Shown here: one piece after another, positions 1-64,000 of the stretch
How the letters are laid out: each line of letters begins with the position of its first letter
Numbering within the stretch: position 1 is the first letter of the stretch
NCBI GenBank assembly: GCA_010093705.1
Contig: MU006099.1
Span: 1 to 64,000, forward strand
Origin: Patellaria atrata CBS 101060
Taxonomy: Eukaryota
Length of the DNA stretch: 64,000 nucleotides
Direction of reading: 5' to 3'
Program-made: the position numbers and the translations under genes
The notes under the pieces: model-generated
Seen by the model: the letters and a program-made list of their open reading frames with translations, nothing else
The model's database searches: none
Told to the model about the DNA's origin: nothing

Positions 1-22
1 TCTACTGTTGGGGGGGGGGTAA

Positions 23-284
23 TGTGACGACTTATCACGATGCTGGTCTTGTTCCTATGTTTGGTGAGTTTGCACGAGGTCTTGGCCGGCTCGGACGCGG
101 AAGAGATCTCGTGGCTGTGATTGGTTGAACGGAAGATAGTCGGGCCGAGGCTTGGTAAGGCGGGACTGTTATAAGCGGGCATTCGGTCCATAATACAATT
201 ATTCCTTAACTTAATCTCCACACTTAGTAGTTAGTAATAGAGATAGTCAAAATACGATTACTATAGCTATACTATATTATCACA
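23..284 (+). mobile_element. 3' LTR of an LTR retrotransposon, preceded by a polypurine tract
   Basis: A G-run plus TAA (about 10-22) lies directly before TGTGAC. The segment ends ...ATCACA at 284, giving TGTGA/TCACA terminal inverted repeats. It becomes increasingly AT-rich toward the 3' end. Confidence 0.6.
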
Positions 285-1785
285 ATTATTAAATATTAAA
301 CCTCTAATTTAATTAAATATATAGCTTAAAACTTATTAAATTAATAATTATAAATTAGAACTATATTTAAATAATAATAAAGTTAAGAAAAAAGATTTAA
401 TTTAAATTTAAAGATATTAAAAGTAAATATAAATAAAATAAATATTATTATAAAAATTTATAATTAGTTAATAATTTCTACTTTTAAAAAAGAAAATAAT
501 ATAATAATATTATAAATTATTATTTTCTACTTTTCTTTATTAGTAATAGTCGTGTTAAGATTCTATTATTATATATTTAATATTAATAGATTATATAATT
601 ATAATTTCTTTTTTTTTTAATTTAATTTCTTTATATTATAGTTAGATTATATTAATTATAATCTAATTTAATTCTCTATAATCGTTATATTATTATAATT
701 ATAAATATTATATTTAATTTTTATTTTTCTAATAAATATAAATTATATATTAATTATTTTAAAATCTTTTTAAAATCTTTTTTAATTATTTTTTATTTAA
801 TTAAAAATTATTTTTAATTTATTTAAATATATTATAAATTTATTTAAATATATTATAAATTTTTTAAATTAATTTTTATCTATTTATTTTCTATTTTATA
901 TATTTAATAATTTATTTATTATATTTATTATTTTATATAATTTAAACGTAAATTCTTATAAATTAAAATTAAAAATATATTAAATAATTATTTATTATTT
1001 AATTATAATAAATTTTTAATAATTAAATTAATAATTAATTTAAATAAAAATTTATTTATATTTTTTTTTAAAGTTTTTATAAATATATATTATATATTAT
1101 AATATATTATAAATTTTAAAATTAATTTTTTTTATAAATTTAAAATATAAATTTTATTTAATCTTTTTATTAAATTTTATTATTTTATTATTATTAAAAT
1201 ATTTTATATTATAATAAAGATAATAATTATTAAAAAATTCTATAATATTTAATAATATATAATATTTTATAATATTTTATATTATTAATTTAATATTAAA
1301 ATTAACTTTTTATTATAATAATATAATTTTATATTAATATATTTAAAAAATTAATAAAAAAAATTTATTATTATTTTTATTATTTATTTATTAATTAAAC
1401 TTTTTTTTTACTTTTTAATTAAAAATTTAACTATAATTTAAATATATTAAATTTTTAATTTCTTTTAATAATAAAGTTTTTTAATAAATTATAAAGTTTT
1501 TATATTATTTTTTTTTTTATATTTTTTTAAATTTCTTTAATAATATAATAATTTATTTAAATAAATTATTAATAATAAAATAATTTCTATTAATTAAAAA
1601 TAAAATAATTAATATATAATAAATTTAAAAATTTAAAAATTTTATTTAAAAAATTTAAAGTTAAAATTTAAATAAAAAGTATTTATATAATTTATATTTT
1701 AACTTTATTTTCTTATTATAATTCTTAAAATATTATCTATAATATTGCTTTTTTTTAAAAAAAAAATAAATTTATAACTATAATA
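285..1785. repeat. Extremely AT-rich, RIP-degraded transposon relic
   Basis: Almost no C or G over 1.5 kb, TpA-rich, no ORF, flanked by transposon ends. Typical end state of repeat-induced point mutation. Confidence 0.85.
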
Positions 1786-1917
1786 AGGATTTAGATTTCC
1801 TGGATTTTTAAGTATCGAATCTAAATCCAATCCACGACTAGTCGAAACTAAATCCACGTCAAATCGCGTTGAAAATTCAGTCTAGATCCATTTGAAGCCA
1901 ATCCACGGCTATCACTG
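1786..1917 (-). mobile_element. Probable DNA-transposon end (hAT-like) with subterminal repeats
   Basis: The reverse complement starts CAGTGATAGCCGTGGATTGG. Repeated AATCCA/TGGATT motifs follow. It forms the sharp boundary of the AT-rich block. Confidence 0.45.
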
Positions 1918-2191
1918 AGTTCAGGTGTACTACGCCAACATTTTTGCGGCGTCTTCCAAATTATGGAGTAGAGTAAAGATGCTATATTGCGTCTATATAC
2001 TTGAACTCTTTTTCTTTGTCACTTTTAGTTCTCCAGGTCTCGTTAGCCTGAACTACTCAGTCGAAGTTGTCTACGAATAACATCTTCCTTTTACTAACGT
2101 AGAATCCCCTTTTCCTGATTTGGCAAATACTCCTCGCTGGTTGACTGTCCTAAGGGACCGTATTTCTCTTCTAGTAGCGTTATTATCTATC

Positions 2192-4927
2192 ATGGCTTGG
2201 GAATGCCTTCAAGATGTTTTGAAAACTATCGACACCTCAAGACCATCGCGTGGTCTTCCAATCTATCCCGTTGGGAATACATCTACACCCACAGCACTCA
2301 GTTATAGAAGCTTGTATGTACAAGCAAAGAAGCTAGGACGAAAACTGCAATTACTCGATAGTTACAAGTGCGGCTCTCCCGTACTTCTCCATCTGGAGGA
2401 TCACTGGGACATAATCCTTTGGTACTGCGCGATACTCCTTGTAGATGGCCTTCCAGTTATCTCCTCGCCATTCAGCCACATTACGGAGCATCGAAAAAGC
2501 CATATCCAACACCTTTCCCCCCTTTTTGTGTCTTCAATATGCATAATTAGAACGAAGCTTATTCATATGTTCGGCAAAGAGCATTGTTTGAAACTGTACT
2601 CGATTGAGTCATTACTTGATAGACTTACGTATCAACGGGCTACCCGATCAATGAAGCGACGCAATGACGACCTCGCTATATTAATGCTTACTTCGGGCAG
2701 TACTGGAAATGCAAAAGCGGTACAGTTGACCCACAAACAAGTCCTCGCAGCAGTATCTGGGAAGGCATCCGTACGACAACTTCCCAGAGATAAACCGTTC
2801 CTGAACTGGATCGGGCTCGACCACGTGGCGAGCTTAGTCGAAATCCATCTCCAAGCATTGTATCTAGGAGTAGACCAAATCCATGTACATGCCGTGGATG
2901 TAGTCGCCTCACCTTCAACATTTTTGGATCTCCTCAGCCATCATCAGGTATCACGCTCCTTCATACCCAAATTCTTCCTTGGGAAGATAGTCTCGGTGGT
3001 GAGGTCAAAGGAACTCCAACCGCATTCCACACCTTGGGACTTGAGATATCTTTCTGTACTTGCTTCTGGAGGCGAAGCCAACGATGCAGAGACGTGTGTA
3101 CAGGCATCTAGTCTCCTCGTATTGTTTGGAGCTCCTAAAAATGTGATAACCCCTGGATTCGGCATGACGGAAACTTGTGCAGGAGCTATTTTCAACCTCG
3201 ACTGTCCGAGCTATGAGCTCCCCCATGAGCTTTCTTATGCATCGCTGGGGAATTTTATGAAGGGTATCGAGATGCGAGCTGATACGTCCGGTCATCTCGA
3301 GGTTCGTAACAAGGTCGTATTTCAGGGCTCCTACTACAATGAACAAGCCACTTTAGAAGCATTCACGTTAGACGGCTAGTTTCGGACCGGCGATATTTGG
3401 AATCATTGATGCTGAAGGAAATCTCACCCTAGCTAGTAGGGCTAACGAGACTTTTAATATCAATGGAATCAAGTTTAACGCTTCGGGGGTACAGGCGTTA
3501 GTGGAGCAGGTGGTGGGAACAAAGATAAGATACTTAGTTACGTTTGCCAGTCGGTCCACAAAATCGCATACGGAACAGGTCATCGTTATTTACTTACCAA
3601 AGGAGCAACCGATAACCGCCCAGGAGTTGGTTGATATCGACGACTCGATCATCAAAGCCGTCATGACTTTAACAAGCATTAGGCCTTTTGTGTTTGCCTT
3701 CGACGACGAGGCTCTACTTCCCAAATCGACAATAGGAAAAATATCGAAAGCGAAGGCACGGATACTGTTCGAAGACGGGTTCTTCGCAGAACAGATCGAG
3801 CTTCACGACCACCTCATAGAAAACCAGAGATCCCGAACCCGAACCGCACCCGCCAACACCACCGAAGCCCTCCTCCTTGCCGATATCGCCGAGGTTCTAT
3901 CCATCCCGCCCTCACGACCAGGAGTCGAAACCCCATCTTCGACACGGGCCTCACATCCTTCGACCTGATCCGATTCAAACGCCGGCTTGAAACCCGCCTC
4001 GACCTCGACATCCCCCTCATAACATTCATGACCTCCTCAACTGCGCGTCTCTTCTCGAACGCCCTTGAAAAACTCACCACAAACACAGCACCCAACCCCT
4101 AGGACCCAGTCGTGACCCTCCGCCCCACCGGTCCCAAAATACCTCTCTGGCTCATCCACTCCGGCGTCGGCGAAATACTCGTCTTCCTCCCTCTAACCCA
4201 GCACCTCCCCTCGCGCCCCATCTACGCCCTCCACGCCCACGGCTTCGACGGCGAGCCGCCGTTTCCCTCCATCGCCGCGGCCGTGGAGACCTACTACGCC
4301 GCCATCAAACGTCGGCAGCCGCACGGCCCCTACGCCATCGCGGGCTACAGCTACGGTGGCATGCTCGCGTTCGAGCTCGGCAAACAGCTTGAAGCGGAGG
4401 GTGCCGAGGTCAAGTTCCTCGCGACTTTTAACCTGCCGCCGCATATTAAGACGCGCATGCGGCAGCTTAGCTGGAACCTATGTCTGCTGCACCTCACCAC
4501 GTTTCTCGAACTAATAAGCCAAGCGCGCGCAGACGCCTTCGAGGACTCTCTCGCTGCTATCCGCGCAGCCGAGGCGGTGGAAACCGTACTAGTGGTTGCG
4601 GATGAGGGGTGTATGGTTGACCTGGCGCTGTCGCCCGAGGGACTAATGACGTGGGCGGACGTGGCGTTCGGGCTGCAGAGTATGGCGGTCGAGTATGAGC
4701 CGGCGGGGAGGGTGGGGCGGATGGATGTTTTTCATGCTGTTCCGCTGAAGATAGTGGCGAGGTCGAGGGAGGAGTGGGTGCGTAATCATTTGGGGAGGTG
4801 GGGGGAGTTTTGTGGGGATGTGAGGTTGCATGAGGTCGGGGGCGAGCATTATACCGTGCTGGGTCCTGAGCATGTGGGGAGGTTTGCGGAGGTGTTGGAG
4901 AGGGCGTTGGTGGGGAGGGGGGTGTGA
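2192..4927 (+). pseudogene. NRPS-like A-T-TE enzyme (aryl-keto-acid dimerising MicA/ApvA/AtrA type), disrupted
   Basis: A-domain motifs LMLTSGSTGNAKAV, NWIGLDHVASL and PGFGMTETCAG. T domain FDTGLTSFDL (shifted frame, about 3935-3970). TE motif GYSYGG plus GEHYTVL. Lesions: TAG at 3377-3379 in DG*FRTGD, frameshift near 3397, frameshift near 3932, TAG at 4100-4102 (*DPVV). Confidence 0.9.
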
Positions 4928-5472
4928 TAGTGTTTTATGGTATAGGGGATGGGATGACATCTTTTCTTCATCTGAGGTTGTAGTGATTTTGTGACTTTCC
5001 GTGCTCTTTTGGCTGTTTGCAATATGTATTTACAATATTCCTAAGGTATCAGAAGTGTAATAAGTTCATAGTACTGTTATCCATGCTGAGTACGTGCTCT
5101 TAACTTGATATTTGGTAAGGTCGTTGGAGAAATAAATTTTGACTTTTAGTCAGCTTATTTTCTGCTATACATGACTATTTCTGCCAAAGTGGGAGAATAT
5201 AATCTCACCAGGGGAGATGACGATGCAACATACAGGCTGCTTGATGAACATTCTGATGAAAATCCGGTTTATTCACGGCGATTATTTCACGCTCTAGAAG
5301 ACCACGGTTCGAGATGGGACAAAGTTGATTTCACAATATTAGATAAAAAGCGTAGCAGAAAGACTGAATCATCAAGGGAATGTATGCATACTCAATCATA
5401 TTTTCCATTACACATTTATACATGATCTTCATTCCCCCAATCAAACCCTTACCCCACAGCCTCGCACCCCAT

Positions 5473-6187
<715 letters not shown>

Positions 6188-6277
6188 TTTGATAGTGAGT
6201 GGCTAAGGCTGATGTTGTTCAAGTGAAGAGCTGCTGTTGATCGATTGATGCTCCTTCACAGAGAGCGGATCTCCTTG

Positions 6278-6284
6278 CTTTTAT
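6278..6284 (-). promoter_or_regulatory. TATA box of the xylanase gene
   Basis: TATAAAA on the minus strand about 90 bp upstream of the ATG. Confidence 0.55.
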
Positions 6285-8588
6285 AATTTGTTTTTTTGCC
6301 ATCAGTGTCATGGTTCCCGGTTGGGATTGACGTTTTACTACGACCTTTCAGTATCGCTACCCGACGATAGATGATGGCAATATATCGCTCGTTGAATGAG
6401 AAGTGGACAGTTATTGGACAACCCCGCTGTCGAGTGCCATCCAGGAACTGAGTAATATCGTGATAGTCCATACAAACAACATATGGGAACGGAATGACGG
6501 ATGGCGCGACGTAATGTAGTACTGTACAGTACCTGGCATATCCTCGCAATGATCATCAGGTTTAATGACCCCGCTCTTTTTCAACCACAAAACATCTTCA
6601 AAGTACTGAAAATCTACTATTGATGTTTTTTTGGTAACCCGATGGTTACGACTATACAATGCTTTGATGCGGTTAAAAGCAGTGGCACCTAAGGCGAGTT
6701 ACGCCTCAATGGCGGAAAATCAATCCACAACGGCTTTTTCGCTCGGAGTAGATGACCGCGTGGGCATAACCTAAAGGACATTCCCCAGAATCCCCAGATT
6801 TTCGAATTTTACCCGGTGGTTAAATGACCCCTGGCGAGACTCGAATCGCGGAGCAGGTTGTAAGGCGTCACAGCGTCAATCTATTGTGAACAGTACCAGT
6901 ACGGAATTGAATAACAAACTTGCTCTTCTCTGGCTAGATGCATCATGAATACAGTTGTTCCTCGGTAGGAATATATCGTTCGGCAGCCGGTAACGACAAC
7001 CGGGGACTATTGCTAATCTTGCCGAGTATTGACGTGCCACGAGTGCTATACTTCGTGGAGAGATGCATGATCATCGGATTACTCGCATGAAAGGTCCACT
7101 CGATCCTCTCATCTCCCACTGTGGTTTTATGTACACGTCCGTACAGGTGCAATAACTTGTTTCGAAACCAGTGGATAGATGGTGAACTTTGGCCACTGTA
7201 TGCTATACCCGGAAGATCTGGTGTAAGTCTCTGACGGTAGGAAAATCGGCTCTTGGAATCCAGGTCATCCTGAAATCTAGAGTGATTCTGCCATCGTAAT
7301 CGATGATCACCAGATCTCGTGCTGGTGGTGTATGGCCAAATAACTATAGAGAAGCCAGTGAATTTTTCGTCGTTCTTGCCCGAGTTTCTTCCCATATTAT
7401 CGATCCTGCTGAATAATTATTGCGATCGCTACAGGGAAAACTTTTCAAAGTACTTTAGAACCTACAGTGATTGATCAGTTATATACTCCTTGCGGTACAG
7501 CTGCACTGAGCAACAGAACTATGCCCAACTACTGCGTAGCTTTAAGAAGACGCGTATCGCTTGAATTACTGAACAAATTTCTCGTGTACACCTGAAGCTG
7601 AAGGAGCCGCAAGAGAGCGTTTTTGGCGATGTAGTGGACTTTAAGTATGCGTTAAGGAACACGGCTATCCACACCTAAAATCTTATCTCTGCCCGCCACG
7701 CCCGCTATCTTCTTGGGCCGCATCTTGGGGTCAAGGGGTCAAGGGTGCATCGTAAACACAGCCAAGATGACCACCACAATTTCAGAACTTCATCTGGAGA
7801 AGACACCCTCCCTGAACGACCAAGACTTAGCTTTCAAAGACGTTAAAATCACAAAAAGTATTCAGATTCCACAGAAATTTTGATAGATATAACGCAGAGA
7901 ATCAAAATCAAGACTAATGTAGTGATCTGTTAGCCCTGGGATTGATTCTATCACCTTTCAAAGTTTGATTAACATGCCTATTGTAGTATTACCCATTGTA
8001 GAATTCTGCTTAAACTGAAGGTATACTAGTAGTTTCTCTCTGCAAACCTTGGACGTCTCCGGCCATTGAATCTAAAATATATTTTAGAGTCAGCTATAAA
8101 CCAAAATCTAGTAGAAATTTGTTCCGAAAGACAACTCCCGGTAGAGCTCTCGATAGGCGACAAACTCCCGAAATAGCAGCACCCACCTAAGACGTTTGGC
8201 ATTCGTTTGGCATTTCTTGACCAATGGGCCTTGGGAATTTTGGCTTGAACAGTTGATTCCAAGACCTTATACTCCAAGAGGCATACAGCGAACACTTTCT
8301 ACATATTATCTTCCCGTCTTCATGACGTTAGAGGTGCCTTGGCTGTAGTTCTAAGGTGTGATGATTGTGTCAAGTTCCGACCCTTAACATACGACTGTGC
8401 TAACTCTAGAATTAGAAACCTGGTGCCTCGAATCCTGATGTGATGAGAGGAAGATGCGTAGGGTTAAGATCTTTAGGACGAGGAGGACAAGGGTGGAAAA
8501 GAGGAATAGCATCATAATAGTGTATTAGTGGATCAGTATCTGCAAACAACCGGTACCCTACGTTCCCTTACTCCATACCTCTACCCTC

Positions 8589-10861
8589 TCATAAACTCTG
8601 CAGCGTTTGCAATGCCGCACTCGCGCTAGCAGCCGCCTGTTGGGCTGCCGCCTCCATACCCTTCACATCGCCCTCAACTCCCTCATGAACCGCCGCTGCT
8701 GCCAATCCCTCAAGCCCCAAGAGCGGCGCAACACCCTGCAACTGCTCCTTGATCGCAGCCATCCATTCAGGGGCTAACCTTAAGGCGCTCAAACCACTAA
8801 CCAGTCTCCCACCAAGATCAGTAGCGGCCTCACTGTACGCAGGAATCTGTGCGAGCTGGCGGAGCGCGTTCGCGGCCTCCCATGCAAACTGGTGGCCTAG
8901 AGGAGAGTAGCCGCTCCGGCTGGACAAGACATCGACGAGGTTGCCCACAAGAGGCACGAGGGACGGGTTGGCCTGGGACGAGCGGGACCGCGCGAGACGC
9001 ACCTTCGTGTACCAGTATGCGAGGGACACGACTGAAGCAGTGGCGAAGATGCCCTGGTCGAAGTCCTCTCGGAAGCGCTGGAGCTGGCCTTCAATGGCTT
9101 CGTACAGGTTATCACGCATGCAGGCGAGGAGATCGGATTGGTACGCGTCGAAGCCTGCCTCGGCGAAGGAGTGCCAGGTACGGTTTGCTTTAAGGATTTC
9201 GCGGAGGATAAACGCGACGCGTACAAGTTGGTACGTCTCATCTGGGAGATTTGATTTGTCCTTTCCCGCGAGTTCTGGTGGCATAGAAAGGAGAGGAGCG
9301 GAAGATGTACGCGCTGCAGCGAAGGTGTCTATGATGAATATGCTCCAGTACACCTGGCGGCTGTAATTTTCTAACCCTTGGTCATACTCCATGTAGCTGC
9401 CTATGGTATTTAGATGACAAAACTTTTCCCCATGCGATACTGCTTGTGGAAGCCATTGCCCCATGAATTCAACGTTAAACCGGCCGATATCCGTACTGAC
9501 AGCCATTAATAGCGCAATCCGCGTGACTTCAAGATCAAATCTGGTCTTATTGGCTAGTCTTTCCTTAGAACCGGTTTCGTTGAGGTTGTTCTGTACAATT
9601 ATTTCATTTGCTCTGAGCTTCTGGGGATGATCCATACTGGATACAGCCGAGATCAGTGCGGTAGAGACGGACTCTAGCATGGCATGTGACAAGCCCTTAA
9701 CACCCTGAGCAAACTCAACAGGAAATCCCTCAAGAATTGGAAATGTCGCATGAATTGATTGGAAGTACCTATGGATCATATTAGAATATGGTTGTTGTGA
9801 TTTGTCTACCTACCAAAAAGGATAGTCCTGACAGAGATGAGGTTCCCTGATAAACATACCTAGTCATAACGACATCAGGGACACCAAAATCCTCCGCGCC
9901 AGTGGGAAGTGAAGAGTCGGTATAATTCAGCGCTGAAGGCATAAAGGTGGTAGGGTGAGACGGGCTGTGATAGTAAGAGGGTGGAAGGTGGTTATTCGCC
10001 AAGTCGCCCATATCGAAGGGTTCTCGTTTACGCTTTGTTATTGCAACCGGAAGTCCACTTGGTCCTTCCCCTTGAAGGGAATCAACATTTTGTTTAACAC
10101 CTGTGAAATTTTCTACCACTGCTAGGCGCTCACTGAGATGGTTGATATATCCCTTATTAGGTCCACGTTTCTGAGTGGGCCTATCATAGGTGCAAGAAGT
10201 ATTGGTGCGTCGGCATCGATTGCAAGCAAAAGGTGCATCGTTAGTCATCTCGGCATCCTCTGCATCACATTTGACCTTAAGCGGAAATCAGTTTCATGAA
10301 ATTGATAGATACTAACAAAAGACAAACCTTTTTGCGACGACATTCATCGCAAGCACGTGATGCCTTGGTACGTTTACGTGCAGCGTTCTGATCAGGTGTG
10401 GCCAGGGGGTTAGAATAGTCAGTGGGACTATCCTGAGTGGGACTGGCTAGCGCGTAATTTGTGCTTTGCTGAGGTTCAGTCGTCATGATGTAGTTGTGCA
10501 TAGGTGCTGTGGTCTGAGTCAGGCCTTGAACCTGAGGAGGTGCAGTCATGAGCAGTGAATGGACTGGTGCAGTAGCAGCCATAGTTGGCGAAGTAGACGT
10601 GTAAGCTGGAGACGCGGTCGCATAATTGGTGGTGTGATCGGCATAGCTAGAAGGAGGTTCAGGATAAGAAAATTGCATTGCATCTTGATCAGTATTGTTG
10701 TCTTCGTTGACTCGATGAGTGTGGTTCTGCTGATGATTTTGACTGGAGACGTCCGACCGTTCACTGGCTTGGACTTGGTCATTTGATGTTGATGCGGCGG
10801 CCCAAATGTTTGGACCCCTGTCAGCCGTAGATGGAGACGGGTAACGATTATAACCTTCCAT
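8589..10861 (-). CDS. Zn(II)2Cys6 transcription factor, Rgt1-like family; introns 10276-10327 and 9769-9859
   Basis: Spliced zinc cluster RKRTKASRACDECRRKK|VKCD...CNRCRRTNTSCTYDRPTQKRGPNKGYI. Fungal TF middle homology region (YFQSIHATFPIL, RQVYWSIFIID). Canonical splice sites restore the frame. The start codon is uncertain. Confidence 0.88.
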
Positions 10862-12282
10862 CTCGCAAACGGATAAGCTGTCTGACCCGGGCGGAGAAAT
10901 GATTTTGCGACTGGCGAAAGGAAACAAGTTGAATTTTTAATGTGAGTGGTGTTTCAGGCTTGGCAAGAAAATTTGAGCACGTGGTTACCAGTAGGTCGTG
11001 ATTCACAAAAGTGGAATTACGAAAGGAAGTCACAAACGACTTCGATCCAGATGAGTAATATAACAAGCTGACTCCGTTGACTATTATCGAGCTCCGGTTG
11101 AGGTAATATTGCTCACAGTGCCCAGCGGTCAATAGTGTAACATAGTACGAGCATTAGGAGGAAAAGTCGAGATAAAAAGCATGATGAAGCAGGGATTGAG
11201 ATAGATGGTAGAGTGAAGTTACCTAGATCCTTGATGATTAGACAAAATAAATGTTGAGATGGGAACGCGATTAGATGAACGTGATGGAAATTGATGACTG
11301 CGAACGCAGAGTTTCTCATCCCTCTTACAACGCCTTACGCAATTTGCACTAGCGTTAACAGCGGGAGGAAAATTCCAACTGTCGGTAGGCAAGCTTCTAC
11401 AATTTGTGTACGACGACATGATGAACATGGTGGTCCTTTTTTCCTACAAAAGCTCTGCTGAGGTTGATCAAGGGGAGTTTGGCTGAATTTGCAGTAGATG
11501 ATGGGAGGTTTGTTCGGAGAGGAATAACGTACCTACGAATGTTTCCGATATCCCTACGCGTATCGGTGAATGGATTTTTGGTTCTTCCTTTCTCCATTTC
11601 TCACTATACTCGACTGGGCAATTTGGCCTAGAACTTCAGTTCCGCTATTCTAATCCTCAAGCAAAGCAACAAGATTTTATTTAGGTTATAATCTCTGTCC
11701 CCTACTCCGAGTGATGCACTGTGCGATGCAAGCGGCCGGCGCAGCATCAACAGTTCAACATAGCCAGGCAACACCGTTTACGAGAAGATCAACGAATAAG
11801 AACAGACTACTAGCCGCAAGATGCAAGATGAGCGTCCATATTTCTGCCCTTCACCAGCTTGTACAAGGCCACCTGATGGAGTGTTATTTTTCTATCATGT
11901 ACGCCAGACGAAGATTTTGATAGAAGTGGTTTCGGGATGGAAGGCATCTCCTACCTATTTCTGGCAGTCAAGAATTCTTCCAAAGCAACTCTACTAGAAG
12001 CATCTGGGATTATATCAGGAGGGATGGTACTTTTAGAACTACTCATTGCTCTCAAGTCGACTAGCAAAATTAACGAGAAGCTTCAGGTTGTCTGCCTAAT
12101 AGTAGCCTAGTTCTTTCTGAAGTCCTTGACCATGGCTTAGCCATCAACCGAACTCGATCCCCCCTAGTAGATATTCTGTAGATGCCAAATTGTGTATTAT
12201 AGTTAGTTGATGGTGCTATCGGTCAGCAACCTTGTGTGTACATAGTGATAGGAATACTTAATGATGGCATGAATCCTAAGAA

Positions 12283-12974
12283 CTACGGTACGAACCGTGC
12301 TGGGAGATGATACGGGCACTTTAGAACGTACTTTTAGTTCTAGACTAAGTAAGGAACTACTGTATGCCCAGAGGAGCTATCTAGGGCCCGTATATTCTAA
12401 GCCCCATGCAGATAATACGTGTTCTACACCAAAATATTATGTCGCGTCGAGTCCTCGTCGCCTCCCCCTTCGTGAAGCTGAAATCTCCTAAATAAAGTCG
12501 ATATATAGGATGTTTGCGGTGTTACAGAAGGCGATATATTCCTTTAGGCACTTAGACGCCTACGCTGGGGCTGTTAAGGGCCTAAAATCCATCAACTCCC
12601 CCCCGTACGTGGATAATACTGCGTCATCTCCGGCTGGTTATATTACGCGACTGGCTCCACCACCTCTTCCATCTCTTTCAGGCACTGGAGCCGATACGTC
12701 GTCGTTGCCGACCTGCCTAGCCGTATCAAACAGCACCGAGATCTCCGTCAAAGTCTATACTGAAGAGGGGAAGATATAATCAAAAACACCAAAAATTATT
12801 GTTTATAAAGGAAAAATTTAGGGAGGCGACGACGAGGTGTATAATATTTTGGTGTAGAATACGTATTATCTCTTAGATAGCTCCTCTGGGTATACAGTAG
12901 TTCCTTAGTTAGTCTGGAACTAAAAGTACGTTCTGAAGTGCCCGTATCATCACCGTGCATACCGTATACCGTAG
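12283..12974. mobile_element. Non-autonomous element with long terminal inverted repeats (MITE/MULE-like)
   Basis: 12306-12466 is the reverse complement of 12821-12951 apart from one indel of about 24 bp. Several mismatches are CA>TA or TG>TA (RIP type). Confidence 0.75.
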
Positions 12975-14069
12975 AAGCATTCATTACAGCATGAACGGCA
13001 TTTTGGAAAGATTTCAGCGTCTTCTGCCTCTAGATCGCTACACTTCACTTTGATTATTGATTACTCTTTTGAACTCTCTTGATGAGTGCGCCTTAATAAG
13101 AGCTTGATGAGTCGAAAGGACCGGTGTGTGGAGAGAGAGGCATTGAGGCTTTGGGAGGGTTATGGTGGCTTAGAGTGATGGCCGTTTTGTCGTTTCGGGC
13201 TTTTGGCGAGACAGAATCGGCAAGCGTGAGCAAGCAGCCAGAGACACCGGCTACCTACCAAAGTACCCCCAAAGGAACCCCTCCCCCGGTGACCCTCCCA
13301 GCTAGCGAGAAGTAGGACTGGAAAGCTCCCAAAAGACATAAAGCACGACAACTTTTTGTTATCAAGTTCTGCCCGTTAAACAGTTCAACTAATTCGTTCC
13401 TGAAGCTTCTTCTTTTCCCTCTCGCTGTTGTGCTACTATTTGTCTCGTTAGCTATAACCTCCGGACCTTATAACATCAAGTCGTAGCAGCCTCTTTCCTT
13501 TTACTTTAACCGCCAAACGATCATTTACGCACCATAGCTTCCTCTACCTGGTCATCTCCGTCATTCGGGAACAGTCACATGGAGAGGCCGCCTCGAAAGC
13601 TCGACCTCAACATCTTCCCATCTTGATTGCTCGCATCCGCTTGACACTTGCCTTCCAACCACTTAACTCTATCCACGTCCCATTCTCTGCATTATTCTGC
13701 CCGCCTGTGTAACGACGAGAGTACTCTTTCTTGTACTTTGATCTTCAACTTGAACTGATCGGTTATCTTCCTGCTTATCTCCGAATCAGATCCTATCACC
13801 AGCATAGTGGAAAGCATGGCTGCTGCCTGAGTGCTACGGCATCAAGCATTCGATTCGGACTGGAATCCTTCTCAAGTCACTCTGTCTGGACCTCATTGCC
13901 CTCCTTTTTACTCATACACCCTTCGTTCCTATTTTCAACCATCACAGCCTTCCGTAATGGAGCTCGAGCGACCCACCTTTGAACATACCATCCATCACGA
14001 GCAATATCCGTAAATTGACAGTACATTTCAAAATTACAAGGGGAGGAGGAGAAAAAGGTAGACGAAAAG

Positions 14070-16966
14070 ATGCATCAGCTCCCTCGTCATAGGAGGACAA
14101 CGTCCTCAGCGACCTCACCGCAGACGAACCCACTGAGAACGAATAATCAACGGGATAACCTGGTTGATCGCACAAGATCTAATATGGATGCATATACAAG
14201 TGACCGACTCCAAAGAGACGATGATTTGGAAGACAAGGAGACATCCGAACAGAAGGTCGCTGCTCAAGCGAGGAACGACAGTAAGCTGAATCAAATAATT
14301 CAGGTGTGTACTTCCTATTTATGCGTTCGATGTTTCGTTTCTAACCTAACGCTGCAGCAATTTTTCGTGAAAAGTACCTTGACCATAGTGTCATCTCGAA
14401 CCGTTTTGCCTCAGAGCCTCAACCGAGCTGGTGAGGTAAGGCAGAACAAATGGGTAAGGACTATAAATTTTCTCCGAAAAGACATTCCGTTTTGAGTTCA
14501 GCGAAGGAAAGCTAATTACCTTCCCAGTTCAACGTCGTCTTAGATGATACCGATGTTCTTGTCGAGCCACTGATAGATTGGCGGTCAAACAATGTCCTCG
14601 AACGCAGACCGTCGCCGCTTATTATCGAGATTTATTTGAATACCGCAGAGCTTAAAGCGAACCAGACGTTATGCATTACGGATGATGACGGAAAACGTTT
14701 CGACGTTCAAGAAGCCTTGGAGCCGCCAACAGAACCGTCTGGGAGATCTGGTCTCCAGACTCTAAAACCGACGCAGATAATATTAGAACGGTGGTTGGTC
14801 GAAGTTGGTGAAGAACCTTCGTCTTTGCCAGCTGAGATGGATAATTATCTCCCGAATGTCTATAAGAAAGGCGTAGTGCTATTTCGGTCCCTTTATACGT
14901 ATGCTAGATTACTTCCCGCTTGGAAATTCTGGAGGAGAATAGCAAAACATCCTGCTAATCATCCCTCGCTTAAACCTCGTTATCGTATAATTAATGGGGA
15001 TTTCAGGAATCCTAGGAGAGACACTTTGGATGCACCCCTCTATACCCATGAGGAACCGGTAACAGCAAATTATCAATTCGCACCCTCCAGTTCTCCTGTT
15101 GGGCCGTTGCGCATATCGGTCACATACCGTGTAAATTGCGACTTCCAAGTCGATGATTCCGAGTCATTACTAAGCTCCCACCTCATGGGAGCTGATGAAG
15201 ACTTCTTTAAACCCTCACTGCACTCAGGAAGAACGCAAAATCAACGAGCACCCCATCCCGGGTCTCTACCCGTAATGGAAGGCATTTACAGCGAACAGGG
15301 CCGTCCTGACCCTAGTCAAGCATATGGAAGCATGTCGACATTCCACCAGGTGGGACCGCAGACGAGTACTAGTCCCATCTCAACCCTCAGAGCTGCTCGA
15401 GATCTACTCCCAGAATCGCCAATCGAGTCACCACCACAGAAGATTCCGCCGAATCATCGTACTGCTCTAGGTTCGAAGTCATCCATGCGATCAGGGGAAG
15501 GTGGCGTCCCGTTACAGCGGCGAACGTCCGTATCGTTCCAAGGCTTCAAGGCAGGCTCCTTATCATCCTCACCGGCACCAGGGGGGCAGGTCCCGCCATC
15601 ACCAAGTAGCTCATTGGGACGAACCTCGAACCCAGCCTCGTTAACTCATACGCGTAATAGAAGCTCTCTGAATGCACTTCCACAAGCTGCATTACGGACA
15701 CCAGGATTGCCGAATGAAACTGCGATTGCTTCTTCGGCATCGAGCTCACCAAAGCCCGCGCCTATAACACGTTATAGTAGCAGTTTTGCTAATAGAAAAA
15801 GCAGGCTATCGTCTGGTGGTGCTAGCAAGACGGAAGACGATAAACCTAGCAGTGGTAAGGCCAGTTTGGCTTCGTCTGCTCAGCAAGGTTCCGTGGAAGG
15901 CGAAGGTGCCAGCTCTGGTTCTATTCAAACCGATGATGATAATATTTCCGACTTCTTGAAACTACTGGAGCAAAAGAAGGAGTTGAAGAGTTTCACTCGT
16001 AATGATACCGCATCACGTGACGCCTCGATGAGGAAGACAACAGCAGCGCTTTCAAAATATCATAGGATGAGGGATTCCCATGCAGCCTTGTCCGATTCTA
16101 TGTCCTCTTCGTTGCTCCTGCACAGGTCGTCGACTTCGTCAAGCCGCCAGTTATCCAGTGTACCGCCGATGATTGCTGGGACTTCTGTATCAACCTCCTC
16201 TTCTCCTGGGAAGCCCATATCCCCACATACGCCTCATACGCCAGCAATCCCGTCCAGGTTGAGTGCAAATAGTATTATAGATTACTCGGAGCCTCACCGT
16301 AGCCGTAGTAGACCTCGTGGTTCCATTCGCCGTGATGAGGAACCCACTGTAACATCGGGTTCTGACGATACAGCTCCCCGTGAGCAGGGAACCACTGCGA
16401 TAGATATCCCAACTTCACCACGTCCATGGCCATTTGTTCGACGATCTAGCTCTGTTGCCCAAAAGCATCGAAACGTGGAGGAGGACAATAATCTCTTCAA
16501 CATGCGTAGCACCAGTCTTCCAGCAGATGACAGAGGCGAGCTCAGCTTAAGTGAACTATTGTTAGCTCAGGATGCTCACTCTTCTCAAGTTGAGGCACAA
16601 ATTGATACAACAGATGACCGTGACGCTCCTGTTGATCGGGCTTCTGAGGGAACAATGAGTCGACCCGATTCTCGCGATGATCCTGGGAGGCGAGGCGCTT
16701 CCTTTTCCCCTAGAGACACCCTTCCACGCGGCGGCTATCGTGTTGGTACGCTTCGTAGGGGTCCTTCTTCTGCTCATGGCTCTTCTACTAGCCTTGCCTC
16801 CCGAAGATATAGTTCCAGTCGTCCCTCCGCTGTCGAAGACGACGAGCCCCTGCTATTTACCATGAGTGACTTCGGTAGCCAATCCCGCCGGAGTCTCGAG
16901 GATGGTAGAGGTGGGTCTAGTGCAGGTGCGGGTGATCGCCGCAGAGGAGGTTCGCCATATCACTAG
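14070..16966 (+). CDS. ATG13: Autophagy protein Atg13; introns 14304-14357 and 14454-14527
   Basis: HORMA-domain motifs KLNQIIQ|QFF, NKW|FNV, IILERW, VYKKGVVLFRSLYTYARLLPAW and ISVTYRVNCDF. Ser-rich tail with DDDNISDFLK, PHTPHTPAIPSRLS and DDEPLLFTMS. Confidence 0.95.
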
Positions 16967-17549
16967 AGGACGGGGTTGAACTCGAGATTCAACCTTGAGT
17001 GAACAATGTTATTGCAATTCTAAACGATGTATTTCGTGAATACAGTTGGCACTACAGCCCCTCTAACCGTTATTTCACTCGCAACTTTGTGTTTCCTTGG
17101 TCTCGACCTCTGTGTCCCATTATTTTTTCTTTACGCTTAGTTTCTTCATTTCATTACCCATCTACAGTTCATTAGCATGCGTGGCGTTTCGAAACTGTCT
17201 ATACTTTCTTCTCATGCTTTCCTTCTACACCATGAGCTCTTTTGTGAGAGCCTTGGGTTACTGTCCGACATCTATTGTAGCGCTGGGGATCTGGGTAGAT
17301 AAGGCGCCTCGGCCTTAAGACTCTCGATATCCATTGTTTTCTTTCTTCCGCGCAGTATGAATCTTTAGGTAACCGGGGTTCTCCGGTGCTCTTGTTGGTA
17401 ACGGCTCACATACGGTTGGTGGATATAGCGGAGTTGTGGATTTTCTCGCGGATAGAACTGGAGGCTCGGCTGGGCTGGAGGTACAGGCTTCGGTATCAAT
17501 CGAAATAAACTAAATCATTTCTCAGACCGATTCTTTGTGTATGGGTGCT

Positions 17550-18738
17550 GGTTGTCAGAGTGCTATTGGAAAAGGTGATGATTACCTCGGTGGGCGTCCT
17601 CGATCTCCGTCGAGAACGGAGTTCGGATTCGCTTGACCGCTGCTGATATTCAACGAAAAAACCTTTAAGGTCGACTGCCGCTCACTATCCATCCACCACC
17701 CAACGGCAACACGTCTTCGCAACTTCTACGTCCTCTATCATCCTGTCTCTCGCACCCTCATTGCTTCTTTGGCTTACCCATCCTTTGTCTCTCATTGTTT
17801 CGATGGCCTTCCATCCGCCGACTGTTGATCGATCGAGGTGCCCGCTCTCTTCCGAACAATGCCCTTGTCTCCCAGTTTTGTGCGGCAGTGACGTGATTGA
17901 TCTATGCCGTCTCAGTGTGTCTCTTTGATGCTCGTATTCCTCAGACCTGATGGTCCAGACCGCCTACGTCGCCGCGGCGCGGTTTTGCAGAGGCTTGTTT
18001 ATTCTTCGCCCACGAAGGCGTCATCTCTGTTTCTACATTCGTATCTTCTCGGGTCGTTTGAAGCATTCTTGGAATCAGTTAGTCTTCTATTCTCTCGCCA
18101 GCGCTCCTTCCGCCGACGTCAGTGACCGAGGCGGGTAGCCGCTCTCCTCCGAGCCCTCTGCGGTAGTGACTCCAACTAATCCATAACATCTGTCTCCAGC
18201 ACCATGTGCGTCTCTCAGACATGAAAACTCTTCTGGCGAGTTGATCTGGCCCGTTCACTACGCGCGGCCTCGAAATTCCGACGTCCTTTGCTCTCCAACC
18301 TTGAAGACATCTTCCTACTTGCGGGAACCGGATTTGCTTGGTGTTTTTCAAAGCATTCTCGGTATCATCCAGCTTCTCTACTCTGTGATCTTTCTTAGCG
18401 GTAATCTTTGCTCACAATCATTCCTCTAGCGCTCACTCTCTCTGTCAAGCTCTCGGCGTCTCATCCGGCGAATATTGCATCCTCCGAGGTGTACCGCACA
18501 GGTCTCCCTCGCAGAACGTCCGTTCACACCCTCATTACATAGTCGAAACACTACAGTCATATTTCGAACTTACAAGCTCTATTGCCTTGTCTTCATACTC
18601 AGTCAATCTTCCTCTAGAGTCATGTCAGATGGGATTCTTTGTGCGAGTCTCGTATTCCTCCGTCAGTCGCCGCTTCAGTGGAGCGTTGTTCTTTCTACCG
18701 GACCCTGACTATTTCTTCGTCAATCTCTTATAAGGCAT
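17550..18738 (-). pseudogene. Possible decayed orphan gene with charged, coiled-coil-like composition
   Basis: From ATG 18738 the minus strand reads MPYKRLTKK*SGSGRKNNAPLKRRLTEEYETRTKNPI*HDSRGRLTEYEDKAIEL, then a GTAAGT donor. Purine-rich strand bias continues to about 17.5 kb. Confidence 0.25.
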
Positions 18739-19118
18739 TGAAGCCGATCCTCAAAGCATAGTCTTCCATATCTTCATTTCTTCTTTACAAACATTCCCAT
18801 CTTAAAAGTCTCAAGAGTTCCACGGTATATTCGGACATTTGTTGGTATTTACGCACCGTCTATTCGTCGAGTCTAAGACCCATGTCTGGGTCAACATTGC
18901 GTCAACCTCTGTCTATTATAGCGCTTTTTAATATGTTCTCTTCATAAAATCAGTCATCTGCTCACTAAGTCTGAGTCTCATCTCCCCCTTAATCTCATCT
19001 GTTGCGTAGTTTCATCTCTATATCATAACTCCGCGCACATACTCTACTTGGCTCTTCAAGTGGCATTTTTATTGCTACACTATGTTCTTCCTCTTATCGT
19101 CTATTATAAGTGCTATAT

Positions 19119-19402
19119 TGTTAGATGGTGGAGCTGTTGGAGTATTGGTCCTACCGGCGGCGACCAGGGCTAACGAGCTACTCGCTTATGTGGTATCAGC
19201 GTAACCAGGGTTACTAATCTGATACAGTACTATCTTTTAGTGCTTACTGTTGGTATCCATATTTGCTGTTTTCTAAGACATAGATTTCATACGGTTCCGT
19301 CCGTTTTGTTACACACCTGCAGTATATAACAGCTAGATAAAGCCACTCTTTTGAGAATCAAGCGATATAGTCGGTGCACCTGCAGATCCAGTTTATCTAA
19401 CA
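19119..19402 (+). mobile_element. Solo LTR, family A
   Basis: TGTTAGATGG...TTTATCTAACA. Diverged homolog (reverse complement) of 27546-27830 and 48524-48802. Confidence 0.85.
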
Positions 19403-19515
19403 GTATCAGACCTGACTAAGCACTCAGTCGGGTATATATACTTGTCCCCCTCCAGTTCCTCTCACAGATAAGACATCAACTCTACACTTCACTTCACACA
19501 CTCATACTTTCCAAT
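19403..19515 (+). mobile_element. LTR fragment of the copia family found at 41.7-46.9 kb
   Basis: ACCTGACTAAGCACTCAGTCGGGTATATAT and the following sequence match the reverse complement of about 46770-46862. Confidence 0.75.
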
Positions 19516-20218
19516 ATTATTCTTTATTTCTCAAGTTGTGCTGCTTTATTAAATTAGGAACTGCGTCTTGCTGTGGATGTTGTCTCAAGACCTTATCAAT
19601 CTAATCTCCCCCTTTTCCATCTCAAACCCTTTTCCAACGTCACATGAAGTCATTAGTCATTTCTTCCATATTTTGTCCTTCCACAACAGCACGTTTGTTT
19701 TTATTATTTTTGTTAAGTTGTCTCTTTAGTTCGTTCAAACTTATTAAATTCATTCCACGTGCTTAGTTTCTTATCGTCAACTACCTCATAGCTCAGCTGC
19801 CGCTGGGTTAATACTCATTTGACATGGGATTTCTTATCACTGAACCAATAAGGCCTCACTTGAAATTCAGTTAGACTTATGTTTTGCAGCTGAAGTCTCA
19901 AGAACTGAATTATACTCACTTCGCATCACGAGTCTTTCATCGTCAAGTGTTTGAAGTTCACCTAACGCTCACTCGACACCCTCACTTGGCGTTATCAGTC
20001 CCGTCTATCCTAATGGCCTTCATTTGAGCTCCTGACATACAATCCTTCACCCAATTGCTGCACTACCCGCCCCTTCCAACCATCCGCACCCCTCCGCAGC
20101 TACGAGGCAGATTTTACTGCCGCGGTAAGCTATTATTCCTGTGCGTACGTGTTAGTATCTCGCTTAGTTTTTCACACTACTTTTTCGACATTCTTTCGCG
20201 TCCCTCCATCTTCCTTTC

Positions 20219-20300
20219 TTCCACATCATCCACAGCATCATCCACAACATCATCCATAACATCATCCACAACACCATCCACAGCACCATCCACAGCATCA
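20219..20300 (+). repeat. 12-bp minisatellite, (CATCATCCACAG)-like, about 6-7 copies
   Basis: Direct tandem units visible in the sequence. They generate the spurious MMLW-repeat ORF on the minus strand. Confidence 0.8.
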
Positions 20301-20606
20301 TTTTCATCTCCACCTCTGCACCACAAAATCTGTAGGTCCAAACCCGCCTACATTCCCCTTGCAACGGCTTCAGATTGCTGCTCCATTGTCCTTATCTACG
20401 TTGTCTTTCTCTTGTTACCGCTAGCACTGCTTTGGCTCTGTATGCTTGCTTTACAGACAACTGCACACTATTGAGTTCGTTGATTTTAAGATCCTTGCGT
20501 ATTCGTATAGCACACGTACAGTTTCCTTTGAATGCCACAGCATAGCAGCAATATTATGCAGCCAGCTTGCTAACTACCTGATTTTGTAGTACAAAATTCA
20601 ATCACT

Positions 20607-20861
20607 ATGGCGCATGAACGAGGGAGATCGGAAAGTCCAAAACGAGATGACAAATACGTGAGCTCGGTGATCCCACCCTGTCCTTGAGCAGGTGTATACT
20701 AACTTAATATATAGAAGATCATACGCACCTCCGTCTCCGCCCCTCCACCCTCAACTCGTGAGCGTACCATAGACGAGTCATTTAGTACGCTCAATAGTGT
20801 CCTTTGCGCCCTGGAACTTCGGTTCCAAGCTCTTGCAGAGATAGTTTGTGCGAAGGATTAA
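20607..20861 (+). CDS. Small orphan protein of about 65 aa; intron 20658-20714
   Basis: MAHERGRSESPKRDDKY|KIIRTSVSAPPPSTRERTIDESFSTLNSVLCALELRFQALAEIVCAKD*. Canonical GTGAGC...CTAAC...TAG intron in phase 0. Not in the supplied ORF track. Confidence 0.45.
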
Positions 20862-21953
20862 GAGCTAAAGAAGCTCAGGTTTAGATGAGGATAGGGGGTG
20901 ATGCGGTATGATTTGCTGCGCGTGTTGGGACATATTATAGATGAGAGTCTCTCTGGACACCATAGAGATGCCCGATGAATATTCTGTCTTTCCTGTATAT
21001 AAAATAAATTCTCTTCTTTAAAGAGATTAAGTTATGATTGATGCTCCTTTATAGTAATACAACTCTTTTCTCTTCCATTAATACTTTAAGCTCCCACTAT
21101 GCTATAGTCCCTACCTTGATATGATTTCAATGAATCTACTACTATATCCTTGCCCCATCGACAACGTCGTATCGTCCAGATTGTCTCCTGGTCACATCGT
21201 ACTTCTCAATGGAGCATAAGTAGGACTACATCTTGTTGCTGTGGTATGGACAGCTAGCAGTAAGACGAGAACGGAGGGTTTAGTATTCATAGGGTGATCG
21301 TGGCAGGTTTTCAAAGATCAACCATGGAACCTCTTTGCATCAACTTAAGAAAGATTTAAGGTAGTTGAAAACTATCAAGAGACTGTCACTCTTTTGTCTG
21401 CTGCCAAATTGATAGTTGTTCAATGTAGATTACTCCAATGTCATGATAGTTCTTCTATGCGGGAGCCCCATTGAGCTCTAGTATGATAAAGTAACAGCTG
21501 CTCAGCAGTAATATACGGTTTTAAAATTCGGTAAAGCAAATTGTATCGTTGATTCGCACCCGGCCCGCTTGCTTAATCCACGGTTATTATTGGGTCCATG
21601 ACCACAGAACTCTGGCATATTTATTGAGGTATCGTGACCTACCTAATCAAGCTTAGTTTAATGGTTTTTGATCTCCCCTGTTTTATTCCCTTCCACCAAC
21701 ATCAAGTCCTCCCTCTCTATCTCCCCTTACCCTTCTTTTTCTCTTCCACCTAGAAAATTTTGCACCGCGAAGCGTAGGTTTGAAACTTCCCTCACCTTTC
21801 CTTTGGATCTCCCCCACTGATACTAATTTCAGTAGATAAATCACCTTCAAGCTCTCCCAAGATGACCTCAAACAGTCAACCGGAGTGGTCGCAATATCTA
21901 GATGCCCTGCTACACGAGGGATCACCGATAAGGTTCGCTAGCAATGAGGCCCT

Positions 21954-22700
21954 TTGTGTCTTTCGCATGTTACCACTCTACGATGTGTGATCGAGTGTAG
22001 CTCTAAACTCGACAACATTGCACACTTTGTTCCATTCGCAGGAATCACCTCGGTAACCTGGGCTGGACATATAATCGCTCGCACTCTCTTCGTGTTACTT
22101 CACCCAACTTCCAGAGCCACCTTGGCACAGAACCAGCTTCCTCTCGTTCATCTGAGTACATGGGTTTTGACGCATATGTACGGGCAACGTTTGTTCAGTA
22201 TCATCCGAGACACGTCTCCAGCTGCTGCTTCATTCCTTGGACCAATGCTAGGGCATAGGGACTATCGAGTAGCGAGAGAGGTCGTACGGTTATTCGAAAG
22301 CATTCGCATTATGAGAGGAGACGGACAACAAATGCGTATAGATCCACTGGACCGACTGGTACAACAAGCTTCGTATGTTACACAGCAAACCTTGTTTTAC
22401 TCTCCAGCAGACCCAATTTCTACAGCAGCTACACTACAAGGAAGTGTAAGTCCTCACCATTCGCATGAACTTAGATTCTTGCTAACCCTCCGTCGTAAAG
22501 CCGAGCAGGATTTCAGCCACAAATCCCGAGAATGAACGTCCTGCTCGCCACCAATATGTGACTACTACGCAATTCCGCACTGTCCCTATTACCCACTCTC
22601 CAGAATCTCATTTTGGACCTTTTTTAGACATTCCCCCACATCCATTTGTTGCTTGTGGATTCTTTCCTGATCACAACCCATCAGACTGCCGCGAATGATG
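21954..22700 (+). CDS. Orphan gene or remnant, structure unresolved
   Basis: 193-codon ORF with intron-like signals (GTATGT near 22373; GTAAGT near 22446 followed by GCTAAC). No recognisable family. Confidence 0.25.
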
Positions 22701-23571
22701 TCCCTAAACAACTCTATAGCTTCTACGACGTGTTCAATAGCTCCATTAGGGGGTTCAAAGGGGTATGTTGGACTAGGGTAACTGGGAATAGTGGGGGATT
22801 ATTCGATCCGTCTCTGTTAAATTCAATTAAGGGGGAATAGAGTGGCTCCTTACTAGTCAGATTAAGCTTGGTATCAAAAGCATAATTCTGTTTATTCATA
22901 GATGTTCGCCTTGTGCATTCTCTCTTGTGGCTGTTTGGTCCTACTCTAAATACGATGTGATCGGTATTCCAGTTGAAAATCTTTGAACCCGGTCCAGCTG
23001 TTGCAGATAAGGAACCTAGAGACCTAGAAGATTATTTCGTAGGGTCTACAGAGAAGATGATATTGGTATTTTACTTTAACAATATATTTGTATTGATTTA
23101 GAAAATGGCAGTATGGCACGATTGTGGTTGTGGTCTACGTGGTACTGTACATGATGGTATGAACAAGGAGGTTGCAGCGACGTTGAATTAGAGTTTAGCA
23201 GATAATACTATAGCAGTAGTCTGATTACACGTTTTTTGGTTTACGTTTCTCTCACTAGTTACTGAATAAACACAATTGTCCATCCTCAAAGCCCATTGTT
23301 GCAGGTAATGGATTGTGGATTGCTCTATCTACAGTTTACAAACTTCATCTAAGAAGTGTACAAAAATGGTGAACCACCTATTGTTTCAGTATCTCGATAT
23401 ACTGCAATACTATATGGTGAAAAGCGCTTGATCTCACTAAATAAATAATTTGACCTAGATTTAATTGAACTAATTGTTTGTTGAAGCTTTTACACAGCAC
23501 ACGACCTCCCAAAGCTGCACTAAACGCCCACATGCTGTGCAGTATTCTATATTACACCTAATTAGGGTTAG

Positions 23572-24518
23572 TGTTACGGCCACAGGACAGAAAGACAGCA
23601 TCACCAGTAGAACGGTAGCACAAGGTGCCGGAACGGGACAACTAACACGGAGGTCACGTGACGTGATCGATGGTCAACGGTGCTCGAAGGGTATTGAGCA
23701 TAGAGCAGACTCGAGCAAACGTGATCGATGGTCAACGGTGCTCGAAGGGTATTGANNNNNNNNNNNNNNNNNNNNNNNNNNNNNNNNNNNNNNNNNNNNN
23801 NNNNNNNNNNNNNNNNNNNNNNNNNNNNNNNNNNNNNNNNNNNNNNNNNNNNNNNGGTCAACGGTGCTCGAAGGGTATTGAGCATAGAGCAGACTCGAGC
23901 AAACGTGATCGATGGTCAACGGTGCTCGAAGGGTATTGAGCATAGAGCAGGTTGAACACCACCAAATTGACTATAGAGGATAGGAATATTTAAGGACGGT
24001 CTTTCCCTCATGTATTTAGATTCTTCGTAGTTATTCTTACCATCAATCTTACCATCAATCTTACCCATAGATTTGGATGTTACGGTTTTGAACTTGACTT
24101 CACTTGTTACGCTGTTTCCATACAGTACGTCTTGTCTCATTGTGAGCATTACCTGAAGTCAAGGAGTCAGCAAGTTGCTCCGCCAACTTGAAGTGCCGTT
24201 GTTATACGTATCCTATCACTTTGCCAAACCTACCTTTGTGGTTGACCACGTTAAGTGAGAAGCCAGGCGCGTTTCTAGACTTATCCAGCTCCGTCTTGAT
24301 AAGTATAGACTCCCGTTGTAACANNNNNNNNNNNNNNNNNNNNNNNNNNNNNNNNNNNNNNNNNNNNNNNNNNNNNNNNNNNNNNNNNNNNNNNNNNNNN
24401 NNNNNNNNNNNNNNNNNNNNNNNCCTACCTTTGTGGTTGACCACGTTAAGTGAGAAGCCAGGCGCGTTTCTAGACTTATCCAGCTCCGTCTTGATAAGTA
24501 TAGACTCCCGTTGTAACA
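23572..24518 (+). mobile_element. Solo LTR, family F, with a 58-bp internal repeat; length inflated by two N gaps
   Basis: TGTTAC...GTAACA termini with perfect TSD GTTAG (23567-23571 and 24519-24523). Sequence is duplicated on both sides of each 100-N gap. Confidence 0.85.
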
Positions 24519-24744
24519 GTTAGCCCAAAGGTCTGCTGATGCATTTGATATTTCTTCGTCCGCCTTTGCCCACACAACATCTTCTGCATTCTCTTTTCTG
24601 CCCACATGTTCCGAAAAGGATCGCCGTAGACTATACTTCTTATCAACTGGTAAGTTTGATCTTGTGTTTGCTGCTTTTCCAATCATCATCCCAATTTCAA
24701 GCTAAGACACTCTTCAGAGCTAGATTATCAACAAGTCCTGAAAT

Positions 24745-25593
24745 ATGGCCTCTTACAACATTACCGAGTCTGCACACCAGGTAAATCGCACTCCTTCCCG
24801 ACTTCCATCGATTGCTGATTCTCTTATACAGGAGGACACTAAGAGTGCGTCCCCAGCTCCATTGAACTGGACTATAGCTTTCGGTGCCTTGACTTTCACA
24901 CGCGGTCTCGAGGAGTCATATAACTACCTCGCTGAACTTTCTCCTCCGCCTGCCTCTCCTATCTCTCCCCAGCTTCCTCCAAGTCATGCTGCACTCGAGG
25001 GGATGCAACAAGATTACGAAGGGCCCTCAGCGCCCATTCAACCTGGTCTAGCCCTCGGTAGTTCTGGAACTCCTTCTGCAGACCACCACAGCTCCCCCCA
25101 AAATGGGGTCCTAGCGTCGTATCCAAATAGTCCTCCATCATCTGGACCAGAATACAATCCTTGTGGTCTATCAGTCACCCCAGTGGGCATAGCCCAAACT
25201 GTCATTCCTCCACCGGTTCCGTTTTGGTCCCCCTCTGGTCCTTCACCGTACGATCTAGAATACCAGCGGTTTTTTGGATATCCCCCTATTCCTCAACCTC
25301 ATCCGGAATACCAACAGCCGTTTGGATTCCCTTCTGTTCCCGGCGCTAAAACACATACGTTATTACATCAACCGTGCCCTCTTCCCGCCCCACCATACCC
25401 TTTCGCCCCCGATCCACCACTCCCCCCAGACAAAATCGATGAGATGATTGTACTCAAGGCCAGAATCGAGCATCTGGAAATAGCAATGAGGAGGTATGGT
25501 ATTGTCATCGATAATCTTGAAGCAGAGAGGGAATGGTTACTTATGGAGAACATGAACCTCCATCATGAGCTTGCGTGGTGGATGTTTCGATGA
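24745..25593 (+). CDS. Orphan proline-rich protein with C-terminal coiled coil
   Basis: Intact 282-aa ORF with good start context (GAAATATGG). Heptad pattern LKARIEHLEIAMRRYGIVIDNLEAEREWLLMENMNL. Confidence 0.55.
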   Translation: MASYNITESAHQVNRTPSRLPSIADSLIQEDTKSASPAPLNWTIAFGALTFTRGLEESYNYLAELSPPPASPISPQLPPSHAALEGMQQDYEGPSAPIQPGLALGSSGTPSADHHSSPQNGVLASYPNSPPSSGPEYNPCGLSVTPVGIAQTVIPPPVPFWSPSGPSPYDLEYQRFFGYPPIPQPHPEYQQPFGFPSVPGAKTHTLLHQPCPLPAPPYPFAPDPPLPPDKIDEMIVLKARIEHLEIAMRRYGIVIDNLEAEREWLLMENMNLHHELAWWMFR

Positions 25594-26023
25594 ACGGTCA
25601 TTTTAATCGGTGACACCCTCCATGAGAATTAGTATGGAAACCTCGCTATTTGCGCTCAGATTTGGCATGTTAGAGTTCGGGGTGCTAAGGACAGAGTTCA
25701 TGGGTAGATTTCTATGTCTAGGATTGGATAAGGGTGTCACACGAAGGGTTACCTTCTGATGGCTTGCTATACTTGTTGTTATGGAAGAATATACTGAGGT
25801 CTAAAAGCTTTTCAAAACTGGTAATTGACATCAGGGTCTCATTTGGGGATTAATGAAATAGTGTTCTGAGGAGCTATATCCTCGAATCATATCTTAACTT
25901 CTTGACATTGATCAAGTGATTAACTGTCCATAAATTTGCTTTTGACTCAGTCTAGTAGCTTTTGGACATCCGAAATCTAACTATCTATTTGCGTCTAGAC
26001 ACTTAATGCGGGGTATATGCTGC

Positions 26024-26292
26024 TGTTGAAGTATGGGTCCCCTTGTTAGACTGAAGATCTTGGTGGAAAGGATAATCAAGTATATCTCCTACTGCCTTAC
26101 GCTAGTTATTAGCATCATTCCTTTAAAACAGCTGCCTAGTAGGTATCAACGCTGTTGCCTGCATGTTCTCAGTTGCCTAGTAGGTATAAACGCTGTTACC
26201 TGCATGTTCTCATGTATTTAAACGCTCTTTAGAACAGTCATTAAACAAGCGAGCGATTATCTTGATCATTTTCAGCACCCTTACGTCTGACA
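26024..26292 (+). mobile_element. Solo LTR, family B
   Basis: TGTTGAAG...TCTGACA with perfect TSD GCTGC. A second copy lies at 27831-28516. Confidence 0.92.
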
Positions 26293-26803
26293 GCTGCGCT
26301 TTGTGGCCTGTTAACCGAGATTGTATGGAGGGTTTTATGATGATCTGCTTATATATAGAGATTTTACAATCTTTTATGAAGCCAAAGTGTTTAATAACAT
26401 CTTCCAGGCATCATAATAACATCCGGTGTGCGGGCGGAAGCTTTGTGGTGTCTAATAGTATCTAATCTAGTTAAATCCCACACCCGCTCTACACTTTCTA
26501 TGTTCTCCACTACTCTCCTCAACATCTCAAAGTCCTTTGCGTGGGCCCCATTTATTATCAATTCTGTAGATAAAATCATCTCATGTTTGCTGTTCTTGGA
26601 CAAATAGTCTATACCAATTGCTAAGCCGGAGCTCAAAGCAATTTACATCGCTCAGACTTCATCTGTTCATGAGCGCTCCCCGGAGACCCAACATCAACTA
26701 CACTATTATCAAATAATGCACTACATTCAAGTTATGATCCGTAAATGTGAATTGAAGTTCCACCACATCCTCTGGACCAGTGCTGAGTTTTGTCTCGTTA
26801 ATC

Positions 26804-27253
26804 TTTTTTTTTTTTTAAATCCATTGCATTGCATTATCTACAATACTGCGCATGCAGCCTCTAGTGCTATGGCGCTGCTCTTCTATTCACATCAATCCCT
26901 ATCCTAGGGCAATAATATGTCTAGTAAGAGTGTCTGAGGAGTGAAACTCTCCAGTTGTCCAAACTTTGCAGTCTGATAAAATCCACACAGGTATGAGCTA
27001 AGGTAGTAGATAGAAGGGTAAGAGTGTTCATTGATTGTCAACTATCTGGAGTGGGTGCCTGTGCTATCTTATAGTATTGCCTGCTCAACCATCTCACTTA
27101 TCCTGGTCCCCAACCATCTGATATCCAGCCATCTGATATCCAGCCACCTTGCGTGACCCTCAATTTCACCGCAGTCCAAGTCAAGCTTTTAGAAAAAGTG
27201 AACCAACTCCACTGTATCCTTTGCTCCTCAATTCCCTGCATTATATTTCAATC
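26804..27253 (-). mobile_element. LINE (Tad1-like) 3' end with poly(A), interrupted by LTR family E
   Basis: A T-run at 26804-26816 is followed by the 3' UTR motif shared with 40064, 46868 and 48271. The sequence is colinear with 48271-48450. Confidence 0.8.
26977..27168 (+). mobile_element. Solo LTR, family E
   Basis: T(G>A)AAAT...ATTTCA termini. The left part recurs at 41336-41483 and the right part recurs inverted at 28977-29023. No TSD. Confidence 0.7.
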
Positions 27254-27545
27254 CAACCAAGTGGTCCAGCCAAAGCTAATGGTTAGATGGCTTGGGATGT
27301 TCCTAGACTCAAAACTCACCTTCAAACAGCATGTAGAAAGAAAGATTAAGAGTGCAGAAAATGCAATATACATGATTCAAAGGCTAGGAAACACACAGAA
27401 AGGTCTATCAATGCAAGCGGTGCGTAAGCTGTATATTGCATGCATCAACTCAATAGCAGACTATGGAGTACCAGTATGGTGGAACCCAAATCACAGGAAC
27501 AGCCAGCAAGTTGGAAGTATCAAACATTGCAGAACAAAGCATTAA

Positions 27546-28528
27546 TGTGAGATAAACTGGATCTGCAGGTGCATGGAATATGTCGCTTGATTCTCAAAAG
27601 AGAGGTTCTATCTAGCTGTTATATACTGCAGGTGTGTACTAAAACGGACGGAACAGTATGAAAGCTATGTCTCAGAAAATAACGAAAATAGCACCAACAC
27701 AAGAACTAAAAGATAGTGTTATGTTAGTTTAGAAACCCTAGGTTACGACGATACCGTAATTGTGGTGGTATAAGCGACTAGCTCACTACCCCTGGTTACC
27801 ACAAGAATCAACACCCCGATAGCTCCACCATGTTGAAGTATGGGTCCCCTGTTAGACTGAAGATCTTGGTGGAAAGGGTAATCAAGTGTATCTCCTACTG
27901 CCTTACGCTAGTTATTAGCATCATTCCTTTAACACAGCTGCCTAGTAGGTATCAACGCTGTTGCCTGCATGTTCTCAGTTGCCNNNNNNNNNNNNNNNNN
28001 NNNNNNNNNNNNNNNNNNNNNNNNNNNNNNNNNNNNNNNNNNNNNNNNNNNNNNNNNNNNNNNNNNNNNNNNNNNNNNNNNNNNNNNNNNNNNNNNNNNN
28101 NNNNNNNNNNNNNNNNNNNNNNNNNNNNNNNNNNNNNNNNNNNNNNNNNNNNNNNNNNNNNNNNNNNNNNNNNNNNNNNNNNNNNNNNNNNNNNNNNNNN
28201 NNNNNNNNNNNNNNNNNNNNNNNNNNNNNNNNNNNNNNNNNNNNNNNNNNNNNNNNNNNNNNNNNNNNNNNNNNNNNNNNNNNNNNNNNNNNNNNNNNNN
28301 NNNNNNNNNNNNNNNNNNNNNNNNNNNNNNNNNNNNNNNNNNNNNNNNNNNNNNNNNNNNNNNNNNNNNNNNNNNNNNNNNNNNNNNNNNNNNNNNNNNN
28401 NNNNNNNNNNNNNNNNNNNNNNNNNNNNNNNNNNNNNNNNNNNNNNNNNNNNNNNNNNNNNNNNNNNNNNNNNCGAGCGATTATCTTGATCATTTTCAGC
28501 ACCCTTACGTCTGACACACCATCTAACA
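27546..28528 (-). mobile_element. Solo LTR, family A, inserted in a LINE
   Basis: TGTGAGATAAA...CATCTAACA with TSD ATTAA (27541-27545 and 28529-28533). Confidence 0.9.
27831..28516 (+). mobile_element. LTR family B inserted in LTR family A; spans an N gap
   Basis: TSD CACCA on both sides. Termini identical to 26024-26292. Confidence 0.88.
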
Positions 28529-28845
28529 ATTAAGGATGATCTTAGGTGCCTTTAAGACTTCCCCAAGCATGGCCATGGAAATTGAAGCAGGTCTACCTCC
28601 CCCAGCTGTTAGATTTGAAAAGCTATGCAATTCTTATGCCCTCAGAACTCTAAAGTTCCACAAAAACAATCTAGTTAAGAGATTTCTCTGGGAAGAGCTT
28701 GAAAGAGATGACTTAGAAGCAACCTTAGACTCTGACTCAGAAGCAGGCAATACTCCCATCAAGTATATCACAAGACCAAACACTCAACTCCTATCCTTAT
28801 TGAAGAGAACTCAGGAGTTTATCACCAACTGGAAGACGGAAAAGA

Positions 28846-28916
28846 TGTCAGATATAAGCCTTACTGCCAAACTCGGCATTAAGGTCGGCCTTTTGCCGTA
28901 GTGGTATAATCTCACA
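28846..28916 (+). mobile_element. 71-bp TG...CA mini-element, copy 1
   Basis: TSD AAAGA. Its removal restores LINE codons EKISVHNA. One mismatch to the copy at 44804-44874. Confidence 0.92.
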
Positions 28917-29023
28917 AAAGATTTCCGTACATAATGCCCAACGTTGGAGACCAAAGTTAAAGGCGTTATTTATTGATGAAATTGAGGGTCACGCAAGGTG
29001 GCTGGATATCAGATGGCTGGATA

Positions 29024-29434
29024 TGTGAGATTGTGGGTAACTGAATGTAGTCGCTTGATTCTCCGTACAACTACGGATTCTATCTAGTGTTTATATAACG
29101 ACAGACCACCTTATTGATTAACCCTTTAACGTCACGAAGCCTAGCTACGTAATCTCCAAATCAAGGCGAACATAACGATACTACCTACGTCAGATATAAA
29201 ATAAGAGATGACATCAAAAGAGTGAGCTAATGTTATAGTTTTGNNNNNNNNNNNNNNNNNNNNNNNNNNNNNNNNNNNNNNNNNNNNNNNNNNNNNNNNN
29301 NNNNNNNNNNNNNNNNNNNNNNNNNNNNNNNNNNNNNNNNNNNCGAGCATTTAGCTCTGAAGATCTCCAACACGAACTCCTGGAGATCCTGACGATCTTC
29401 CAACATAAGGCTATCGGGGATCGGCCATCTGACA
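29024..29434 (+). mobile_element. Solo LTR, family C; spans an N gap
   Basis: TGTGAGATTG...CATCTGACA. Near-identical to 42470-42806. No TSD. Confidence 0.88.
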
Positions 29435-29443
29435 CTACCTCTT

Positions 29444-29809
29444 CAACCAAGTGGTCTAGCCAAAGCTAATTGTTAGATAGTTTGGGATGTTCCTAGACTC
29501 AAAAACTCACCTTTAAACAGTATGTAGAAAGAAGGATTTAGAGTATAGAAAATGCAATATACATGATCTAAAGGGTAGGAAACACATAGAAAGGTCTATT
29601 AATGTAAGCGGTGCGTAAGCTGTATATTGCATGCGTTAACTCAATAGCAGACTATAGAGTACCAGTGTGGTGGAACCCTAATCATCAGAATAGTTAGCAA
29701 GTTAGTAGATATTAAACCCTATAGAAAAAGGCACTAAGAATGATTTTAGGTGCCTTTAAGAATTCTCTAAGTATGGCTATAGAGATTGAAGTAGGCCTGC
29801 CTCCTCTAG
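29444..29809 (+). mobile_element. RIP-mutated LINE RT fragment
   Basis: Colinear with 27254-27545 plus 28534-28605, with many C>T and G>A changes that create stops. Confidence 0.85.
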
Positions 29810-29982
29810 TGTCACGGGTTAGACCCGATAGGTATAAGTGCCTTGAATGATCCAGCGGCTTAGTCATACTGTACTTTAGCACAACGGCATATGCTGTCTC
29901 AACACTTTCTTTCCTTAAGTTTAAACTTCATGTACATGTAGCAATATACCTTTCAGCTTCCATCCGAGGTTGAGCCTTGACA
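29810..29982 (+). mobile_element. Probable solo LTR, family G
   Basis: TGTCA...TGACA termini and internal TATAA. It truncates the LINE fragment. Single copy here, no TSD. Confidence 0.55.
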
Positions 29983-30350
29983 CTGAAAGATGCAATGGCA
30001 GGCTCACGGACGCGCAGATCTTGGACTAGCTGTGAACTGCGTACTGTAGAAAAGGGGTTGCTGACGACTGGCCGATAGATGTATCGCCCTGGGAATAGTA
30101 AAGATAGAGGAATAGGGGTTGAGCGAGTTGCCCTAGGCGGAACGAATGCAGTTTAATGATATACTATACTGGAGCACTGAAAGAATAGATAGTTATATAC
30201 GAGAAATGGATAGGAGTTCGTGAGCAAAATTCGTCTCTCTTTACGGTACCATTTTTCGAATCGTGAGAACTGAAATCTGAAATCTACTCTCTAAAAACGT
30301 CCAGTAAAACGGCAAACACACTCTAAATATTTTCTTCTTACCCCTACTAC

Positions 30351-31194
30351 CTACTCCCTCCATTCCGCTTTGACCTCAAGAAACTCCACCTGCAACTCCG
30401 CCTCCCCAGCTACGTTGCCCTCCGCCGCTGGTCTCGCCACATACGCACCCGCTTCAACATTCCACCCTACATCCTCATCCGCAAAGAACCAACACACCTC
30501 TCTCAACGGCTTCTTGACCTCCTCTCCCGTCCCATTCTTCAGAATCTGATAAACCCACAAACTCTTCCCATTAACATCGCTCTCCCTTTGCGCAAGGATC
30601 GTAATCGTCCCATCTCCACTGGTCCCACACTCCTCACCCTCACCGGATCCACTAACGGTTACGATCTGGGTTTGGGTCTGGTTGGGAGCGGCGAAGGCAA
30701 GACCCTCGGGCACGGCGAGACTCCAATCGGACCACCTGTCAGTCGCAACGGTTCCGAGGAAGGGAGTCCCTTGGTACAGCTCGATGCCTGATTTGACCCA
30801 GCGGGCAGGATCGTAGGTGCTGGGAATGGTGGGCGAGGTGAGGGAAAGGAGGAGGCCGGCTTGGTCGTAGAGGTTTGTATAGCCGGCGAGGGGGCGGAAG
30901 GTGGCAGTTAGGGAGACGAAGGTGCAGAGAGCGCGGGGTGGGAAAAGGAGGGAAGGGGCTAGGGGTTTAGTTAGTTCGGGATTGTTTGAGTGTCGGATTG
31001 GGGCGGGCGTATGAATGTGTGTGATTGTGAGGATAATTTGTGTTCTTCTGTATTTAGATTTTGCGAAAAGAATGGAGCTGGCTGTTACCGTTGAATGCAT
31101 CTCTACTTGGCGGTTTGCGCCAAAGATCAGTGCCGGGGCCAGCACGTAGAGTGAATGGAGTATCGAGGGTGGTTATGAGGGGTTCCGAAGACAT
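30351..31194 (-). CDS. DUF1349 (Ree1-like, ConA-like fold) protein; intron 30959-31088
   Basis: Exon 1 is MSSEPLITTLDTPFTLRAGPGTDLWRKPPSRDAFN, spliced (GTAACA...CTAAC...TAG) to APSLLF...LYDQAGLLL...WVKSGIEL...WSDWSL. Confidence 0.88.
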
Positions 31195-31972
31195 TCCTAA
31201 GTGGGTCTTGAGGGAGATATGATCAAAGATCTCTGGATAATATGGTCTGTGCTGTGATATGATTCCAACCGAGTTGAAGAAGTTTTGAAGCGAGGAAAAC
31301 GTAAATACGAATTTCCAGACGTCAAGGATCCAAAGATGAGATTATATGACAAACCAGGTTCCTGTAATCGTCAATAGAATCTTCTGTTGTAGTCTTGTGC
31401 TATTACGAATTGATATTTCAGAGGTTGAAGTTGGAAAATGAGATGAGACTGGAATCCCCTTTATAGAGAAGTTCGATGAAGAATGCAAGGTAATGGAGCT
31501 TGTAACTAGTTAGCTAGATTTGAAATATCTATAGACAATTCAGCCAATCACAAAGATTTATAGACGATGCAGCCAATCATCGAGTGGTGAAACGGCATTT
31601 CAACTGCGTGTCGACTGCATACGACGTTGGAATACGAATAAGTTCTAATGCGGGGATTTCTTGGCGAATGGTATCATCAATGGAAGTTCCCTAGGTACCT
31701 GTCTTGCAGACCTATTGCTACGGCACTTCGGGAAAACTTCCGTAAAAGTTATTCGTTTGTCGGATGCTACACTTGCGAGTATGAAAGAATGGGAATGACT
31801 GAAAATCGAAAAGTTGCATGCTTTCTGAATGAATTGTTGAACCTGGAGAAAGGTCTACAATTGATGGAGACAGTTACGAAGAAAGAAGTTTGATATGGAT
31901 TTCCACAAAAAAATCGCAAAATTCATCCGAACCGCGGGCGATATATTTACGCTGTATACAGATTCTCTAAGT

Positions 31973-33007
31973 CTACTTCTTCTCGCCTTCCTTGGGTGGC
32001 TCAGGCTTTGGAGTTGGTAATTTGAACTTTCATAATTAGCATCTAAACGGGAATAGCTACATCTATGATTTAAGACTTACTGTGTCAGGGGTCTTATTGT
32101 CACCAGGACCAACCGGTTCCCAGACCGAACTTCCACCTCTGAAATTTCTGAAAGCTTGCGTCATTTCTAAAGGCTCTACCACAATTCGCTTCTTTTCCTC
32201 ATCATATCTGATCTCCGTGTAACCTGTCATAGGGAAATCTTTTCTTAGGGGATGCCCGTCAAAACCATAATCTGTCATAATTCGTCGCAAGTCTGGATGA
32301 TCGACGAAAAAGACACCAAACAGATCGTATACCTCCCGTTCATACCAATTAGCACCATCATAAAGACATGTAACGGAGGGGACTGGAGTCGCTTCGTCGG
32401 CATAGGTCTTGACCCGAATACGGCTGTTGTGTCTCACGCTCAAAAGGTTATATACAACCTCAAATCTCTGGTCTTTTGTCGGATAATCGACAGCAGTTAC
32501 GTTAGTGAGCTGGGTGAATTCAGCAGCTGTGTGATACTTAAGAAATGTCATAACCGGTATGACACCAGAAGGAGGAACGCAGACTGTGAGCTCGTCTTTC
32601 CATACAGAAAATCTACGCTGTTATGTCAATGTTGAACTAAGCATTTCGGATATTGATAAATGTACTGCTGGATGTATCTAGGTAGACAAGATAGTAAATA
32701 TTGCCCATATGTATGAAGGGTTTTATTTTTCTCCTCAAACTTGTCGACTGGATTGACGATTGGTGCTTTGAGAGGTTCCATCGGCGCCCTTTGGGCATAC
32801 TATTTAAGGAACCGTTAGCGCTATAATGGACATTCATGACTGGACATAAATTACCCTCATATTGGGAGTATCCACATTCCCTGAAACAACTTTCTCTGCT
32901 CTTGACAACGTACTCGAAGTAAATGCGCGTATGATCTGGGGGTTTGCGGAGCTAGAGGATCGCAATGTAGCGGCCAGGAACCTGGCAGAGGGCGGTCGGA
33001 CAGGCAT
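31973..33007 (-). CDS. NDUFS3: NADH:ubiquinone oxidoreductase 30 kDa subunit, mitochondrial precursor; three introns
   Basis: [32 protein letters not shown] and [23 protein letters not shown]. Arg/Ser-rich presequence [18 protein letters not shown]. Confidence 0.96.
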
Positions 33008-33175
33008 AATGAACTTCGCCTTTGATGAAACTTCAACCTAGATAAACAGGCTGCTCATCCAGTGAATTTAGGTAGCAATTGAGGAATAGATGTAAGGTAG
33101 TTCTTGTGTTGAGACGATTCGATGATCCATGGAGAGCTCCAGTCGCTTGGCAGTTCAGACCGTGGAAAGAGCAGC

Positions 33176-33183
33176 TCACGTGA
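33176..33183. promoter_or_regulatory. E-box TCACGTGA in the NDUFS3/NOT4 divergent promoter
   Basis: Perfect Cbf1/bHLH palindrome in a head-to-head intergenic region of about 460 bp. Confidence 0.4.
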
Positions 33184-33463
33184 TCCGGCTAAACCTCTTA
33201 ACTCAACGGCGCCGCGACCACCTCACCTGCGCTTTTCCTCTATTACTGCTCCCTTTCCATTGCATTTCTCTTTAATCCACACCCAAAATCGACCAAGACA
33301 TCTCTCTTTCCATTCCACCTCACGGACGGCGTTGTTTTGCTTTTTTACCCTTTGTATATCTCACAACGAGGTTTCCTAACACTTCATCGCCACGGCGTTC
33401 AATCTCTAATCTCGTCCAAAATCTTTGCTTTGGCAGCACATATTACACTTCACGCTCTACACA

Positions 33464-36400
33464 ATGTCGCGAAGTGAACATGATCAGTTCATCGACGATG
33501 ACGAGGAAGAAACCTGTCCTCTCTGCGTCGAGGAGTTCGACCTTTCAGACAAGAACTTCCGCCCATGTCCTTGCGGGTATCAGGTATGCTTCTTCTATAT
33601 GATTATTATAGTTGTGACGCGCAACTAATCGACATTGTCCAGATATGCCAGTTCTGCTACAATAATATTAAGACGACGATGAACGGTCTGTGTCCCGCCT
33701 GTAGACGGAAATATGACGACAAGAACATAGAGTGGAAGGTTGTCAGCGCAGAAGAGTAGGAGCTTGCCCACACAATAATTTGATTTTAACAACTGACACT
33801 ATTTAGAATGGCAAGCTACAGAGCAGATCAGGCACAGCAGGCGAAAAAGAAGGCTGCGGCGAAACAAAAAGAAGCGCAAAGGCGCGAGGCTGATAGCCTG
33901 AGTCTTAAACATCTGGCTGGCATGCGTGTAGTCCAGAAGAATCTTGTCTATGTCACGGGTCTTAGTCCAACCATCAGAGAGGATCAACTTTTACAAACCC
34001 TTCGTGGAGACCAGTACTTTGGTCAATATGGCAAGATTGTTAAGATTGTAGTCAGCAAGGCCAAAGATACCAGTCACCCCCAACAATCAGTTGGCGTCTA
34101 CGTCACATTTGCAAGGAAAGAAGATGCCGAAAGCTGTATCACCGCCGTCGATGGGTCTCAGAATGGCGATAGGGTACTAAGGTAAGCAGAGTATCACAGT
34201 AATCCAATACCTTACTAATACTGAGATTTTCACTAGAGCACAATACGGCACTACTAAGTACTGTTCGGCCTATCTACGGGGTGAGACTTGCAACAATCGA
34301 AATTGCATGTTCCTCCATGAACCTGGAGAAGCAAATGAGAGCTTCACTCGCCAAGACCTCTCTTCGAGGAACTCTAAACCTACTCAGCAGCCCGCTCAAT
34401 CACAAAACAACCCCTCGCATCCACCTCAACCCCAACCTCCTCCCCAACAAGCTCCTCAATCCATCGCAGCAGCGAAACGTCCGGATAGCAAAGATGGGGG
34501 GAATGCCACCGATGGAGGAGGTGATGGACCGGCTCTTCCATCGACCGCTAACTGGGGAAATAAGTCAAACCAAGCACACCAAAGGCGTGCAAGTCATGCA
34601 ACAACTGAATCCGCAGCAAGTCCAACTGTGTTAACTTCAGCTCCGGCGGTATCTACGACAGAGCCAAATAAGTCAAAAGCGGAGGGCAAGAAGCCGGTCA
34701 AAGAGCAGGACAGACAGTCGGAAACCGTAGAAATTTCTTCTAGTACGCCCCAACAAGTTGCAGCAAAACCGTCGATACCATTCCGAATGAGTTCTTCATC
34801 CATGCCTCACCTAGAACGTTGCTGTAAAGTAATCGCTGAGAATTATTCTAAGAAGTATACATACAACCCGGACGGTATCAAAGGCTTTACTGAAGAGGAT
34901 AAGAAAATTGTCGAAAATTTTCCAGACCTATTCGACATAGAAAACGGGCCCAGGTTATACGTACAGAGACGCGAAAGAGCAGCTCGAGAGAAACAACAGG
35001 CAGAAGCTCGAGCGGCAGCCCAAGTGGCAGCCCAAACGGCAGATACTACTGGGGACCAAGAAGAACATCCTGAAGGAGGTAGCTTACAGCTAGGTGGTGA
35101 GCCAGAAGAGCGTCAAGATATGAGTGCCGGACAGTCGCAACACGCAATTCAACCACCTTCTCAACAACAACTTCTTGGGTTGAATCGAAACTATCCTCTT
35201 AGCGAGGATTTTACCAACCTTGGTCCTGGGAATCGTGGCCTTACCCCTCAACAGCAACAGCAAATTCTCCTACAGCAGTTCAAGACCAGTAATTCGAACG
35301 CAAATACCCTACTCAATCCGCAAGCATCTTCACAGCAAGCCCAGGGCCAGTCCCAACCATATGCACCGGGCCATGCTAGACAGACGTCCCGATTCTCTTT
35401 CGCAAACGATTCTGCTTCGGCTTCTGCAAACATCAAACCAGTAGGAAATGCGAAGCTCATGAACCAACAGGCGGCAATGATGCCCCAAAATACAAGCCAT
35501 TCCAACTTTATCTCTCAGCCGCAATCAGCTGGGAACCACTTTTTCAGTAGCGGCGTTCAAGGACCACCTCCTGGTCTTAAGACTACCGGTACTCCTCCTG
35601 TTAGCGGGGGCGGGATGTTCGGTCAGGGCCATGGGTTTGCGACAAGCACAATTGGATACGGTGCGAATGCAGCAGCTAGGAGCTCGAATGAAGAAATGAT
35701 GAGAGAGCTCTTGCGGGGACGTGGGGCTAATACCAGCGTGCAAGATCCAGCAAAGCGTGAGTTAATGTTTCCTTCTTTCCTTTCACAGCACCCTTCCTCG
35801 ACCTCCACTCCAACATCAACCCCTGGCCTTCTAAGCTTCCCTTATGGACCTCAGCCTGGAGCATACCAGGATTCTGGTTTACAGAAGCAAAAGAAAAAGG
35901 GGAAGAAGCACAGACATGCTAACACTTCCTCCTCTGGAGGCGGTGTAGTCAATGATCTTGCGGACCCGAGTGTACTTCAGGCAAGGTTGCATCAAGGCGG
36001 AGGTGTAAGCATGGGCGGCCAGGGCATCTACGCTGGACAAGGTCAAGGTGGGTTTACATCGATGTACTCTGGAAATTATGGACGATGGTAATTGTTGAAT
36101 CGTCTACACATGCATAATGATTTGGTGGATTTCTTTTATCTTTTTCGGCACATGCATCGGCGTTCTTCGGTGGATGAAGGAAGCATCAGCGGAAACCCAG
36201 CACCATCTACTTGGGCGGGTCGGATATGGCGTTTCCAGTCGTCTACGACTTTGATCGTTCAGAAAAACTTCAGCATTGAACTTTCATCCACACAACAAAC
36301 TACTAGGTCTTTTTCTCTCGGCTTCAGTGGCGCTGCATCACTGCTTCACTCGGATTAAAGGATGCTTGTCTCTCGTCAGTCTTGTCGGTGCCGTTTTATG

Positions 36401-39161
36401 TACGTAAATCTCCCGTCCGATATCCCTGTCAGTAGACAAATCGCTCACGATTTGGACAGGTCGGATATATCAAATGTAAAATTTTTTGTTAATGGCCACA
36501 ACGACGGGAGACTACGCGCTTACTGTGAAGTTTGACAAGTCCAGTATCTTTGTATTCGGCCATCCGCCGTCCGGGTTCCAATGACAGTTGGCTAATTTTC
36601 GACGTTTTGCGGTTCCTTGTCCAGATACCTATCGCTTACATGCATTTTAACCACACATTTACAATATATGACTATGTTTGCTAACAGCTTCAATATTAGG
36701 TGATGATGACTTTCCTCCCTTGGATTCCACAGTTAAGGGTACCAATCTTGAACTTGTCGAAACTTCCGATGGGAAACATGGTTCCATAAGTCGTGTCAAC
36801 AAGCAGACTGGTCGCTCAACACCTTCAATTCCTCCAGGGTTTCAAGGTGTTTCAAAGGCACCCTCGGATATAGCACGCCCGCATGGACCTCCGTCCACCG
36901 TTAAATCAGCTGTCCATGTCCTGTCAACACCCTCAACACAACCTCAGATACCTTTCACTCCGACTAAAAAGATCGATGCCCATAAATCTCGGATTTTGTC
37001 TCCAGATTCTAGCGATAAACTTAAAGTGGAAGATGAAGTAGCCACATCGATGTTAGGTGAAAAGAGCACGTCTAACGAAAAGAACAATGAGAGAACGGCC
37101 CTTAAGAACAATAAGCAAACGTCAAACGTTCAGAACGTTATTGAAAGTAAAGAGACAAGCTCTAGTAAAACTGGTGCAAATGGAAGTCAAGTCCTCGAGA
37201 CGACACCCAAACGTGATGCAAAATCGACCAAGAAGCCGCAAGAAAAAGAGACCACAGGTTCACAATCTCCCGTCAAATCTACTAATGAGGTTGAAATGAT
37301 CATGGAAAGCCCTGAGAGAGTGCCAATGGTCTCTGGGAAGAAACAACACCCTGGAAAGTTGGACATTGCAGCAGCAACGAGGGTTCCACAAAGTGATAAG
37401 CGTCAAGTGGAACAATCCAGCAAGACAGATACTGCATCTAAAACAAACAAGGAAGCGAATATGACTCCCTTTGTAAGTTCGAGGCCCGAAACTCCGGCTG
37501 GAGGCTCCACCGGTTCACCAATCAAAAAGGTTATTGCTCAGCCAAAGATTATTAAACTCGTTACCACTCCGAAACTTGAGGCTATACCGTCAAATTCGGC
37601 CCCGGCTATCTCAACTCCGGCTATGGCACCACCGCCAGTACCAGCGAATCCTTCAGCTAAGTTGAGGTCTCGTCAGGCAAGCATTGCATCAGTGAATATA
37701 CCCGGTACCCCCGTGAGCGAATTAGTATCAGATAGCGTGTCACTTTCATCGGCTTCAGTCTCACGAGCGAACTCACCTCCACCTAGTGCGTCTGCAACTA
37801 TAGCCCCTATTATTACTCGAAAGTCCAAGAGTCAGGCGAAGAAGGAGCGACAGGAGAGAGCACGCCAAGCATCATTAGAAAAACAAATGGAGGAAGCGCC
37901 AAAGCTCCCGACTGAAGAACCCTTGCAAACTCCCATCATAAGCCATCTAAGAAAGAGCAAGAAGCCAGCAGGTGGTAGTAGCAAATCTATCAGCGCTTCT
38001 ACATCATCTATAAGTCGCCCGGCCTCGCCATCAGGTCAGAACGAGCCCGATGATGGACAGGTGAAGGAGAAAGATATCTCTACTAAGGATAAACCTACTG
38101 TACCCGAAAAAACACCTAAAGAGAGCGAGAAACAAAAGCCTTTTGTGGAGAAGCCCTTCAATAAATCTCCTCCCCTACTACCCGTGCAGGTCCAGTCATC
38201 TAAGAAGAGTAAGGGTAAAGCCAAGCAAACCGAACCCACGCAATCACCTTCTGCCGATCAAGCTCTGGCGGATGCTGCCGAACAACTCCAGCGCGTGAAT
38301 GCGCTCATGAAAGTTACTCTCGACATGCTCTTAAAGCCGATCTCTAGCGCCAAGCATGATATCACTGCGGCAGACCTGCCGAACCGAGATGTCAAGCCAC
38401 CCTTCAGCGACCACGAAGTGGCCCAGAAAATCAAGAATGGCGAAACCATCCGCTATGGAGGTGCTGACGGCCGTACGAGCTCCCGCGGTCTAATTACACC
38501 GCAAGGCGCACATTTACGAGGTCTCACCCGTGAACAGGAAGATCGTTACTTAGAGCTTGAGAAAATGGTCAATACACTGGATAAAGGACATCCTCTCCGC
38601 TTCAACCCCTCCTCTTTTACCGGTGACGTATTGACGAAATTAACAGAGACATTGTTGACTGGGGTAGGATCGGTAGCGGTTACGACTGCAGCTGCGTTGC
38701 CACAGACAGCGGCGCAGTTGGATCGCAATGCGAAGGCAAACTTTGATGAAGCTCTCAATTTCCTCAACCAATGGGTCCTACCTACCATTCCTTCCCCCTC
38801 TGGTTCGTCAAATGGACAAGGTGGATCCAAGGGCCCTACAGCAGCAGCTACACTCGGCGCTATGCTTTCACCCACACATGAAAGTTCTATGTCATCGTTG
38901 TCGACCGTGAGCATCGGCATTGGTATCCCGGATCCGTTATCAGCTGCGGGTATTGGGTTCGGCAGCCCGATCTCTGCAACTATCGAGGGTGCTCTTCCGC
39001 CTGGATTAGAGAATCTCACAGTTGAGGCATTGGAACATGCCGTTGCGAAGAGTCGCAAAGACCATGAAGCTTTAGAGAAGAGGTTGAACAATCTAATTCG
39101 AAGGAATAGAAAGATGGTCGGGGAGAAGAATGATAAGGGAATTAAGGTTGATGCTTACTAG
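33464..39161 (+). CDS. NOT4: CCR4-NOT E3 ligase Not4; introns 33584-33642, 33756-33806, 34182-34236 and optional 36048-36699 (short form stops at 36091)
   Basis: C4C4 RING CPLCVEEFDLSDKNFRPCPCGYQ|ICQFC...CPACRR. RRM VVQKNLVYVTGL...YFGQYGKI. C3H zinc finger YGTTKYCSAY...CMFLHE. The downstream 827-aa ORF begins at a branch point and AG acceptor that is in phase. Confidence 0.93.
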
Positions 39162-40063
39162 CAGTGAGTTCCGTGACACCTTCCTGTGTGTGACGCGGTT
39201 GCTTTGTGGTGGCTGTCTAGTGTGAGTTCAGGAGTCTATGAGGTAAAGATAGTTTCGGAGATGGGTTTTTCATTCCTCTCTCGAATTCCTTCAAAAGTAC
39301 TCTTAATTCATATGGCAGTACTGCCGAGAAATGTGTAAAGGGACATGAGGAGGGTTGGTGTCGCAGTTCTCTCTTTCTTCCCCAGTACTCATACTCGATG
39401 GTCGTCTATGGCGGCAAGGGGGGTAAAGCAACGGAGTTGGTCTGGATAATGATCATGATTCTTATGTACAATACTTCACAAGCATGCATGCGGATACCAA
39501 TTGGTTGTAAGCGCTGTATTATAGTAATTACGCGTTAGATAGAGTGCAAGATCCAATAAAAACTACTTATATGTAGGTGCGCGTACGGTGGTATGTTTGT
39601 TTCGCTTCTCGTAAGCTCTACAAGGCAACTCCGCCAGCAAGTGACCAAACTATTGCTACTACCAAATATTTTAATGCTCGATAAATGGATGACATATCCT
39701 CAAGTCTCAACGCCTTTCTTCTTACCCCTATTCTTGTCCAATTTTGCGCTTGTAATTTTCACCCATAAATGGTTCCGTCAACCCTTGACCTCGCGAGGCC
39801 AGTTTTATACCTGTTAATGGAGCGTCTGACTTTAGTCTCTATATATATCATGAACTAGCTTCTATTGAAAGAGAGTGAAAGGAGAGTATAGCTTGCTACG
39901 GAACGTGTGATGTGTATCGTTAACGTCTCATCAGATCACTGAACGCTTCGGCATATAACGAAGGTTACTCTATTCTTGAAATAACCAAACAATCATCTCA
40001 TATCTCTGAGGCTTTTTGATGATATGACTGCTTTCACCGAAGATAGTGAAGCTCTGACTATTG

Positions 40064-40625
40064 TTTTTTTTTTTTTTCCTTCCATTGTGTTGTATTATCT
40101 ACAATACTGCGCAAGCAGTCTTCAAGCTATGGCGCAACTCCCTATACACATCAATCCCTTTTCAGGACCCTTATATGCTTAGTGAAGTCTTCAGTAGCTT
40201 AACCCGCTGATATTTTATATGTAAAGGAAAGTTAGTACGTTTAAACTCTATGTAAAGGAAATTATTGAAAAACCATTTTTCTTCCTCTTTACCATCTCTT
40301 TTCTATTTCCAGTTCTATGCCATGCATCTTGTTATCTTCTGTAGACTCTACTCTACACTTCTACTCTGTCTACATCTCCTGTGTGCATCAGCCATCTAGC
40401 AGTAGAGATTTGAGTTCTTCTATATACTTAAATAACACCTGTTTGCCTAACTTTGTGCAAAAAAGCTTTGCCATTGTTAACTTTGTATCTTAGCTGCCTC
40501 CTCATTTCCTTACGCTCTTTTTGAGTAGTTTGCACAATGTAAAATAAAGTTTGTTGGTATTTGGAGTGATTGACAGTCTTTAAAGCACTTCCATTCTTCA
40601 TCTTTGCCAATTAATTACCTTAGAG
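40064..40625 (-). mobile_element. 5'-truncated LINE 3' end with poly(A)
   Basis: T-run at 40064-40077, then the shared 3' UTR. Colinear with 46868-47320. Confidence 0.82.
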
Positions 40626-40770
40626 TAAGACTTGAAGAATCCAATACGACCCCACTTTTGATTTTACCCAAATCCACTGCTCCATACCACTTCCTCGATA
40701 CACACAAAGAGTTTAGCCGACACACAGTCTTACATACAATCCTCGACCCATCCATCCTAACACCGCAAGC

Positions 40771-41335
40771 ATGGCGCTTTTAGGCTTGCCTAATGAATTA
40801 CTGATAGAGACCTTCGGGCTTTTTGATTCCGGTTCTTTGTTTTCTCTCATGCAGGTATCCCACAATATCAGTGACGCTGCGAAGGTCACCCTGTACAGGG
40901 ACATAGACGTACCAAATTCCAAACCGGTCCTTCGCCATCTGTTCGTCACACTCCATCGCGCGCCGAAATTATAGAATATTATACAGTCGTTTACAATGCG
41001 GCTGACAAATGGGAAGGTTAATTCCTCAGTGCGCCGTAACCAAAGAGAGTATATTGCAGCAGTACAGGAAACAGCTGAGCTCCCAAATTTCCGGAAGGTA
41101 GCTGACTCTGATACTGGCTTCGACAAGCACAAGGGCACCGTCATCGGATGTCTAGAATTGGTGGATAAAGCCTTCTATGTTATGTTATTTTGTCCCATGG
41201 CACCCAATATAGCAAAATTGGACATCAGCGTCAAGCAGGACTCAATACCATGCTCAATGATACTCTTAGAAAGCCTCAGGCATGGTAAACTTGCCCCACA
41301 TTTACAGCGCATGTACTACCGTCCTGACAATATGA
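40771..41335 (+). pseudogene. F-box protein, 5' half; in-frame TAG at 40972-40974; truncated by LTR E
   Basis: F-box-like start LLGLPNELLIETFGLFDSGSLFSLMQVS...LYRDI. The ORF resumes in the same frame after the stop. Confidence 0.7.
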
Positions 41336-41483
41336 TGAAATACACACAGGTATGAGCTAAGGTAGTAGATAGAAGGGTAAGAGTGTTCATTGATTGTCAA
41401 CTATCCGGAGTGGGTGCCTGTGCTATCTTATAGTATTGTCTGCTCAACCATCTCACTTATCCTTGTCCCCAACCATCTGATAT
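41336..41483 (+). mobile_element. LTR family E, left part
   Basis: Matches 26977-27124. Starts TGAAAT. Confidence 0.8.
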
Positions 41484-41752
41484 TGTTAGATGGTGAGGCT
41501 CGCTACCGGGTAAATGGATGCTTACTGGTACAAAACAGTGGTGAAAACAATGGTATGGAACGGTAGCTTGAGACAGAGCGTCAAACCGTATTAAAACAGA
41601 TCTCTGACGAGAACACGGATCTGTGGTGTTTTATCTGTTCTCTTTCTGACCCAGTATCATTGTCAACTGTTCAGTATATAGTCCATATCTCTCTCAGTAG
41701 TTGCAAATCAAGCGACATATTCCATGCACCTGCAGATCCAGTTTATCTCACA
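41484..41752 (+). mobile_element. Solo LTR, family D (A-related)
   Basis: TGTTAGATGGTG...TTTATCTCACA. The last 45 bp or so match family A; the middle differs. No TSD. Confidence 0.82.
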
Positions 41753-42469
41753 GTAGTCTAATTGTCTGCTGATTATCACAGAATAAGAGCTGTTTATTGT
41801 CTGGATGGAAGTTTAGAGATTTGAAGACTCTCCACCACCAGATAAGTTCTGTGCCTGCAGTGGATGCGGCCATGAGTTCAGCCTCAGTGGTTGATTTTGT
41901 AACACAGCGTTTGAGTGTTGCCTTCCAGTCAATTGGAACTCCAAAGAGGAAGAAGATGTAACCCTGTGAGCTCTTTCGAGTCGCTTGGTGATCCGCATAA
42001 GAGGCATCAGTTGCGCCAAAGAAATCGGGTTCTTCGTGGTCCTGAATAAAGGCTGCGTCTGCTGTAATTGAGGCATTGTAAACGAGTGATTTTGATTTTG
42101 TATAGTAGAGGTAGGCTAGAGTTTGGTATGCAGCGTTAATGTGAGTTACTGCAGGATTGGTTAAGAACTCAGCAAGTTTGGAGTGTGCTTTTGAGATATC
42201 TGGTCTTGTTGCTCCGGCTGCATAGCCTATTGATCCGACCAATTGAGCGTAGCGTAGATAGTTGCTTTCGTTTTTAGTCTCATTAGACGGAAGGAGCTCC
42301 TCTGCCTGCAATGGCGTTTGAGGTGATTTTGTGAATGCTTTTGGGGATGGATATTTGTGGTAGATCTTATCGATATAGTCTCCTTGATTTAGCCAGATAG
42401 AGCCATTGTCTCTGTCTCTATGCACGGTTATGCCGTAAAAGGTCTTGAGATCTCCTAGTGAGTGGATCT

Positions 42470-42806
42470 TGTGAGATTGTGGGTAACTGAATATAGTCGC
42501 TTGATTCTCCGTATAACTACGGATTCTATCTAGTGTTTATATAATGACAGACCACCTTATTGATTAACCCTTTGACGTCACGAAGCCTAGCTACGTAATC
42601 TCCAAATCAAGGCGAATATAACGATACTACCTACGTCAGATATAAAATAAGAGATAATATTAAAAGAGTGAGCTAATGTTATAGTTTTGGTGATACTTAA
42701 CCGATAAGTCGGAGCTGAGCATTTAGTTCTGAAGATCTCCAACACGAACTTCTAGAGATCCTGACGATCTTCCAACATAAGGCTATCGGGGATTAGCCAT
42801 CTAATA
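42470..42806 (+). mobile_element. Solo LTR, family C, inserted in the copia RT
   Basis: TSD GATCT (42465-42469 and 42807-42811). Its removal restores RYEIHSLGDLKTF. Confidence 0.92.
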
Positions 42807-44803
42807 GATCTCATAGCGTTGAAGAAGCTTCCTCTTAAACGAGTTAAGATAAGTAGAGTGGCCTGGTTTTGCTAGGACTACGATATCATCTACGTAGAAG
42901 AAGACGATAAGCTTATCATCCATCCAAAGCCAAGAAGCATCGAGGACTGGTTTAAGACCAAATTTGCTCAGGGTCTGTGTAAGATTTTTGTACCAAAGGA
43001 TTGGTGAAGTCTTGAGGCCGTAGAGTGCACGATGTAGTTTCCAAAGATGTTGCTTGTCATTAAATCCTTCAGGTGGATGGCAATAGACAGCTGTGTCAAG
43101 ATCTGCGTTTGTGAACGCATTGACTACATCATACTGCCTGATATCGAGATTGAAGTAGGCGGCAATAGCTATGAGAGAGCGGAATATCTTGATAGCTAGG
43201 GTAGCAGCATGAGTATCTTCAGTAGTGGTTTGAAGATCTCCTCGTACGCAAATTCGAGCTTTGTACTTGAGAAGGTAACCTTCATTGTCAAATTTGTACT
43301 TAAACACCCATAGTAGTGGTAAAATCTCGTGTTTAATGGAGTTAAAATCTTTCCACAAGATTTCTTCATAAGTACCTTTTCTTTTGATAGTTTAAAGTTC
43401 CCGAAGAGTGGCTGCAATAAAACCTTACTTGTGCGGTTCTATCATTGCTTGAATATCTGACCAGTATCGGGGTTTAGATGGAAGTTGAGAACGGTGGAAG
43501 CGATGCTTAGTGTTGTTGGTTGAAGATACCACAAAGGTGGACCAATAATGGCTAATTGCGTAAGATTGTTTTTGAGATTTGGTTCTAGCTCTCTTTGATC
43601 CTTCAGGAAGAATATTTGATATGCGAAATTGAGCATCAATAGTATCCCTGTTAATAGTAGTATTGGAGCGTTTTCTTTTGCCAGATGATTGAGAAGATTG
43701 AATGGGTTATTCTAGTAAAGCATCTTCTATAATCGTTTGAGAACTAGTTATGCTACTTGTGTCTAAGGTACTAGATGGTGGCGGTTGAGACGAATTATCT
43801 GATCTAGGAGTAGGATAGTCATTATAATGAGTAAGGGTTATTGTAGAGCCTTTATCCTATACTATCTAATGAGACTCTTGCTGTTCCTCATATTCTAAAG
43901 ATAAAGTAGGATTAGTAACATCTTTATCCTTAGAAGAGCTTTTAGCTTTAGGTTCTAGTATCTCAATAATGTGAATCATCTCCTTAAGTGACTGATTTTA
44001 AAGTAAGTTATTAGGCTAATCTCTATAGAAAGAATCTTCTTTAAAGAACATATTATAAGAGCGAATCACCTTCCCTTAATGACCCTTACTTAAGGCTTTG
44101 GGGATCCAAATGCGGAAAATATTTGTTGAATCATATCTAACCAGATAGCCAATATGAGCTCGAGGTGAAAGCTTGTCAGATCTTAGTATTATGTTCCTTA
44201 GAGGAAATGCTTTACACCCGAATACATGGAGGTGTGCTAGTGAGGGCTTCTTATTGTATACTTTCTCAAATAGAGTATCCCATTGCAGTGATTTATTTGG
44301 AGTTCGATTGAGTAGATAACTAGCTATAATATAAACCTCTAGAGCAAGATAGATAGGTAATTTTGTAGTAACCATCATTGATCTTAAGCGTTTAATGAGA
44401 GTTTTACTAGATCTTTCTGCAGGACTGTTCTATTCTAGCGTATATGGAGCGCGGACTTGAATCTGAATACCTTCTTCATAGCAATAAGCAATTATTGAGT
44501 CCTCTGCTGCAAAGCCATACCCTCTCTCTCCATCCATGAGGAGAAAAGTGCATGTGATATTGAATTCTCGCTTAAGTCTACGGTCTAGGACTTTGAGCAC
44601 CTTTAGAAGGGTTTCCTTCTCTCGATTGGGAATTGAAAAGACAAAGTTAAACTTAGTAATAAGATAGTAACTATAAAGGATATACTTGTGTCCATTGTAT
44701 CCTATTGCATCTAACTTGATAATGTTAATAGCAATTGATTCAAATGGTCTTATGGCACCATGTTCTCTTCCAGGTCGTCTTGAAATAATGTGATAAGCTT
44801 TAT

Positions 44804-44874
44804 TGTTAGATATAAGCCTTACTGCCAAACTCGGCATTAAGGTCGGCCTTTTGCCGTAGTGGTATAATCTCACA
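44804..44874 (+). mobile_element. 71-bp TG...CA mini-element, copy 2
   Basis: TSD TTTAT. Its removal restores copia codons CLANKAYHIISRRP. Confidence 0.92.
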
Positions 44875-46740
44875 TTTATTGGCCAGGCATTGTTTATAAT
44901 GGAACTTTGTTGGTGCTTCTCCAATAATCTTAGCGATACCAATGACTTTGGAACTAAGATAGTTAATTGCTTCTTTGCTAGGATGCCCCATAAGAAGATA
45001 AGCTTTAGTGGCAGTAAACTGACGTGGTTTACGGGGGTTTGTAGAGAAACGGTGTTGATTGGAGGAAGTAAATGTTTGGAATGGTCCGCGAGGTTCCGTA
45101 GAAGGCGGAGGTGTTTTAGTTCTATATAGAACGAGCTAATAACCTCCAACCTAAGTTAGTAAAGCAACAATCTCTCTAATTAGGCCTTTTTTATAGAGAG
45201 CGTTATTCCTAGAGTCGAAATGGATCCTAGTAGAGTTAAGCCGATATAGCGAGACTAACGAGGTGAAGAATGGTGGCACTAGGGCGATGTGTTTAAGAGT
45301 AGCCTTTTTGATTCCATTAGGAGTCAAGAATGGAATAATCACCTCTCCCCATGCTTGTATCTGCATTTCTTACCCTCCAGCTAGTATCACGTCATTGTCA
45401 GCTACTGGTGCTTTCCAGTGGAATTCTGTAGGGTTGTTGCAGATGTGGACGTCTGAAGCGGGGTCAAGAGTCCAAGAATGAAGTAATGGATATTGTTGAG
45501 CGGAGCCTTGGTTGAAATTCGACGAATAGACGGCAAAGAATCCATTACGTGAGGAAGGATAGAAGCCTAAATCAACTTCTAGTGGGTCTAAATCATGTAC
45601 CTCGTGTTAGATAGTTCTGGGTTTCTTGCTACGTTCCCTATTTCTAGCTCGTATTCTGTTGAGGATTCCTTTCTTATCTTTAGCTTCAAACTCAGCAACT
45701 TTCTTGGCTTTTTCAGGGTCTTCAACAAATCCTCTTTCTCTAACACTCGGGTCAATGTAAGGACATTTACCCTAGATGTTATCATGACTGTCTCCATCTC
45801 CGGCTGGACAGGGCTTAGTTAGTTTCTTTTCCCCAAACTTTCTCTTCCTGTTATATGGAGAATCCTCTCCATTGAGAGTTGCAAAGACACCTCCATGAAT
45901 ATTAGCTTTCTTTGTATGTGTAGCTCGATAGTATTGGAGAAACTCATTGGTGAGATAATCAACTATGCATTCGGGGTCAATCTGAGCAGGGGCATTCTGA
46001 CGACGAGCCTTAGTAAAGGTTTCTTGAGCTTTGAAGATCCTAATTCCCATGAGAGTAGTCTAAGTAGGTTCGAGATACTTGAAAGCTCTTATAAGATCTT
46101 TCTAAGCACGGTATCTAGAGACATCTGGTAAGTCCAAGCTTTTTGCCTTAATGTATACATTTGCGAAGTGATGGCACCAATCTTCAATGTTGTGACGACG
46201 TGGATCAAAGAGTTTCCCTTTATTGTACTGCTGTATAACAAGGTCCTCTTGATTTGCTTGAGTAGGAGCAAATCGGTTATAGAAGTACTTGAGAAGTTCG
46301 TGGACTGATATAGTAGTTTTAAGGGTAGGTAGGAAGGCCCTATCCACTGTTTTAGTGATATATACTCTGATAAGACCAAGTTTCTCTTGTTTGCGTTTAA
46401 ATTGTTTAAGGGAATGCTTGTACTGATCAAACGCATCTGAGAATGGTTCTCCTTCAGCGGTAAGTGTTCTATTCTCGGCACGTCTGATAGGTATAATTGG
46501 TTCCTGTAGTGGTTCACAAGTCTTCTCTGGGTCAATGAGATCCCAAAGGCTGTAAGACTCGGCCATGCTTTTGATCATAAAGATCCAGGGAAGCCAGTCA
46601 TTCATACTATAAAGAGTGACTTCTTCTAAGATCATCTTGGAATGGGTAGGCATGGTGGAAACAGAAGATAGTAGGTAAGTTGATGAAGATAATTGATAGA
46701 TAGTTGAACAAGAAATGATTTTGGTAAGGTGCGGATTATG

Positions 46741-46753
46741 CCGGGCTCATAAC
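46741..46753 (-). other. Primer-binding site complementary to the tRNAi-Met anticodon arm
   Basis: GTTATGAGCCC directly follows the LTR end ...CCTTACA (46754). Confidence 0.8.
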
Positions 46754-46867
46754 TGTAAGGTAGTAATGGCATGTAAAGTGAAGAATATAGATTGAAGTGT
46801 CTGATCCAGAGGAGAGTGGAGGAGGACAGCATATATACCCGACTGAGTGCTTAGTCAGGTGCGATAT

Positions 46868-47320
46868 ATTTTAATTCCATTATATTGCATTACCTACAAT
46901 ACTGCGCATGTAGCCTTTAAGCTATAGCGCAACTTCCTATATACATAAATCCCTTTCCAGGGCCCTCATATGCTTAGTGAAGTCTCTAGTGGCTTAGTCC
47001 ACTAATATTATTTACAAAGGAAAGCTAAGACCTCTAAAATCCATATAAAGGAAATTGTAGAAGCATCTATTCTTTCTCATTGCCATCGGTTCTTGGTTTC
47101 TAGTTCTATGCCATACATCTAGTTATCTTTTGTAGAATCTACTCTTCTACTCTGTTTACGTCTCCGGCATGCATTAGCCATCTAGCAGTAGAGATTTGAG
47201 TTCTTTCTATATATTTTTAGTAACACTTGTTTACCTAACTTTATGCAAAAAAGCTTTGTCATTGTTAGATCTGATCTGAGTAGTTTTCTCATTTCTCTAC
47301 GTTCTCTAGAGTAGTTAGAG
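46868..47320 (-). mobile_element. LINE 3' end truncating the copia 5' LTR
   Basis: Colinear with 40078-40535. Runs into an N gap. Confidence 0.8.
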
Positions 47321-48270
47321 NNNNNNNNNNNNNNNNNNNNNNNNNNNNNNNNNNNNNNNNNNNNNNNNNNNNNNNNNNNNNNNNNNNNNNNNNNNNNNNN
47401 NNNNNNNNNNNNNNNNNNNNNNNNNNNNNNNNNNNNNNNNNNNNNNNNNNNNNNNNNNNNNNNNNNNNNNNNNNNNNNNNNNNNNNNNNNNNNNNNNNNN
47501 NNNNNNNNNNNNNNNNNNNNNNNNNNNNNNNNNNNNNNNNNNNNNNNNNNNNNNNNNNNNNNNNNNNNNNNNNNNNNNNNNNNNNNNNNNNNNNNNNNNN
47601 NNNNNNNNNNNNNNNNNNNNNNNNNNNNNNNNNNNNNNNNNNNNNNNNNNNNNNNNNNNNNNNNNNNNNNNNNNNNNNNNNNNNNNNNNNNNNNNNNNNN
47701 NNNNNNNNNNNNNNNNNNNNNNNNNNNNNNNNNNNNNNNNNNNNNNNNNNNNNNNNNNNNNNNNNNNNNNNNNNNNNNNNNNNNNNNNNNNNNNNNNNNN
47801 NNNNNNNNNNNNNNNNNNNNNNNNNNNNNNNNNNNNNNNNNNNNNNNNNNNNNNNNNNNNNNNNNNNNNNNNNNNNNNNNNNNNNNNNNNNNNNNNNNNN
47901 NNNNNNNNNNNNNNNNNNNNNNNNNNNNNNNNNNNNNNNNNNNNNNNNNNNNNNNNNNNNNNNNNNNNNNNNNNNNNNNNNNNNNNNNNNNNNNNNNNNN
48001 NNNNNNNNNNNNNNNNNNNNNNNNNNNNNNNNNNNNNNNNNNNNNNNNNNNNNNNNNNNNNNNNNNNNNNNNNNNNNNNNNNNNNNNNNNNNNNNNNNNN
48101 NNNNNNNNNNNNNNNNNNNNNNNNNNNNNNNNNNNNNNNNNNNNNNNNNNNNNNNNNNNNNNNNNNNNNNNNNNNNNNNNNNNNNNNNNNNNNNNNNNNN
48201 NNNNNNNNNNNNNNNNNNNNNNNNNNNNNNNNNNNNNNNNNNNNNNNNNNNNNNNNNNNNNNNNNNNNNN

Positions 48271-50080
48271 TGGCGCTACTCTTCTATCTACATAAATCCC
48301 TATTCTAGGGCAATAATATGTCTAGTGAGAGTGTCTGAGGATTGAAGCTCCCCAGTTGTTCAAACTTTACAGTCTAATCCAAGCATTAGAAAAACTGAAC
48401 CAACTCCACTATCTCCTTTGCTCTTCAGTTCCCTGCATTATATATCGATCTAGTTTCTACCCTGTATGCTATCATTTTTAATATGTTTCTTGTTTTTCTT
48501 CATTGATTTCTCTTTTATGTAGCTGTGAGATAAACTGGATCTGCAGGTGCATGGAATATGTCGCTCCATTCTCAAAAGAGAGGTTCTATCTAGCAGGTGT
48601 GTACTAAAACGGACGGAACAGTATGAAATCTATGTCTCAAAAAATAACGAAAATAGCACCAACATAAGAACTAAAAGGTAGTGTTATGTTAGTTTAGTAA
48701 CCCTAGGTTACGACGATACCGTAATTGTGGTGGTATAAGCGACTAGCTCACTACCCCTGGTTACCACAAGAATCAACACCCCGATAGCTCCACCATCTAA
48801 TAGAAACGCACAAGATCTCTATAAATGCGTGTATAATGTTTACCTTATTTCTTGCTATTAGCCTCCTAGCTTTGTTTCCAATTAGATAAGATCTTTTCCT
48901 TGCCTCTCCGTTTAATATAACTAAGTGATGTGAATGAAGTGCCTATAGGCTTACGGCTTAGTCCTTTTTTAGCCAGCTTATCTATTATATCATTCCCAAA
49001 AATATTCTTATAGCTAGGAACCCAGCTAAAGGTAATTTTCATTTCCCATTCATTGGTAAGAGTATTGCATAGGTCTGTTATCAACATATTTAATTCTTGT
49101 CCTCCATCAAGGCTGTTCTTTTGTAGCCTCTTGAGTGCTGCCTGGCTGTCCACAAAAACCCGTAGGTTTTCGGCAATGAATTGTCCTTTCTCACGTTGGG
49201 TCTTTTCTCTTTTAAGTGCTTTGAGGATCGTAAATAGTTCTGCATCCATAATCTTAACGCTATCCCCTAAGTTCCAGTTACTGGCAAATAAAATGCGTTG
49301 ATTGTTTCCTATCTGGCATGCTCCTGCAGCATTTCTATTGCCTTCTTTAGACCCATCAGCGTAGTAAACGCTGACTAAACCATCCGTCATGCCTGATTCT
49401 AGGTCTCTAATTAGTCTATCATGTTGCTTTGATGCTTTTTCCTTGTCCTTGCTGGAGATGATAAATAATGCTTTTAACTTTGGCCTCCAAGGTAGAGCAT
49501 TATGTACAGAAATCTTTTCTATCTTTCAGTTGGTGATAAACTCCTAAGTTCTCTTCAATAAGGACAGGAGCTAAGTGTTTGGTCTTGTGATATGTTTGAT
49601 TGACGTATTGCCTATTTCTGAGTCAGAGTCTAGGGTTGCATCTAAGTCATCTCTTCCAAGCTCTTCCCAGAGCACTCTCTTGACTGGATGGTTCTTATGG
49701 AACTTCAGAGTCCTGAGGGCATAAGAATTGCACAGCTTCTCAAATCTGACAGCTGGAGGAAGCAGGCCTGCTTCAATCTCCATAGCCATGCTTGGAGAAG
49801 TCTTGAAGGCACCTAAGATCATCCTCAATGCTTTGTTCTGCAATTTTTGATACCTTCCAAATTGCTGGCTGTTGCTGTGATTCGGGTTCCACCATACTGG
49901 TACTCCATAGTCTGCTATTGAGTTGACGCATTGCTTGCATTGATGGACCTTTCTGTGTGTTTCCGTCTTTGAATCATGTACATTGCATTTTCTGCACTCT
50001 TGATCTTTTTTTCTACATGCTATTTAAAAGTAACTTTTAAGTCTAGGAACATCCCGAGCCATCTAACCATTAGCTTTGGC
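48271..50080 (-). mobile_element. Tad1-like LINE 3' portion (RT C-terminus plus RNase H)
   Basis: VRWLGMFLD and MILGAFKTSP. RNase H YYADGSK, DAELFTI, FVDSQAAL and WVPSYKNIFGNDIIDKLAK. Confidence 0.9.
48524..48802 (-). mobile_element. Solo LTR, family A, within the LINE
   Basis: Near-identical to 27546-27830. Terminal CA is mutated to TA. No TSD. Confidence 0.88.
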
Positions 50081-51277
50081 GTCTCGCTAGATTTCTGGCC
50101 GCTGAAGTCCCATGACTGCTTCGTTTCGCCGCGTACCGTTCTAGATATACAGTACTTTGCTGCCGTCAACCGAGCGGTGAGGTGCCCACAACTATATTGT
50201 TTGTTCAACGAAGGGGAGAACAAGTTGGATATACGAGAGGAACGTTTCGTCGGCATGGCCAAGTGGTTTTTTTTGCGATCTGCTGTGTGTCTATTACTAG
50301 GGTTGATGCCAAATATTACCAGTATTAAAATCCTCCATGTTAAACAGAAATGGATGGGGGTAGTATCTCAACGAGTGAAAGACGGACGTTTGCTTGAACG
50401 GCTAAGTCACCTTACTTATCATGCATCGGGGTCTATGGATAATGGTTTTCTGGATTTTCCTCCTCGTATGGAGTACTTGGATGTGAAGAGTTGACCTATT
50501 CAACCAGGACAGACGTTATTTACCATGCCTGATACATCCAACATCAGCGTACTAAAGCTTCAAGAAACATTGGTTGACTTTGAAGAGCTAGTAGACTTGG
50601 TATCCCGGCTCCGGTTGAATACTTTAACACTCTGGGACGTACAACTTATAGGTGGAACAAGGAATAAAACCTGGGCACCACTAGGGGGAGCTTATGCGGC
50701 AGATGTTGACCCAACGCCTCTATACCTAGCTATCAAACAGTCCAAATGAACACTCGAAACTCTCTCTATTAATTTCATCGAGTGTCCTTGACATGATCCA
50801 AGGGTACGGACTGATCAGTATACCGGATTTGCCATGCCATTCGGTTCCCTGGCGGATTTCAAATCCCTGAAACATCTGACCATGAACACATGTCTCTACG
50901 CCAGAGTAGGAGATACTCGTACATTCTGGGGAAACATTCCCGAAGGCTTGCAGATACTGGACTTCCGCTGGAGGAAACCATCGTGGAACGATCCTAAAAC
51001 CCCTGGTTCGTACCCGTACTTCGCACATGTACAGCAGCTTTCAAAGATACGTAAGGAGAGGCGAACACAGGGGGAAAGTGCCCTACCTCACCTTACACAC
51101 CTCATGCTTTGGTGTCGTGAGTTTTTGCGCGGGGATATTGTAGGTGACGTGGAGACCATGCTCCTAAAGGAGGAATTTAGCGTGGAGGGAATTCTCCTGA
51201 GATTTCATGAAAACGACGACACCAGCTTGTTATCGTACATCGAGAGTATCGAGAACTCTGGCGGACCGTCAACGTAG
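50081..51277 (+). pseudogene. F-box/LRR-like protein, 3' part; 5' end replaced by a LINE; three in-frame TGA stops
   Basis: ORFs 49976, 50525 and 50834 share one frame. LRR-like LNTLTL, LETLSI, GSLADFKSLKHLTM, IPEGLQILDF and LPHLTHLML. Confidence 0.7.
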
Positions 51278-51897
51278 ATTGTGTTAGAAAGTCTTTCCCC
51301 GATCTTCCCCAATCCTGTACTCCCATCAGCCTAGTGTATTCTAGCGATTTCCCCTTCCCCTACTTCGCCAAATTTTCCTTTCCTGTTTGGCAAGGCAGTA
51401 TTTTCTTTAGGAATCTGCAGCAGTTAGTACAATAACTTAATAGTATCAAACCTACTAACCTGTTGTCGTGTCTTGCAATACTGATTCTTCTCCACTAGTC
51501 CTCTGAGTGAAGTTCAGCAGAGTTTCGTTAATAATGAAGTTAGTATATCGTTAATAAGAAAGATGGATGACCCATACATTATCTCATTTCTTTCTAAAGT
51601 AAAACAAATCCAGATACCACATTGATTGTCAGCGTACATTAGACAAGGAATTCCATGAAAGGGGAAGGAGATAGTTTCAGATAGTGGTTAAAAGGCCGTT
51701 CTATACGATGCGGTAAAACACTTTACCCTTACAGCCGTTCAATTAGTCAAAAGTTTCACTAGGAAAGGGGGATTGTACTTGAATTCAACGTATAAAGCGT
51801 ACACCACGTTAGTCTCCAAGGATAACACCGTAAACCGTACCAAATCAGGTAAAGGCTTTTATTGCCAAAGTAAGGCATCTATACACGTAAATCACAA

Positions 51898-54800
51898 CTA
51901 CATCGACCCAAAACCCTTGCTATTCTCCAACGCCACCTTCAATTTCTCCTCCAGCTTCTCCCTGCTACTATATTCCGGCAGCAACAGCTTACCGAAACAA
52001 GTCATACTGGTAGGAACCCTCTCATTGTCTCCGCCGTTTCGTATGATACAAAACGAAATGCTCCGTATACCATTCACAGGTACGCGGTCACTGGCCGTTA
52101 CGAATTCTAGTAACCGCTTGACCTGTTCCTGATCGTACGCAAGGACAACGCTCCAGAACATCTGAATGAAGGGGGAAGTGGGGCTATACCCATCTTCATA
52201 TTGTGTTACCTCCATCAGGCCATTGACATCAATCTCTCGGTGGCCCTCAACTAAATCTCGTAATTTTTCGGGCGTGAAGAGAGACAGTGCGGTTTTGTCG
52301 ATGCATGTAAAAAACCCACGCGTGAAAGCTTCATATTGAGGTGCGATGGACCTCTCCAAAAGCCATTCCGTATAATCAGCGATAAATTGTAGGCGATTCT
52401 CATTCGTCACCATTACGGAGTCTTCGGAAAGTTGACTCCAGTCCGCTGCATCGAAATTTTCATCTTCCCACGGAAGGGGTCCCTCTGGCCGGAATCGTTC
52501 CATGTCGATATTCACGGGTTGACCAAATGCATCGAACGAAAAGTCGTATGTGCGTGCAAAGGTATCACTGACGTCTCCATTGCTCCAATGACGTAGCTCC
52601 AATAACCCTCTAGCTAGGCTAGGCCACCCTTCCATGACATAAGTGAACAGTTTCCTGAAATGATCGCCAAGCAGGCGCGAATAGAAAGCCAATGGGAAAG
52701 AAAGTGGAATCGTAATGCCGTTATACACAGCGAGAGACATCAACAGACCAATGAGTTCGAAGTAGCGGAGGGGTTGCATAGATGCCGGTTGAAACCAAGT
52801 CATTCGAGTTTCCGGGTCTACTGTAAACATACCTAAGATTTGCAGTGAGTAAATGATACTCGTCTAGCAAACGAGATGAAAAAAAAAGGAGCATACCATT
52901 TTCAGGATTCATTGCTTCGGCGAAGGCAAGCCTAAAGAATTCCTGCGATACACCACCTTGATCTACTCCCGCTTCACCTTGGTCTGTTCCAATGCGGACT
53001 TTTAAAGGACGGAGTAGCAATCTCTTCTCTCGATACATTAATTGATTAAAAGTATCCTCCAGCAAATGCTTTCGGCGTACTTCCAATACAAGATAGCGTA
53101 GTGTGGCCGACTTGAGCCGTTCATCGAGAAATGTGGTATAACTGCTTTCAAAGTCTGTGAAATCCACTCCTGTGAATGGATGAAGCCGAGATTGCTGTGT
53201 AATTTTGGTCTCCTGATAATGTGAGAGCATGGTTGTGTGATTGAAGACGCGAAAGATAGAAACCGTAGTCGATGGTGCTGAGAGAAAAGGAAATGAAAGG
53301 ACGTGTAGATAATTAGGATTCGACCGCGGTCTCATAAAATCCGCCGCGATATCCGTCAAATCGAAATGTCGATCTATAAACGGTGAGGGGAAGTCACCAC
53401 CTGTCAGGTAGAGAATTTCTCGAGATTCGTCTGGATGTGTAGGTTAGTATGTACTGGACTTCCATAAATTAAGGACAGAACATACAAAGATTGCTCATGA
53501 TCTCAATAGCTCCACCGGTTTCTGACCAACGGTTCACTAACGCTTTTCCGTCCCAGTGTTTCAAAATGACAGCACGCAACCAATCAAGAAAGAACGGAAT
53601 GAGATTCAGATGAAACCCAAATTCCCTGTTCTTATATTGTTCGACAAACTGAAAGTGATGGATTATAATTGACATGACGTTCGACATCTGCTTTGTTGAA
53701 GCAGTTACATCTGCACTCTTACCGCCCGTTGTTTGCGCGATCTCTGAAAAGCACTTACGAGCAGCAAGCGCCCTCACAAGCTGATCTGCTAGGCGGAGAG
53801 CTGGTTCATACTCAAGACCATCCCTCATACTAAGATTTTCGTTTAGAAAGGGGAGTGTAGACGGATCCTGATCAGTGTCTTTAAAAACTAATCCCATCGC
53901 ACGATGCTGGCGTATATATACAGATTGATTAAGATCGAGGGTTCGAATGAGGGAAGTGAGGGCATAGATACATATTATAGCAATGTGAGCGGCGTCCGCA
54001 TCGTCGACGCGCATATCGCTATCACCTGTAGATAGGGGGTCGGATGTACCCTGGTGAAGGCTTTTGCTCCGTTTACTTTTAGGAAGCGAAAGTCCTGGAG
54101 GAGGATTAAAGAGTACCTTTAGACTCTGCCATAAACTGTCAAAAATCAGTGAGCCGTTCACATTAGTCCAGCAGCTAAACGCTGTGACCAGATTATGTGG
54201 GTTAAGGATTTTGACAGCGGCCGACACTTCTAGGGATGGATCTGAGTATATTTCGCCTCGGAATGACTGTAGCAAGATTTTAGGATTTGCCAAAGTATGG
54301 AACAAAGATCTATCCACGAAGGCATCCTGTGGGCTTTGAGGGTGCAGGTCCTGAGACCCTAGTAATGACATCCCACGAGGCTCCCAGTAGCATGCTGATA
54401 GTGAGTTTGATAATCTCAGTGCTCTTAAATGGAGCATTACATCGCTCGTCAAATGTGAGGTTGAGAGCGCAGGTAGTATCATTTGATGGGAATTACTAGT
54501 AGTAGCATCTAAGTTTAGAGATTTTATAGACAATCGATGATTGGCTATAGCTCCTGTTTCCGTTTGGGATTGAACAGAAGTGCGACGTTCTAGGTTAGAT
54601 ACCGGTCTACTCCGTTCTAAGGGTCCTGTAAGGGGAGATGTTCCCAACACAGAGTTTCCATGGACGGCAGTGCCCGACGAGACATCTTCGTTATCGTCCT
54701 GTAGAGAAAAGATTTCATCGTAACTAGACCGCAAAACAAACTGCGATGACAGTAGTCCCTCAGTCACAGCGTGTTCACTATTTATGGCACTAAGACCCAA

Positions 54801-55672
54801 ATCAAAGAGTCTCAGGTGAGAACTAGCTGAGATAGCCTCGATAACGCCTTGTGATTGTTCTAATAAAAATCTCGGAGGAACATATTGGAACCGTTTAAGA
54901 GATGATGTATTGAATAACATTTGTGTTAATGATTTGCTGTCGATTCTGGTTTGAACCACGGAAGTTGAGGATATTTCCAAAGGTTGTACCTGATCTTGAT
55001 CACTGAGGGAATGAGAATGGGGCGTATCAGAGACCCTCACCCTTCCGCGACGATGCATATTGGGGAAGAAAGCTGGAGCCAGACCAAAATGCAAATATGG
55101 AAGGTGCTTGTTGACTTTATTGGTTTGCCCTGGCATTAGAGCAAAATTCCTCGCTGTTCGCAGGCCGACCACCAGCAAAGATACCAAAGATAACTCTGGC
55201 CTACGCTGCTTATTGTCATTGCCATCTTGTTCAACACAGTTACCATGGTCTACAAATGGCTTCGCGTGTGGACATAGTAGAGAACCTGGGTTGTTCTGGC
55301 TCGCAAGGTAGTATGCGAGGCTTCGACTGCTTAGGATGGTTGGTCTTCGCACCGGGACATTGGGCATTCGTTTTCGACAGCTAAAACACGTTGGAGTAGT
55401 GCAATATTTTTCTTCGCAACCATAACGAAGTTGGAGAAAAAATCTGTGGCTTCAGATTAGCTCGAATCAAAAATGAAGAGAGGAGGCTCGGCTTACTTAT
55501 TGACATAGTGTTGGAATACTGCTTGCCTGAGAATATGATACTGATCTAAATTTTTCTCGTCAGGCGTCTCCAGTACGACAGCGTTGACAAGGCAGTCAGA
55601 GACTTTCTCTCCAAGTATTGTTCTGAGAATGACTGCAGGGTCAGTCTGTGGAGGAGTCTCACGACGGTCCAT
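51898..55672 (-). CDS. HECT E3 ubiquitin ligase with N-terminal AZUL zinc domain (UBE3A/Hul4-like); three introns
   Basis: QLRYGCEEKYCTTPTCFSC (AZUL-like). GEAGVDQGGVSQEFF. LLEFVTASDRVP and PTSMTCFGKLLLPEYSS with the catalytic Cys, ending GFGSM. Introns near 55444-55496, 53431-53484 and 52835-52895. Confidence 0.92.
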
Positions 55673-57093
55673 TATTCATTATCCCTAGAGCAGATATGAT
55701 ATTTTCAAGACAACTGAAGGGGTCGCTGATGAAATGTTTTTAGCTTTATAGCTGTCGGTGTGCCAGGAAAGTGTTGAGGTACTGTACAGGAGTGGTACCT
55801 GCCTGAGAGGGGGGTGAGAAGCTTAGGCGAACGCTCTCGAGACAGAGACATGGCGATGTCAAGCGAACGGGATGATGAGTGAAGACTTATGTGAAATAAG
55901 TGAATTCATGTGTGAAGAATCATCTACAAGAAGTCACTTGTTCCAATCGATAAGGAGGTCAGACGGAATGCGATGTTTTATTAGTAAGGTACCTCGGCTT
56001 GATTGAAACCTAGTTAGTCTACATCTTCCATCACCAGCATGGGATACCTTCATCTTTCATCAATTACTTCGTATTATCTAAATAAATCCTATTACCGTCA
56101 AATAGGTTGTCTCGATATCAAGACCTCTGTCTGATACTAGACATGTACGTTTCTCTAACTTATATACATCTGGAGTCTATATCATAAAGCACGATCCCCT
56201 TTTTCTAATAGGGGAACTTTAGCTTATCCTTCTTACTGGCAGTATATCTTCAAATTCTTAATTCGTCTACTACTGCTCCCTTATTTCCTGATGTTGGTAA
56301 TTACTTGGTAATTACTTAGTTTAGGGACCAGCTCGGTACCCGAAATTATCATTACCGTCATGAGTACGGAGTAAAACTACCGCATTTTCGTGAGAGAGAG
56401 TAGGGAAGACCTGAATGATGTAGATGTAGTGAATACGACTACACTTGCAAATTACCGTACACTTGCACATTTCTTCAATCAGTTAGAAGAGTGCTGATAT
56501 GGGGCTTTGTACTATGTATTCCATAGACTCATCCGCACCGGTGCCCGGGTACGGCCGAGGAAGTGGCGGGTACCTTAAGTAATGATCGCCTCCCGATAAC
56601 GGGCACTGCCGTGCTGCCAAGGGGAATGTGAGGCTCTAATGCCCCATTAATCGCCCGGCTTGGCCCGGAAGCCGTGCCCCTCCCATCCCACCTGTAAACG
56701 TCATGTCGAAATAAGGCAAAATTCAGCCCTACAAACCTCACACCAAAAGCACCAGAGTAACCACCGAAGAGAATCACGGAGAATCTGTCAACCCTTTTCT
56801 GCAGATGAGTAAACAAGTGGTCTTACGGTTATATTTCATTCGAGAAGTAAGAGTACTGGTATAGTTCTATATATACCTTCAATTACTTGGCTCAGTATCA
56901 GATCTACATCGCTTCCGCCACGCTCCTAGTACTTGGGTTGCAACTACACCCGTCTTTGTTTCTCTCTTCCTTTATATCTTTTGCTCTTATTGTAATTGCT
57001 ACTTTATACACACTCTTTGAGACTTACAAACTAAAGTTCTCCTTAGAATCCGACATATAAACCTATTATCAAAAAATTCTTTCAACATCCAAA

Positions 57094-58880
57094 ATGGCTA
57101 CACTCGCCATAACATCCTCCTCTGTCCCAGAGCCTCAAAGCAGTCATTCCACCCATCCCTTCACCTGTAATACGTGCCAGGTCGCTTTCAGATCGAGCGA
57201 CTTGCAAAAGGCTCACATGCAAAGCGATTGGCAGTAAGTGCAATCCCGGTGCATGGCTCCTTGCTCCATACCCCTCCACCATCCCATACTGACCCCGCTC
57301 TTCCCGTAGTCGATACAACCTCAAGAGACGAGTTGCCTCACTACCACCGCTGTCCTCCGAAATATTCACCGAAAAAGTTTTGGCAAACCAGGCTGATGCT
57401 GCTGCTATAGCTGCGAGGGCATCCTACCAAAAGGTATGCGAAGCGTGTCAAAAACCGTACTATAGCGAAAATGCATACAACAACCATTTGAGGAGTCAGA
57501 AACACAAAGTGAATCTGTTAAAGCAGCAGCGTGCGAGTGCTGTTGGTAAAGAAGATGATAATGTATCTGTGATGAGCTCCACCTTCTCATTGGGAGAGCC
57601 CATCGCCCCACCAAAGGAAACCACTGATCCAGTTGCGGAAGAAGAATTTTCAAACATCGTAGAAGGAATCAAAGACACCTCTCTTGAGGATCGAGAAAGC
57701 CCAATACCGCGGCGGCCCACACGTCCACATCATTCTAGTGCTGAAGAACAGAAGGAACACCCCCTTTCCCCCACTGTATCAGGTGAATCTGAGCTGGTAA
57801 AGCCGAAAAGTCCAATCCTCACTTGTCTCTTCTGCAACTTTGCTTCTCCAACATTCCCCCTTAATGTCCTGCACATGACCCGTTATCACAGCATGTTCAT
57901 ACCCGAAGAAGACTACCTCACAGACGAGACTGGTCTTATCGGATTTCTGCACTCCAAAATCATGGATGATCATACCTGCCTCTACTGCGGTAAACACAGC
58001 ACAACTTCAGCTGGCATCCAAACTCACATGCTCGACCGCGGTCACTGCATGATCGCCTTCAATTCCGAGGAAGAAATGATCGAAATAGGCCAATTCTACG
58101 ATTTCAGCTCCACCTACTCCGACGAAGAAGACTCAGATACCAACTCCGATGCCACAGCAGACGACAAGACCAACGGCGGCGTCAAGCTTGGTACCAAACG
58201 CACCGCCAACAACGATGACGCCATGGACGAAGACGACGACGGCTGGGAGACAGATAGCACCCTCTCCTCCGTTCCCACGGATGAAATCACCAGCGTCCCC
58301 ATCCAAGACCGCAGCCACAGGTACAAGCAACTCGGTAAGCATAGACACCACTCCCACGCAGACCCAAGGCCGCATCGCGAGGCGGATGGGTTCCACAGTC
58401 ATGCGCACAACACCCCTCACGCCGTATATCACGACGAGTACGAATTACATCTCCCGAGCGGTCGCACCGCCGGCCACAGGAGCTTGAAAGTCTATTACCG
58501 CCAGAACCTGCGCAGCTACCCCTCCCAATCCGAACGCGAACAACGCCGCATCACCCCCGGATCCGGAGAAGATTCAGACGTCGAAATGGCCGATTCCTCG
58601 ACGCGAAACCCGAACGGCGAAAGGGGCAGACGCGATCAGAGACAGTTGGCTACGCGGGCGAATGGCGGCATGGGTATGGTTGGTGTCACGGACGCGAAGA
58701 AGAGGGAGGTCCTCAAGGCGGAGAGGAGGGAGAGGAATAAGGAACGACGACATGTTGAGAAGGGCAGGTGGAGGAATGAGAAACAGGGGAATTCGCAGAA
58801 GCATTATCGGGTTAGTCATCTTAATATTTTGCGCTCTGTGGATGTTTTACTGACATTGGCAGGATCCGCTATTACAGTGA
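57094..58880 (+). CDS. REI1: Cytoplasmic pre-60S factor Rei1 (ZNF622 family); introns 57234-57309 and 58811-58862
   Basis: FTCNTCQVAF...HMQSDWH|RYNLKRRVASLPP. C2H2 fingers, LHLPSGRTAGHRS, and the C-terminus QKHYR|DPLLQ*. Confidence 0.95.
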
Positions 58881-59406
58881 TTTCGTCTGTGGGCTGGGGA
58901 GTTGAGGTGGTGCATTGTTGGATGCATGAAAGTGTGATAGAGTTTCCGAGAGTGTAGCGCTGAACTGGAGCAATGGTATGCTGATAGAGGACAATAGGAA
59001 GGGGGGGGGGAGGGGGGGGGTTATCAGACGGCTTGGGTTAACCCTTTTATGCCTCGATATGGCTAGAGTAATAATATAAAAGTGTATTCGTTCATCATTC
59101 GTGGCTATATGTGTTTTTTGGTACTAGAATGGAGGTACCGTTGAGAGAATCAGAGATAATTGAATTGGGCAGTACTAACTAATACTACACTGAATCCTCC
59201 CACTAAGAGATTGGGGTATCACTTTTATCGAGCCTTACTGAACCAAAGTATGATATGCGAAAGAGAAATGGTTCAACGTACAGAACTCCGGTGACTAAAA
59301 AGCCATATCGGCAAAGCTGTACAAATGTGGATTTGGGTAAATCTGTACGTGAATACCGTACAGCACCAAAACCTGACCAGCGAATCGGGTATACACCTAC
59401 TTTGGC

Positions 59407-61731
59407 CTACGTATTTCCATTACCCAATACCCATCGGTATTCTATGGGCTCCAAGTCTCGCGGGAAGGACGTGGGATCCCACTCCCGCACCTGAACCCGG
59501 TCAGCGGAGGGGCAACACACGTGCGCGGGCCTACGCTTGAACACCTCAAAACACTGATCTAGGTACTCTTCCGCCTCGTACTCGACCTCGATGAGGTGCG
59601 GGGTGCGCGGGTGGGGGAGTTCGAGGAAGAGGTGTCCGACCAGATTGTGGATCTGGTAGCTCGCTAGGTAGTCTAACTCGCTTTTGCTGGCCCAGAGGTG
59701 TTTATTTTGCTGTACGAGCGTATCTAGGTACGCTGGGATACGGGGGGGTGAGAATTCCGATGGGAGTGTTGATTGGGCCGTGGGGTAAGAGGGCCAGACC
59801 GTACCACTATCCGTCCTGTCGGTCTTTGGAAGGGTGATACTAGTGCTCTGCGAGGAAGACCTTGTCCGAGAGGAGTGTGGGAATCCTGATATACGGGTAC
59901 TGGTCGACGTTCAGGTGGTAGCTCTTTTCCGATCAGATCCGTAGGAAATTGAATCCGAGACGCCCATGTCTCTGCCATTCTAGAACGGTGTCAGCTTCTC
60001 GGCAGAGGCGGTCTACGGTACGAAATTGTCCGGAATGTAAGCCGAATAGAGCGCCCAAGGGCGCAAATTCCGTCTTTACGTTGACTAACCGCCGGTCGTT
60101 GGTTGCGACTAGGCTGTGGACTATTTCATCGAGCTTTGAGGTACGGAGAACGATGTCGAAGCCAGGGTCCCTGGCGAGGGGATAGTACATCCATCTGGGC
60201 GCTGCGATACCTAAGATATTGTGATCCGCATGTTCGACACAATCCATCCATCGGTGCGCTACGGTACCTACGAGGACGAAGGGATAGTTGAAATCTTTGA
60301 GGACGCCAGCAGTGGGTGAGAGTGTACTGTTGGTAGCCGGCATAAGTTTCGATAGTACGACGCCACCAAGCCACAAAATGAGTTTGTAATGTAAATATAT
60401 TTTTGATTATCTAATCCTACCACTTTGTGAATCTGCCTTCTGCTGTAACGACGTCCTTACAGCATTGTTGCATGCTCTCAATCAGTTCATGAAGCTGCTC
60501 AGTTGTAATTGCCTCCCATGCCTCCTTCACGATAGTACGTAATGTATCGTATGTTGGATTTTCAAGAGCCCCATACTTATGCTGTATGTAGTCCTTCATC
60601 CAGTTCCATACTGTCTCAATAGGATTGAGATCTGGTGAGAATGGAGGCCAAGTCATGGTGTTGATACCACGTTCTTGTAGCTCTTGAATCATCGCTACCG
60701 CTGCCTGCGCAGGGGCATTATCTTGCATAAAGATTAAGCCTGGATTCATCATTATCCACTTATGTACAATCGGTACGATACGATTGCAGTATGTATCTTG
60801 ATTGAAACTGCCCCATTCCTTCTCCCAAAAGAGACATGGCCCTTTTGTTGTACCGTTGAATGATGCCCAAAACATCCGGCCACGGTTACGACGTCTCTTT
60901 GTAACCAGACATGTATCTTCTAGCTCTTCACCTTGTTGTCTTGTAACCCAAGTCTTTCGATGCCTTATACCATTGACCCAGGTCTCGTCACTCCTGAGTA
61001 TTGTACACCACTGGTTGCATGTCTACTCCACATGCTCCTCTGCCCAGGCTAATCTCTTCAAACAATTAGACTCAGTTTAGGGAGATTTGGCTAAGGCAAT
61101 GTACCTTCGATATCCAGCGCGACGTAATGAGGATCGGATTGCATATTCACCAACACCCCAGTGTGCAAATATCTCAGTTGCGAGTCTCTGATAGCTCATA
61201 CGACGTGTCTCTCGTGATTGACGTATATACGTAATCAACTGTTCAACCTGCTCTTGTGATAACTGTGGTGGGCGCCCGCTACGCTTCTTTGGTGTAACTT
61301 GCTCGGCTTGACACGCTCGCTGAACTTGCTGGTATGAGAATCCAAGATGCTTGACAATTGCTTCATATGTAAGGCCAATTCCTCGTAATGTTTGACTTGG
61401 ATTCGTTGGTCGCGAGTAAGATGATGGCGTTGAAGGGAGGCATATTCAGTCCTTCAGTATAGATAGATATATAACACTAAGGTAATAACACGTGGACGCG
61501 AGGAGTGAATAGGATATTAAATAAGACGCTGAGTAAGAAATAATAGTATGAATATAGTTAGTATATACAAAAGCTTGGTGGGGTCGTACCATCGAACCTT
61601 ATGCCGGCTACCAAAGTACTGACATCTATACATTCTTGTGCAAATGAGCCGAAACGAGTTAAATATTCTTCACTGTACAATTCAACGGTTGATACTTCCT
61701 TTTCAAAGAGTATCTCAATATGGATAGTCAT
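59407..61731 (-). pseudogene. Fungal protein of unknown function (possibly nucleotidyltransferase-like), split by Tc1
   Basis: Removing the Tc1 and one TA gives MTIHIEILF...CIDVSTLSPTAGVLKDFNYPFVLVGTVAHRWM. It continues LRI*SEKSYHLNVD...IPAYLDTLV...QIHNLVGHLFLELPH with stops and a frameshift. Confidence 0.7.
60327..61616 (-). mobile_element. Tc1/mariner DD34E transposon, full length with a disrupted transposase
   Basis: TIRs of about 45 bp (CT(G)TTGGTAGCCGGCATAAG...) flanked by TA. Motifs SGRPPQL, SDETWV, FMQDNAP and WPPFSPDLNPIE, with 34 residues between D and E. Confidence 0.93.
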
Positions 61732-62138
61732 TTTGTGGAGAGTGGTGAGGATGAGGTGATAGTAAGGATAGAGGATTAGACTGTGCTCTTCGATATGGGG
61801 TTGGGGATGATGATAGCGATATAGTTGGTAGCCAGTGATGGATTCTGCTCCGTCTTATAATGAGAGCTATAGGTAGGATGCTGCAAGAGGGGAAAAGTAT
61901 TTGTAGAATTTTGTAAACAAGAAAGGTTTAGGACAACTTGCCTGTTAACTTATAGCAAAGTAATTCCAGATCTCGCTTGAAAATTAAGCTTTGATCTGCG
62001 AGCACGGTCAAAACCATAATCAGTCCGTTAACGGTTAGCTCAAACCGTCATGGACCAAGTTCGGCTAAACTCCGTAAACCACATTGTTTAGGAGCAGAGT
62101 TACTCATCCAGCTACAAGCTTCCATTTCCTTATCCATC

Positions 62139-63742
62139 ATGCCAGAAACAACTTCAAGGAAGCGTTCGCGATCGCGATCAAGGTCCCCAAACCCAAGGGA
62201 TCGCAAGCGCCCTACATCCTCTTCAGCGAGAGCTACAACCAACAACTCTCTTCCCTCGAAGCCTGAACCTCCCCGTAGAAGTTCACGCTCGCGCTCACCC
62301 CCTCGACAACGAAAACGCCCCGGCGCGGCATCTCGCATTACTGCCGCCGACCGTGAAGCTGCCGAAAAGCTCAGGCAAGGACGTCTTCAACAAGAAGCCG
62401 AAGAAGCCAAACGCGAAGCAGCCGCGCGTGGTGTCCATGACGTCGTGAAACAGCATTACAACGCGGTCCCTGAACGAGGACGGGATTGGCGAAAAACGGA
62501 ATCCAAGATAAAGGGTTTACGGAGTTTCAACAATTGGGTCAAGAGCGCGCTGATCAGGAAGTTCTCCCCGGATGAAAACTTCAACTATTCAGCTGGGCTT
62601 CAGGGAGGTGCGCCGCAACTGCTGGTGCTAGATATAGGCTGCGGTAAAGGTGGCGATTTGCAAAAGTGGCAACTTACACCGCAGCAAGTGGGGCTCTATG
62701 TGGGTTGTGATCCGGCGGATGTGTCAATTCAGCAGGCGAAAGAAAGGTATCGGCAGATGCAGACGGGACGGCCAAGAGGAAGACGTCCGCAATATCCTCT
62801 TTTCGAGGGGCATTTCTTTGTCAAGGATTGCTTCGGAGAGTGGTTGGGTGATATTCCATTCATAAGAGAGGTGGGGATCGATCCGAATGTTGGACCAGGT
62901 GTGAATCAGATGGCCCAGAGGTGGTCGGGTACAGCTAGTTTCGATGTGGTGAGCATGATGTTTTGCATGCATTACGCATTTGAGAACGAAACAAAAGCGA
63001 GAGGTATGCTGAGGAACGTAGCGGGTGCTCTAAAGAAAGGGGGGCGATTCCTCGGCGTGATTCCCAACTCAGACGTCCTTTCAGAAAAGGTGGAGGAATA
63101 CCACAAGAGTAAACATTCCAATGGCGCCGCAGCGCAAGTTGATGACGATGATGACGATTGGGATCCGGAGAAAAGCTTGGATGACCCCAAACCCCCCCAA
63201 CCGGAAGAATCCAAAGAGAATGGCGAGGACGGTGAAGTGAGGGGAGAAGGATTTGAGTGGGGTAACAGCATCTACAGAGTCAAGTTCCCGGGCAAGACGC
63301 CTTCAGACGGTATTTTCAGGCCTCCGTTCGGCTGGAAATATTTCTACTTCCTGGAGGAGGCGGTCGAGGAGGTCCCAGAATATGTCGTCCCGTGGGAAGC
63401 GTTTCGAGCGTAAGTACGCTCAGATCATGATGGATTCATTACTATGGCAATATCACAACTAATGATTTGAGACATAGGCTGGCAGAGGACTACAATCTCG
63501 AACTTCAATATAGACGCCCTTTCAACGAGGTCTGGAACGAAGAGAAAGACGTGCCTGAGATGGTGAGGTTGAGCGAGGTTATGAATGTGAGGGACAGACG
63601 GACTGGAGAACTTATGGTCAGTCCACAGGAAATAGAAGCAGCAAGTAAGTTCTCCTGTAGTTACGAGAGGGGGTTTGCTTTTGATCTATATATCCTAACT
63701 TGGACAGGTTTTTATCATGCGTTTTGCTTTTATAAAGTTTAG
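62139..63742 (+). CDS. ABD1: mRNA cap guanine-N7 methyltransferase; introns 63410-63477 and 63645-63707
   Basis: IKGLRSFNNWVKS, VLDIGCGKGGDLQKW, FDVVSMMFCMHYAFE, VPEYVVPW and FYHAFCFYKV. Confidence 0.96.
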
Positions 63743-64000
63743 ATATGCATATGTATCACTAGAAACCGGGTATTAATATTGCTCCGGCTGGGAATTCTAT
63801 AGTCATTTAGCATTAAAGCATCCATGGGAATAGGAGTCCGAAATTCATAGGATACATTTTAGAATTTCAAGTGTTCCAAGTTGATGTATCATTATTCGGA
63901 TCTACTCTAAGTTGTGTTCTTGTTTCTGGATCCTCCTTGAGTTAAGCCCACCGCCGTTCAGGTGTCAGGTACAGTATAATCATATTACATAAAGTCATAT

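Follow-up and report, generated by a model that had tools for sequence, protein, structure and literature searches.

The window analysed here comprises 64,000 nucleotides of contig MU006099.1 from Patellaria atrata CBS 101060 (assembly GCA_010093705.1, positions 1 to 64,000 of the forward strand). Patellaria atrata is a wood-dwelling fungus and belongs to the Dothideomycetes; as judged by title and abstract, no publication on its transposons was found in the literature. The genes of the window include ATG13, a HECT/AZUL ligase and a cap methyltransferase, and the ATG13 ORF shares ~63% identity with its nearest homologues beyond the species' own protein, to which it is 99% identical along its entire length. 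A Tc1/mariner-type element of ~1.3 kb (60324-61619) lies between two host genes; its 48-bp terminal inverted repeats (TIRs) are 92% alike, and a DDE_3 ORF is found on its minus strand (60417-61022). The window also contains a degenerate copia interior, two LINE copies, long terminal repeats (LTRs) of two families, here denoted LTR-A and LTR-B, and two copies of an element of 71 bp, which is the subject of this analysis (Table 1).

Some parts of the assembly call for separate mention. At each of two gaps of 100 N, the sequence on one side is repeated exactly on the other, over 84 bp (23672-23755 = 23856-23939) and 95 bp (24229-24323 = 24424-24518), respectively; since the contig ends overlap, these gaps are probably spurious. 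Positions 26000-30000 form a mosaic of short repeat pieces with three N runs, in which the first copy of the 71-bp element is found. Some of these pieces are 100% identical to others (26250-26292 = 28474-28516, and 27121-27168 as the inverse of 28977-29024). The mosaic represents debris of nested transposons or, alternatively, small contigs that were joined with uncertainty.

Table 1. The 71-bp element, its host sequences and the LTRs compared with it, in coordinates of the 64-kb window (TSD, target-site duplication; RT, reverse transcriptase).
Feature	Positions	Strand	Remarks
71-bp element, copy 1	28846..28916	+	ends TGTCAGAT...AATCTCACA; within LINE fragment; sense strand set by comparison with LTR-A/B ends
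Left TSD of copy 1, AAAGA	28841..28845	.	right copy 28917-28921
71-bp element, copy 2	44804..44874	+	T replaces C at element position 4; within integrase of minus-strand copia
Left TSD of copy 2, TTTAT	44799..44803	.	right copy 44875-44879
LINE fragment hosting copy 1	28529..28973	+	paralogue match on both sides, and translation
LINE paralogue with empty site	49461..49829	-	single AAAGA at 49513-49517; translation uninterrupted
Degenerate copia interior (gag-position ORF, integrase, RT)	41751..46746	-	hosts copy 2 and the solo LTR-A
LTR-A, 337-bp solo LTR	42470..42806	-	TSD GATCT 42465-42469 / 42807-42811; inside copia RT; end motifs as in the 71-mer
LTR-A, second copy	29024..29434	-	N run 29244-29343 inside; sense 5' TGTCAGAT and 3' AATCTCACA identical to 71-mer ends
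LTR-B copy, ~284 bp	19119..19402	+	sense strand; ends TGTTAGATGG...ATCTAACA; leader-like stretch next to it
Leader-like stretch behind LTR-B	19403..19498	+	~95 bp; 81% identical to 46866-46772 (minus strand), just 5' of copia gag-position ORF
LTR-B copy	27546..27831	-	sense 5' end diverged from the other copies
LTR-B copy	48524..48802	-	from repeat comparison
LTR-B fragment, 3'-terminal 47 bp	41706..41752	+	from repeat comparison

A pattern search of the 64-kb window that allowed up to 3 mismatches returned exactly two matches to the 71-mer, compared with 0 expected from 100 shuffles, and no further partial copies were found in the window with word-7 BLAST. The next match there had an E value of 0.15; this match (57204-57238) and another one at 57298-57323 (E 2.9) do not involve the element ends. 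The sole difference between the two copies is a C/T exchange at element position 4, at a CpA. On the + strand, the element starts with TGTCAGAT in copy 1 and with TGTTAGAT in copy 2 and ends with AATCTCACA. Copy 1 alone permits a one-base slide of the element boundaries, copy 2 does not, which sets them at TG...CA. Both copies possess the ends that are typical of an LTR (TGTCAGAT...ATCTCACA, i.e., TG...CA with a short terminal inverted repeat), and the inverted repeat is imperfect, with 10 matches in 12 columns and one gap. The flanking duplications fall within the 4-6 bp expected for an LTR and differ between the two insertions, and the empty sites described below carry a single copy of the target. 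A strict scan of the window for TGTNAGAT...ATCTNACA units of 40-1500 bp with a 5-bp TSD found nothing beyond the two 71-mers, and the control on the reversed sequence gave 0. Exact-pattern scans of metagenome contigs with two 24-letter parts of the 71-mer yielded 0 matches each.

Inside the element, two hairpin stems are both present in the minimum-energy fold. When folded as DNA, the + strand reached a z-score of -2.81 (an equally good fold in 2 of 200 shuffles) and the - strand -4.05 (0 of 200); as RNA, the corresponding values were -2.11 and -2.94. ARAGORN detected 0 tRNA genes in the 71-mer, and Rfam gave 0 matches at the gathering score as well as 0 at E values up to 10. TATA-like letters at positions 8-13 constitute a bare motif only. 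We also considered that the 71-mer could be a SINE and rejected this identity, as there is no tRNA, 5S or 7SL match and no tail, and the TSD is fixed at 5 bp.

Both insertions interrupt reading frames that can be restored. For copy 1, the stretches 28529-28849 and 28916-28973 align with 49829-49509 and 49518-49461, respectively, with 88% identity on either side of the insertion point. If 71+5 bases are excised from the LINE fragment, ...NWKTEK is joined to ISVHNAQRWRPKLKALFI, which is the reading of the paralogue; the ORF of the latter (48866-49525, minus strand) has an RNase_H domain. Copy 2 is positioned between the zinc-finger part and the core part of the copia integrase, where the minus-strand frame ...CLANK ending at 44875 resumes in frame as KAYHIISRRPG... 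from 44801. The copia ORFs downstream of it match SH3_retrovirus (44079-44429, E 1.1e-14) and RVT_2 (42804-43391, E 2e-31). The solo LTR-A inside the same copia interior behaves alike, since excision of 337+5 bases rejoins the RT frame as ...LLQRYEI|HSLGDLKTFYGITV. An empty counterpart of the copy 2 site was found in contigs of the runs X1 and X2, which stem from one sample of one study and may be the data underlying the window assembly. A joint that skips 76 bases (44798->44875) is present in 2 contigs of each run, at a depth of ~2x that of a single contig, and these contigs are copia copies without the insertion. With exact TSDs, restored frames and empty sites, both 71-bp insertions are real.

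The ends of the 71-mer are not confined to it. For the motif TGTSAGAT, 14 sites were counted in the window where 5.0 would be expected; 0 of 100 shuffles reached 14, and 10 of the 14 sites are ends of three families: the 71-mer, LTR-A and LTR-B. In sense orientation, LTR-A and LTR-B read TGTYAGATGG...ATCTCACA. The first 8 and the last 9 letters of the 71-mer are identical to the ends of LTR-A; with LTR-B, identity covers the last 8 letters and, for copy 2, the first 8 as well. The 71-mer and both LTR families also share the same asymmetry between their ends (C/T at the 5' end as opposed to C at the 3' end). Beyond TG and CA, the match amounts to 13 identities at fixed positions, for which we calculated a chance of ~1.5e-8 per comparison. 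Mobilisation in trans would require an element to have its ends in common with the LTRs of an autonomous lineage of its genome; those of the 71-mer are shared with LTR-A and LTR-B.

LTR-A and LTR-B are themselves related, as 0 of 300 shuffles reached their alignment score, and the 3' 75 bases form the clearest common block. Both the sense orientation of LTR-B and its affiliation with copia follow from the 81%-identical, copia-like leader behind the copy at 19 kb; judged by this sequence likeness, LTR-B is a true LTR tied to the copia lineage. The first leader letters partly resemble the copia-type primer-binding site for initiator tRNA; as the window contains no tRNA gene for comparison, we did not count this resemblance as evidence. 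Upstream of the same LTR-B copy by ~500 bp, TGTCAGATGG at 18623 corresponds to 10 letters of the sense 5' end of LTR-A and may end a further related LTR. A pair of direct repeats (40074-40530 and 46869-47316, ~450 bp, 79% identity) brackets the copia interior and may represent the old LTRs of this copia element itself. These repeats are without TGTYAGAT ends, one of them is cut by an N run at 47321, and the leader beside this one is 81% identical to the leader after LTR-B.

Between its ends, the 71-mer resembled neither LTR-A nor LTR-B significantly. An origin of the 71-mer by internal deletion from LTR-A was considered, as the words AGCCTTA and CCGTAGT..TATA are shared at roughly matching places, but the respective scores were reached by 498, 611 and, in the best test, 76 of 2000 shuffles. 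In the tests of the whole interior, 1635 and 1762 of 2000 shuffles did so; only the ends are demonstrably common. Likewise discarded was a match over 11 letters between element positions 2-12 and internal sites of LTR-A (29189 and 42635), for which our own arithmetic gives ~2 matches expected by chance and which has the opposite relative orientation.

The original prediction, made from the letters of this window alone, had described two 71-bp copies with one C/T difference, independent 5-bp duplications, host frames restorable by excision, a LINE empty site near 49495-49530, imperfect inverted repeats, two internal hairpins and ends of LTR type. All of this was borne out by the results above, and the assignment of the ends was strengthened by their letter-for-letter match to those of LTR-A and LTR-B. 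Two readings had been offered with that prediction, the solo LTR of a tiny TRIM-like element and a minimal integrase substrate with two attachment ends, and both are weighed below.

To what extent the element is repeated beyond the window was addressed with the contigs of X1 and X2 (k=31 assembly), which were aligned to 44654-45024 at a likeness of at least 88%. The element region was matched by at least 72 contigs in X1 and at least 33 in X2. Summed word depth in the element bins peaked at 53685 (X1) and 17502 (X2), compared with ~1200 and 400-470, respectively, in the copia flanks and ~300-600 in individual long contigs. The summed depth over the element, which is not itself a copy number, is ~40-100x the single-copy depth and points, in order of magnitude only, to a family of some tens to about a hundred members. 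Loose contig ends cluster at the element borders, at 44803/44804 before and 44874/44879 behind it. With several contigs per border among those listed, and a consensus agreement of 0.49-0.67 only, the flanks of the copies are many and unlike each other. Contigs that measure between 844 and 19682 letters contain the element once each, at 1-6 differences, and contigs of 2.5-19.7 kb each carry one diverged copy. No variant within the element reaches 5% of the depth in X1 or X2; most copies are therefore near-identical.

Neither a contig with two copies nor a 'go back' joint was found among the 72+33 contigs listed for X1 and X2 at k=31. In the 64-kb window, no paired 71-mers enclose an interior with primer-binding site and polypurine tract, nor do two copies occur on one contig among those 72+33, a finding to be read with the collapse of identical LTRs at k=31, which renders young complete elements invisible in the contig data. 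The consensus of 5 contigs that continue behind the element equals 10 of 13 letters of the LTR-B leader at a nearly equal offset. This is a weak hint, which carries no weight because the consensus is noisy.

The 71-mer is a multi-copy mobile family with the ends of copia LTRs and a TSD of 5 bp, the copia-type length. Both copies in the window, like those in the contigs that have visible surroundings, are most likely to be read as solo LTRs; two independent insertions with different 5-bp TSDs, the empty sites, the unlike flanks and the ends identical to those of LTRs support this reading. We propose, at a probability of roughly 55%, that they are the solo LTRs of a miniature, non-autonomous retroelement similar to TRIMs and SMARTs that was moved by a copia integrase. 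A short non-coding master element would consist of an LTR, a primer site, a short interior, a polypurine tract and the second LTR. It would be transcribed, possibly by read-through, and then be mobilised in trans, i.e., packaged and reverse transcribed by the proteins of an autonomous copia relative, which would belong to the lineage of LTR-A and LTR-B. The copia integrase would recognise TGTYAGAT...ATCTCACA and insert the element with a 5-bp staggered cut, and recombination between the two 71-bp LTRs would later leave one LTR within the original TSD. A complete element with two 71-bp LTRs was not seen, and both window copies are solitary.

Among described elements, the plant TRIM CcaRetroS9 measures 233 bp and has 52-bp LTRs (PMC4717578). 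The SMART FRetro129 has a length of 292 bp and LTRs of 85 bp; its solo LTRs, which are flanked by TSDs, comprise 79-87 bp (PMC3281118). Together with the 129-bp copia solo LTRs mentioned below, these cases make a 71-bp LTR short but not unprecedented, and the novelty in size that the original prediction implied was overstated. What the 71-mer has in common with these plant elements are the TGT...ACA ends, the 5-bp TSD, the very short non-coding LTR and the occurrence as solo LTRs. They differ in that the plant families are defined by predominant copies with two LTRs, as reported, whereas the 71-mer was seen solitary only and in a Dothideomycete host, and there is no sequence similarity. Size, the lack of coding capacity and the differing TSDs of the 71-mer agree with the TRIM criteria of Gao et al. 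2016, and no complete copy was found in the window or the contigs. For the grass SMART family with 85-bp LTRs, the ratio of complete to solo copies was given as 3.4:1 to 50:1 (PMC3281118). A family with solo LTRs only is unexpected for so short an LTR, as complete SMARTs outnumber solos in grasses, unless recombination is far more efficient in this fungus.

Fungal TRIMs are represented by Helenus, with a 5-bp TSD and tRNA-derived LTRs, some families of which are left only as solo LTRs or fragments (PMC10886601). The 71-mer resembles them in being fungal and non-autonomous and in its 5-bp TSD. However, according to the same report the LTRs of Helenus include a section that resembles a tRNA and has A and B boxes, whereas the 71-mer is without a tRNA or Rfam match; as that report describes them, Helenus elements are known from Pucciniales and some Agaricomycetes, not from Dothideomycetes (PMC10886601). 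An identity with Helenus or TRIMp3, the LTRs of which carry a Pol III promoter, was rejected, since ARAGORN and Rfam revealed no sequence derived from tRNA or 5S RNA. A further parallel is found in Pyrenophora teres f. maculata, in which PtTi-1 to 5 are described as 129-bp solo LTRs of Ty1/copia type with a 5.3-kb autonomous parent in ten intact copies (10.1101/798991). This fungus is a Dothideomycete, too, and the short copia LTRs, their 5-bp TSDs and the repeated recent insertions as solo LTRs only correspond to our findings. In contrast to PtTi, for which a parent with the same LTRs is known from that source, the 71-mer has about half the length, and a parent carrying it was not seen in the window or the contigs. 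Read as a solo LTR, the 71-mer would be a previously undescribed family of the known TRIM type, with an LTR of uncommon length, and not a new kind of element.

The solitary state of the copies would also be explained if the 71-bp unit itself was inserted, as double-stranded DNA of one LTR with both attachment ends that the copia integrase joined directly, so that no interior was ever present. Plus-strand strong-stop DNA duplexed with the minus-strand 5' end, from one or a few master templates, is a possible source of such DNA. All copies with visible context are indeed solitary (2 of 2 in the window, and none paired among the 72+33 contigs listed, several of which have 2.5-19.7 kb), the likeness to real LTRs is confined to the ends and does not extend to the interior, and the lack of variants at 5% of depth or more suggests a recent spread with little time for recombination. 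The Pyrenophora teres case, as reported, offers a parallel, with five recent independent insertions at one promoter that are all 129-bp solo LTRs (10.1101/798991). Direct insertion of one-LTR DNA would still need a master template with these LTRs and therefore adds a step while removing none; moreover, the contigs could not have revealed young complete elements, in which identical LTRs collapse at k=31, and the weak leader-like signal behind the element points the other way. Also counting against it, we know of no documented pathway by which LTR-only DNA is made and integrated at scale. We regard direct insertion as unlikely, if worth keeping in mind. Distinctly unlikely is a 'retro-MITE', that is, one LTR reduced to two copia attachment ends and a pair of hairpins, inserted directly and present in about a hundred near-identical copies, which would be too short for detection by repeat-induced point mutation (RIP) while its longer relatives mutate.

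A different enzyme would be involved if the 71-mer was a MITE, the deletion derivative of a cut-and-paste DNA transposon with an integrase-like transposase of the Ginger2/TDD type or another DDE transposase. The likeness to LTR ends would then reflect a rule, TGTNR...CA, common to that enzyme superfamily. Ginger2/TDD elements are reported to have TGTNR ends, AT-rich targets and TSDs of 4 bp, or of 5 bp for TDD-4/5 (PMC2836005). The 71-mer is similar in all these respects: its two ends fit TGTNR (TGTCA / TGTGA), both TSDs are AT-rich 5-mers, and Ginger2/TDD chemistry is of the integrase type, as that source describes it. The length of 71 bp, the imperfect inverted repeat (10 of 12 columns), the hairpins and the solitary, dispersed copies would suit a MITE, too. 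However, the 8 + 9 letters identical to copia-tied LTRs, with the same asymmetry, go well beyond TGTNR and agree letter for letter with LTRs in the same window. Ginger2/TDD elements as described encode a transposase and have long TIRs (about 50-180 bp), and for Ginger TIRs 40-270 bp were reported (PMC2836005), against ~12 bp in the 71-mer. No element that encodes a transposase and shares long TIRs with the 71-mer was found within the 64-kb window, the sole transposase of which is the Tc1/mariner-type DDE_3 ORF with its unrelated 48-bp TIRs. We therefore consider such an origin improbable, even more so than the readings with a copia integrase. Hardly credible at all is an artefact or chance, through misjoined reads or a collapsed repeat. 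Copy 1 does lie within a contig of just 770 bp that has an N run on either side and is surrounded by short repeat pieces. The junctions of copy 2 are not bridged, under the 31-letter rule, by any of the contigs listed, although such a gap in cover proves nothing. Against this stand the exact 5-bp duplications, the restoration of both frames, the empty paralogues, a 70-letter contig that spans the last 13 letters of the element into the copia flank with 0 differences, and the presence of the element inside long contigs elsewhere.

The usual LTR finders work with a lower length limit of ~100 bp, so that elements as short as the 71-mer go unannotated. Within 16 kb, the 71-mer disrupted two coding frames, and its copies appear to number in the tens. 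In the related fungus Pyrenophora teres, solo LTRs of about twice its size are reported to drive overexpression of a fungicide target (10.1101/798991), so that mini-LTRs which escape annotation may have a bearing on gene regulation. Should a complete element not exist, the 71-mer would point to an undescribed route, in which an integrase inserts DNA that consists of an LTR only.

The longer repeats of the window bear traces of mutation that the 71-mer largely lacks. The two LTR-A copies (42470-42806 vs 29024-29434) differ by 16 transitions and 0 transversions, with 10 of the changes at CpA/TpG, and the LINE copies (28529-28845 vs 49514-49829) by 32 transitions and 6 transversions. A divergence that consists nearly entirely of transitions, many of them at CpA/TpG, resembles the signature of RIP; window-wide dinucleotide indices indicated no strong RIP. 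The original prediction had also suggested that RIP may not target the 71-mer efficiently because of its small size. This idea fits the transition-rich longer repeats and the mostly unmutated 71-mers, with no element variant at 5% of depth or more, and stops short of proof. Transition-riddled long repeats next to largely unmutated 71-mers provide a natural test of whether small size allows an escape from RIP. Elsewhere in the window, positions 1-2000 have a G+C content of 14% and consist of degenerate, AT-only short repeats, which look like either a heavily RIP-mutated or an AT-isochore block. This block adjoins a pair of genes with AMP-binding and thioesterase domains at 2081-4927.
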